64,000 bases of DNA from Antedon mediterranea (lineage: Eukaryota > Animalia > Echinodermata), in NCBI RefSeq assembly GCF_964355755.1, contig NC_092678.1, positions 8,572,422 to 8,636,421 of the forward strand, in the 5' to 3' direction. Positions 1-64,000 of this stretch are shown here, piece by piece. Under the pieces are notes generated by a model that worked only from the letters and a program-made list of their open reading frames with translations, searched no databases and was not told the DNA's origin. The position numbers were made by a program, and so were the translations under genes. Every line of letters starts with the position of its first letter. The stretch's first letter is position 1.

Positions 1-160
1 TTATTTTGCTGTTATTGAAATATAATTGATCTTCTTGAAAATGAAATGAAAGGAACATGATTGTACTCAGAAGATTATTCCTCCCGTAAAATAAATTGAG
101 TTGAGATAAAAAATGACATCAAGACTGCAATATATGGGGAACTCGGGTCTGGGTTAAAAG

Positions 161-3100
161 TTAAGTAGATAATATCAATACCATGTCAAGATCGTCGATG
201 CGAAGTACCCCATTCTGACCTACTTCACGTAACAAGAGAATATGATCTCCAGGTTGAGCATTTCTCACAATGTCATCACCAGAAGCAAAGACACGCATCA
301 CGTGATTCCAATCGTGCTTAACCGTTCCAAACACGTCATAGCGACCCTTCTCTGTACCTTCCTTTGCCCTGAGTACAAGAAACAATTTTCCAGTGGAAGG
401 AGAATCAGGATTGTCGTCTGTCCAAGTGCAACCAACGGTCACAGCTCGCAACTTCTGCTTTAGTTCCAAACGATGGTCATCACCAGTAAGGATATTTTCA
501 GGTGCATAACCATGTACAAATCCATAAAAATCAAGCTTAGGGGCAAAATGGATCACGACACTGCTGTGGTTAGGAGTTTCGAGTGGGAGGAATGAAGCTG
601 TTACTTGAAAGGATCCATGACTTCCAGAAGTTTTAGATACAAACCTAAGCTTGTCCCCAATAGCAACTCGCGAAATCAATGCACTTTTATGGATAGTCGA
701 TTCAAGAGGAAACGTTGTGCGAATGGAACCATTTGGCTTGAGGACATTCACAACAACGTTAGACGTTGCTCCAGTTGCATTTAATTGCTTCAATTTTGCT
801 AAGCAACGGATTTCTTCATTGAAAGCAGTTACCGTTTCATTCCTTGGAGAATCAATGAAAGTGATATTGGCAACAAAATTTCTAACGTGCATTGAATGTG
901 ACCCACCTCCACCAACAACAGTCATGAATTGAATGACACTTCCAGGAGGAATTTTTTCACCAATAGAATCCGATTCATAGGTATAGTTTGACCATGAATG
1001 GGTAACCTTTGTAATAAGAACATCAGAAATAACTTGTTTGCAACCGTTTTCGAACACACGTATGTAAATCTTTCCTTTTAGGTTCCCGTGACCTTGATCC
1101 TTTGCCTCAAACTGAACTTTAACCTTTGTTACAGCACTAACACCACAAGGAAATCTCTGTACGTAAAGTGGAACAAGCGATTCCGAGTTGTTTGTATTGT
1201 TAACACTTTGAGATGGAGCAAATACTCTTGTAGTCTCATGAAATGTAAGAACAGCATAAAAGTTCTTCACGTATAGCTTGTGGTGATATTTACGATTTCC
1301 CACACCACACATAAACTTGACTTTATCACCTGTCTCAATAGTAAATGGTAATTCTTTTCCCGAGTTGTATTCGTAAGATGTCCACTCATGGTCTATGAAA
1401 CAATATGCATCATGGAACAGAATGGTTTTCCTTTCTCCTGACGGCTTGATTACAAACATTGCTAAACGACCTTTTTGATTGCCCCATCCTTGGTCCTTTG
1501 CGTCGAATTTAACTTGAACACTCTTTAAATCATGAGATATTAAGACAACGTCATCGTACAGGTCAATATAGTCCCAGTCCGAATCGGCAAACTTTTCCAC
1601 TAGTTCTATTCGTTCGAAGTCAATTGTAGTCAAAGTTTCCATTTGTGGTCTCCCCATGGCAATGTTTAACATCAAATTTCTGACATGAAGAGTGTGTCCA
1701 CCACCCCAGCCTACCCTACACATCAATTGGGCAACAGCACCTATAGGAATGCTTTGATTTTGTTGTAGGTCCCAATTAAAAGTTTTCCATCCCTTATGGA
1801 CCATTACACCACTTGTCAAAGAGTAATCGGTAAAATCCGCCTCCATTGTCTCATTATGCCAAATACGAAGATATACCTCGCCATTTTTTTCTCCCCAATC
1901 TTGATCTTTTGCTTCAAAACTTACATGTATACCTTTAATCGTTGCTACACCAAGAGGAATTCGCTCTGTGTAGAGAGTAATTTTTTGTCCACTATTGTCG
2001 TCCAAGGACACATTCCGAGTAGGACTGAAGATAATTTGGGAAGAGTCACCACTTTTTTCGAAACGGAACTGTGGAGCACCATATGTTATACGGCATGATA
2101 GGTTTTTACAAGTGAGCTCTTTGCCTGTCCCAACAATACACCACAACTCAATACTTCCCCCAAGACCAATATATTCAAGACCAACACTGCTGTTATCAAA
2201 GGAAATTTGTCTCTCAGTAGTTGAATTAATGCTACCACAGATGTCAATATCGTGAAATTCATTAATCTGACAATCATGTTTGCGAAGACGCAGATACAAT
2301 CGACCATCTAAATCTGCCTTCTTGTTTTGAACATTACTAGCTTCTTGTATCTTTACAATACATTCAACTTGAATTCTTGTCACGGGAAGTCCACCTACAG
2401 TTATTGCTTTGTCCATTAATGGTCCCTTGGCATTTGTACGTCCATTGATTACAATATTTGCTGGGGCTTCGTATCCCTGCGTTGTGTTCGCAAGAGTGTA
2501 ATCTGATTGTAAAGATTCTTCTATGTATTTTGTTTTTTTTCTTACTTCAGTTTGAGGGTTATCCAATCCCCAACTACTGATAACGGCGGAACCATATATT
2601 TCTGGGTGTTTTGCAGTCCAATTCTTGAACATATCACCATATTTGTATCTCCAACTCATAGGATTGATGAGACGCATAGATTTCACATGACTGTTTAAAG
2701 CAGCAAGGTTGTCATTTCCACGTACATCATTTACAGTTTTGTCAATTGTTTCCAGTAATGCCTTGACATGAATAATATCTGTTTCTTTAACAGATACTTG
2801 GTTCTTTGTAGGCTTTAATCTCTCAGCCATTTCATGAAATGGATCTAGCTGGATTTCAATTTTGTTCGCAGCATCAGTGGCCGACTGCAAATAGGGGAAA
2901 TCATCTCTTAAACCTTTAGCCAGTTTTGTGCCTGCGTCAACAATCAAAATTGTCTCTTTTGAGCCAAAAATGGGGAATAGCGCTTGTTTAAATTCAGGTG
3001 ATACTTGGTGATCACCTACAGACAAATCCTTTTCAAGTGCTTCTCTGAATGTTTGCAGTTTCTTGGTAAAAGCACTAAAACCTCCACCATTTTTACCACC

Positions 3101-4087
3101 TCCCCATAATTTATTATGTTGTACATGCTTTACACCGATGTTGACAGCACCGTGACCGGGCTTATTGCCTGTAGCACCAGCTCCAGCTCCTCCTGCTTCA
3201 TCATTCCACACATTTTTGCCTTTGTTTTCTAGCAAATTGGCTTCAGTCTGATGAACAAGGTTGTCTTCTCGCATCTTCGTATACCATTCTTTATCAATGT
3301 TTATTTCAACGACACTGCTGCGATTTCCAGCGTCGCCACTTATAAAACCACGTGAATGCTCAGTGCTTTCAGCAATCCAAACCTCGCTTCCTTTGTGGGG
3401 TAGAGGAATTGCCTGATCCGCTATGGCCTTATTACCTGCTTCGTCATTCATGACACGGTAGATTGGCTTTCCAGTAAAATGCTCAGATGTAAGTTGCGTC
3501 AAGCTACCTTCACCTGCCTCTCCAAGACCTGCTAGTCCATCAAAACCAATACCAGCCACAAAGTCGAACTCTTCTCCAGGATCATAGTGACCATTGACCA
3601 TATTTGTCACAACTGATACTTCACCATAAGGGGTGTATTTGTGATGAACTGCTGAATCAACTCCCGTGATGATGCCATCCATTGCAGCTCCAGCTGCAAT
3701 ACCTCCCAAGAATGCCCCAGCCGGCCCTCCAGCAAAAAAACCGGCAGCTCCTCCTGCAATAACACCCAAAGTTCTACTGGCAGCCTTCATAGAGGCATCA
3801 CCTGCCGCTTTGTTTCCAGTAGCATATTCGATCGCTCCTTTTATATGACCAAGAACGGGAATGCCATCAGCAAAATGCCCTAAACTTTCAGCAAACTCCT
3901 CCTGTGTCTCTTTAGCACCCTCTGAGTCTCCTTCAATGGCTTGAACGGCTGAAGTGATCTGGGACAAAACAGGAAAAGTGTGGAGAAAATGTTCCTGAGT
4001 TCTCTTTGCACCTTCTTTATCCCCAGAAATAACTTGAATAAGAGACTTGATTTGGCTTACAATCGGAATGCTGTCTGTGCTGCCCAT
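161..4087 (-). CDS. 1308-aa uncharacterised multidomain protein, single coding exon; putative toxin-like architecture (N-terminal helical repeats, Gly zipper, ART-like domain, tandem DQGWG beta-sandwich repeats); paralogue A
   Basis: Uninterrupted 3.9-kb ORF. A near-identical intact paralogue lies at 31165-35085. A polypyrimidine/AG acceptor (ttttttacctcaatttttag|G ATG) sits immediately before the start. Function is inferred from motifs only. Confidence 0.9.
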   Translation of the reverse strand: MGSTDSIPIVSQIKSLIQVISGDKEGAKRTQEHFLHTFPVLSQITSAVQAIEGDSEGAKETQEEFAESLGHFADGIPVLGHIKGAIEYATGNKAAGDASMKAASRTLGVIAGGAAGFFAGGPAGAFLGGIAAGAAMDGIITGVDSAVHHKYTPYGEVSVVTNMVNGHYDPGEEFDFVAGIGFDGLAGLGEAGEGSLTQLTSEHFTGKPIYRVMNDEAGNKAIADQAIPLPHKGSEVWIAESTEHSRGFISGDAGNRSSVVEINIDKEWYTKMREDNLVHQTEANLLENKGKNVWNDEAGGAGAGATGNKPGHGAVNIGVKHVQHNKLWGGGKNGGGFSAFTKKLQTFREALEKDLSVGDHQVSPEFKQALFPIFGSKETILIVDAGTKLAKGLRDDFPYLQSATDAANKIEIQLDPFHEMAERLKPTKNQVSVKETDIIHVKALLETIDKTVNDVRGNDNLAALNSHVKSMRLINPMSWRYKYGDMFKNWTAKHPEIYGSAVISSWGLDNPQTEVRKKTKYIEESLQSDYTLANTTQGYEAPANIVINGRTNAKGPLMDKAITVGGLPVTRIQVECIVKIQEASNVQNKKADLDGRLYLRLRKHDCQINEFHDIDICGSINSTTERQISFDNSSVGLEYIGLGGSIELWCIVGTGKELTCKNLSCRITYGAPQFRFEKSGDSSQIIFSPTRNVSLDDNSGQKITLYTERIPLGVATIKGIHVSFEAKDQDWGEKNGEVYLRIWHNETMEADFTDYSLTSGVMVHKGWKTFNWDLQQNQSIPIGAVAQLMCRVGWGGGHTLHVRNLMLNIAMGRPQMETLTTIDFERIELVEKFADSDWDYIDLYDDVVLISHDLKSVQVKFDAKDQGWGNQKGRLAMFVIKPSGERKTILFHDAYCFIDHEWTSYEYNSGKELPFTIETGDKVKFMCGVGNRKYHHKLYVKNFYAVLTFHETTRVFAPSQSVNNTNNSESLVPLYVQRFPCGVSAVTKVKVQFEAKDQGHGNLKGKIYIRVFENGCKQVISDVLITKVTHSWSNYTYESDSIGEKIPPGSVIQFMTVVGGGGSHSMHVRNFVANITFIDSPRNETVTAFNEEIRCLAKLKQLNATGATSNVVVNVLKPNGSIRTTFPLESTIHKSALISRVAIGDKLRFVSKTSGSHGSFQVTASFLPLETPNHSSVVIHFAPKLDFYGFVHGYAPENILTGDDHRLELKQKLRAVTVGCTWTDDNPDSPSTGKLFLVLRAKEGTEKGRYDVFGTVKHDWNHVMRVFASGDDIVRNAQPGDHILLLREVGQNGVLRIDDLDMVLILST

Positions 4088-4088
4088 C

Positions 4089-4125
4089 CTAAAAATTGAG
4101 GTAAAAAATACGTGATTGCTGTTTA
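4089..4125 (-). promoter_or_regulatory. 3' splice acceptor of the 5'UTR intron of gene A
   Basis: Minus strand reads ...aatcacgtattttttacctcaatttttAG|gATGGGC. The same acceptor precedes gene B (~35087-35120). Confidence 0.75.
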
Positions 4126-4333
4126 ATCATATTTGAGTGGGGTTGGTGAGCCTCATGCCAAAATACGCAAAAAATTGCAAAAATACGCAAATTGAGGGCG
4201 CTATGCTTTGCCAAAATACAGCCAAAATAAGCAAATCATGCCAAAATACGCAAATTGAGTGCGTGTTGCTTTGACAAAATACACAAATCATGCAAAAATA
4301 CGCAAATTGAGGGCGCTATGCTTTACCAAAACC

Positions 4334-6524
4334 CAGAGCCATATATATAGAGAGTTACGGCATTGAATGGATTAGAAGCCGTGTTTGGGTCCAACTATTC
4401 CTATGTAGCGTATGGAGTTGAGTCTTTTGTTTTGAAAATGTATAACGTTCAAAAGGCTTTAATTATCGAATTTAATATCAAAACAATCAATTTGATTAAA
4501 GGTTTTTGTTAAAATAATAAAAAAATTATAAAGTTTTACTGCGAACATGATTTAAAACAACAAAAATAGCAATTTCGGAACGACTCTGGTTGCAGGGGTG
4601 GCGCCAGGATCTTCCCGACGCGGGGGCTACATTCCCCGACGAGGGGGCTATGCGAGCGAAGCGAGCATCACTAGGCTGGGGGCCAGGGGGCCGCCAAGGG
4701 CCCCCGGTGGGGGTCCAGGGGGCGAAGCCCCCGGAAGCAACGCGTTCTAGCGTCATTTGAGGTCATTTTAATCAGATTTAGGGTAGCCATTTTTTCCATT
4801 TTTTATAATGCATAAATAAAATACTGCGTGCAAAAAAACGATGCGCGATGACTGTTTCAATCCATATTTTTCAATTTAAAAAATAAAAGTTCAAAGAAAA
4901 TTTAGAAAAATAGAGTTGGAGGTCCCGGAAATTGGACTTAATATACTTCAAAACATGAAACAAAATAGTCCCTATCATGGTTGTGACTGAGCTAAGAAAT
5001 TTTTGAAAAATAGAGATGTTAGGTCGCGGAAAATGCACTTCTTGTACTTCGAAATATGACCAGCTTTATTGTTGGGGCTGAGCTAAGAAACTGTTTAAAA
5101 CTAGAGCTGCAGGTCTTAAAAAAATTGCATTTTATACTTTGGAAACATCAGGCCTAGAGGCTTAAAAAACGCAAGCGTAGAGCTTTTTCAGTCGGGGAAA
5201 TAAGTTTATTCCTCCCAAGTGTATGCGTGCGTACTATCTGGACTTCCGAGTGGTGAGAAATTCATGACATACAGGACATTGAAAATGTAATAACTTAGCT
5301 ATAATAAGAAAATGGCATGTTTTTTTGTTTAGTAATGGATGAAAAATTTATTTTAGGTGCCCCACGGTACAGAAGGTTACTTGTAAATTAAAAAATTGGT
5401 GAACATACGAACAATTAACATAATTCGTTTTTGCTGTAGTGTAGCGTACGTCGACGCAGTACACGACGTAACCGTCAGTAAACTTCGCCTGGAAAATAAC
5501 TACAGTACACATTTTGGTCCCTGGATGGAACATGATATTACGCGTCTCGACCCAACGTTGAACGATTCGTACAAAGGGATGCCGCCAGACAAGTGCGAAC
5601 CTAGCTATTGTTTAGTAGTAAGTTAGGTCGCTGGCAATAATGAATGCATATAAAGTGCATAATATCACTCTGACGTACTCTCACGGTCAATGAAACGTCG
5701 CGGTTTTCTAGGCGCTGAAGCTAGCTACGAAGTGAACGCGAACGCTTTTTACTGTATATTATATTCCCCGACAAAAAGTACCCGTGTTCCCTTCGGTAAC
5801 CGTCGGTAAACTTCGCCTGGAAAATAACTAAATTACACATTTTGGTCCCTGTATGGAACTTGATATCACGCGTCTCGACCCAACGTTGAACGATTCGTAC
5901 AAAGGGATACCGCCAGACAAGTGCGTACCTAGCTAATGTTTAGTAGTAAGTTAGATCGCTGGCAATAAATGAATGCATAAAAGTGCATAATAGCCCTCTG
6001 ACGTACTCTCACGGTCAATGGAACGTCGTGGTTTTCTAGGCGCTGAAGCATGAAGTGAACGCGAACGTTTTTTACTGTATATTATATTCCCCGACAAAAA
6101 GTACCCGTGTTCCCCGACGGGGGGGCTAGGCTCCCCGACGAGGGGGCTAGAGCCCCCGTAGCCCCCCCGCTGGCGCCACCACTGTCTGGTTGTGCGCTCC
6201 ATGCACGCTCTACGCGTACGCGTTTAGTTTGTACAGCAATTCTGTATAGTAATGCATTGTTTTTACATTTTGTTGTTTAAAATCATGTTCGCAGTAACTT
6301 TATGATTTCGTTATTATCTTAACAAAAACCTTTAAACAAATTGATTGTTTTGATATTAAATTCAATATTTAAAGCCTTGTGAATGTTATGCATTTTGTTA
6401 AGCAAATGACTCGACTCCATACGCTACATAGGCATAGTTGGACACAAACATGGCCGGCGTGCACACCACGTGACTTTCTAAAATCCGTGAACGCAAAGTC
6501 GTACTCTCTCTATATATTGCTCTG
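4334..6524. mobile_element. hAT-like non-autonomous element with ~200-bp imperfect TIRs
   Basis: Ends cagagc..tatatagagag / ctctctatatattgctctg. 8-bp TSD ccaaaacc at 4326-4333 and 6525-6532. 4380-4560 is the inverted copy of ~6270-6450. Confidence 0.8.
4593..6184. mobile_element. hAT-like non-autonomous element nested in 4334-6524
   Basis: TIR caggggtggcgccag / ctggcgccaccactg. 8-bp TSD tctggttg at 4585-4592 and 6185-6192. Internal ~330-bp tandem duplication (~5467-5790 vs ~5797-6112). Confidence 0.85.
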
Positions 6525-6537
6525 CCAAAACCAAAAC

Positions 6538-8366
6538 CGTATCCGGATATTCACCCTCTGGACATTTACCCCCCGGAAAACTACCCCCCGGACAACCACC
6601 ACCTGGACCACTACCCCCTTAGGACAACTACCCCTTTAGGACAACTACCCCCCGGACAAATACCCCCCGGCCAACTACCCCCTTAGGACAACAACCCCCT
6701 TAGGACAACTACCCCCTGGACAACTACCCCCGGAGAATTACCCCCTAGGAACAATTACCCCCGGACAATTACTCCCCCCCCCCCGGGTAATTACCCCGCG
6801 GACAACTACCTCTGACACAATACTCCCCGTAGGACAACTACTTCCTGGACAATACTCCGAGGGAAAATAATCTTTTAGGACAACTACCTCCGTAGGACAA
6901 CTAACCCCTGGACAACTACCCCCGGACAATTACCCCCTAGGAACAATTACCCCCTGACAATTACCCCCCGGAGAATTACCCCTTCCCCCGGGTAATTACC
7001 CCGCGGACAACTACCTCTGACACAATACTCCCCGTAGGACAACTACTTCCTGGACAATACTCCGAGGGCCAATAATCTTTTAGGACAACTACCTCCGTAG
7101 GACAACTAACCCCTGGACAACTACCCCCGGACAATTACCCCCTAGGAACAATTACCCCCTGACAATTACCCCCCGGAGAATTACCCCTTCCCCCGGGTAA
7201 TTACCCCGCGGACAACTACCTCTGACACAATACTCCCCGTAGGACAACTACCTCCTGGACTTGGATAATACCCCGAGGGCAAATAATCTTTTAGGACAAC
7301 TACCTCCGTAGGACAACTAACCCCTGGACAACTACCACCCAGAAAACTATCCCTTTAGAGCAACTACTTCCCGGACGGACAACCACCCAGACCATTCAAC
7401 AACCTGACTCTGCAACAGTGTATAATAGGAATTAATAACTATATTTTAATTCGTTACTTTGACAAATTACTATTCATTATTGTAAACAAAAGTAAAAGAT
7501 TGAACATAAATATAGCCTGGTATAAACTGAAGATTGTCACACATGATCATAGGATAGTCGAACGTATTATACAGTGACTCCCTGTATTTACTGTAAAGAC
7601 TGGGTTCGCTAATAATAATAATAATAATTTTTGCGTCAGGACAATGCTTCGATAACCACTGGTCTTAAAAGAATTAATTTTTGTCTGAAATTTGTCATAT
7701 ATGTATTTTTGTACACTTGAAGAATAATATCACTTTTGACCTTAATGTTCACTCACCGAATAAACGGCGATCTTTAAATAAATTCCCCTCAAATAAACGG
7801 TGACCATGTCACTCCCATAAAACATCTTATGGAATAATCGGCGTCTATTTCCATTAGATTATACCCCCTTCCATTGAATAAACAACTTTCTTCCAATAAA
7901 TGTCCACCTAAAAACCACCTAAACAATAAACAGCCCAGGCCGTTTTTTCAATAAATACGGTACTTTAAATCTCGCACATCTAGGGTCTAGCATGCTGTTA
8001 AACAGAATAATCAGTTAAAAACGGGTGTTTCGAAACCAGAGACCCGTTGACCGGGGGGGGGGGGGGGAAGGGGGGGGTAGTTGAGGGGGGGGGGGTAGTT
8101 CTGTAGTTGATCGGGGGTAGTTGACCGGGGGTAGTTACCCGGGGGTAGTTATCCTAAGGGGGTAGTTATCCTAAGGGGGTGGTTGTCCGGGGGGTAGTTG
8201 TCCGGGGGGTTGTTATTCTTAGGGGATAGTTGTCCTAAGGGGGTAGTTGTCCGGGGGGTAGTTGCCCGGGGGGTAGTTGCCCGGGGGGTAGTTGTCCTAA
8301 GGGGGTAGTTGTCCGGGTGGTAAACATCCGGGGGGTAACTGTCTAAGGGGTAGGTGTACTAGAACC
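6538..8366. mobile_element. Foldback/Mutator-like MITE with C-rich (ggacaactaccccc)n left arm and G-rich inverted right arm
   Basis: Array at 6560-7390 and its reverse complement at 8050-8355. Flanked by an approximate 9-bp duplication (a/t)accaaaac. Absent from the paralogous site at ~35280. Confidence 0.7.
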
Positions 8367-9444
8367 TACCAAAACACACAAATCATGCCAAAAGAGACAA
8401 ATCTGCTTTGCCAAAATACACAAATCATGCCTAAAAACACAAAGCTATTTTTTATTAGGGAAAAAACAATTTGCGTGTTTTGGCATGATTTGCGTATTTT
8501 GGCAAAGCCGATTTGTGCTTTTCGGCATGATTTGTGTATTTTGACAAAGCATAGCGCCCTCAAATTGCGTATTTTGGCATGATTTGTGTATTTTGGCATG
8601 ATTTGCGTATTTTGACATGATTTGCGTATTTTGGCAAAGCATAGCGCCCTCAATTTGCGTATTTTGGCAAAGCAGATTTGCGTATTTTAGCATGATTTGT
8701 GTATTTTGGCAAAGCAAAACGCCCTGAATTTGCGTATTTTGGCATGATTTGTGTATTTTGGCCAAGAAGATTTGCGTATTTTGGCATGATTTGCGTATTT
8801 TGGCAAGGCATAGCGCCCTCAATTTGCGTTTTTTGGCATGATTTGCGTATTTTGGCAAAGCAGATTTGCGTATTTTGACATGATTTGTGTATTTTGGCAA
8901 ATCAGATTTGCGTATTTTGGCATGATTTGTGTATTTAGGCAACGCAAAACGCCTACAATTTGCGTATGTTGGCGTGATTTGTGTATTTTGGCAAAGTAAT
9001 AGGCCTACGCCCTCAATTTTTGTAATTTGGCATGATTTGCGTATTTTGGCAAAGCATAGCGCCCTCAATTTGCGTATTTTGGCAAAATTCTTGCGTATTT
9101 TGGCAGGCTACTCACCAACCCTAATGTCATGTTTATATTTCTAAATAAACTAAAATATTTTGAACAAAAGAATATTTACTATGATATTTACTTTACATTT
9201 ATAAATGCGAAACAATTCATTTTTGCAGCATTCTAACGTTTTCTTGATTGAAATATAAAAATGAACGAAATATCATGGATCTATTATTAGTAAGATTTTA
9301 GTGGTAAGCGCTATACAAGAGTATAATGAATAATAATAAAGCATATGAATATTCATTAGGCAAAATCGTACGTATGTAGGCCTAAACATTAGCATTAGTG
9401 CTTTTAAGCAAGGAAAAACTAATCTGTTCATATATGAACATTTA

Positions 9445-9846
9445 TATGGCGAACCAAGTCCGCCAAAAGTCCTCAATCCATACCGTTCACCATCAATGCA
9501 TTTATAATCAATCCTAAACCATTTATTTAAAAATTCAACGCGAAAATAAGATATTTGTTAGCTAACCTCATGATGATTGGTTTGGTTTCCCAATGTCTCG
9601 TCTGGTCTGGCGATGAATCATTTGACTTCTTCACGAAGATCGATTTGACTTCGCGATGAATGGTTTGGCATGGCAATGCATGGCTTGACAATGAATGGTT
9701 TATTTGACAATGAATTGATTTTAATAATAATAACAAATGCTTTGGCTAGATGGTGATTTAGTTTTTTAAATGACGGATTTGGATTGATTATTAATGCATC
9801 GTGAATGGTATGGATTTAGGACTTTTGGGGGACTTGGCTTGCCATA
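9445..9846. mobile_element. IS3EU-like MITE
   Basis: TATGG...CCATA termini, ~75-bp TIRs and a 6-bp TSD cattta. Same element at 37207-37618, so it predates the duplication. Confidence 0.7.
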
Positions 9847-10234
9847 CATTTAGTAAAGAATATTAAGCGCTTAACAACAAGATAACCATTTATAAACAAA
9901 AAATAAAAATAAATCTTATTAAAACTAGATTTGAACTCGTCACTTTCCACGAGTTAGGTCATCCACACGTTGAAATATTAACGCACAGACTGATTATGTC
10001 ATCTTATTATATGAAGTAAAGAAATTAATGTTACAGTACTTAAATTTGTGTCATCTGTCAAATGAATTTCATATTACATGAAAGCTTAACTTATTTTCTA
10101 CATAGGCCTTGGCTAGGGCTAAGCATATTTGCTAAAGTGTGAGAAGATGAAGATAAAATTGTGAATCAGAAAAATGCGCAGAAAGTCACAAGTGAGTTCA
10201 TGACAGAAGAACATATAAACCACAATAAGCAGAA

Positions 10235-10460
10235 AGTTGAGGAAAGAGAAGAATGGTTGTTGAAGAAAGAGAGGAATGGTTGTTGAGGAAAGAGAGGAAT
10301 GGTTGTTGAGGAAAGAGAGGAATGGTTGTTGAGGAAAGAGAGGAATGGTTGTTGAGGAAAGAGAGGAATGGTTGTTGAGGAAAGAGAGGAATGGTTGTTG
10401 GGGAAAGAGAGGAATGGTTGTTGAGGAAAAAGAGGAATGGTTGTTGAGGAAAGAGAGGAG
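10235..10460 (+). repeat. 23-bp minisatellite (ttgaggaaagagaggaatggttg)n
   Basis: About 9-10 tandem units. A shorter array lies at the paralogous site 40145-40250. Confidence 0.9.
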
Positions 10461-11038
10461 CATGAACAGAAGAAGGTAACTGACTACAAAAAAAGTAAAA
10501 TTGTTACACAAACAAGAAAGCAGTGAGCGCTTCGAAGGAACAGTCCGAAAACGAAGGTATGGCAGGAAAAAACCCCCAAAAATATATTATTCTTAAGAGT
10601 ATACATTATAATATATTTACCCCATTGTAATTTCCTGGTGAAGTTCGTAACTTTAATTATATGAATTTGCACTGTATAACACTAAATGTTATATGAGCTA
10701 GAAATATAAATAAACAACATAAACTGTTCCAATGGGTCAAAGATCAAAAAGCGGATATGTCTACTTCAGGAAATCCATCTAACAAAAGAGTGTTTGGGAA
10801 GGTGAAGCGATCCATAGTATAGGTAATTCACATAGTAGAGGAGTTTAGATACTATTAAGAAAGTGTCTTGAATGCAAAATTGTTAAAAAGGTTAATTGAT
10901 CTAATATTATATATATATATATATTTCTTAATTCAATGATAAATTGAAAAATCATTGGTCATTATAAATAAATAGGCATTGTACAGCAATGAATAAACAA
11001 ATAAAACGCAATCTAATCAATATAAAGATAATACTTAC

Positions 11039-11190
11039 TTTTTATTTTAAGAAGTAACTTGACTAAATGTTAAATCAGATTCAGTTTTGATGTTAGAACT
11101 TCGTTGAATGGATTTTCTCTGTATGCTGCTATTCTTGAATGGCTAAACTTGCTAAATTCTGATATTTTTTTTTTTGCAAGTGCATTTATA
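11039..11190 (-). promoter_or_regulatory. Candidate core promoter (TATA + Inr) and non-coding exon 1 of gene A
   Basis: TATAAAT at 11190-11184, TCAGAA initiator-like motif with its A at 11160 (30 bp downstream), and GTAAGT donor at 11038-11033. All three are conserved in copy B. Confidence 0.55.
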
Positions 11191-14142
11191 GCTTCATGAG
11201 CAAGTGTTCTCAGAGCATTCAACCAATTACATTCAAGTACCATAACACTTAATAATACTGAAAAAAGTGACGTTATAAGCTGTTAAATATTGGCAAACAA
11301 AGTCTACCGACTATGACACAGCGATATTGCGTAGATTTTTAATATACTTGGACCCAATGTTCTCGGATATCGCTTTAGGCGACGCATGCGCAGCAATAAA
11401 AGAAAAATACGAAACACTAAATTTAATTCGGTTATTCAAAGAGACACCGCATAATACATGAAAATATCCTTATCAAACCCAAATTTACACGACCGCCCCT
11501 AATTCCACTCATTCTCTAGTTTCGTTTACTATGGAAATGTTCTATATAAAACATTTTGGTGACATGACGTGCAATACGAATAGTAATATTTTTCTCAATT
11601 TTTCGCGTACGAAAAAACATTTTTACAACCATTACTGTGATTTTAAACGTAAAATCCAACAGCGCCACTCATAAAATAACAAACATTAACTCTTGTTTCG
11701 CGACGAATATGTTGGAGAAATGTACATACTAATTTAGGCCAAACAAATCATTTAATTAGCTTTAGATCCTTTGTATTATTTTAAATAATTAATGGGGAAA
11801 ACTCTACAAGACGCGGAATCGTTGGTAAAAACAGAATTAGCCTAGATCAGTTTCAATTGCCATGGCGAAGTTTCGTAATGGTATTGCTGCTGCCTTTCTA
11901 GTCTAGGTAGCCTCATCTAGGCGTTTTACTGTTGATTATTGGATCTTGGATAAGGAAGGTAATATATCAATTACTCTTAAAAAACAGAACTTTCTGTTTT
12001 CCCCAGTCACGTCTACACATTATTGGGAAACCAAAATCAACCTACCAATCATATTCCAGGACAATCTGCCTAGTACCAGTAATTAAATAAAGAATGATGC
12101 GATTAGAACTGAAACATATATATATATAGCAGTCTTCAAAATCATTACATAAACATTTATTTGACATCTTTGAAAAGTTATGAAAGTTATAAATAAAGAA
12201 TGATACGATTAAAACTGAAACAATTATATAGCAGTCTTCATTCAACATCAGTACATAAACATTTATTTGACATCTTTGAAAGGTTACGAAAGTTAAACAA
12301 GTCGTAAAGTAAACTTATTTTTAGACGATCCTGTCGTAGAGTAGTCTGTGCTCTGACATTGTCATAAGCCATGGATATAATCTAGGCCTACATCTAATCT
12401 ACATTATCCTTGTGCAAACAGAGAGTCAAATACAAAGAGTTTTTTTTCTGATTGGGTTATCCTTGCCTGGGGAGTTCTACACATATAGGGCACTACCCTT
12501 GCCCTGTTATTTTGTATGCTCTATTAATAGTTCACTGTCGGATTGTGTAGATACAAGCAAAAAAAGCACTTTACTCAATCAAGTCCATTTTGTAAATCAA
12601 AAATCCCATTACTTACCTGCCAATGAATGGAATCGAATATTCGATTAAATATGAATCGAATATCTGGCGGTTTAAAGACACCTCGAATATAGAGCAAGTT
12701 CATATTCATTTTTGTAGATTGGTAAACATGTGCCCAACATCTCAACCCTTGCCGAAATGGGACGATTTTCTTTATCAATAACATGTTTACTTATGTTTAC
12801 TTAGATATTGTTATGTATTTTTTAAACCGACAAAAGTTGATTTCTTTCAGTGTTATGATTTACAAATCAAAATAGAGAGAAATAAAAATCGTTAAAAATC
12901 GACATAGTGAGCTGTAGCAACTAACATGACTGTAGAAAAAAGAAGAAAGAATTTGTAATGTTTGTAACATAACAACAATTTAGTTGAAAATGAAGTTTAT
13001 TTTTATTACAATGTCCTTTATATATTAATTTAAGAAAACAATTACTTCCATCTTTTAATCTCAAATTCCCTTCTGTTGAAATTTATTTTATAAATGTCAA
13101 GTAAAAAAATAAAATATTTATTCTAACCTAAGTTAGTGAAAGCATTATTTAACGCACACATAAGTTTATTTTATATTGATGTATTCGAGAAAATTGCCTA
13201 TGTATAATAAATGGCTAAGGTAATGCTCCCAGGTAAGAAAAAAAAAAGATGCAGGGGTTCATGTCTGCAAGTATGTTGACGACATATCTTTGGGCGAGTT
13301 TCTTAAACTTGGTGACAATAGTAATCTCACCTTGGCCATTGATAATAAAATAAAACTCAATCCATCTAAATGTCTGACTTTACAGACCGATTTTGGCCTA
13401 GAAAGACTTCTAGACGTGTATATCTACTACTTGTTGACGGGAGGATAAATACCAATTGACGGAGTTAAAAGCTACCTCCATCTAGACTCGGGAACTTAAC
13501 ATGTGGGCCAAATACAGTTCTGACTTTTCGCAGGAATTAGCTTCTAAAGAGTTACGTAATCGACCCCTTGCGGAATATTTACATATTTTTTCCCAATATT
13601 TTCTGCGGATAGTACGCGTGCAAGAGTAGATCATTTCTGGATATTATTGTATCAGGCAGAGGTGAGTATGTATCTTAAATGAATCGGGTCATTTGAAAGC
13701 CTCTATCCCAGTTGTCAGTTTGGAACTTGTTACATGATATGTAAATGTTGAGCCAGACGAAGTTGTCACCGAAAGCAGGCATGTGTTGCGATCTATTGCT
13801 GTTACCCAGCTGGCCAATAGCATTATATATGCACTGTACCATACTAGATGAAATACCCGTCCCAAAGAAGGTACCTCTTTCCATCACAAACCAGTAGACA
13901 AATTCCGGATGTTGAAATCCCATTACTCCAAACTCACACCCTCTATGTGACGGTTTTTTAAACGTAGCTTAAAACATTCCAGTAGGATAGACCTTCAATT
14001 CCGTATTCCATAACCCACCTTCTCGGAGAAAAAAATATTCTCAGTACAATTCTGATCATTTTGACACCTCACTGCCCATCAGTCTCAACCTATCCTCATG
14101 AAAATTACATTTACTTCAATTATTAATACCGTTAATTAACAG

Positions 14143-14680
14143 GGTTGTGCTCAATTTAATCGTATGAAAATGAGATTCAAGCAATTAACTTGAAATATTG
14201 ATGAACTTGATTATCTTCCGCAATATTTCAATAATGATATAATAATGGTTAAATTTGTTAAAATACATTTTTGACATTATAATCTGCCATCAGTATAGAG
14301 AGTTCCTTTCCTGCTTTCGTGTTGATCTCTTGTATGTATGTGGATGTGTATAGGATGTACAGGATGGGAACGATAGTATACGACATTTTCACATGAATAT
14401 GTTGTTGTGCTCAATTTAATCGTATGAAAATGAGATTCAAGCAATTAACTTGAAATATTGATGAACTTGATTATCTTCCGCAATATTTCAATAATGATAT
14501 AATAATGGTTAAATTTGTTAAATTTGCTTATAAGTTGTTAAAATACATTTTTGACATTATAACCTGCCATCAGTATAGAGAGTTCCTTTCCTGCTTTCGT
14601 GTTGATCTCTTGTATGTATGTGGATGTGTATAGGATTTACAGGATGGGAACGATAGTATACGACATTTTCACATGAATAA
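14143..14680. repeat. Local ~260-bp tandem duplication
   Basis: 14143-14399 is repeated at 14403-14680. The paralogous region (~42950-43220) has a single copy. Confidence 0.8.
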
Positions 14681-15081
14681 AATGTATGCTTTTCATTCAA
14701 TGTTACAAAACTAATTTCAGCAACAATATCGAATATTTACACCATCTGGTTTAAAAATCTTGTGTGTGGGTTTCCGTGGTCTACAAATATTGTGATTTAA
14801 AAAACAAATTATATACTAGAATAAATCTGCCTACCAGGAATAAAGTAAATACAAAAACTGAAACCGTTTTAAACTTCATTTAATAAACATTTATTTGACA
14901 TCATTGAAAGGTTATTAAGGTGCTACAAGTTGTAAAAATAGATAATGTTTTCGACTCAGAACAAAGTTGCCAGCAACAAAATTATTGACTCCTCATCATC
15001 ATTAAATAAACTTTTATTTGACATCATTGAAAGGTTATACAAAGTTTAACAAGTTATACAAAAACATTTAGTATCCCGCCC

Positions 15082-15934
15082 GCGATTTTTTTTTTCGTAC
15101 ATAAGTTGGGGACCCCCTCATGAAACGTCACAAAATAAACATGAATAATTCATCAGTTAAATGTGTTGTTCCGTGTGCACCCAAGCGTATAGCAACAAGA
15201 AGCGATTACACAACTGCGATACGATACTTTCTACAGTAGGCCAAGGATTCTAAGTCAATTCACGCGATTGCCTTCGCGCACTCTTCTTCACACAAAATGT
15301 GTCGAGTCGAGGCTAATCGACAGCTAGGCAAGACATTAAACTAAGTAGTAATTCATTGGACATAGCCCAAAGAAAGCTTAGACTTATCAAACAATGCATT
15401 TACTCAAAGGAACTTTAAAAATGCGCGTATATGAACACATGAGATGGGAAGATTAGACCCACGAGAATAAAAACTGTATTTTTGTGTAATGTTTATTGTT
15501 TAATTTTGCTGACTTATTACTCGGATTGTGTCATACCTATAACACACACACACACACCCACACACACACAGCTCTACTAGAATAGACATATGTTTAGAGA
15601 CTAATAAATAGGCCTAGGCCTAATAGTATTAATAGAAACTATAATTTTAACACGTAATTCTTTAGTAATAAATTATATTAAAAACACTATCATAAACTAA
15701 AGGCTGATTATTTCGACAATCCACACAAAACGCCGCTATTCTTCTATGAAATCGCACGCCGCAACAACAGCGCGGAGATAGGCCTAGAATCGTACCGCAC
15801 TTGTGTAATCACTTCTTGTTGCTATACGCTTGGGTGCACACGGAACAAGAACATTTAACTGATGAATTATTCATGTTTATTTTGTGACGTTTCATGAGGG
15901 GGTCCCCAACTTATGTACGAAAAAAAAAAATCGC
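15082..15934. mobile_element. Mutator-like MITE, long TIRs, 9-bp TSD
   Basis: TIR gcgatttttttttcgtacataagttggggaccc..., TSD atcccgccc. Empty paralogous site at ~43611 (gtatcccgccctcta). Confidence 0.85.
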
Positions 15935-16279
15935 ATCCCGCCCTCTATAACAATTCAAATGGAAAACGTTTTTCAGGCAATTAAATTAATCATCTCTCTT
16001 TTTTTAAATTAAATTTTATTTAAAAAGAATATATATATTTGAAATTAAAACGACAATAAGACAATAAGGGAAAAGAGAGGGCTCACGGTTTTTGATTGGT
16101 TGACGCGAATCAACACACTGCAGAAGAAAGTACCGTGAAATTACGTTGTCTCTGAGGACTGATATGTTAAAACTTACGTAAAAAATTCTAGGGACGTTTT
16201 TGTAAGAAAAAGAAATTCTTGTTTAGATATGCTAAATTTAGGTCTAATATCATATTCTATTCTATGCTCTTCATCTGTT

Positions 16280-17045
16280 TAAAATGTCAGGGTATCCGAG
16301 CTACTTGACGTTATGATACTGCTTATTGGATTTACATTAACAACTAACCAATCACAAACGAGGATAATCTGCCTACCAGAAATAAAGAATAGCATGACAA
16401 CAAACTTCTTATCTTATATAACAGTAGGCCTACAGTTATACTCTTAACCTGTTTAATATTTCAGGATATCCGAGCTACTTGACGTTGTGCTACTGCTTAT
16501 TGAAACATTTCCACTGTTTTTAATTTACAACCAACCAATCAAAAACTAGGATAATCTGCCTACCAGAAATAAAGAATAGCATGACAACGAACTTTGACAT
16601 CTTTGAAACACTAACAGGGTTTTAACAAAATGACCTGACTACAATTCGCCTATAATGCAAATTCGCCGTCCGTGTAGTCAAATGGTTTAGACTATAGACT
16701 TTGCATGTTGATGTTAGGGGTTCAAATCCCATGAGCAACTCATTTTTATTTTATAGTGAGAGAGATTATTTAGAGGGTTAGGTTAAGTTATATTTTCCTC
16801 CTTGATCCACAACTATGTACGAAAAAATATCGCATCCCGCCTGCTATAACAATTCAAATTTAGGTATAGTATCATATTCTATCCTATAGTCTTAACCTGT
16901 TTAATATTTCAGGATAGCCGAGCTACTTTATGTTGCTTATTGGAAAATTGCCACTGTTTTTAATTTACAACCAACCAATCACAAACTAGGATAATCTGCC
17001 TACCAGAAAAAAAGAATAGCATGACAACAAACTTCTTATCTTAAT
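16280..17045 (+). repeat. Degenerate ~165-180-bp repeats (ggtatccgagctact...accaatcacaaactaggataatctgcctaccagaaataaagaatagcatg)
   Basis: Units start at ~16288, ~16460 and ~16910. Paralogous units lie at ~44798, ~44978 and ~45820. Confidence 0.75.
16665..16740 (+). mobile_element. tRNA-derived SINE head / tRNA pseudogene
   Basis: A-box-like tagtcaaatgg and B-box-like ggttcaaatccc, with poor stems. Paralogous copy at ~45197-45270. Confidence 0.45.
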
Positions 17046-17047
17046 AA

Positions 17048-18130
17048 CGCACACATTGCGATTGACTTCACAATGGAATTTGCCCATAATAACTCTGTAA
17101 ATTTCTTAGGAATGGTCATTTCCAAAATATCTGATAGTTTATTAGAAACTAAAGTGTATAGGAAACCTACAAACAAGGGACCTTTTCTGCATTATGATAG
17201 CCATGTCGATAACAAACATAAGAAAAATCTTGTACATACTATGCTTAATCGAGCATACAAGTTGTCATTTACTAATGACATCTTTCTTGAAGAAGTTCAA
17301 GATATTTCTAAGATGTTTAACAAATTAAGATATCCTGTTAAAACTAACTAATAGGATAATTAAAGATTTTAAAGAATCTATTGTTAATCTTCATAACAAT
17401 GATAACCATATTACTATTAGTAAAAGATAGTGCTGAACCTATAATTAGAATTGTTCTTCTTTTTAAGGATCAAACCTGTTCTAACAGTGACGAAACATCT
17501 TAAACAACTTAGATGAAAGTTAAACAATAATATTATGCCAGTTTTTACTAGTAAGGAAAGAAAGTTAGGTGAAATTCTTAAATTTAAGGAAAGAAAACCT
17601 ATGATTGTAAATCAGCAATGCGTTGTATATACATTTCAATGTGGTTTGTGCGATGCAAAACCATGACGGCTATACTTGTCGGCATCTATCAACGTATAGA
17701 TGAACACAATAAAGGCATCATAGGAGAGCAATTAAAGCAACATAATATACGTCCTATTGAAACTTTTAATCATTTCAGGATATTGTCTAAGTGCAAATCC
17801 AAATTTGATTGTTTAATTAAGGAAATGCTTTTGATCAAAGAACTGAAACCTACACTTAATAAATACAAATCGATTCAGTCAAAGCTAAATTGTTTATTAA
17901 TTAAGAAGGAGGGAGTTAATAACTTAAGTTCGTAGAATTGTAGGCCTTCTTTGATGTTAATTAACCAATTAATTAATATTTCCTGTCACCCATTGGTGTT
18001 TGTTATTTTTGTATAATTCGATCACTTGATCTTGAAAATGGTTCCATGATGGTTCCGAAACGTCGATCTTCTTCTTTTTTGTCATTAAATTTTATTGTAA
18101 AGTGTTCACATTACTATATTATTATTATAA
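17048..18130 (+). mobile_element. 5'-truncated, degenerate Penelope-like retroelement (RT thumb + GIY-YIG endonuclease)
   Basis: FTME..NFLG..TKVYRKPT..LHYDSH..LVHTMLNRA, then VYTFQCGLCDA..QRIDEH..LIKEMLLIKELKPTLN, with frameshifts and stops. 3' end has cttgaaaatgg...ccgaaacgtcg. Absent from copy B (~44940). Confidence 0.85.
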
Positions 18131-18653
18131 ATAAATATATGTTGTGTATATAGGATATGTTTTAGCAGCAATTGTGATTATATCAACATATCCAGACTAT
18201 TGCACCTGTTTTTGTTCCACAAATAATTGTAATCATTTGGGCTCACGGCGGTGTACAAAATAATTATTCAAAAAACAACCACAAAATAGTACAACCTGCC
18301 TTGTACCAAAATAAATAACTCTTCAACATCATTAAATAAACATTTATTTGACATAATTGAAAACAATAATGATAATGAATTAATGTTTGTCAGTATTCCG
18401 CCCTCAATAACAATCAAAATGAAAAAAAAATTGTTCAGCCATTTCAAAAATACAAAAATTTCATTTTGTTTGTAATATATAGGAAGTTCAAATTATACAA
18501 CAGTATGTATAAAATACAAACATAGCAGTACACACCGTAATTGCAATAGGTCTTTATCATATTATAGAAAATGAACTACTAGCGACTTTGGGGATAAGAA
18601 CTACATGATATGGGAAACTATATATGAGGAAATCTGTGAGAATGAGAAAAAGT

Positions 18654-18720
18654 CGCCCCAACCGAGACTCGAACCGTCTGCTTGATATGCAGTTGCCCTA
18701 ACCATTAGACCACTGGGGCT
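18654..18720 (-). mobile_element. tRNA-derived SINE head / tRNA-like relic
   Basis: Minus strand gccccagtggtctaatggttagggc...ggttcgagtctcggttggggc has A and B boxes but a deleted variable region. Confidence 0.45.
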
Positions 18721-18921
18721 TTAATGGTATTGTTCAAACTCGATTGGATAGCGACTCTTTACCACTCTCGGCGTGGTAGGTACGGCGGAACAGGCACTAA
18801 TACTCAGTTGTACGCACGCGCACCAGAGATCAAATTGATACGCCCTCATCTTTCGGTATTTTTATTCACGAGGCGGGATCTCCGAAGAGATACTTTTATA
18901 TATATAAACAAATGAGGCAAA

Positions 18922-18960
<39 letters not shown>

Positions 18961-19857
18961 TTTGTTTCATTTCCCAACCAACAGTGAGCGCATGGTTCAT
19001 CACTTACAGGAGGATATGAACAGTTGATTAAATGGCAAGGTGGACAGTTCTTAGGTACATGTCTTAATGAACTTGACATATATCTGATCGGGGCCAAGAA
19101 GTTTGACTGTATTGAGTTGCACATGAACTCACCTTATGGTTTTAAGGCAATCTAACAACAGGACACTGGAGCTCCCTTGCCAAGATAGGTTATCGTGTAA
19201 CTGACTTTGATCTGCGGTTAGGCCTCGACGAATTCTTAAAAAGCAGTCGAATTCTAGGCTATGTATTTTAGAAGAGATATTAATAAAAAAAATATTGTCA
19301 TTTTGTGATCCAACACCGAGCTGCTAAAGGTCATTGGCGTGAATAATACAAATACAAGCAAAATACGCCAAAAGAAAGCCTAAAAAGTTAATAATGGAGT
19401 AACTCTACTCTGACCGATTCTATGAAATTAAAAAAGGAAAAAAATATATTGATACTTACGACGTCTCAAGGGAACTCAAAAAAGTACCATCACAATACTT
19501 TTTTTCCTTCATTAATACATTGTTATGCTAATTAACAAATACATTTGTTAATATTACCTACCTACACTATTTTTACTCCAACTTAGGAATGTTTAAAACC
19601 TTTATATTTTTTATTCAAACAGTCCACCAGCCTAAATTGATCTCATTATTTATTAACTATTCAGTTCAATCAACGCCTGGAAATGACCCAGACGTTGCAC
19701 CGGATTGTGATTTACCTATACCTGAACTTCGGACAATTGATATTAGTATTAATAGGCTTGTTAACTTCTCTGTCAAATGGCTTGTTGCCTTCTAATTGAA
19801 AACTATCCAACCTAACTCCCACCTATAAAATTACCAATTACAGACTGATTGCCTTAA

Positions 19858-20450
19858 AGGCCAGGTGCGGGCAAAAAATTTATATTGATCATACATTCCA
19901 ATAATTATCGATCTATAGTTTCCCCTATGTTTCATAATTTTTGGGATTTTATTTGTGTTACACAAGCTTTTTGAAAATTAGCACTTTCTTATCAGTGGGG
20001 GATAGTTCAAATTACACAGTAAAATCTCTATTCTTTTGTACACAAATTTTGAAAATAGAGAGGCATTTTAAAAAGCTATGAAAAATAAACGGTGTGGTAA
20101 AAAATGTTATCAGATGACTAAATATAGGTAATATAACTTGAATTTTACATTTCTGGTATTTTTATTCAACTTCAGAATTTTATTTTCATGCTATAGCAAA
20201 AATTATCCACCGTATATCCACTATCTTTTTTCACCTTCTAGGGAGTCACCAGACATGTTATTACATTATGTTAACTACCTAACTACTGAAAAAAAGTCTT
20301 CCTAGTTTTTTTGGCAGAATTTTGCCAAATTTTGTGTTTGACCATATTAGGGGAAATTCATGTTTTTTCGTCTTGATTTCTGTTACAAATATTAGATTTA
20401 TGTACAATTAACCAGATATTATGTTTAAAATTCATGCCTGTACCTGAGCT
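19858..20450. mobile_element. TTAA-flanked (Kolobok-like) non-autonomous DNA transposon
   Basis: TTAA|aggccaggtgcgggca ... tgcctgtacctgagct|TTAA. A second family member starts at 63556. Confidence 0.7.
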
Positions 20451-20479
20451 TTAACTTCTGTCATATGTAAATTACTCGA

Positions 20480-21003
20480 AAGTTCATTGTAAAAGCAATA
20501 CCCACATTACAAAATATGGGCTTGGTAATGTTTATCAAATTCTTCAACGACTACAGAACTCGGATGCTCGTATCATTACGTTCACTAACCTTCGCTCTCA
20601 CATTTCACCTGTTCTTCGAGAACTTCACTGGCTCCCCATTGACAATCGAATCAAATTTAAAATCTTGCTCCTTACTTTTAAAGCACTTCTTTTTAACCAA
20701 CCTGCTTACATCCGTCAATTAATCACCTTTTATGTTCCTGGACGGAATCTTAGATCATCTGATGATTTCTTATTCTCTGTTCCACGCACAGCCACTAAAA
20801 CCTTTGGTCATAGATCGTTTTCTTTTGCAGCACCCACACTCTGGAATTCACTCCCCCCACAATTAAACACTGCTCTTCTGTTGCCTTATTATTTAAAAAA
20901 TCACTCAAAACTCATTTTTTCGACCACTAACATGCACAGCGCCTTTGATTTTGTACCTCGGTAATTGACGCTTTATAAATATTGATATATAATAATAATA
21001 AAT
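20480..21003 (+). mobile_element. 3' end of L2-clade LINE
   Basis: HISPVLRELHWLPIDNRIKFKILLLTFKAL...RNLRS...FGHRSFSFAAPTLWNSLP followed by a (taa)n tail. Confidence 0.85.
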
Positions 21004-21005
21004 AA

Positions 21006-21330
21006 ATGAATAGGAAATCATGTGTTACGCAGTTATCTAATGCCATTTACGATTGGTCCAAAACTTTGGATGCCAGAAAGCCTCATAGGGTCTATCTTGT
21101 GTCCCTTGATTTTAAAAAGGCCTTTGACCTTTTGCCTCATGATATCCTTTTTTTTAATTCTCCACTAAATTTAACAATTGAGGTGCTACCTAGGACTGGG
21201 TACAATCCTTCTTAACATTCCGTTTCCAGCGCGTTGTTTATATGGGATCGAAATCGCAATAGGCCTGTTACGTCGGGGATCCCACATGTGTCCGTTCTAG
21301 GGCCTTTGTTTTTCAAAACCTAAACTAACC
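21006..21330 (+). mobile_element. Degenerate LINE RT fragment
   Basis: KSCVTQL...LDFKKAFDLLPH...; relic of the GxPQGSVLGPL motif. Confidence 0.65.
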
Positions 21331-21999
21331 TGTGATTCCATTCTGCAAAACATGCATGTCAATCCCAGATATTTAAATAGCCTTACTTTTAAACACCATG
21401 TCCATAGAACCAATGCGCTTAAATACTCAATCGTACACGACTTTCCCTACCTATATTTCTTTTTAACGAACTTAAATACTCTGTTGTCTTGGATTCTCTT
21501 CAAACTGTTTGATTTAAGTTAATTACGGTACATATTACATGAGCAATAACTTTGAACCTTTCTTATAATTGTAATTTTTGATGATATGATTGAAATTATC
21601 TGTGCAACATAAATCATATGACCATATCCTATCCGAGTTTTGCTTGTTTTATAAGATCTCTTTTCTGTTTTATCTTCTCTTTTAATGTTTTTTATATTTA
21701 AATAACTATTTTGTCTATAGAATTTGTTATATTAATATTTTCCTAATTGTAAATTTATTTACTAATCTTTAAAATCTTGTAAATATCCAATAGACTATGT
21801 TGTATTTTTTAAAAATGATTTAAAAAAAAAGCATTTTTATGTATAACTATTTTGTTTAAATTTCATCCTCTGCCGTGATGGAGTAACCGGTCCGTGGGTT
21901 GAAGTTTTAATTTAAACTGTGGTTATTCCTTGCCCTCTCAGATTGTGTATTTCTTTATGGCTAATAACATGAAATGACAGGTGTTAATAATATGGCCTA

Positions 22000-24200
22000 C
22001 TACATTTTAAATACATTGACGAGTTCTTCTGGAGAAACGTTTCCACCTCTAATCACCACGACGACTGTCTTTCCCGAAAGGTCTGGGACGTTGTGATGCA
22101 TAAGAGCTGAGAAGGCAGCAGCACCAGAGGGTTCGACCTTTAACCCTGCGTTGTAAAGATGTTTTACAGCAGAGATGATTTCTGAGTCACTTACAAGAAG
22201 GATTTCGTCAACAAATTTCTTGTTATGTGCGAATGAATATTTACCTTTGATGAGAAAAATAGAGATTAAGAGCATTATGAATCCGAATTAAGCTATAGGT
22301 TTCCAAAGGTTGAAGAAGTGAAAATTGTACTAAATGTGTTCTGATATATATCGCATTGGATCATTCAACGCAAATTGAGGGCGCTATGCTTTGCCAAAAA
22401 ACAAATCATTCGTTCCTCCTGTAAAGAGGCCCTAAAAACAAGTATTGGCTTAGCAAGAGGTACAAAAACATAGCCGTATATCATAATGTTCATTTTTATT
22501 GTGATACTCAAGCTCTAATTCACTGTTATATTTACTTTACATGTATGGTAAAAATGTCTATTAAACTGTTAGTAATGTTAATAATAGTATTCTTAATAGT
22601 AAAAATAACAATTTCGTGGCAATTCAAAGTCAAACATTATTTCATTGTAGGGTCTTACTAAGACATTTATCTACAATCATTTTTGCCCCGGGCTGACACA
22701 GGATTTAAAAAAATAAAAAATTGTAAAAAGCATATCTAACTCAATTGTAGGTCTTACCTGTTTCAGGTTCAACACCATATACTGTGCAAGTAGTCTGGCA
22801 ATGTAATGTCATGGCTGCAGCTGTTCCAACAAGTAAATTTCCTCCTCCACAACACACTAACGTGATATCTGGTTTTGGAACATCTTCAAGTATCCTACTG
22901 TAATCAAAGCAGAAAGCATCTTTTAAACAATGTAAAACTTGACCAGAATCAAATTCAGTTTTTATCTAGCATAAAGGTAAAACTGTTTTCAAGTATTAGT
23001 TTAGGTCACTGTTTCGACCAGCTAATTACATGATTTGTCCGTATATTTATATGCTTTTGATTGGTGGATTTATCCGTGCGCTATATCATAGTTTGAACCT
23101 AATTTAACTATAATTTAAGTGGAACTTGGACAAAAGGTTATTTACAACAACTGTATGAATTCACCCTCCTACCTTCCATGTCCAGCTAGCGATTTTTTTT
23201 TTCGTACATAAGTTGGGGACCCCTTCATGAAACGTCACAAAATAAACATGAATAATTCATCAGTTGAATTTGTTGTTCCGTGTGCACCCAAGCGTATAGC
23301 AACAAGAAGTGATTACACAACTGCGATACGATACTTTCTACAACAGGCCTAGGATTCCAAGTCAATTCACGTGATTGCCTTCGCGCACTCTTCTTCACAC
23401 AAAATGTGTCGAGTCGAGGCTAATCGACAGCTAGGCAAGACATTAAACTAAGTAGTAATTCATTGGACATAGCCCAAAGAAAGCTTAGACCCACAAGAAT
23501 AAAGAATGTGTATAATTTGTGTACTGTATTTTTTTAATTCTGCTATTTTATTATCAAACAATATGCATGTACTCAAAGGAATTTTAAAAATGCGCGTATA
23601 TGAACACATGAGATGGGAAGATTTGACCCACGAGAATAAAAAATGTATTTTTGTGTAATGTTTATTGTTTAATTTTGCTGACTTATTACTCGGATTGTGT
23701 CATACCAAAGATAGTAAGTGTAACTATCTTTGGTCATACCTAACACACACACACGTCACACACACCCACACAGCTACTACTAGAATAGACATGGGTTTAG
23801 AGACTAATAATTAGACCTAATAGTATTAATAGAAACTATAGTTTTAACACGTAATTCTTTAGTAATAAATTATATTAAAAACACCATAAACTAAAGGCTG
23901 ATTATTTCGACAATCCACACAAAACGCCGCTATTCTTCTATGAAATCGCACGCCGCAACAACAGCGGAGATAGGCCTAGAATCGTACCGCACTTGTGTAA
24001 TCACTTCTTGTTGCTATACGCTTGGGTGCACACGGAACAAGAAAATTTAACAGATGAATTATTCATGTTTATTTTGTGACGTTTCATGAGGGGGGTCCCC
24101 AACTTATGTACGAAAAAAAAAATCGCGTCCAGCTATGAGATTAAGATCATCCAATGAATGGAAGAAATACATGCCTTCATTTGCAACCTTTCATCTACTT
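22000..24200 (-). pseudogene. PLP-dependent Ser/Thr dehydratase (threonine ammonia-lyase / serine racemase-like) gene, 3' exons only, disrupted
   Basis: Three exons. ~24200-24136 + 23188-23173 encodes EGMYFFHSLDDLNLIAGHG and is split by a MITE. 22897-22758 encodes ILEDVPKPDITLVCCGGGNLL..VYGVEPET, with AG/GTAAG boundaries. 22244-22000 encodes FVDEILLVSDSEI..GLKVEPSGAAAFSAL..VVVVIRGGNVS. No 5' exons or Lys-PLP motif were recognised. Confidence 0.8.
23189..24126. mobile_element. Mutator-like MITE (same family as 15082-15934) inserted into a dehydratase exon
   Basis: Same TIRs; 9-bp TSD gtccagcta at 23180-23188 and 24127-24135. Confidence 0.85.
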
Positions 24201-24324
24201 AAATTTTGTAATTCACTGACATCAACCTTTACAACCTTTGACCCATAACGCTAAAGTGATAAAGAAGGAGTAGAAGTATCTATTAACAAGATAAATATGT
24301 GTTTTACATATTAGACAATTATTT

Positions 24325-27004
24325 GGGTTGGGAATCATAGGTTCAGGTGAATCCACGCGGGTCTTCATTATTTAATAAAGTAGAGCAAAGAGCCTTAAGC
24401 GCTTGATTCCTTGTATTTATAACTTTATTTTATTTGAGGGAGCACATATCATCACAAGAGTCACATCATTGGTCAAAGGGAGTAGGCGCAAGTACAAGGC
24501 CAACCGAATCTCAAAACGGACCACCGAAATACGGGAATCTCTGTCGAACCGGAATTATCAGACGGGTAAGAGGATAACTGCATCTAGACTACATTGAAAA
24601 GAACAATCCTCTAACGTCTGCTTGAAGAGTCAACGAAATACGAAATACTCTAATCAACACAGCTCGATTATCTCGCGCTGTCTTTGGCATTATTACTGTG
24701 GGCCGAATACCAAGCTTATTAGCAGCATATCTTAGTGCTTTTCCGTAATTCCCGCATTACATTGTGATCACTGGTCTATAACCCTTGACAACTGCGTCTG
24801 GTAAATGTACCATCTGATTGGCTAAACCTCTTACATTGAAAGAACCTGAAGTAAAAATAAAGCCGGAAGTGTTGGGTGACGCCGCATTAGCTTAGAAACA
24901 CTAAGAATAACAACATCAAAAACGTCTAAATCTCACAGTATTTCGCCCTCCGTGCGTTTTGAAAAGCAAGCAATATGTGTATTAGTCGCCGTATATGTGA
25001 AAATCTGGCTTTTGGAAGCCTGAATGTTAGAGGAATTAGACCTCACAAGAAGAAGAAGGACCTAGCCTCAGATCTACTACGATACAATGTACAAGTACTC
25101 GGCGTGCAAGAGACTCACCTACATGGAACAGGTGTTATTGACCTGCCTGGCATAGGAGAAGATAAATATGAGCTTTTCCATTTGGGATCGGAAAAGAATG
25201 CGCATCACGGTGTAGGTATCGCTATACAGAAGGGTTTGTGTGCTAAATTTAAACGATTCTCTGATAGAACGTGTATGGCTATTTTTAGGATAAATGGAGA
25301 AAATTCAAGAAAACAGAGGTATGTAAATTTTATTTCAACATATGCGCACACGCTAAGTGTAAGTGAAAAGCATCCAGCAATTAGGGAGCAATATTATGAC
25401 GAACTCGAGAGCATTATAAACAGTTTGAGCAATAGAAACCTACTAATCATTGCGGGGGACATGAATGCTAAGACCGGATCTGGGTACCATCAGGGGTTTG
25501 CACAATGCATGGGCCAACATGGTAAAGGAACACTAAACAGCAATGGAATAGCACTTTTGGAGATGGCAATGAGACATAAACTCCTACTCACGAATACTAT
25601 GTTCGAACACAAAATGTCACATAGAACGACATGGGTTATGCCAGTCAGGGTTAAACCACATAATGACAAGGACGGTACGCCACGTAGAAATCCCTATAGA
25701 AATCAAGTAGATTACATTATGATTAGGAAGAGAAATTTTAATTTTGTCACTAACTCTAGATCTTACAGCGGAATTGATGTAGAAACTGATCATAGAATAG
25801 TAAAAACACAACTTAGATTGCAATATTTTAAGATGAAACCAAAAAAGAAGTGTAGAGTAATTGACGTAGAAAAATTAAATGAAAGGACTAATCAAGAAAA
25901 ATACCAGAATAAAGTGAAAGAGTCTTTAGATACAGATAAACTAACTAACGTTGACACTTTTAAACGATGGGGGCTTATTGCAGACGTCTGTAAAGATGCA
26001 GCAATAAATGTAGTAGGATTTAAAGAAACTCGAAGAGCAAATAAAATACAAAATGATGAAATTAAGAAACTTTCTCAGAAACAAAAGAAACTTAGGCTAG
26101 AAATAAATGCATGCAAACAAAATGATGATAGGATTAAAATGAAAAAACAACGAAATATAGTACTTAAGGAAATTCATAGTAAGATAAAATATGAGGAAGA
26201 AAAAACAATAAGTAGACAAATTGAAGAACTTGAGAAAATAAAAGATGAACCAAATAAAATGTTTCAAGCAATAAGACATCTAAAAAGAACAGAAAAAACG
26301 GATAAAAGTTTTGTATACGACTGTAGAAATAGCATAATTACCAATGAAACAGAACAAGTAAAAATTGTAACAAGTTATTTCAGAGAAGTCTATGAGAAGA
26401 AAAGAGTTGAGAAGAACCTAGGAATTGATAAGATAAGGATGAAAAATCCATTTAAGATAGAAGAAATTAAATTAGCTGCCAAAAAACTGTGGGAAGAGCC
26501 CAGGGCCAGATGAGGTTCACTCTGAACTTATAAAATATGCACCTGACAACATTTTCAGTAGTATTGCAACTATGTTTAATGATATCGTTATGACAGGAAA
26601 GGCGCCCCATGATATCACAGAAGGTATCATAGTTCCATTACATAAACCAGGCAAACAAAAGGGTATCGTAAAGAACCTTAGACCAGTTGTCCTCCTAAAT
26701 ATCATTAGAAAAATGTTGGCCATTTGCCTTATAAATAGAATTGATGATAAGCTTAGGACCATTATACCACCCTCACAGGCAGCATACTGTAAAGGAAGGA
26801 GTGTCACTGAACATGTGTTTACTCTCCGAACACTAGCAGAAAAAGCAATCACATCATCAGACTACGAAATAAATGTACTCATGTTAGACATGAGCAGTGC
26901 TTTTGATACTGTAGACAGGAAAAAATTAATTGATATAATATCTCACATCCTTGAACCAGAAGAGCTAAATATTATCAAAATCCTCATAGAACAAGTAGAT
27001 CTTA
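24325..27004 (+). mobile_element. RTE-clade-like LINE, 3'-truncated (AP endonuclease + N-terminal RT)
   Basis: ORF 24975-26513 has SLNVRG, GVQETH, AGDMNAK, NQVDYI and ETDH. After a frameshift near 26490 it continues PGPDEVHSELIK..NLRPVVLL..LDMSSAFDTV. Cut by a MITE at 27005. The 5' boundary is approximate. Confidence 0.85.
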
Positions 27005-27931
27005 CGCCCGTATTCTTAAACCGGACTTTAGTCGTAGTTCGAAGTTCGACTTGAAAAAGTCGTAGTTCGAGCTATTACTTCAAATTCGATTTAAAAACAA
27101 AGTAGTCGAAGTTTGCAGTTCGACTTAATGAAGTCAAGCTTTTAGTCGAGTTGCACACGTCTGGGTAACAAAGGCTATACATTGGCCAATGACAAGAGAG
27201 TATTTGAGGAGCAGACAAAATTTTGCGCATTGATATCACTTTCCATTTTCTTGCAACACTTTTTACGCATCAGGACTATATACATGAAAAGTAATTTTAA
27301 TCGCTAATTATTAGAACAAGATCAGTATCAATTTAACAGTGAAGTACTTTTGATTAACAACAAACAAAATATTCAAAATATATTCAGGAACCATGGCGGT
27401 ACGGTAACTTTTATATTTTCTAGGCCCCCAACAAAGTATGATCGCGACGAACCACGCACTTCATCGCGTGACAAGAAAGCGCTAGCCCCCTAAACATTCC
27501 ATCGCGTGGTGAATTTCCGCATCTGCCATTGTCGCTATGGCGTGACGTAGTTCAAGTCGGACTTGCGCGAAGAAAATAATGTAATTTGTATACGGTTGTA
27601 AATAAAGATTATTTTCATTATTATAAGTTATACCAATGTATACTTAATTAAGCTAATCTAAAAATAGATATTTCATTTTTCAATATCTGTCCAATATAAC
27701 AACTCAATGACTGTTACGTTTTTCATAAACATCGTTTAAAAACCATTTAGTCGACCATTTAGCCTGCCCCTTCCAGGACTAAAAAAATCGATCAAAATTC
27801 GTCTCGATTTAGTCGAGGTTGGCCTGAATTAGTCGGCGATTTAGTTGAAGTTCGGTTTATGAATTAAAATGACGTCATTTTTAAAGTTTTAGCTCGAACT
27901 ACGACTAAAGTCCGGTTTGTGAATACGGGCG
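27005..27931. mobile_element. PIF/Harbinger-like MITE
   Basis: TIR cgcccgtattc..aaaccggactttagtcgtagttcga; TTA TSD. Confidence 0.8.
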
Positions 27932-27995
27932 TTAGTTGTCTGGTGGCCGTCACTTAATTGTCTGGTGGCCGTCACTTAGTTGTCTGGTGGCCATC
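27932..27995 (+). repeat. 22-bp tandem repeat x3 (ttagttgtctggtggccgtcac)
   Basis: Directly visible. Confidence 0.8.
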
Positions 27996-28116
27996 TACTA
28001 TATTGAGTCGATCCAATGAGATGGAAAACCATATATTTGTAAACGGGTGTACTAAAGATTGCTACTTAGTGCAACAAAAGAATACATATTCCGAAGTAAA
28101 TCGTTTATGCCAGTAA

Positions 28117-29256
28117 AGCTTACGCCCGTATTCTTAAACCGAAGTTCGACTTGAAAAAGTCGTAGTTCGAGCTATTACTTCAAATTCGATTCAAAAACGA
28201 AGTAGTCGAAGTTTGCAGTTCGACTTAATGAAGTCGAGCTTTTAGTCGAGTTAACTTTAAAAATGACGTCATTTTAATTCATTCACGTCTGGGTAACAAA
28301 GGCTATACATTGGCCAATGACAAGAGAGTATTTGAGGAGCAGACGACATTTTGCGCATTGATATCACTTTCCATTTTTTTTAAACAATTTTTACGCATCA
28401 GGACTATATACATGAAAATAATTTTAATCGTTAATTATTAGAACAATATCAGTATCAATTTAACAGTGAAGTATATTTGATTAACAACAAACAAAATCTT
28501 CAAAATATATTTAGGAACCATGGCGGTACGGTAACTTTTATATTTTCTAGGCCCCCAACAAAGTATGATCGCGACGAACCACGCACTTCATAGCGTGACA
28601 AGAAAGCGCTAGGCCCCCTAAACATTTCATCGCGTGGTGAATTTCCGCATCTGCCATTGTCGCTATGGCGTCACGTAGTTCAAGTCGGACTTGCGCGCAG
28701 AAAATAATGTAATTTGTATACGGTTGTAAATAAAGATGATTTTCATTATTATAACTTATACCAATGTATATTTAATTAAGCTAATATAAAAATAGATATT
28801 TCATTCTTCAATATCTGGCCAATATAACAACTCAATGACTGTTACGTTTTTCATGAACATCGTTTAAAAACCATTTAGTCGACCATTTAGCCTGCCCCCT
28901 CCAGGACTAAAAAAATCGATCAAAATCCGTCTCGATTTAGTCGAGGTTGGCCTGAATTAGTCTGCGATTTAGTTGAAGTTCGGTTTATGAATTAAAATGA
29001 CGTCATTTTTAAAGCTTTAGCTCGAACTACGACTAAAGTCCGGTTTAAGAATACTGGCGTTAGTTCCCACTAGATACGCAACCTACGCAACGTAAGAAAA
29101 TGCCCTTCCAGTCATTGTGTTTGCCCCCGCCTGCGTAAAAATCAAACCTACGATGTTTGCAGCACTGTTGCATCTAATATTCCCACTTGTGTGATTACGC
29201 AATACATCACTTTGCGTCGATACGTCGCTGCGTTGCGTTCTAGTGGGAACCACGCT
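28117..29256. mobile_element. Small Harbinger-like MITE hosting a second copy (28123-29059) of the 27005-27931 element
   Basis: Removing 28123-29062 restores TAA|agcttagttcccactag...ctagtgggaaccacgct|TAA. The inner element is TTA-flanked and closely similar to 27005-27931. Confidence 0.75.
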
Positions 29257-30329
29257 TAACGAAGCAACATTTTTCAGGCACGCTTTTGAGAAATGACTTT
29301 TTAACATTGACACAGAAGACATAACATGCTATCTAGTTTATTTCCGTAAATATGTTTACATACATATTCAAATGTTATACATGTTATAACAGACAATACA
29401 TGTTTATTTTTTTCACCATAATACTGTATAATATCATAATTGTCATAAAAACAAATATTATTTTCGCTAAATATTCATAACTATTCACTATTACCTTATT
29501 CTTATTATATGTATTATTGTAATTATCCCAAAACATAATTATTTAGGCCTACCATAATAACTATTACCATTTTATTATATATCATTTTCGATTCTATATC
29601 CCTATACTGTATGGATAATACGTTTTATTTATTTCACTATAGTTCTGTATCATATCATAATTGCCATAATTAAATCAAATAACATATTCGTTACATATTC
29701 ATAATTCTATTGTGTTAATTACCAAATTGTTCTTTATAATTATCACTAACATTATTATTTGCCATAATAACTACTATTTACCATTATGATATTTCATTTT
29801 CATGTAAAATTTAGTTAATTACCATGTCATTAATTGCCAAATGTATTGTAAGGAATTAATAATTATCATTTTAATCGTCTTCATGATTATCGTTTTCATA
29901 ATTAGTTATCATTGCAACAATTGTAAAAATAAGTTTACACGTTACTGTATCATATTGTAATTATCATAGTTACCATAATTATTATACATTAATGCAAAGT
30001 TGTCGTACTTTGAGAGAGGCATATTGTTATTGGTAATATTTAACATTATGGATGGCTTGAGGAGAAAGTTTCCTCAAATGTCTGTAAGGAAATATAGGTC
30101 TAACATAATTATTTACCATAATAACTATTTATCATTTTATAATATTTCATTTTAATATAATATATCTTTATACTGTATTGATAATACGTTTTATTTTCAC
30201 CATAATTTTGTATCATATTATAATAGCCATAATTAAATACTCATAATTATTATCCAATTTAATGCAAAGTTGTCGTACTTTAAGAGAGGATAGATAAGAA
30301 TAGGTTTTACCATTGCGTTGTAAAGATTG

Positions 30330-30720
30330 TTTTTTGTCTTTTCGGACCCATATGTTTTAGGAATTTGTTAAATGCGCTTATTGCTATTTGTTTGCGTCTA
30401 GATATCCTCCGAATCGCCAAGTAATAGTTTGTTTTTTTTTCGTTTTTCGCCGACTTTCTTCTGCGAATGAATTTGGTGTTTGGTGTTCGGTTTTATCCTA
30501 GTTTACTAAAAGGTTGACCATTTTATGGTGATTTGATATCTCTTCTACGTCCGCTTTACTCGTGAGTAAAATGAAGTCGACATCGGCATAGGATACCTCA
30601 AATGGTATGGTGTAGTCAGTGTCAGGACCCCTGATTCCGTGTAGCGCATTATTTTCGACGTATAAAGCAAAGAGAACGGGAATCATGTTGTCCCCCTGCG
30701 GTACTTCAATGTTGCTCCAT
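30330..30720 (-). mobile_element. Degenerate LINE RT fragment
   Basis: VPQGDNMIPVLFALYVE...SYADVDFI (degenerate YADD). Confidence 0.65.
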
Positions 30721-31164
30721 TGATCTTCAGATTAAGGCAAGTATTGCAGATAAAATATCTAACCAATGCACTTGACATATCGATACATGTGAAATAAATT
30801 TGATTTTACTTTTGGATACCTTTGCGAAATAAATTGCCTATATCGCAGGATTTTAACATGATTAAATTTTAAAGAAGTTGTGGGAAATTTTGTCTGAAAT
30901 TTTTTTGTTACTTTATAGTTGTTTATTTTTCTTGTTATCCTTGTTTTCTCCTAATAATGATCTTTTTAAAATGTCCTAATTATATCATATGTTTTGTTAT
31001 TTTGCTATTATTGAAATATAATTGATGTTCTTGAAAAGGAAATGAAAGGAACAAGATTGTACCCAGAAGATTATCCCTCCCTTAAAATGAATTGACTTGA
31101 AATAAAAAATGACGACGTCAGGACTGCAATATATGGGGAACTCGGGTCTGGGTTAAAGTTAGGC

Positions 31165-34100
31165 CTAAATAGAGAGTATCAACACCATGTCAAGATCGTC
31201 GATGCGAAGTACCCCATTCTGACCTACTTCACGTAACAAAAGAATATGATCTCCAGGTTGAGCATTTCTCACAATTTCATCATCAGAAGCAAAGACACGC
31301 ATCACGTGATTCCAATCGTGCTTAACCGTTCCAAAAACGTCATAGCGACCCTTCACTGTACCTTCCTTTGCCCTGAGTACAAGATACAATTTTCCAGTGG
31401 AAGGAGAATCAGGATTGTCGTCTGTCCAATTGCAACTAACGGTCACAGCTCGCAGCTTCTGCTTCAGTTCCAAACGATGGTCATCACCAGTAAGGATATT
31501 TTCATGTGCATAACCATGTACAAATCCATAAAAATCAAGCTTAGGGGAAAAATGGATCACGACACTGCTGTGGTTAGGAGTTTCGAGTGGGAGGAATGAA
31601 GCTGTTACTTGAAAGGATCCATGACTTCCAGAAGTTTTAGATACAAACCTAAGCTTGTCCCCAACAGCAACTCGCGAAATCAATGCACTTTTATGGATAG
31701 TCGATTCAAGAGGAAACGTTGTGCGAATGGAACCATTTGGCTTGAGGACATTCACAACAACGTTGGATGTTGCTCCAGTTGCATTTAATTGCTTCAATTT
31801 TGCTAAGCAACGGATTTCCTCATTGAAAGCAGTTACCGTTTCATTCCTTGGAGAATCAATGAAAGTGATATTGGCAACAAAATTTCTAACGTGCATTGAA
31901 TGTGACCCACCTCCACCAACAACAGTCATGAATTGAATGACACTTCCAGGTGGAATTGTTTCACCAATAGAATCCGATTCATAGGTATACTTGGACCATG
32001 AATGGGTGACCTTTGTAATAAGAACATCAGAAATAACTTTTTTGCAACCGTTTTCGAACACACGTATGTAAATCTTTCCTTTTAGGTTCCCGTGACCCTG
32101 ATCCTTTGCCTCAAACTGAACTTTAACCTTTGTTACAGCACTAACACCACAAGGAAATCTCTGTACGTAAAGTGGAACAAGCGATTCCGAGTTGTTTGTA
32201 TTGTTAACACTTTGAGATGGAGCAAATACTCTTGTAGTCTCATGAAATGTAAGAACAGCATAAAAGTTCTTCACGTATAGCTTGTGGTGATATTTACGAT
32301 TTCCCACACCACACATAAACTTGACTTTATCACCTGTCTCAATAGTAAATGGTAATTCTTTTCCCGAGTTGTATTCGTAAGATGTCCACTCATGGTCTAT
32401 GAAACAATATGCATCATGGAACAGAATGGTTTTCCTTTCTCCTGACGGCTTGATTACAAACATTGCTAAACGACCTTTTTGATTGCCCCATCCTTGGTCC
32501 TTTGCGTCGAATTTAACTTGAACACTCTTTAAATCATGGGATATTGAGACAATGTCATCGTACAGGTCAATATAGTCCCAGTCCGAATCGGCCAACTTTT
32601 CAACTAGTTCTATTCGTTCGAAGTCAAGTGTAGTCAAAGTTTCCATTTGTGGTCTCCCCACAGCAATGTTTAACATCAAATTTCTGACATGAAGAGTGTG
32701 TCCACCACCCCAGCCTACCCTACACATCAACTGGGCAACAGCACCTATAGGAATGCTTTGATTTTGTTGTAGGTCCCAATTAAAAGTTTTCCATCCCTTA
32801 TGGACCATTACACCACTTGTCAAAGAGTAATCGGTAAAATCCGCCTCCATTGTCTCATTATGCCAAATACGAAGATATACTTCGCCATTTTTTTCTCCCC
32901 AATCTTGATCTTTTGCTTCAAAATGTACATGTATACCTTTAATCGTTGCTACACCAAGAGGAATTCGCTCTGTGTAGAGAGTAATGTTTTGTCCACTATT
33001 GTCGTCCAAGGACACATTCCGAGTAGGACTGAAGATAATTTGGGAATAGTCACCACTTTTTTCGAAACGGAACTGTGGAGCACCATAGGTTATACGGCAC
33101 GATAGGTTTTTACAAGTGAGCTCTTTGCCTGTCCCAACAATACACCACAACTCAATACTTCCCCCAAGACCAATATATTCAAGACCAACACTGCTGTTAT
33201 CAAAGGAAATTTGTCTCTCAGTAGTTGAATTAATGCTACCACAGATGTCAATATCGTGAAATTCATTAATGTGACAATCATGTTTGCGAAGACGCAGATA
33301 CAATCGACCATCTAAAACTACGTTCTTGTTTGGAACATTACTAGCTTCTTGTATCTTCACAATACATTCAACTTGAATTCTTGTCACGGGAAGTCCACCT
33401 ACAGTTATTGCTTTGTTCATTAATGGTCCCTTGGCATTTGTACGTCCATTGATTACAATATTTGCTGGTGCTTCGTATCCATGCGTTGTGTTCGCAAGAG
33501 TGTAATCTGATTGTAAAGGTTCTTCTATGTATTTTGTTTTCTTTCTTACTTCAGTTTGAGGGTTATCCACTCCCCAACTACTGATAACGGCAGAACCAAA
33601 TTTGTTTGGGTGTTTTGCAGTCCAATTCTTGAACATATCACCATATTTGTATCTCCAACTCATAGGATTGATGAGACGCATAGATTTCACATGACTGTTT
33701 AAAGCAGCAAGGTTGTCATTTCCACGTACATCATTTACGGTTTCGTCAATTGTTTCCAGTAATGCCTCGACATGAATAATATCTGTTTTCTTAACAGATA
33801 TTTTGTTCTCTTTAGGCCTTAATCTCTCAGCCATTTCATGAAATGGATCAAGCTGGATTTCGATTTTGTCAGCAGCATCAATGGCCGACTGCAAATGGGG
33901 GAAATTATCTCTTAAACGATTGGCCAGTGTTGTGCCTGAGTCAACAATCAAAATTTTCTCCTTTGTTCCAAAAATAGTGAATAGCGCGTTTTTAACTTCA
34001 CCTGATAGTTTTATGTGATCACCTACAGACAACTTCTTAAGTGCTCCTCTGAATGTTTGCAGTTTCTGAGTAAAAGCACTAAAACCACCTTTACTACTAC

Positions 34101-35085
34101 CCCATATTGCATTATGTTGTACATGCTTAACACCGATGTTGACAGCACCGTGACCGGGCTTATTACCTGTAGCACCAGCTCCAGCTCCTCCTGCTTCATC
34201 ATTCCATACATTTTTGCCTTTGTTTTCTAGCAAATTGGCTTCAGTCTGATGAACAAGATTGTCTTCTCGCATCTTCGTATACCATTCTTTATCAATGTTT
34301 ATTTCAACGACTCTGCTGCGATTTCCAGTGTCGCCACTTATAAACCCACGTGAGTGCTCAGTGCTTTCAGCAATCCAAACCTCGTTTCCTTGGTAGGGTA
34401 GAGGAACTGCCTGTTTCTCTATAGCCTTATTACCTGCCTCTTCATTCATGACACGGTAGATTGGCTTTCCAGTGAAATGCTCAGATGTAAGTTGCGTCAA
34501 GCTACCTTCACCTGCCTCTCCAAGTCCTGCTAGTCCATCAAAACCGATACCAGCCACAAAGTCGAACTCTTCTCCAGGATCATAGTGGCCATTGACCATA
34601 TTTGTCACAACTGATACTTCACCATAAGGGGTGTATTTGTGATGAACTGCTGAATCAACTCCCGTGATGATGCCATCCATTGCAGCTCCAGCTGCAATAC
34701 CTCCCAGGAATGCCCCAGCCGGCCCTCCAGCAAAAAAACCGGCAGCTCCTCCAGCAATAACACCCAATGTTCTACTGGCAGCCTTCATAGAGGCATCACC
34801 TGCCGCTTTGTTTCCAGTAGCATATTCGATCGCTCCTTTTATATGACCAAGAACGGGAATGCCATCAGCAAAATGCCCTAAACTGTCAGCAAACTCCTGC
34901 TGTGTCTCTTTAGCACCCTCTAAGTCTCCTTCAATGGCTTGAACGGCTGAAGTGATCTGGGACAAAACAGGAAAAGTGTGGAGAAAATGTTCCTGAGTTC
35001 TCTTTGCACCTTCTTTATCCCCAGAAATAACTTGAATAAGAGACTTGATCTGGCTTACAATCGGAATGCTGTCTGTGCTGCCCAT
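31165..35085 (-). CDS. 1306-aa paralogue B of the toxin-like multidomain protein
   Basis: Intact ORF, collinear with 161-4087. Differences are only substitutions plus in-frame indels; same acceptor before the ATG. Confidence 0.9.
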   Translation of the reverse strand: MGSTDSIPIVSQIKSLIQVISGDKEGAKRTQEHFLHTFPVLSQITSAVQAIEGDLEGAKETQQEFADSLGHFADGIPVLGHIKGAIEYATGNKAAGDASMKAASRTLGVIAGGAAGFFAGGPAGAFLGGIAAGAAMDGIITGVDSAVHHKYTPYGEVSVVTNMVNGHYDPGEEFDFVAGIGFDGLAGLGEAGEGSLTQLTSEHFTGKPIYRVMNEEAGNKAIEKQAVPLPYQGNEVWIAESTEHSRGFISGDTGNRSRVVEINIDKEWYTKMREDNLVHQTEANLLENKGKNVWNDEAGGAGAGATGNKPGHGAVNIGVKHVQHNAIWGSSKGGFSAFTQKLQTFRGALKKLSVGDHIKLSGEVKNALFTIFGTKEKILIVDSGTTLANRLRDNFPHLQSAIDAADKIEIQLDPFHEMAERLRPKENKISVKKTDIIHVEALLETIDETVNDVRGNDNLAALNSHVKSMRLINPMSWRYKYGDMFKNWTAKHPNKFGSAVISSWGVDNPQTEVRKKTKYIEEPLQSDYTLANTTHGYEAPANIVINGRTNAKGPLMNKAITVGGLPVTRIQVECIVKIQEASNVPNKNVVLDGRLYLRLRKHDCHINEFHDIDICGSINSTTERQISFDNSSVGLEYIGLGGSIELWCIVGTGKELTCKNLSCRITYGAPQFRFEKSGDYSQIIFSPTRNVSLDDNSGQNITLYTERIPLGVATIKGIHVHFEAKDQDWGEKNGEVYLRIWHNETMEADFTDYSLTSGVMVHKGWKTFNWDLQQNQSIPIGAVAQLMCRVGWGGGHTLHVRNLMLNIAVGRPQMETLTTLDFERIELVEKLADSDWDYIDLYDDIVSISHDLKSVQVKFDAKDQGWGNQKGRLAMFVIKPSGERKTILFHDAYCFIDHEWTSYEYNSGKELPFTIETGDKVKFMCGVGNRKYHHKLYVKNFYAVLTFHETTRVFAPSQSVNNTNNSESLVPLYVQRFPCGVSAVTKVKVQFEAKDQGHGNLKGKIYIRVFENGCKKVISDVLITKVTHSWSKYTYESDSIGETIPPGSVIQFMTVVGGGGSHSMHVRNFVANITFIDSPRNETVTAFNEEIRCLAKLKQLNATGATSNVVVNVLKPNGSIRTTFPLESTIHKSALISRVAVGDKLRFVSKTSGSHGSFQVTASFLPLETPNHSSVVIHFSPKLDFYGFVHGYAHENILTGDDHRLELKQKLRAVTVSCNWTDDNPDSPSTGKLYLVLRAKEGTVKGRYDVFGTVKHDWNHVMRVFASDDEIVRNAQPGDHILLLREVGQNGVLRIDDLDMVLILSI

Positions 35086-35134
35086 CCTAAAAATTGAGGT
35101 AAAAAAAAACGTGATTGCTGTTTAATCATTTTTG

Positions 35135-36643
35135 AGTGGGGTTGGTGAGCATCATGCCAAAATACGCAAACCATTGCAAAAATACGCAAATTGAGGGCGC
35201 TATGCTTTGCCAAAATACAGCCAAAATAAGCAAATCATGCCAAAATACGCAAATTGAGGGCGCTATGCTTTGCCAAAACACACAAATCATGCCAAAAATA
35301 GGCAAATCTGCTTTGCCAAAATACACAAATCATGCGAAAATACGCAAATTGAGAGCGTTTTGATTTGCCAAAATACACAAATCATGCCTAAAAACACAAA
35401 GCTATTTTTGATTAAGGAAAAAACAATTTGCGTGTTTTGGCATGATTTGCGTATTTTGTCAAAGCCGATTTGTTCTTTTCGGCATGATTTGTGTATTTTG
35501 GCAAAGCATAGCGCCCTCAAATTGCGTATTTTCGCATGATTTGTGTATTTTGGCATGATTTGCGTATTTTTGCAAAGCATATTTGCGTATTTTGGCATGA
35601 TTTGCGTATTTTGGCAAAGCATAGCGCCCTCAATTTGCGTATTTTGGCAAAGCAGATTTGCGTATTTTGGTAAAGCAGATTTGCGTATTTTGGCAAAGCA
35701 TAGAGCCCTCAATTTGCGTATTTTGGCATGATTTGCGTATTTTGGCAAAGCAGATTTGCGTATATTAGCATGATTTGTGTATTTAGGCAAAGCATAGCGC
35801 CCTCAAATTGCGTATTTTGGCATGATTTGTGTATTTTGGCATGATTTGCGTATTTTTGCAAAGCAGATTTGCGTATTTTGGCATAAATTGCGTATTTTGG
35901 CAAAGCATAGCGCCCTCAATTTGCGTATTTTGGCATGATTTGCGTATTTTGGCAAAGCAGATTTGCGTATTTTGGCATGATTCGTGTATTTTGGCAAAGC
36001 AGATTTGCGTATTTTGGCATGATTTGTGTATTTTGCCAAAGCAAAACGCCCTCAATTTGCGTATTTTGGCATGATTTGCGTATTTTGGCAAAGCAGATTT
36101 GCGTATTTTGGCATGATTTGTGTATTTTGGCAAAGCAGATTTGCATATTTTAGCATGATTTGTGTATTTTGGCAAAGCAGATTTGCGTATTTTAGCATGA
36201 TTTGTGTATTTTGGCAAAGCAAAACGCCCTCAATTTGCGTATTTTGGCATGATTTGTGTATTTTGGCAAAGAAGATTTGCGTATTTTGGCATGATTTGCG
36301 TATTTTGGCAAGGCATAGCGTCCTCAATTTGAGTATTTTGACATGATTTGCGTATTTTGGCATGAAGCAGATTTGCGTATTTTGGCATGATTTTTGTATT
36401 TTGGCAAAGCAGATTTGCGTGTTATGGCATGATTTGCATATTTTGGCATGATTTGTGTATTTTGGCAAAGCAAAACGCCCTCAATTTGCGTATTTTGGCG
36501 TGATTTGTGTATTTTGGCAAAGTAATACGCCCTCAATTTGCGTAATTTTGCATGATTTGCGTATTTTGGAAAAGCATAGCGCCCTCAATTTGCGTATTTT
36601 GGCAAAATTCTTGCGTATTTTGGCAGGCTACTCACCAACCCTA
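35135..36643. mobile_element. Host MITE with tttgcgtattttggcatga satellite arrays (paralogue of 4138-9123 without the nested inserts)
   Basis: Same termini and flanks as copy A; longer right-hand array. Confidence 0.8.
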
Positions 36644-37206
36644 ATGTCATGTTTATATTTCTAAATAAACTAAAATATTTTGAACAAAAGAATATTTACT
36701 ATGATATTTATTTTACATTTATAAATGCGAAACAATTCATATTTGCAGCATTCTGCCGTTTTCTTTATTGAAATATATAAATTAACGAAATATCATGGAT
36801 CTATTATAAGTAAGATTTTAGTGGTAAGCGCTATAAAAGAGTATAATGAATAATAATAAAGCATATGAATATTCATTAGGCAAATCGTACGTATGTAAAC
36901 ATTAGCATTAGTGCTTAACGACGTAAGCGAAGTGATGGCCAACAGCTAAAACCAAATAAATAATAATAATTGTCACGATAACAGAAAAGTAGGCCTAAGA
37001 AAAACTATATTTTGTGAAAAACTTTCTCCCATTCAAGAGGTGCATAGAACCCCTCACTTGTAACTACTCACATGTCATCCCTTGCCTATATAACTTATAA
37101 CACTCTTCCTGATGCTCATGTTTGCTTATAGTATTTTAAACAGACAAATTTGATAGTAGACTGGTCCAAGCAAGGAAAAACTAATCTGTTCATATATGAA
37201 CATTTA

Positions 37207-37618
37207 TATGGCAAGCCAAGTCCGCCAAAAGTCTTCAATCCATACCGTTCACCATCAATGCATTTATAATCAATCCAAACCATTTATTTAAAAATTCAAC
37301 GCGAAAATAAGATATTTGCTTGAACAACAGCTAACCTGATGATGATTGGTTTGGTTTCCCGATGTCTCGTCTGGTCTGGCGATGAATCATTTGACTTCTT
37401 CACGAAGATCGATTTGACTTCGCGATGAATGGTTTGGCATGGCAATGCATGGCTTGACAATGAATGGTTTATTTGACAATGAATTGATTTTAATAATAAT
37501 AACAAATGCTTTGGCTATATGACGGTGATTTAGTTTTTTAAATGATGGATTTGGATTGATTATGAATGCATCGTGAATGGTATGGATTTATGACTTTTGG
37601 GGGACTTGGCTTGCCATA
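37207..37618. mobile_element. IS3EU-like MITE (paralogue of 9445-9846)
   Basis: TATGG...CCATA termini; TSD cattta. Confidence 0.7.
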
Positions 37619-37781
37619 CATTTAGTAAGGATTATTAAGCGCTTAACAACAAGATAACCATTTATAAACAAAAAATAAAAACAAATCTTATTAAAACTAG
37701 ATTTGAACTCGTCACTTTGCACGAGTTAGGTCATCCACACGTTGAAATATTAACGCACAGACTGATTATGTCATCTTATTA

Positions 37782-39915
37782 GGCCTAAAAAAAAATTTGT
37801 TTGCTGTCATCCGCCGCCCCTAATTTCGCAAACAATTTGGGGCAGAGATAAGAAAAAGTTTTTTTTTACGTTGAGGGCGCTTTAAAAAAAAAGTTTTTTT
37901 ATGATTTTTTTTGGCCGAAAACAATAAAAATAATAACGTAGCGTATATTTCGGTGTATAATCGCACTTTTGACACTCAAATTTAACCTCTAAATTAAGGG
38001 TGCGTCTTATACACCGAACATAAATGCCTCAACACACAGATATCGCCACTAATCAAAGGCTGGACCACCGGTGGTATTTTCATGATAAAAAATATTATCA
38101 AATACATGCCAACATCATGTTAAATGCTGTTTGGATATTTAATTGTTCGTTTTAGGCAATTTATTTAGTAAAAACTGCCGTATAAACAGTTCGCTTTATC
38201 AACCGGGCGCTACGATATCGTGACCGGGCGTGTTGGTGTTTACGCGTTTTCACGAGGGATAGTTTAATAATATTCTTATATTTAACTTGTTTCTGGTAAA
38301 ACAAATAAATGTTAATGAAATTTAACATTTTATCCTGTTAATAACATGTATTTTATACTAATCTATATCATAAAAACAATACTTAATTTACCGGGCGTAG
38401 AGTAGTACGGAGCAATGGTAAAGAATAGGCCGTGTTGAGTAACGATTCGTTGATTTTTGGTGTTGCTGTGTTAGGCCTTTTTTGTGAACTAATTTAGCAT
38501 GTTAGTAAATAATTGTCTGTAAAAGTGAATGTACACTAGTTTGTTAATAAATATGTATTATAAAATAGTTTACAATTGCAAAATATATTATCATAATTCT
38601 ATTTAATGTGACATGTATAATATCTATTAAATCAAGTCTTATTTAGTATGTATACATCCGCCCTTATGAGGGCGGGCATCACTCTCTGGAGCTCTCTGTT
38701 ACAAATTTCTCATGCAAAAATCGCGGAATACTCATTCTTGTGATATATATTATTTGGTATTACCAAAGAACTTATAACACAAGAATCTCCTGTTCGTCCG
38801 AAGCGCGTAACAATTTCGAAAGGCATTGTGGGATAGAATAGAGCTATGGGTGGTGCCATTGTGAGCCATGGAGTAGGGCGCCCGCATCAAATTAGAAAGT
38901 CAAAATCATAGAGGGGATCTGCTAATGCTCTAGGGGGGATAGAGTAATTGACTGAGGAGTAGGGCGCCCACATCAAATTAGAAAGTCAAAATCATAGAGG
39001 GGATCTGCTAATGCTCTAGGGGGATAGAGTAGTTGACTGAGGAGTAGGGCGCCCGCATCAAATTAGAAAGTCAAAATCATAGAGGGGTTCTGCTAATACT
39101 CTAGGGGGGGGGGGGGGGGGTAGAGTAATTGACTTCCTAGTTTGGAGGGGGCGCTGCTCCATGCAGTGAAATGGCGTCGCTCAGTTTGACCTTTTAACCC
39201 TGCACTTCCGATACTGTGTTTTGAATGCAAATTGAAGAACAGGAGATTCTTGTGTTATAAGTTCTTTGGCATTACTAAAGAGTAGGCCTAGCCCAGCTAC
39301 AGTGTACTAGCGTAAAAGCAACCTGCTAGTTTTCAAGGCATTTTAGCGTGATTTTGTACTAAATATGATGAAAAGATTTGTTCATTGAGCTGTTTTAGGC
39401 GCTCCGATAAAATTTCATTTGTAAACGTTTACGATTGGAATAGTATTATAGTTATACGCATGACCGTCGTACCCCCAGCGCGAGCGAGCCCTTCTTGGCA
39501 ACCACATGGTGTAGTGCAGTATTCGACTAGAATATTCTCCAGTTGATTATAGCATTGACCTAGCGTACATACTTCTAGGATACATAGATAGTTAGGGGGT
39601 GCGTTTTATACACAGGTGCGACTTATACACCGAAATATACGGTACACTAACTTCTAAAATATTTAATTAGGCCTGCTAACAACGACCTACTGTGTAGTAG
39701 GCCTAGCCTAGGCTAGTTTAGACACGGGGCCTAACGCGCCCAAAACAGAATTAAAGTGTGAAACAAATTATGAATAGATGTTTGAGCTCGTTGTTTTATT
39801 CAGTGTGTTTTGTTACTCTCAAATTCGCGTACAATTAACAGAGAAATTAACATAAAAAAAAAAAATAAAAAAAATTTTTTTCCAACTTGACAGCAAACAA
39901 TTTTTTTTTTAGGCC
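37782..39915. mobile_element. TTA-flanked DNA transposon with two further nested MITEs (37941-39642 TA-flanked Tc1/mariner-like; 38763-39269)
   Basis: Outer TIR ggcctaaaaaaaaa.ttgtttgctgtca, with the empty site atcttattatatgaag at ~10001. Inner TIRs are cgtatatttcggtgtataa and ccaaagaacttataacacaagaatctcctgttc. An ~85-bp tandem repeat x3 lies at 38870-39135. Confidence 0.8.
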
Positions 39916-41556
39916 TTATATGAAGTAAAGAAATTATATTACAGTACTTAAATTTGTGTCATCTGTCAAATGAATTTCATATTACATGAAAGCTTAACTT
40001 ATTTTCTACATAGGCCTTGGCTAGGGCTAAGCATATTTGCTAAAGTGTGAGAAGATGAAGATAAAAGTTGTGAATCAGAACAATGCGCAGAAGGTCACAA
40101 GTGAGTTCATGACAGAAGAACATATAAACCACAATGAGCAGGAAGTTGAGGAAAGAGAAGAATGGTTGTTGAGGAAAGAGAGGAATGGTTGTTGAGGAAA
40201 GAGAGGAATGGTTGTTGAGGAAAGAGAGGAATGGTTGTTGAGGAAAGAGAGGAGCATGAACAGAAGAAGGTAACTGACTACAAAAAAAGTAAAATTGTTA
40301 CACAAACAAGAAAGCAGCGAGCACTTCGAAGGAACAGTCCGAAAACGAAGGTATGGCAGGAAAAAAAACCCCAAAAATATATTATTCTTAAGAGTATACA
40401 TTATAATATATTTACCCTATTGTAATTTCCTGGTGAAGTTCGTAACTGTATAACACTAAATGTTATATGAGCTAGAAATATAAATAAGCAACATAAACTG
40501 TTCTAATGGGTCAAAGATCAAAAAGCGGATATGTCTACTTCAGGAAATCCATCTAACAAAAGAGTGTTTGGGAAGGTGAAGCGATCCATAGTATAGGTAA
40601 TTCACATAGTAGAGGAGTTTAGATACTATTAAGAAAGTGTCTTGAATGCAAAATTGTTAAAAAGGTTAATTGATCTAATATTATATATATATATATATTT
40701 CTTAATTCAATGATAAATTGAAAAATCATTGGTCATTATAAATAGTTATGCTCTTAATGAAATCAAACATAGAAGTGCTTTCTTCATGACCATACATAAA
40801 CAAATGTTACAATGACTTTATGAAGGGAATGGTAATTTTATTATTCTAGGTGGGGATCTGTATTGCATCATGAATAGTGACGACATTGACCAAAAAAGGT
40901 AGCGCAAATAGGCTATGCAAATCTTAACATTTATCTATTCCATTCACATACTATTTATATATTAAATATTTCACCATTGCTCTGAAACCTAATTATGTCT
41001 GTTTTCATTCAACAACAAGCATTTCCTGACATATTCTTATATTCATCACACTGAACTGATTAATAAATGGCGGGACGTTTTTTGAAATTGGTGGATGTGA
41101 AATTTGAACAAGGAGTGGAGTTGTGGCTTGGTGAATGTTTGGCTACCAATCCAAGGGTCCTGGGTTCAAGTCTTGTCATATTAAAAAATAATAATAACAA
41201 CTGCCAGTCGAAGAATCTAAACCCAAAACGAATTTTTAAAATATTGCCGGAACTGGCACTCATGATTCATAAAATCATTTTTTTGGGTAAGGGGAGGGGG
41301 GGGGGGGGCGGGGAGAGTGTGTAATTTTTAATTAACCTACTTTCCTACAACAGTTCAAACGTGATGAGAGCATTTTAGGAATAATGGACATGTTTGTAAA
41401 GATTTGTGCCGTTTAAAAACTGCAATAATCATTTGTTGAAAAATTAGGAAATGTATAGCATTTATTATATTTTGAAGAAAACAAAAGGCATTGTACAGCA
41501 ATGAATAAACAAATAAAAACCAAACGTAATCTAATAAATATAAAGATAATACTTAC

Positions 41557-41709
41557 TTTTTATTTTAAGAAGTAACTTGACTAAATGTTAATTCAAATTC
41601 AGTTTTGATGTTACAACTTCGTTAAATGGATTTGCTTGGTATGCTGCTATTCTTGAATGGCTAAACTTGCTAAAGTCTGATATTTTTCTTTTTGTAAGTG
41701 CATTTTATA
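41557..41709 (-). promoter_or_regulatory. Candidate core promoter and non-coding exon 1 of gene B
   Basis: TATAAAA at 41709-41703, TCAGAC with its A at 41678, and GTAAGT donor at 41556-41551. Confidence 0.55.
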
Positions 41710-44700
41710 GCTTCATGAGCAAGTGTTCTCAGAGCATTCAACCAATTACATTCAAGTACCATAACATTTAATAATTCTGAAAAATATTGATGTTATATAA
41801 GCTGTTAAGTATTGGCAAACAACGTCTACCGACTATGACACAGCGATATTGCGTCGATTTTTGATATTTAATATACAACTCTTGGACCCAATGTTCTCGG
41901 ATACCGCTTTGGCGACGCATGAGCAGCAATCAAAGAAAAATACGAAACACTAGACACACCGCAGAATGCATGAAGATATCAAAATCAAATTTTTTTAATA
42001 AACCGTGTATTACACGACCGTCCATAATTCCACTCATCCTCTAGTTTCGTTTACTCTGAATATTCCTAACTATGGAAATGTTCTATATAAAACATTGTGG
42101 TGACATGACGTGCAATACAAACTATTGAACGGTCGTTCAATAGTACTATTTCTGTGATTCTAAACGTAAAATCCAACAGCGCCACCTATACAATAACAAA
42201 CATTAACTCTCGTTTCGCGACTCTACAGCTTATTTTGTCGGTCGGTTGGTCGTTTAATCGGTTGGTCGGTCGGTAAACACTAACTTGTATATGGCCTTGT
42301 CTTGACATCAGTTTCATCTAGCTAAGTCAATTTTTTACAGTACATTCCTTATGGCCAGGGATCGATATGGTTATGTTTTCACGGTGCGCAATAAAACATT
42401 ACGCGGTCTTTGCACGATTTAACAAAATCACGTTTGTAATCATGTCTTCACAAGCATGAATCACAATTAAATAAAATTTGGTACTCATAAATTTCAGGTC
42501 ATATTTCATCATATGGCAAAACATTTACGTGCTTAGATTTTTGTATGCACTCTTTTTGCCCGATTTCTGTTTTACAACCTTTCTTTAATAATATCATCAA
42601 TAATCTCCATGTAGGGCTTTCTCTTTCCATCCCTTAGTTTTCTCCTCTTGCCACCTCTTCTGATAATCTATAAGAATTCCTTTTTCATCTAACACCTTCT
42701 CCTTTAAAGCAAATTGCAGCATCCACTGTAGTATATTTACTCTACTCTACAGCTCACTATGTCTGTCGGATGGTTGGTCGGTCTGTTGATCGGTCGGTAA
42801 ACACCAACTCAAATTAGGCCTTCAATTCCGTATTCCATAACTCCCCGCATAGCCGCCCCCCCATACCTCCACTTCACTGCCAATCAGTCCCAGCCTATCC
42901 TCATGAAAATTATATTTACTTCAATTATTAATACCGATAATTAACAGGGTTGTGCTCGATTTAACCTTATGACCTTGAAAATAAGATTTAAGTAAGTAAC
43001 TTGAACAGTGAACTTGATTATCTTCCGCAATATGTCATAAAAGATATAATAATGGTTACATTTGTTAAATTTGCTTATAAGTTGTTGAAAATAATTTTTG
43101 ACATTATAACCTTGAACAACGAACTACAACTGCCATCAGGATAGAGTTCCTTGCCTGCTTTCGTGTTGATCACTTTTTACAGGAAAGGAACGATACTATA
43201 CAACATTTTCACATGAATAAAATGTATGCTCTTCATTCAATGTTACTAATTTCAGCAGCAATATTGAATATTTACCCCATCTGGGTTAAAAATCTTGTGG
43301 GTGGGTTTCCGCGGTCTACAAATATTGTGATTTTAAAAACATATTATAAACTAGAACAAATCTGCCTACCAGGATTAAAGTAAATACAAAAAACTGCAAC
43401 AGTTTTCAACATCATTTAATAAACATTTATTTGACATCATTAAAAGGTTAATAAAGTTCAACATGTTGTAAAAGTAGATAATGTTTTCGATTCGGAACAA
43501 AGTTGCCAGCAACAAAATTATTGACTCCTCATCATTCTCATTAAATAAACTGTTATTTGACATCATTGAAAGGTTAAAAAAGTTCAACAAGTTATACAAA
43601 AACATTTAGTATCCCGCCCTCTATATAACAATTCTAACAGAAAACTTTTTTCAGGCAATTAAATTAATCATCTCTCTTTTTAAAAATTAAATTTTATTTT
43701 TTTAAAATATATATTTCGAGGAAGATAGGCCTAATTATGCAAATTTTATGTGCAAGGATTAACATAATATCATGGTCTACACTTTCTTTGAAAATAAAAC
43801 GACAATAATGGAAAAAGAGAGGGCTCAAGACATTTCTCACGTGTACCGTGAAATTAAGTTGTCTCTGAGAAAACACACGGAATAATAATGTATTGTCAGG
43901 TTAAATAAACAAGTTATATATTTCTCCTTCACAGGAGTCCACAACTATGTAAGAACACAAATCGCATCCTGCCTGCTATAACAATTTAATTTTTTTTTTA
44001 GGAAATTATTATTAGATTATTCATCATTCAAATAGTGATTGCTTATTATAATAAAAATATTATATAATTACATAATAATAATATATAATGTAAATTATGT
44101 TTGCATATAGATATGTTAAGGCCAGTAGGACTAATTGTATCGTAAACCATTAATTTGTCAATTTGTTTTAGAATCGGTATGAGAATACAAAATCGCACTA
44201 TGATCGGCATAGAGAAGCATCTTACAATCGTTATCGATTGAAGAGGGTACATCGTTGGTAAATAACAAGGGTCCGAGAAGGCTTACCCCATTTATATCTA
44301 CTTACTTGTTGACGAGAGGATACATAATTCCTAAACCAATTGACGGTTGACGGACTTAAATGCTACCTCCAAAAGACTCGGGAACTTAACATGTGGGCCA
44401 ACTACAGTTCCGACTTTTCGCAGGAATTAGCTGCTATAGAGTTACGTAATCGACCCCTCGCGGAATATTGACACGCTTTTTTCCGAATATTTTCCGCGGA
44501 CAGTACGCGTGCAAGGGTTAGATCATTTCTGGATATTATTGTATCAGGCCGAGGTCACTATGACCTTAGTAATCAGTTTATGATTATAATTTTTTCTGTA
44601 AAGTTGTAGGCTAGACTATATTTAGACAAAAAAATGAAAATTAATCCTTTTTTTTTCTGAAGAAAGAACAACAATTAAAACTTTTGAAAAAAAAATCTAG

Positions 44701-46150
44701 GGATGTTTTTATAAGAAAAAGAAATTCTTGTTTAGATATGCTAAATTTAGGTCTAGTATCATATTCTATTCTATGCTCTTCATCTGTTTAAAAATGTCAG
44801 GGTATCCAAGCTACTTTACGTTGTGCTACTGCTTATTGGAAAATTGCCACTGTTTTTAATTTACAACCAACCAATCACAAACTAGGATAATCTGCCTACC
44901 AGAAATAAAGAATAGCATGACAACAAACTTTTTATCTTAATAATATTACAGTTATACTCTTAACCTGTTTAATATTTCAGGGTATCCGAGCTACTTTACG
45001 TTGTGCTACTGCTTATTGGAAAATTGCCACTGTTTTTAATTTACAACCAACCAATCACAAACTAGGATAATCTGCCTACCAGAAATAAAGAATAGCATGG
45101 CAACTATATTACAGATTACAGATTTATTTGACATCCTTGAAACACAGGGTTTTGACAAAATGACTCAAGACCTACAATTCGCCAATAATGCAAATGCGCC
45201 GTCTGAGTAGTCAAATGGTTTAGACTATGGACTTTGCATGTCGATGTATGGGGTTCGAATCCCACGAGCAATTTATTTTTATTTTATAGTGAGAGAGATT
45301 ATTTAGAGGGTTAGGTTAAGTTATATTCCTCCTTCAAATAAGGAGTCCACAACTACTGTACGGAAAAAAAATCGCATCCCGCCTGCTATAACAATAATTC
45401 AAACCTTTTTCAGGAAATTATTATTAAATTATTTATTTTTTCTTCAAAAATATAAATTAATGCCATTAGCCTAAATATATTGTATAAGATACAATAACCG
45501 TATACTTTGCTATTGCGGACGTAGCATAGTAATAATGTAATAATAACAACAATAATAATAATAATAAACTGTCGTTGTAGCTTTTTTTTATGTGTTTAAA
45601 TTGTGTCACAGAATGCAATTACCAAAATATTGCAGTCTGCATTATCTTTGAAATTAATATGACAAAAGTATATTAGGATGTGTCAAATCATACTATTTTA
45701 GTATATAATTTTATTGAATTTTTCTCTCGTTTGTTTTAAATTTAGGTCTAGTATCTATGTTGCTATTCATCTCTTTCACAGAGTTTCGGAGTTCCTTCAC
45801 TTTGTACTACGGTAATAAGAAAAATTGCCATCATTTGCAATTTACAACCAACCAATCACAAACTAGGAAAATCTGCCAACCAGAAATAAATAATAACATG
45901 ACAAAGTTCTTATCTTTAGTAAGAATACAGTATTCAAACTCATATTCAGTTTTATTTTCAGGCTTACAGGGTTAAAAAAATAACAAAGGACTACAGCTGA
46001 CTTCAGGAGTTCCTTTCCTGCTGTCATTCCGTTTTGATCAATTTTTACAGGAAGGGAACGATACGATACGACATTTCATATTAATAAAATGTATGTTCTT
46101 CATTTTAGGTGTCCCTGGGCCAATGTTTAAACATTTTCTGGGCTCCTTCG

Positions 46151-48064
46151 TACGGTGGCCCACAACTGTCACGCACATTATAACACAGAATCACACAATT
46201 AAAGAAGGAATTACACAATTAAAGAAGGAATCACACAATTAAAGAAGAAATCGCACAATTAAAGAAGAAATCGCATATAAACAAAAGAAAGCATGAAAAT
46301 ATAAAACGAAATGCACAAATAAAGAAGAAACGCGCAATTAAAGAAGAGCTAAGCACAATTAAAGAAGTCCGCAACAAATTCGAAAGCTCCTCGCACAATT
46401 AAAGAAGTCCGCAACAAATTCGAAAGCTCCTCGCACAATTAAAAAATTCCGCAACAAATTCGAAAGTACCTCACACACAATTAAAGTACAGTAGTCCGTA
46501 TGGAACGCCATTGCTGCCTCCGGCAGCAAATTTTAATTCTATTCGGCTCTTTTACCATTACGTTCGGCTCTTTTAGCATTCGGCGCATTTCTATTCGGCC
46601 CATTTACCATTTCGTTCGGCTCTTTCAGCATTCGGCGCATTTCTATTTGGCCCATTTACCATTACGTTCGGCTCTTTCAGCATTCGGCTCTTTTTTATTC
46701 GGCCCATTTACCATTACGTTCGGCTCTTTTTAATTCGACCCTTTTTTATTCGGCTCTTTCTGCATTACGTTCGGCTCTTTTTGATTTGGCCCTTTTTTAT
46801 ACGGCGCAATTCAATTCTAACCTTTTACATGGGATCAAATGGAAGAAAATCAACGGCTGGAAATGAGTCTATGAAAAGTTTACAAAACATTTAGATGCAG
46901 CATGTAGATTGTTGGTTGAATTAAATGAATTTGAAGGCTATTTCAATATAACTAATCATTTTATTGACATGATTAATGTGTTAGTTAGAGAACTTGCAAT
47001 TGTCCAACCTTATTGACCATTTTGAGAGAGAAAAGGTTTGATTCATGGCCTAGGCTAGCTAGTGTCAGCCTAACATTTAATAATAATAATTTACCCTTTC
47101 TCTCTAAAAATTTGTTAAAAGATGAATTAATTTTAGGTTATTCAACACATCTTTAATCGGTTGGCTACTCATGGTTGGCGCCATGATGATCAAATTTTTG
47201 TAAACTTTTCATAGACTCATTTCCAGTCATTGATTTTCTTCCATTTGACCCCATGTCAAAGGTTAGATTTTAATTGCGCCATATAAAAAAATGCCGATTT
47301 AAAAAGAGCCCAACGTAATGCAGAAAGAGCCGAATAAAAAAGGGCCGAATCAAAAAGAGCCGAACGTAATGTTAAATGGGCCGAATAAAAAAGAGCCGAA
47401 TGCTGAAAGAGCCGAATGTAATGGTAAATGGGCCGAATAAAAAGAGCCGAATGCTGAAAGAGCCGAACGTAATGGTAAATGGACCAAATAGAAATGCGCC
47501 GAATGCTGAAAGAGCCGAACGTAATGGTAAAAAGGCCGAATAGAAATGCGCCGAATGGTAAAAGAGCCGAATAGAATTAGAGTTTGCTGCCGGAGGCAGC
47601 GATGGCGTTCCATACGGACTACGGTACTTTAATTGTGCGAGGTACTTTCGAATTTGTTGCGGACTTCTTTAATTGTGTGAGGAGCTTTCGAATTTGTTGC
47701 GCGAACTTCTTTAATTGTGCGAGGTACTTTCGAATTTGTTGCGGACTTGTTTAATTGTGCGAGGAGCTTTTGATTGTGTTGCGAACTTCTTTAATTGTGG
47801 GAGGAGCTTTCGAATTTGTTGCGGACTTCTTTAATTGTGCGAGGAGCTTTCGAATTTGCTGCGGACTTCTTTAATTGTGCTTAGCTCTTCTTTAATTGCG
47901 CGTTTCTTCTTTATTTGTGCATTTCGTTTTATATTTTCATGCTTTCTTTTGTTTATATGCGATTCCTTCTTTAATTGTGTGATTTCTTCTTTAATTGTGT
48001 GATTTCTTCTTTAATTGTGTGAATATGATTTATATAGTGTGCGTGACAGTTGTGGGCCACCGTA
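46151..48064. mobile_element. IS3EU-like non-autonomous foldback element (1.9 kb, ~750-bp inverted arms of tandem sub-repeats)
   Basis: TACGG...CCGTA termini and 6-bp TSD ccttcg (46145-46150, 48065-48070). Arms 46151-~46890 and ~47195-48064 are reverse complements. Confidence 0.8.
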
Positions 48065-48832
48065 CCTTCGGTCTACTAATATTATGATTTCAAAAATACC
48101 AACCAATTATAAACTAGGACAAATCTGCCTACCAGCCTAATACAAAAACTGAAACAGTTTTCAACATCATGTTATAATAAACATTTATTTGACATCATTG
48201 AAAGGTTAAGTACAACTTATAAAAGTAGATACAGATTTCATAATTTAATAAAGGTATAAACGATGGAAAGAGGAACATTTAACTTTATCTAATAAATTAA
48301 AATAAATGATAATAAATGTATCTAATACTGTAGGATCTCTTTCTTTGTGGAGGAAACCAACTTTTATTTTACAAGTAAAATCATTATCTATAAATGTAGG
48401 CCTAATACATCTTTAAAATATAATTGTACAAAATTTAAAATAAAATCAAGTTCTATCCTCCTGTGAATACTTTTGAACATTTCAATACAATGTTACTGTA
48501 TATTCTCTACTGACAGTCAATCACATTCACAAAATGTCATGGTTCGTATATTACCCTAAAATAGAATAACACCATATCACATTCAAATAAAACGATGTCA
48601 AACCACCCGTCGTAGTTATTCGTATATTATCAGTAAATCAATCAATCGGTTTTCTAGTTTAAAAAAATTGATTTCGACTTAGTTTGTTTGATTTTTTGTT
48701 TTAAATTAACCTGTTAAATATGTTAGGGTATATGAGCTACGGAAACAAAATTAACGTCATTTAAATTTTCTTGTTATTCAGTTAAAATGCAAAATTGTGC
48801 GTGCATTGAAGAACGACAATCTTCATGGCTTT

Positions 48833-48910
48833 TTACCGATTGTAGGTTCAACACCATGTACTCTGTATGAGTCTGGTAATTTAATTTGATGGCTGCAGTT
48901 TTTCTAGAAA
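48833..48910 (-). pseudogene. Highly decayed copy of the dehydratase exon at 22758-22897
   Basis: aggttcaacaccatgtactctg...gtctggtaat...atggctgcag resembles 22765-22820 (YGVEP motif). Confidence 0.5.
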
Positions 48911-51470
48911 AACGTTCTCCTAGGACTGTTAGTATTAGGCTAGGCATAGCCTAGGCGTCTTGCTAGGCCTAGGATTGTTTGGTCGTTTGTTGACATAATT
49001 AACACTAAAGTAGGTGTGTTTATAAAATCCATATAAATATAACATTTAATATAATATTATTAAAAAACAAACCTTACTGTTTTAATCAATAATGAATAAT
49101 GTAGGCCTTGGCTATAGGAATACCTTTTATTTGATTCAAAAGACATGAATTTATTTAGATAAATATTTAATGTTTTATATTCGTGTAAGGTTACAAATAA
49201 TGGCATGAGGTGAATGATGAAAGGTTATATATCAACGAGGCAACGCCGAGTTGATATTTAACCTTCCACTCATAAACATTGTTTATTTGTATATTATAGC
49301 ACCTAAATAAATTCCTGTCATTTGATTGGACGATTGTGGGTCACATTGCGTGCAATAGTACGCACTATTAAACGATCGTTTAATAGTATTTTCTTCGTGT
49401 GCAAAAAAAATAAAATATTTTCGCGTTAGGAAAATATTTTTTTTATATTATTGCTTTTGAAATACAACAGCGCCACCTATTTTGTAGAATCGTTGGAAAA
49501 CATAATTAGCCTAGATAAATGAATTCCAGTTGCCTGTCGAAGTTTCGTATTTGGTATTTGCTGCCTCTCAGCCTAGCTAGTAGGCCTGGCCTGTTAGTAT
49601 TAGGCAAGGCCAGAATTGTCTGGTCGTGTGTCTATATATACTGGTTGGTGGCGTCATACAGCAAAGATCCGATTTTTTTTCTCTACACCAAACCGACTCT
49701 AAAAGGGACTAATTTCCGGCTTTTTTGGATATATTTGACGTGAAACAGCTAATAAACTAACAAAAAATCGTTATTGATTGAAGAAAACGACAACAATCTG
49801 TAATTTGTAAGTCAAAACCATTCTTCTCAAAATCTTGATCAGCTAGGCCTTCGCGCCACAAGTACATTGGTTGCCACCCACCGGTAACTAGGGACGCCAA
49901 CCAAGACGAGCCAAGTAGGCCTATTGTACGGTGGACTACGTATTGCATAGGCTTAAACTTGATTGCGATTTATTATATCTTCTACAAAGCAAACTCCAAC
50001 TCAACTAGTGCTGATTGTTATACGACCGTCTAAAATACTATTTTATATACAAAAAAGTGCTGTAACTGAGTTTTTTCTAAAGCTTTACATAATTTGAACA
50101 ACATAATCTTGATCATCAAGGTTCAAATCGAAACGCGGTCGTCCCACTTAAGCAAGCACAAACAATGTCATTGTCACCAAATGATAGCGCTGACTTGATT
50201 GAATTATTTCAATCAATGAAATCGCCCCCGGTATTATCACTGGTTTCTCCAGATCCTGTTTACAACAACTCAACGAAATCGCCTCCGATACTGTCACCGG
50301 TCTCTACCACACAAAATCCAGTTAAAAATAAACTTGAACAATATCTTGTGGAAGAAAGAGGCACAATAGAATGTATAGCAGGGTGTGATTCAACAGGAAA
50401 AAACGAAAACACAATAGCATGTACTCTTTGTTCAAAGCAGTACCACAGGACATGTGTAGACGCTTTTGAAGTTTTGAAGAATTTGTTAAAGAATCTCTTT
50501 CCAATATCATGAAATCACAAAATAACCTTGAGAGTAAATTAGCTGAATCTATTAAATTCAACGAAGAAAGAATTATTGCTCTGGAAAAGGCTCAGTCGCG
50601 ATACGAAGCTAGGCAGGCGGAATTCGTCGACGATTTGCATACAGCTCACAACACAATTGCGTCTATGCAAGCTGAGCTAAACAAGGCTGAACGCTTCTCC
50701 AGGAGAAATAACATTCGCATTGTGGAAATCGCTAAATCTGATAACGAAAACCCAATCAACATTGTTGAAGATTTCTTAGCCACTCATTTTAAAATTAAAC
50801 CGACGATTGAGAGAGCCCATCGAGACGGTCTAGGATTCTAAGGAAAGCCGCCCCATATACTCTTTAAAGTGCTATCATATGTTGACAAAGTAGAAATCCT
50901 CAAAAACCGACATAAACTCGCTAGTCCAGGTGCCTACATTATAGACGACCTAACCCGCACGGACAGGCAAGAAAAGAACAAGTGGAAGTGGAATGGAATC
51001 AAGCTTAGGTTCAGAGCCGGGAAATGGCGTTCATCAACTGGTATCCCACACGTGTTTAAGTAGTAACCTGTTTGCACAATGATAAACTCTATCCAGCTTC
51101 ATCTATCCAAGAAGAACTTTTTTTCCCTTGACTTTACATAATTATATCATTTTAAAATATGCAATATCGATTTTCCGTTAGCTGTTCATTATTACTATAT
51201 TACATCGTATTATTATATCGGGAGCTCCTGTTTTAATTTGCTCCTGCTTTAATTAACTTCTGTAAATGCACTCTTATCATATCTTGTTTTTTTGTATTGT
51301 TTATGTATTATTATTATTATTGTTATTATTTACTATATTGTTTCCTATTACCATTTACTTTATATTCAGTGATGCTTCTCAAATTGTTAAATCGCTGTCT
51401 AAATGATGTCTGAGAATTATTTTTGTCATCTCCCATTCCATGATTTTATTATAGATTCTGATACTATTAA

Positions 51471-53878
51471 AGATGTATTGTCCCCCTGAAAAAAATTTTT
51501 TTTTCAATATTTTTGTTGAATAGGCCATTTTAATTGCACATAAAAGTTATTCACTTTGACCTCAATTTGGATTGAAAAAAATAATTTTTTACACGGGAAA
51601 ATCGCAATTTAATGCAAAAATTAACCAACCGGAAGCTATTTGTCTGGAAGACAAATGTGTTCCGGTTTAATTTACCCCTTGACCTGAGTTAGCTCATAAA
51701 TATTCATATTGTATGGATACATCGTGTGGATGATGATGCTTTCCAAATCAACAGCCGGCCAACAACGATAGCAATGCATGCGTGCGCGAGAGAGTCGAGT
51801 AGTGATGCGAGACGAATCTTGAAGAAAACACGAAAACTATAGCTAGCAGAATGCTAAGTTAGAATTACAGTTGATAACTTTGATGTTGAATCTTATTCAT
51901 TTAGGTGAGTTTTTGTTTCGCTAACAGGAGAGGCCTAGCTAGGCCTAGGCCCGAATTTGCTGCTACTGTACTACTAGTCGGATTTACTACTACTACTAGC
52001 ACTGACAGTCTCGAGTAGCCTAAACTGCTGCCTACTTCTGTCTCTAGAAGTAGAGTGTAGTAGGCCTAGGCAGTACACTGCTAGCTAGGGCTACAGTAGA
52101 CCACCACCAGAAGGGATGTATTTTTGTTTTAATCATGATGAATTGGTTTAATTTTTAAAGATTTCAACTATCTATTCAGCAGTGAAAATAAAAAAAAAAA
52201 GAAAATCTAAATATTGTTTTGGATGTTTTACTGATGCAATATTTTAAAAATATTTTCTGTATCAAATGCAATAGGTTCAAATTAACATTTTATGCAGATA
52301 TTTTGACACAAATTTCTTTTTTTTTTAGGTTGATTGATTGAACAATAAGAGCAAGTAGTGAGAAACATAAAATGTATCGTACAGTGGCAACATTCACAAT
52401 TTATTGAAACGTTTCTTACTATTAAAATGACACTTTGTAATGGATGTGAGCGATCTTAGAAGACTATAGCTGTCGTAATTACTGCCACAATCAACACATT
52501 GATAATTAGTAGACAAATTGACACAAAAAACAATACAGGAATTCAATAAGATATACTGTATATATATATTTTATTAACTCCTTTTGCACTGTAATATTTA
52601 CAGTAAAATTATGAAGTGCAAGTAAATTTGAAGAATTTATCCTTTGTACTGTTGTAGTAGTTTTTTATTATTTATTGAATGTTATGTTTACAAAATAATA
52701 TACTGTACATATAATACAAAAAAATATACAATATTTTACAAGCTGGACAAGAACATATTGGCCGAATGCAGCAGGAGAGTCAGAAATATTTTTCCTGCAA
52801 TATCCATTCATATTCCAATACCGAGTCTATCATTGTTGTCTTTGGGTGACCTCTGTTCCAGTCTTCATCAGCTCAACGTCTTTAAAAAAAGTAAAAGCAA
52901 AGTATGAAAATCTGGAAAAAATAGATCATGCATATAATTTAGTGCAAAATTGGGCTAGTGAAATTGCTTACTTTGACATAGTCAAATAAGTATACTACCT
53001 TTCTATGGTAATTAAAACACATTACTTATAATGTTATAACTTATAAAAAGAGAAAATAAATATTTGACTTACTACAGTACAGAGAACATTTGTTTGTGTT
53101 GTAAAATGGCTAAGCTGGCTTTTCCCCTCTGTCTACTTGTACAGTGCTGCTGTAAGGTTCTCAATTTCAGGCTTGTATTGCAACCATTTTCCCTGAAAAA
53201 TGTTTGTTTTATTTTTATCATAAAAATTAGTTAAACTGTAAATATATATGGTACAGCAAGCTGGCTGTATTTTCGGAATGTAGCTAAGATTGATGGCATA
53301 TAGCCTAGGCCAGTCTATGAAGAGTACAATGTATAGGGCCTAGCTGGGCATCTTCTGCAGGGACCCGATTGTCACAGTCTGCTTGCTACTAGCCTAGTAA
53401 TATGCAGCAGCATGTATTAATTATTCTAGGCCTAGTTAATTAATTTACCTTCCTGTTATTATTGCGTTATATATATTATTATATTTAAAATAACCGTCTA
53501 GGCCTACTTACCGACAAATTAACAGCTCAGCTTTACATATTTATACGATCAGGCCAGGGAAACCCACAGTCGCGTCGATCTCTGGTGGTGTTGTTGTACA
53601 TACAACGTGCATCGTCCATTGTTAGATCAGATCTCTGCTGTGTGGATGCTCATTAACATATCATGCATATGTATGAGTTAGCTCTACCGGCCTAATTTCT
53701 GAGCCGATGAGTTCGAAAAAATGGTAAACTTATTTTGATTTTTTTATAAGCGAAATCAATATTTTTTTCGGATTTTTTTTCGGTGGAAGTGAATAACTTT
53801 ATGTTAACTACAAAACGGTCTATTCAAAATTTGATTTTTTTCATCTTTATTTTTCATTTTTTGGGGGACAATACATCT
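51471..53878. mobile_element. TTAA-targeting (Kolobok-like) non-autonomous DNA transposon inserted in the 5' end of LINE ORF2
   Basis: Perfect 16-bp TIR agatgtattgtccccc / gggggacaatacatct with TTAA on both sides. Excision restores the LINE reading frame (..DSDTIN|HSDISN..). Confidence 0.85.
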
Positions 53879-54177
53879 TTAACCATAGTGATATATCTAA
53901 CATTATTATAAACCCCCTTGCTCATACTGAATATGATAAATTTGATGAACATTCCGAGCCTCTTGCCAACCAATTAAATTCTAGAAATTCGACACTCGAG
54001 GATTGTATATACTATGACACTAATCATTTTAATACCACTTTTAGAAATGTTTCAAATTCCCTAATTTCTCTCTTTCATATTAACATTAGAAGCGTTACAA
54101 ATAAAACTGATTCCCTTGAACAATTTTTAAATTCAATTAATTTAAAATTTTCTATTATTGGTCTCTCTGAGACGTGG

Positions 54178-56871
54178 TTGAATGACACGTCACCTACTCC
54201 CTTCTTGCATAATTATTCATTTATATCTAAAAATAGGCAATCTGGTAAAGTAAAAAACGATCTTAATGTTAGAGTCCGTCTTGATCTATCGATTTCTCAA
54301 CCATATGATTCCCTTTTTCTAGAAATAGTACATCCTAATAAAAAAAATACAATCGTTGTTGTAATTTACCGTCCTCCAGATGGTAATATTGATCATTTCT
54401 CCAAATCCTTCGATGAACTCTTAAATAAAATAAATTCTGAACATAAACCCTGTCATATCATGGGCGATATAAATATTGATATCATAAAATATCAAAATCA
54501 TATTCAAACTAATAATTATATTGATATGTTACTTTTTCGCTCATTTTATCCAACAATTTCAAAACCTACTCGAATCACACCGACTACCGCCACCTTGATT
54601 GACCATTTTTACACCAATATTATTGATACAAAAATACATTCTGGTGTATTTATTTTTGATATATCCGACCACCTTCCTATCTTTCATATAGTAGATGAAA
54701 AATTATACCATACTGACACCGACAATGTACCATCTCGTATAATAGATATTGATGCTTTGTGTGGTGATTTGGTTGAGGAAAATTGGTCTGAGGTTTACGA
54801 TTGTGACCAACCCGTATCTTTTGATAAATTTCTTAACACATTCTATAAAATTCATAATAAACATATTAAAAATAAATATAATGTATCAAATAAAATGAAA
54901 GCAAAACAGTCTTGGATGACACCTGGCTTAATTAAAAGTAGCAAAAAGAAACAAAAACTTTATAAAAAATATATTTATTCTCATGATATTCAACATAAAA
55001 GTATATACAAAAATTATAAAAATATGTACACTAAACTCTGTCGAACCGCCAAAAGAATGCATTATATATCAACATTTCAAAATGTAAAATGTAACCTTAA
55101 AAAGACCTGGGCTATAATAAATTCTGTATTAAGACCAGAAAATCAAAACAATTTCCCATCCCTCATAAATAACGGTTTTGAAACAATTACATCAACTAAA
55201 GAAATATGCGATTCATTTAATAAGTACTTTTCAACAGTTGGTTCAAATTTAAATAATTCTATGCCTGACCCTCATATTGACCCAATCTCATATTTACCAA
55301 ATCCAATTTCTCAATCCTTTTTTATAAATCCTGTTACAAAAGAAGAAATAATAATTATTGTCAACAATTTAAATCCAAATAAAGGATCTGGTGACGATAA
55401 TATCACTTCACGTACAATCAAACAAATACTGCCGTACATAATTGACCACCTTACCTACTCTATAAACTGTTCATTCTCATCTGGTGTATTTCCAAATTTA
55501 TTAAAAATAGCTAAAGTTTTCCCAATCTTTAAGAAAGGTGACAAGGGCCAAGTTAAAAATTACAGGCCTATCTCCCTTCTTAGTGCTTTTTCCAAGATCT
55601 TAGAAAAACTCATGCACCAGCGACTCTATGATTACCTTACTAAATTCAACATTCTTTATACTCACCAATATGGCTTCCGTCATAACCATTCCACATCCCA
55701 TGCAATTCTGGATCTTGTTAACAACATCACCTCATCTCTTGACAATAAACAATTTTTACTCTCTGTTTTTATAGACTTGTCAAAAGCTTTTGATGTCATT
55801 AATCATAAAATTCTTCTTGGTAAATTATTTAATTATGGCATTAGAGGAATTGCATTAAACTGGTTTGAAAGTTATTTAGTAAACCGTAAACAGTATGTTG
55901 CGTTAGGCTCATTTAAATCATCAGTGGAGGCTGTAAATTGCGGAGTGCCTCAAGGGTCGGTTTTAGGACCACTACTATTTTTAATTTATGTAAATGATCT
56001 TTCTAGATCAAGTGACACTCTGAAAGTCATATCCTTTGCTGATGATACTACGATTTTGTATTCTCATTCTGATATCAATGTCTTATATAACACCGTCAAC
56101 ACTGAACTAAATAAAATGACTGACTGGTTCATCTCAAATAAGCTTATTGTTAATGTACAGAAAACTAATTACATTTTATTTCGTACTCAACAAAGACAAA
56201 TTGATTTCTCTAATCTTAATATTTACATTAACAATAATATTATTGAACGTAAACCCGAAGTACTATTCCTCGGAGTTTATCTACATGAATACTTGAGATG
56301 GACCAGTCATCAAGCGTATGTATCTAAAAAGATATCTAAAGTAATTGGCATCCTTTGTAAATTAAGACACTTTTTTCCACAACATATCTTACTCTTGTTA
56401 TATAACACCCTTATACAACCTCATCTTCTTTATTGCAACATTATTTGGGCAGCCGACTACCCATCAAATTTAGAAAAACTTAATAAACAAATTAAACGTG
56501 CTGCCCGTATTATTACTTTCTCTCACTATCTCGCCCCTTCCCAACCTTTACTTAAAAAACTCAATATTCTTAGTCTACATGATCTATTTACAACACAAAT
56601 TGCTTCCTTTATTTTTCAATTCTTTAATACCAAACTCCCTGTGACAATGTCTAATCTATTAAGTCATACAAAATCACACAAGTACTATTTACGTATCGAC
56701 AATAAATTTCAGCATCTTGATGTACCTCCTTTTAGACTGAAAATTTCCGAATATTTTGTTTCTGTTTCAGGACCGCGAATCTGGAATGATCTTGATGATA
56801 AACTAAAGCATTTTAAATCTCTTTATACTTTTCGTAAAAATTTTAAAAAATATCTTATTTCTTTATACTAA
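54178..56871 (+). CDS. LINE ORF2 (endonuclease-reverse transcriptase), open portion
   Basis: YRPP, GDINID, SDHLP, NYRPISLL, DLSKAFD, FADDT motifs. Confidence 0.85.
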   Translation: MNDTSPTPFLHNYSFISKNRQSGKVKNDLNVRVRLDLSISQPYDSLFLEIVHPNKKNTIVVVIYRPPDGNIDHFSKSFDELLNKINSEHKPCHIMGDINIDIIKYQNHIQTNNYIDMLLFRSFYPTISKPTRITPTTATLIDHFYTNIIDTKIHSGVFIFDISDHLPIFHIVDEKLYHTDTDNVPSRIIDIDALCGDLVEENWSEVYDCDQPVSFDKFLNTFYKIHNKHIKNKYNVSNKMKAKQSWMTPGLIKSSKKKQKLYKKYIYSHDIQHKSIYKNYKNMYTKLCRTAKRMHYISTFQNVKCNLKKTWAIINSVLRPENQNNFPSLINNGFETITSTKEICDSFNKYFSTVGSNLNNSMPDPHIDPISYLPNPISQSFFINPVTKEEIIIIVNNLNPNKGSGDDNITSRTIKQILPYIIDHLTYSINCSFSSGVFPNLLKIAKVFPIFKKGDKGQVKNYRPISLLSAFSKILEKLMHQRLYDYLTKFNILYTHQYGFRHNHSTSHAILDLVNNITSSLDNKQFLLSVFIDLSKAFDVINHKILLGKLFNYGIRGIALNWFESYLVNRKQYVALGSFKSSVEAVNCGVPQGSVLGPLLFLIYVNDLSRSSDTLKVISFADDTTILYSHSDINVLYNTVNTELNKMTDWFISNKLIVNVQKTNYILFRTQQRQIDFSNLNIYINNNIIERKPEVLFLGVYLHEYLRWTSHQAYVSKKISKVIGILCKLRHFFPQHILLLLYNTLIQPHLLYCNIIWAADYPSNLEKLNKQIKRAARIITFSHYLAPSQPLLKKLNILSLHDLFTTQIASFIFQFFNTKLPVTMSNLLSHTKSHKYYLRIDNKFQHLDVPPFRLKISEYFVSVSGPRIWNDLDDKLKHFKSLYTFRKNFKKYLISLY

Positions 56872-57139
56872 TTTTAATATTATGATTGTAGTACACTGAA
56901 AGTATTTTTAATTCATCGTTTTTGTTTTTATTTATTATTTTATGTAGTAAATTGTATTAGTTTAAATGTATGTGTATTGTTTGTGGGGTCTTTCTCGAGA
57001 CAAGAAACTTGTTTTCTTCTAGAGAAGACCCCAAATGATGGCTTATTACTATGTTTTCACTTATGTACACACCTATAATTATATTATTGTATAATGCCAT
57101 TGTTGAATAAATAAATGTTTTTTGAACTTGAACTTGAAC

Positions 57140-60100
57140 GCAAAAGGAAAAAAAGGATATGCTTAGTGTGCAAACGTATTCCTAGCATACTATCAACTCT
57201 AACAGAGACTATCTTAGTATTTGACCAACGTCTAAGATATGTTGATGAAAGGCTGGCCAAAAAGAAACCTGATTCAACCAATGAAGTGACCAAGACCCAG
57301 GAAAAAAAACAACTTCTCATAAACAGTGAGTCAATAAAAAAAGAAATAGAATGTCTGCGACATGAACTAAAAGAAAGGAACAACATCCTCATTGAAAACA
57401 CCAAACTAAAGGCTAAAATAAAACTCCTAAGACAGGAGCTAAAGTACACAGAAAACAACATACAACCCAACGCTACCGGCCTACAAGAAATAAGGGTAGA
57501 AATGGAAAAAATGAAAGAAAAAATCAATAAAACAGAAAGAGAAAACAAACTAACAGCTAATGCTTTCATAGATGTCAAGCGAAGCAACGATATGATCCTG
57601 CAGAAAGATAAGCAAAAAACAAATCTCCAGGACAAACTACAGACAGCAATACACGAAACAGAAAAAGCAAGGGAGATAGCGTACGAAACAAAACGAACCC
57701 AGGTAGCCATCGACGCATCAGACTTCCAAACTGTTAACTCAAAAAAAGACAGTCAGAAATTGTCGTATGCAGAAAGTCTAATGAAACATAATGACACACA
57801 TCGAGCCTACGAAAGCAAGAAACCATCTGTATTACTATTAGGAAATTCGCACTTTAAAAAAGTCGAAGCAAGTCGTATTTTACCAAAAGCAGATGTATGC
57901 ATTACACACGCATACACTAATGACCAAATTGGAAATGCACTCGATGAAATCCACAAAACACTTGACTGTATAGTAATCCACGAAATAACTAACTCTGTAA
58001 AGGAATCAGCTCCAGAAAAGTGCGCAGAAACGCTATACAACACAGTCAGTGAGTATGCCACAAAACATCCAGACACTAAATGTTTGATATCATTTGGCTT
58101 ACCACGAGCAGGCCCACTAGCAAACTCATGTATAAAGCACAAGATACGCACAGACAAAATACCAAACCTAACATTCTGCGACAATAGCAACTTCTTACGA
58201 AACGGCGAGCTGGTCGACACTCTTCTAGCACCTGATGGATACCATCTATCAGATGGAGGCACCAGCCTATTGGCCAGTAACGTCAGATACAAAGTTGAAA
58301 ACGTTCTAGGTCTATCTCGCAGAAAAGCTAACACAGGAAGAGGTAGACCACGTTACCACAAATTTCAACAATTGTAAGGTAACACAAATTCAGAAAGTTA
58401 TTGTAACTGAAATTAAGCAGTATACATAAGCATAGTATTATAAATTATATTAATTAAAATAGTTTTTTATAGACAAATACAATCAATAAACATACAAAAT
58501 CAAAGCATGGATAACAATAAAAATAACGGTGATGAAAACGAAATATCAAATCCAATGGATATACTATTTAATCCAATATCTATTGATAATGGTAATAATG
58601 ACCATGACGAATTCATTGAATATAGTCTCAGAAACAAGCTAAATGCTATTGAGACATGTTCTTATATGAGTCCATATGACTTGAATGAATCTGTGAAGAA
58701 ATTAAAAAATATTGGCTACTCATTCCTTCACTATAATATTCGAAGTATCAATAAACACATTGATAAACTAACTACATACCTAAACTTAATCAACCACCTC
58801 TTTACAGTTATAGGTATATCGGAAACATGGTTAAACAATACGTCGTGCAAACCATATTTACCGAGCTATGACTTCCTCGCATTAGATAAGAAGAACCGTA
58901 AAGGAGGGGGAGTTGGTATGTTTGTTTCTGCTACAATTGACATAAAAGAAAGAAAAGATCTATGTATTGAATCTTGTGAATGTATTTTTATTGAAATAAT
59001 TGAAAAAAAATTTAACAATACGATTGTTGGTATAATATATAGACCTCCCGATTCGAATATAGAACTTTTTAATAGATCACTAGACGATAATAATACTATT
59101 GATATCGAGAGAAAATCATGCCACATTATGGGTGATTTTAACATTAATTTACTTAAGCATGCATCGACTGATTTTGTAAATAATTTTCTAGAAGTAATTA
59201 TGTCGCATTCCTTTTACCCATCGATTTCAAGACCCACTAGAATACAAAACAACACATCTTCATTAATTGATAACATTTTCTCCAATACACTTTCTGAACA
59301 AATGTTATCTGGTATACTAATCTCAGACATATCTGATCATTTACCGGTATACCAAATTATCCACTCCGTGCCCGACAAACATATTAAAGTAAAAATCGGT
59401 AATATAGAACCTCATAAATATGCAATAAACGAAAGAAATATAAATAAACTATATAATGACTTATTACCTGTTGATTGGGCTGATGTATATGTAAGGACAA
59501 ACCCTGATGATGCTTACAATGCTTTTATCAACACTTTCAAAAAATTATATAATAAAAACTTTAAAAAAAAAGAAAAAGTTCAAGAAAATTACAAAAAGTA
59601 TAAAAAGTTCAAACAACCATGGATGAGCTCAAGACTATTAAAGTCTAGCAAAAGAAAACGTGTGTTGTACAAAAAATTTATAAAACATCCCTCGTCTAAA
59701 AATAAGGATATTTATAAAGAGTTTAATAAGTCATTTATGCGTACCTGCAAAAATGCAAAGAAATCATATTATGAAAATGTTTTTAACAATACTAAAGGAA
59801 ATAAAAAAAAAACATGGAATATTATAAATGATATTATAAATCCAGGTGGAGGCAAAAATAATGTTCCATCCACGTTTACATCTGATGACAAACTCATAGA
59901 GGGTTGTGAGCCTATTGCAAACCACATTAACGATTATTTTATTAATGTTGGTCTCAAGGTACGAGACAGTATTGAGCCATCAACGGCACAATACTCTGAT
60001 TACCTGCTAAACAGGCAAAGTAACTCTATGTTTTTCTACCATGTAAATGAGGAGGAAGTGTTAAAAGTGATTCAATCACTTGATGCAAACAAAACACCTG

Positions 60101-62013
60101 GTTTTGATGATATTTCACCAAAGGTAGTCAAGGCAGTTGGTGATGCTATTGTAAAGCCCTTGACTTACATATTTAACGTATCTCTTCACTCCGGCTTAAT
60201 ACCGGAACAGATAAAAATTGCAAAAGTAATTCCCATATACAAAAAAGGGGACCGTCATTTAGCCTCGAATTATCGCCCGATATCACTACTACCAATTTTC
60301 TCTAAAATCTTTGAAAAGATAGTCCATTCCAGATTGTATAATTACTTTAAAACTTACAATATACTAAATGATTGGCAATACGGTTTCCAAAACAATCATT
60401 CAACCTCCCACGCTATAATTGATCTGATCCACAAAATACTAAAGGCATTTGAAAACAAAAAGTTCGTAATTGCCACATTTATGGATTTGTCAAAGGCATT
60501 TGATATTATTGACCACAGTATATTACTGAACAAGCTATTCCACTATGGTATAAGAGGTGTTACACTAAAATGGTTCAGTAACTATTTAAAATCACGAAAG
60601 CAATATGTTTTTATAAATGGTACTTCGTCTAATATTAAGGAGACTAGTATTGGTGTTCCACAAGGGTCCGTTTTGGGACCATTGTTGTTTCTTGTATATG
60701 TAAACGATATATGTAACTCAAGTACACAAATTGAATTAATTAGCTTTGCCGATTATACAACAGGATTCAAGTGTGGAAATAACCTGAACGCATTGGCAAA
60801 CACTATGAATGTTGAACTAGATAGAATTAATATGTGGTTCAAAGCTAATAAACTTTTATTAAACACCAGCAAAACAAATTACGTAATCTTTAAAACTGCC
60901 CAAATGCGTATTATTACAACCAACATTGAATTGAAAATGATTAACATTACTATACAACAACAAAAAAATTAACATTTCTTGGGGTTGTAATAAATGAGAA
61001 CCTTTGCTGGAAAAATCATATAAGGCTTATTAGCAAAAAAACCGCTAGGTCTATTGGAATATTGATAAAAACTAGACATTTTTTTCCTAATTATATTTTA
61101 ACAAATTTGTATAATACATTAATTCTACCGCACCTTCAGTATGGAAACATTATTTGGGGCAGTACATATGATAGTACACTAGAATCCCTTCTTAAACTCC
61201 AGAAAAGGGCTGCTAGAATTATTTTATTTAAAAAGCCATGGCAACATTCTGAGCCACTGTTTAAGCAATTAAATATACTTAACATACAATATATCAACAG
61301 AGTTACCGTCCTAGGTTTCATGGCCCAGATTAAAAGTAATGTTTTACCCAGACGAATCCAAATGATATTCAAAAGAAACGAAAATACTACCCATAATCTT
61401 CGAAATATTTGTAGCGTAAAACAACCATACTCTAGGTTAACGTCTGGTCAACATTTTATCAGTATTCACGGACCGAAACTATGGAACGAGCTCTGTAGAA
61501 ATCACTTAGATATTTTTAACAAAAATTATAAAATACTAAAAAAATATGTAAAAAGAGACATTTTATCGAATTACAGAACTTAAAATGCTTCACTCATAAA
61601 ATATAGATGCATATATTATGCATTTGTGTTGGTGTGTGCGAGTATACACACATAGCCTGTTTTATATTATATGTATTCATACTTTTGCTATAATATATAT
61701 AGAAAGAATCCACATGTACTGGAAGTAATAAACTGAATATCTTCTTTTTTAAGACAAAATGTATAAATAATCATGTTAGAAAAACAGTATCGCTTTTTGA
61801 TGATGAACAACTCTAAAATGTATATAGGAAATGTTTTTTATTTTATTTTGTATCTATTAAGTTGTGTTTATTGTTTTATGTTTTTTTTTATGTAAAAGCT
61901 GCGAAAACAGAAGTGTAAACTTCTCTATGCAGGATCCTTGCCATCATTTATGCTATGAAACTGTATTTATAAACGATGAGTAAATAAATGTGAATTGAAT
62001 TGAATTGAATTGA
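57140..62013 (+). mobile_element. Second CR1/L2-group LINE: ORF1 with coiled coil + SGNH-esterase-like domain; ORF2 APE + RT, inactivated; (tgaat)n tail
   Basis: ORF1 to 58377 has LLLGNSH, IVIHEITN and DGYHLS. ORF2 spans 58507-61583 with catalytic FADD mutated to FADY and a frameshift at ~60965. Tail aataaatgtgaattgaattgaat. Confidence 0.9.
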
Positions 62014-63555
62014 ACTGAAATTCGGATACAGCCTCATAATTTTGAAGACAGCCCGATTTTCTTGACAGATTTAATATATGTTTATACAATTATATTGATT
62101 TGCGATGAATGGAACATTCCAATATTATTATTTGGTTTAACACAAGTACCTGTAGGTAAATGTATGAGCCCTTGGAGAATGAACCTAAAACCTTTAGTTA
62201 TAGTATAAACCATTTTGGTCGCCATTTGAATCGCAAATTTCTTACTGTGAGTGTGGGTAGGCACTATTGTTAGATAAACGCACAATATACAAATGAACTT
62301 TGTTACTGATAGTTGCTACTCACGTTTGTATTAATGAATAAATCCCAAAAAAAGATAAACGTCGTAGTGGTGTATCGTTAAATGTACTTTACTATTTCAA
62401 TCGATTATTTGGTCATTGTTCGAAAATGTCCCTGTTTTAACAAAGTATTAAATCGCAAATATTGTACTGTATTATTGGTATATTATTTATAGGCCTATAC
62501 AACATGAAAAAAAAAATCGTTAGTGAGTGGATAAAGAATATATTTAAAAAGTGTTCCTCTTGTACCCATCCATCAACCCTAATGTTACATACAAAACACA
62601 AATTGGGTTTGTTTAAATAAGTCCAAATAAAAAATGTGGACTCATTTTATGACAAATTTCTCTTTCGGAATTAGGTATAATTCCCATGGTGCTAATTTGA
62701 GTTGACTACATAACTCATCGTGTCTATATTTAATTGTTTCTCTAAACGACAATGTATTATAATGCGGCGGTACGTACATTTGAAATCGCCATTTTTTTAC
62801 GCTGTGTATTCGAGAACCATTTGTGGGCACGACCTGGATTGTACGCGAGCGAAGTTGATATACGACCTGGATAGGTCATGAAACGTCGCTGTTTCTAAAC
62901 AAGAAAGTTCAGTGAATTAGGCCCTAGATTGATATATTTTTTTTAAAAAAAAGCAAATACAGCAAAAACAAATCTGAGATACGTAAAATTACGCGAAAAG
63001 TTTAGTAGAATAAATATATAAATTATTTTATTTGAGAGTAGCACGATAATCAAGAGAATGATATTTAACATTCTAATTGGTAAAATATCCGTCTAAATAA
63101 ATCCACAGGGCTAGAAAAACATGCGTTACTCTTTATTGTTCATTTATTTTATATACAATGCTATGAAATATTTCCATTTTCAAAATCCATCCTGTAATTT
63201 ATTTTATATAATATACAAGTAATGACTGATTGCAATGCAATTAAACCTCTTATGGCGGCCACTCTCGGGACCGGGAAAAGTGGCTGCTTACAAGAGGTGA
63301 CCGCTTACTGCCGATAGAGGGCCAAAATCAGGTATTGTGGCTATGCTCGTTATTTTCAGTGTTCTAAACGAAATGGGCCTCTAAATTCTCTAGCTAATCG
63401 TATTTTATTGTTTATGATCAGGTGGTTTTGTAATATTTATGATTTTCAGACAAATTTTAAAAGCTTTTATCATACGAAAATGATCAGTCCAAATCTGTGT
63501 TGTTTTCTCATCTCATCTAAAAACACAGGACTATTCTTCACAGAAATGTTTTTAA

Positions 63556-64000
63556 AGGTTAGGTACGGGCAAAAAAATTCTATTGATCATACATTCCAAT
63601 AATTATCGATCTATAATTTCCCCTATGTTTCATAATTTGTGTTACACCAGCTTGTTGAAAATAAGCACTTTCTTATCAGTGGGGGGATAGTTCAAATTAC
63701 ACAGTAAAACCTCTATTCTTTTGTACACAGATGTTGTAAATATAGTGTGGTAAAAAATGTTATCAGATGATTAAATATGAGTAACATAACTTGAATTTTA
63801 CATTTCTAGTATTTTTATTTAACTTCAGATTTTTTTTTCATGCTATAGCACAAATAATCTACCGATATCCACCATTTTTTTTCACCTTCTAGGAAGTCAC
63901 CAGACATGTAATTACATTATGTTAAACTATACCTAACTAATGAAAAAAAGTCTGCCTTGTTTTTATAGCAGAATTTTGTATTTGACCATTTTAAGGGAAA
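63556..64000. mobile_element. TTAA-flanked MITE, same family as 19858-20450, running off the window end
   Basis: TTAA|aggttaggtacgggcaaaaaa; collinear with 19858-20360. Confidence 0.75.

Follow-up and report, generated by a model that had tools for sequence, protein, structure and literature searches.

Pierisin and MTX pair an ADP-ribosyltransferase (ART) domain with ricin beta-trefoil repeats, and the ART fold itself is a six-strand split beta-sheet (4-5-2/1-3-6). A different combination is found in FBXO27, a myristoylated cytosolic glycan sensor with a beta-sandwich recognition domain. Bacterial polymorphic toxins include the Rhs toxins TreTu (PMC9825190) and TreThr (PMC13617354), and atypical ART triads occur among them. 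According to the sections of Zhang et al. 2012 (PMC3482391) on which we draw, the majority of eukaryotic toxins do not correspond directly to bacterial polymorphic toxins, and the fungal killer toxins come closest. BtCht9, a hemipteran member of the family considered here, has been described as a ChtPE-group chitinase with plant/fungal-type chitin-binding domains (PMC9933517).

Here we describe a pair of genes in a 64,000-nucleotide stretch (the window) of the genome of the crinoid Antedon mediterranea. What is new is an N-terminal module, hereafter the N-module, that recurs in many animals and protists in front of toxin-like enzymes unrelated to one another, and judging from sequence this is likely a mix-and-match toxin family.

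Results

The window carries two intact paralogues, as a preliminary description had proposed. Paralogue A (P0001; 161..4087, minus strand; 1308 aa) and paralogue B (P0002; 31165..35085, minus strand; 1306 aa) are each a single coding exon with an open reading frame, and they are 94% identical over 1229/1309 columns. The second copy of a tandem segmental duplication spans 30997..64000 and aligns to 1-20356 at 80-96% identity, in 9 collinear blocks with 9381 aligned bases. By tblastn, these two are the only full-length copies in the window; a third Antedon mediterranea protein clusters with them. The remaining long ORFs in the window either derive from LINEs or overlap the ORF of one, and neither a linked immunity gene nor orphan toxin cassettes are seen within these 64 kb.

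Paralogue A has a 6950-nt intron (4089..11038, minus strand) with a GTAAGT donor and a TTTTTAG acceptor, such that exon 2 starts one base ahead of the ATG. A predicted intron of paralogue B (35087..41556, minus strand) has the same donor and acceptor motifs. One run, not recorded as RNA, yields a contig in which the GT-AG intron is removed and the 5' exon joined; the splice joint was not seen in run X1. The 3' ends of the non-coding 5' exon of A (11039..11100, minus strand) and of its predicted equivalent in B (41557..41618, minus strand) both contain an in-frame stop upstream of the ATG, and therefore Met-Gly is the true start. There is no signal peptide in P0001, as first supposed: the maximum KD9 of the first 35 aa is 1.39, and there is no upstream coding exon. 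Instead, at its true N-terminus the protein has a myristoylation-type start, MGSTDS, in which Gly2 is followed by a small residue at position 6. The crinoid protein is thus likely myristoylated and membrane-anchored, by a motif that is a pattern match among related sequences, in a module whose HMM was built partly from Met-Gly members. Together, the conserved Met-Gly start and the absent signal peptide are more in keeping with an effector made in the cytosol and anchored to a membrane than with export as an AB toxin.

The N-module (aa 1-195; 3503..4087, minus strand) contains the three helical repeats (aa 5-105) and the hydrophobic Gly zipper that had been proposed, and both hold up. The pair scores of the helical repeats in P0001 are equalled by 0, 0 and 3 of 1000 shuffles, while the Gly/Ala zipper (aa 105-146; 3650..3775, minus strand), a predicted membrane-inserting helix, has 7 GxxxG steps and exceeds every other stretch in hydrophobicity (KD19 up to 1.53). 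A module of about 190 aa is found in 38 proteins from crinoids, a flatworm, rotifers, a springtail, a tardigrade, Hemiptera and a raphidophyte, where it is joined to at least eight unrelated tails. The 22 tails that were clustered, a set that excludes those of P0016, P0022 and P0023 with their spurious domain ends, form 8-9 clusters. Tail types include deaminase-like and YopK/papain-like domains, assignments that rest on motifs and one weak PDB match, and some members have a chitinase, which is present or absent among Hemiptera members (some rows are possibly partial). Tail type tracks lineage on a 34-row module tree, which leaves out 13 near-duplicate ids and rows with fewer than 120 module positions, and recent swapping of tails within a genome is therefore not shown. 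We consider this likely to be a polymorphic-toxin-like eukaryotic effector family.

The N-module has no match above cut-off in Pfam, NCBIfam or PHROG, and no published description of the family was found in the papers searched. Searches run without a positive control gave 0 matches in 301 Pseudomonadota genomes for the module profile A6, and 0 matches in 2 and then 401 Pseudomonadota genomes for profile A1. The module was not found in viral contigs, and P0015 and P0024 had no tblastn match in plasmids. A phmmer search of 1.84 billion representatives returned a single real relative, a 71-aa fragment; another match from phmmer, P0044, is a repeat artefact.

The segment that follows, aa 205-346 (3050..3475, minus strand), is enzyme-like, and an ART fold is plausible for it. 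The residues of interest are R211, W237, E240, S241, H244, S245, F248 and E297, and among these R211, W237, E240, H244, F248 and E297 are conserved. The preliminary description quoted motifs from this domain, which are present with R211 and E297 correctly numbered, and read them as a cholera-type R-S-E signature. That reading is plausible but not established. The strand-1 Arg lies in Y210-R211-V212 on a predicted strand and is retained in 5/6 related rows (P0029 has no Arg), and E297 is found in 4/4 crinoid rows, the four sequences on which its conservation rests, next to a variable D296, in a region that is unmodelled (pLDDT <30). A Ser or Thr at position 241 is kept in 6/6 rows, but in a low-confidence model it falls beyond predicted strand 2 (V236-W237-I238-A239) and not on it, and the strand-2 residue may be W237 rather than Ser.

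The ART fold itself is not shown. Strands are predicted only at 209-212, 236-239 and 259-262, in a model of aa 205-346 with a pLDDT of 38, and fold searches with the aa 1-350 model gave generic helical matches that cover aa 71-164 alone, in the helical front of the protein. The Atlas leads for the domain are ART toxins, with a Tox-ART-HYD1/TreTu_C feature score of 0.79, where a score of 0.8 is expected by chance one time in three. Sequence searches give aa 204-349 no Pfam match at E up to 2, PF15633 and PF24691 included, no ART family or PDB match at E 10 or better, and, up to E 10, no PDB chain from the catalytic domains of pierisin, MTX or Scabin. HYD1 and TreTu members were found in 0/1, 0/300 and 0/301 genomes. 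The domain has no tblastn match in plasmids and phages, and locus scans found none in viral contigs or genome contigs. A single metagenome match (n=1) is low-complexity and in an unrelated locus, and the P0011 tail was rejected as a relative of the domain, its score being reached in 31/500 shuffles. Pfam, NCBIfam, PHROGs and PADLOC scans of whole proteins and domains return nothing above cut-off for the window proteins, and PDB sequence searches with P0001, A1, A5 and A8 return nothing credible; weak FIST, C19orf12 and tape-measure matches reflect Gly/Ala composition.

Behind the enzyme-like domain lies a domain with no assigned fold (aa 347-520; 2528..3049, minus strand), which shows the highest pN between A and B and is without a counterpart in the Anneissia homologue, a protein that lacks aa ~350-700 of P0001. 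About five tandem beta-rich repeats had been counted in the remainder. An HMM built solely from 5 outside domains recovers four of these in P0001 (20-58 bits), with matches at aa 686-811, 825-949, 957-1077 and 1204-1305 that lie in R2 (aa 686-812; 1652..2032), which has a DQxWG..G / GGGH motif, R3 (aa 824-950; 1238..1618), R4 (aa 956-1078; 854..1222) and R5 (aa 1180-1308; 164..550), all on the minus strand. The fifth, R1 (aa ~545-670; 2078..2455, minus strand), is divergent and weakly supported, reaching 4.4 bits at aa ~573-670 after one extra HMM round, and is missing in Anneissia. The R4-R5 linker (aa 1084-1178; 554..838, minus strand) is conserved, and the repeat HMM gives no match to it. 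Structural modelling indicates that the repeats are jelly-rolls, confidently so for R4 (pLDDT 85), whose sandwich resembles carbohydrate- and receptor-binding domains; the fold matches of R4 are generic (TM 0.35-0.58, 4-15% identity), with capsids and TNF domains among them. No ricin domain was matched by Pfam in the window proteins. The view of the protein as modular in the manner of polymorphic toxins therefore survives, with an N-module that takes at least eight unrelated tails and repeats that resemble binding domains, but not in the analogy to the ricin beta-trefoils of pierisin and MTX.

Discussion

We favor a reading, one we regard as possible though not quite probable, in which intact members of this eukaryotic family include a crinoid version that is a cytosol-made defence effector, myristoylated and membrane-anchored, with jelly-rolls for target binding and a predicted NAD-using, ART-like poisoning domain. 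Removal of Met and myristoylation of Gly2 would hold the protein on a membrane, which the Gly-zipper hairpin would insert into or cross. Through glycans or a protein surface, the jelly-roll repeats would recognise an invader or a damaged compartment. The domain at aa 205-346 would cleave NAD+ through R211, E297 and, on strand 2, an aromatic residue (W237, with F248), and the target that it modifies would be a protein or nucleic acid.

Alternatively, the protein could be an exported single-chain AB toxin like pierisin or MTX, released non-classically or from stores, whose repeats bind foreign cells and whose N-module translocates the ART domain. The order of delivery module, enzyme and binding repeats does recur, in Hemiptera members with a chitinase and chitin-binding repeats and in P0004 with a weak DQG-type C-terminal domain, and Vip3 and Cry binding domains are among the fold matches of the repeats. 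Ten family members have hydrophobic leaders, so the N-module can work outside the cell. However, the crinoid proteins are leaderless, their 5' exon cannot supply a leader, and the myristoylation-type Met-Gly start is retained in 17/19 leaderless members. We consider export unlikely for the crinoid protein.

A toxin of the Vip3 or microcin kind, in which the Gly-zipper module itself kills by damaging membranes and aa 205-346 is either a spacer without catalytic activity or a domain other than an ART, is in our view improbable. It fits poorly with the conservation of catalytic-type polar residues in a domain that is otherwise the fastest diverging, and with the complete Cys/His or CAE..CxxC motifs carried by other tails of the family. 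It is quite improbable, too, that the protein has been domesticated as a signalling or housekeeping enzyme without toxicity, one that is anchored to a membrane, has recognition repeats and acts on the animal's own proteins. Such a role would suit genes that are intact, under purifying selection and 69% identical to the protein of another crinoid, and a repeat domain that is also found behind an F-box (P0041); yet conflict genes typically show what is seen here: a patchy distribution, tandem expansion, unrelated tails and, between two crinoids, the gain or loss of domains. Contamination, or an insert gained by horizontal transfer and not expressed, which the single coding exon and a GC content of 40-42% against about 32-35% across much of the window might suggest, is scarcely credible and already largely refuted by the GT-AG intron with its joined contig, the LINE neighbors, the orthologue in another crinoid and the absence of the module from the 301 Pseudomonadota genomes and the viral contigs examined.

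Returning to the cytosol-made effector, a broader proposal is tentative and to us somewhat doubtful. The family would be a widespread eukaryotic polymorphic-toxin system. Its undescribed helical/Gly-zipper delivery module of about 190 aa, present across animals and protists, would act from the cytosol when myristoylated or be secreted where there is a signal peptide, and it would be combined with surface-binding repeats and with warheads of ART, deaminase and YopK/papain-like type that can replace one another. The crinoid protein would then define a new class among animal ART toxins, its site being of the R-W-E type, and certain 'chitinases' of sap-feeding insects would be secreted effectors of the system. 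If so, the gap named in the consulted sections of Zhang et al. 2012 (PMC3482391) would be filled by a chromosomal family of animals and protists in which one module stays constant and the enzyme tails are many. It would also supply testable candidates for effectors of immunity or defence in crinoids, rotifers and flatworms, call for re-annotation of hemipteran proteins that are unnamed or currently labelled 'chitinases', and contribute an additional ART subtype as well as a new recognition domain, a jelly-roll, common to F-box, bacterial surface and effector proteins.

Compared to known systems, the crinoid protein has no sequence similarity to the Vip3 and Cry pore-forming toxins; its fold matches to them are generic, and an enzyme-like domain lies between its Gly-zipper module and its repeats. 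It shares predicted myristoylation and a beta-sandwich recognition domain with FBXO27-type sensors, but it has no F-box, and no FBA domain is among the fold matches listed. Like pierisin and MTX, it is encoded by an animal gene and its putative ART domain precedes binding repeats in tandem (an ART class treated in the consulted sections of PMC3482391). In contrast to them, it adds an N-terminal Gly-zipper module, its repeats are jelly-rolls and not beta-trefoils, and its domain matches no solved ART sequence. Zymocin and PaT are the fungal killer toxins that the same sections place closest to polymorphic toxins among eukaryotes (PMC3482391); the crinoid protein differs in being a single chain without a chitinase, encoded on a chromosome and not on a linear plasmid. 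Unlike those of bacterial polymorphic toxins, the crinoid genes are eukaryotic, chromosomal and intron-bearing, the enzyme lies inside the protein, ahead of binding repeats, the 64-kb window holds no immunity gene or orphan cassette, and the tails track lineages. With those same bacterial toxins, as the consulted sections describe them (PMC3482391), the family shares a constant N-terminal module, there for trafficking, joined to varied enzyme domains, which in the family would be of deaminase, papain and ART type.

Results

Both genes are real and intact, with a spliced form. Paralogue A (P0001, 161-4087, minus strand, 1308 aa) and paralogue B (P0002, 31165-35085, minus strand, 1306 aa) are open throughout, as the preliminary description held; aligned over 1309 columns, they share the same residue in 1229. 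Around them lies a tandem segmental duplication in which 1-20356 matches 30997-64000 through nine collinear blocks. The remaining long ORFs of the window are LINE-derived or overlap a LINE ORF. On the plus strand, one LINE element has two frames (24975-27054; endonuclease PF03372 and a reverse transcriptase fragment, PF00078), while the second duplicate carries two inserted ORF2-type frames of 803 and 821 aa (within 54460-60972) and an ORF1-like coiled-coil frame of 420 aa with no Pfam match (57115-58377).

Among four sequencing runs examined, X4 showed a break at 4088 whose loose end matches both 11040-11069 and 41558-41587; of two runs compared, X4 had a contig joined across this gap and X1 did not. 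In paralogue A the skipped part starts with GTAAGT at 11038 and ends with TTTTTAG at 4089, and copy B has identical signals. The run type being unrecorded, the joined contig is most simply read as mRNA. In both copies an in-frame stop lies in the exon upstream, which makes Met-Gly the true start and leaves no room for an added signal peptide, in line with the earlier remark that none is obvious. Within the introns, a 19/42/52/94-bp satellite in both orientations (4157-4331, 8488-9105, 35156-36625) makes large imperfect inverted repeats close to the splice acceptor. Elsewhere, mirror-arranged 40- and 52-bp tandem arrays form a large inverted repeat (46189-47880), possibly a foldback or MITE-like element.

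The four features first listed (helical repeats, Gly zipper, globular domain and beta repeats) are all found, with four of the beta repeats firm and the fifth weak. An Arsukibacterium PEP-CTERM surface protein (L003:2845-3342) is a single DQGWGN jelly-roll domain matching the fourth repeat (aa 956-1078) at E=4e-7. Between the paralogues, pN/pS (uncorrected, from small counts) is 0.44 over the full length, and 0.13, 0.37 and 0.73 for aa 1-195, 196-346 and 347-520. Their cluster has a third member, P0045 (XP_071959762.1, 1308 aa), from the same species and outside the window, which diverges most within the enzyme-like domain and has WNNE in place of WNDE. The only full-architecture homologue found, from the crinoid Anneissia japonica (966 aa, 69%), is without ~aa 350-700.

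The searches also gave relatives whose match is limited to the first ~190 aa. With an HMM, this N-module (three helical repeats and the Gly zipper) was detected in 38 of 44 collected proteins, with named carriers in crinoids, Macrostomum, Rotaria, Orchesella, Paramacrobiotus, Lygus, Apolygus, Bemisia, Myzus and Fibrocapsa; searches for it gave no match among viral contigs or across 301 genomes of Pseudomonadota. Nineteen of the 38 members are leaderless, 10 have a hydrophobic leader, three have other leaders and six are truncated; the myristoylation pattern occurs in 17 of the 19 leaderless members, against a background of 2.5%. In a tree of 34 rows tail type tracks lineage, and the backbone is unresolved. 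P0034 has four copies of the helical repeats, then an Ifi-6-16 domain where the Gly zipper would be.

Tails of at least 60 aa number 22 (three further tails were lost to a parsing artefact) and form nine BLAST clusters, or eight once the P0029 tail is counted as a relative of the crinoid enzyme-like domain, its score of 17.6 bits being reached by none of 500 shuffles. The P0011 tail was rejected as such a relative, 31 of 500 shuffles reaching its score. Two tails have a deaminase-like CAE..CxxC motif, and seven have NCxxC. P0014 (Macrostomum) and P0015 (Rotaria) join the N-module to a CAE..CxxC tail with no Pfam match. In P0004 and P0005 it is joined to four short Cys-poor PAN/apple-like repeats, to KH-like domains and, at the C-terminus, to a weak DQG-type domain. 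A search with a profile built from five members of hemipteran type matched YopQ/YopK (8brf) at E=0.003, and three members add a GH18 chitinase and chitin-binding repeats. The hemipteran P0006, P0007, P0008 and P0060 are of secreted type with a YopK/papain-like domain, three having the GH18 and chitin-binding additions. BtCht9, a hemipteran member, is filed as a chitinase, and Myzus LOC111041156 carries no name.

The enzyme-like domain (aa 205-346) had no match in family or PDB sequence searches, and the first description had likewise recognised no named family for the protein; phmmer against 1.84 billion representatives gave one real relative, P0043. Y210, E240, S/T241, H244, S/T245 and F248 are kept in all six related rows, R211 and W237 in five of six, and E297 in the four rows, all crinoid, that extend that far. 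AlphaFold2 modelled aa 1-350 poorly (pLDDT 38), though with strand-helix-strand-helix-strand-helix across 209-274; fold searches with this model registered the helical front alone. As leads only, the top Atlas entries were unnamed bacterial and phage proteins of 117-129 aa (0.81-0.82), and the only named families listed were Tox-ART-HYD1 and TreTu (0.79). The W-x-A-x4-H-S-x2-F spacing also resembles the PARP strand-2 motif.

Discussion

The ADP-ribosyltransferase (ART) identity first proposed for the crinoid protein is predicted as likely: conservation of R211, W237 and E297 speaks for it, the lack of a sequence match against it, and the model is poor. We consider an ART fold for aa 205-346 probable, and give an active NAD-using enzyme somewhat better than even chances. 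The position of the proposed cholera-type serine, 241, is Ser or Thr in every row, and on this conservation an R-S-E triad may remain a candidate, although W237 may hold the second triad position instead of S241.

Tentatively, we favour a defence effector made in the cytosol, myristoylated and anchored at the membrane. In such an effector the repeats would do the recognising, the Gly-zipper hairpin would insert into or cross a membrane, and the ART-like domain would modify a target. An exported AB toxin seems less likely: the hydrophobic leaders on some relatives speak for it, the leaderless start of the crinoid proteins against it. It is more doubtful still that the N-module, the part the relatives share, would itself do the killing, the enzyme-like domain having conserved residues of its own. 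A domesticated role, which the intactness of the genes would favour, is slightly less probable again. The genes belong to a eukaryotic family with polymorphic-toxin logic that is apparently undescribed so far.

A literature search, mostly of open papers and of their main texts, found no published description of the family or its accessions; domain-survey supplements may list these proteins. The accessible parts of PMC3417536, the VopU preprint and the Lipocone preprint hold no description of it. BtCht9 has been grouped with HGT-suspected single-exon ChtPE chitinases, and the available text of PMC9933517 makes no mention of its N-terminal module.

According to the part of PMC3482391 available, the eukaryotic toxins that correspond most closely to polymorphic toxins are the fungal killer toxins. 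For the enzyme-like domain, the accessible text of PMC9825190 gives TreTu residues R6, H31 (on strand 2) and F41, whose spacing is nearly identical to that of the crinoid R211, W237 and F248. TreThr, moved to the R-Y-E class in the portion of PMC13617354 available, has its R and E 94 residues apart, compared with 86 in the crinoid protein.
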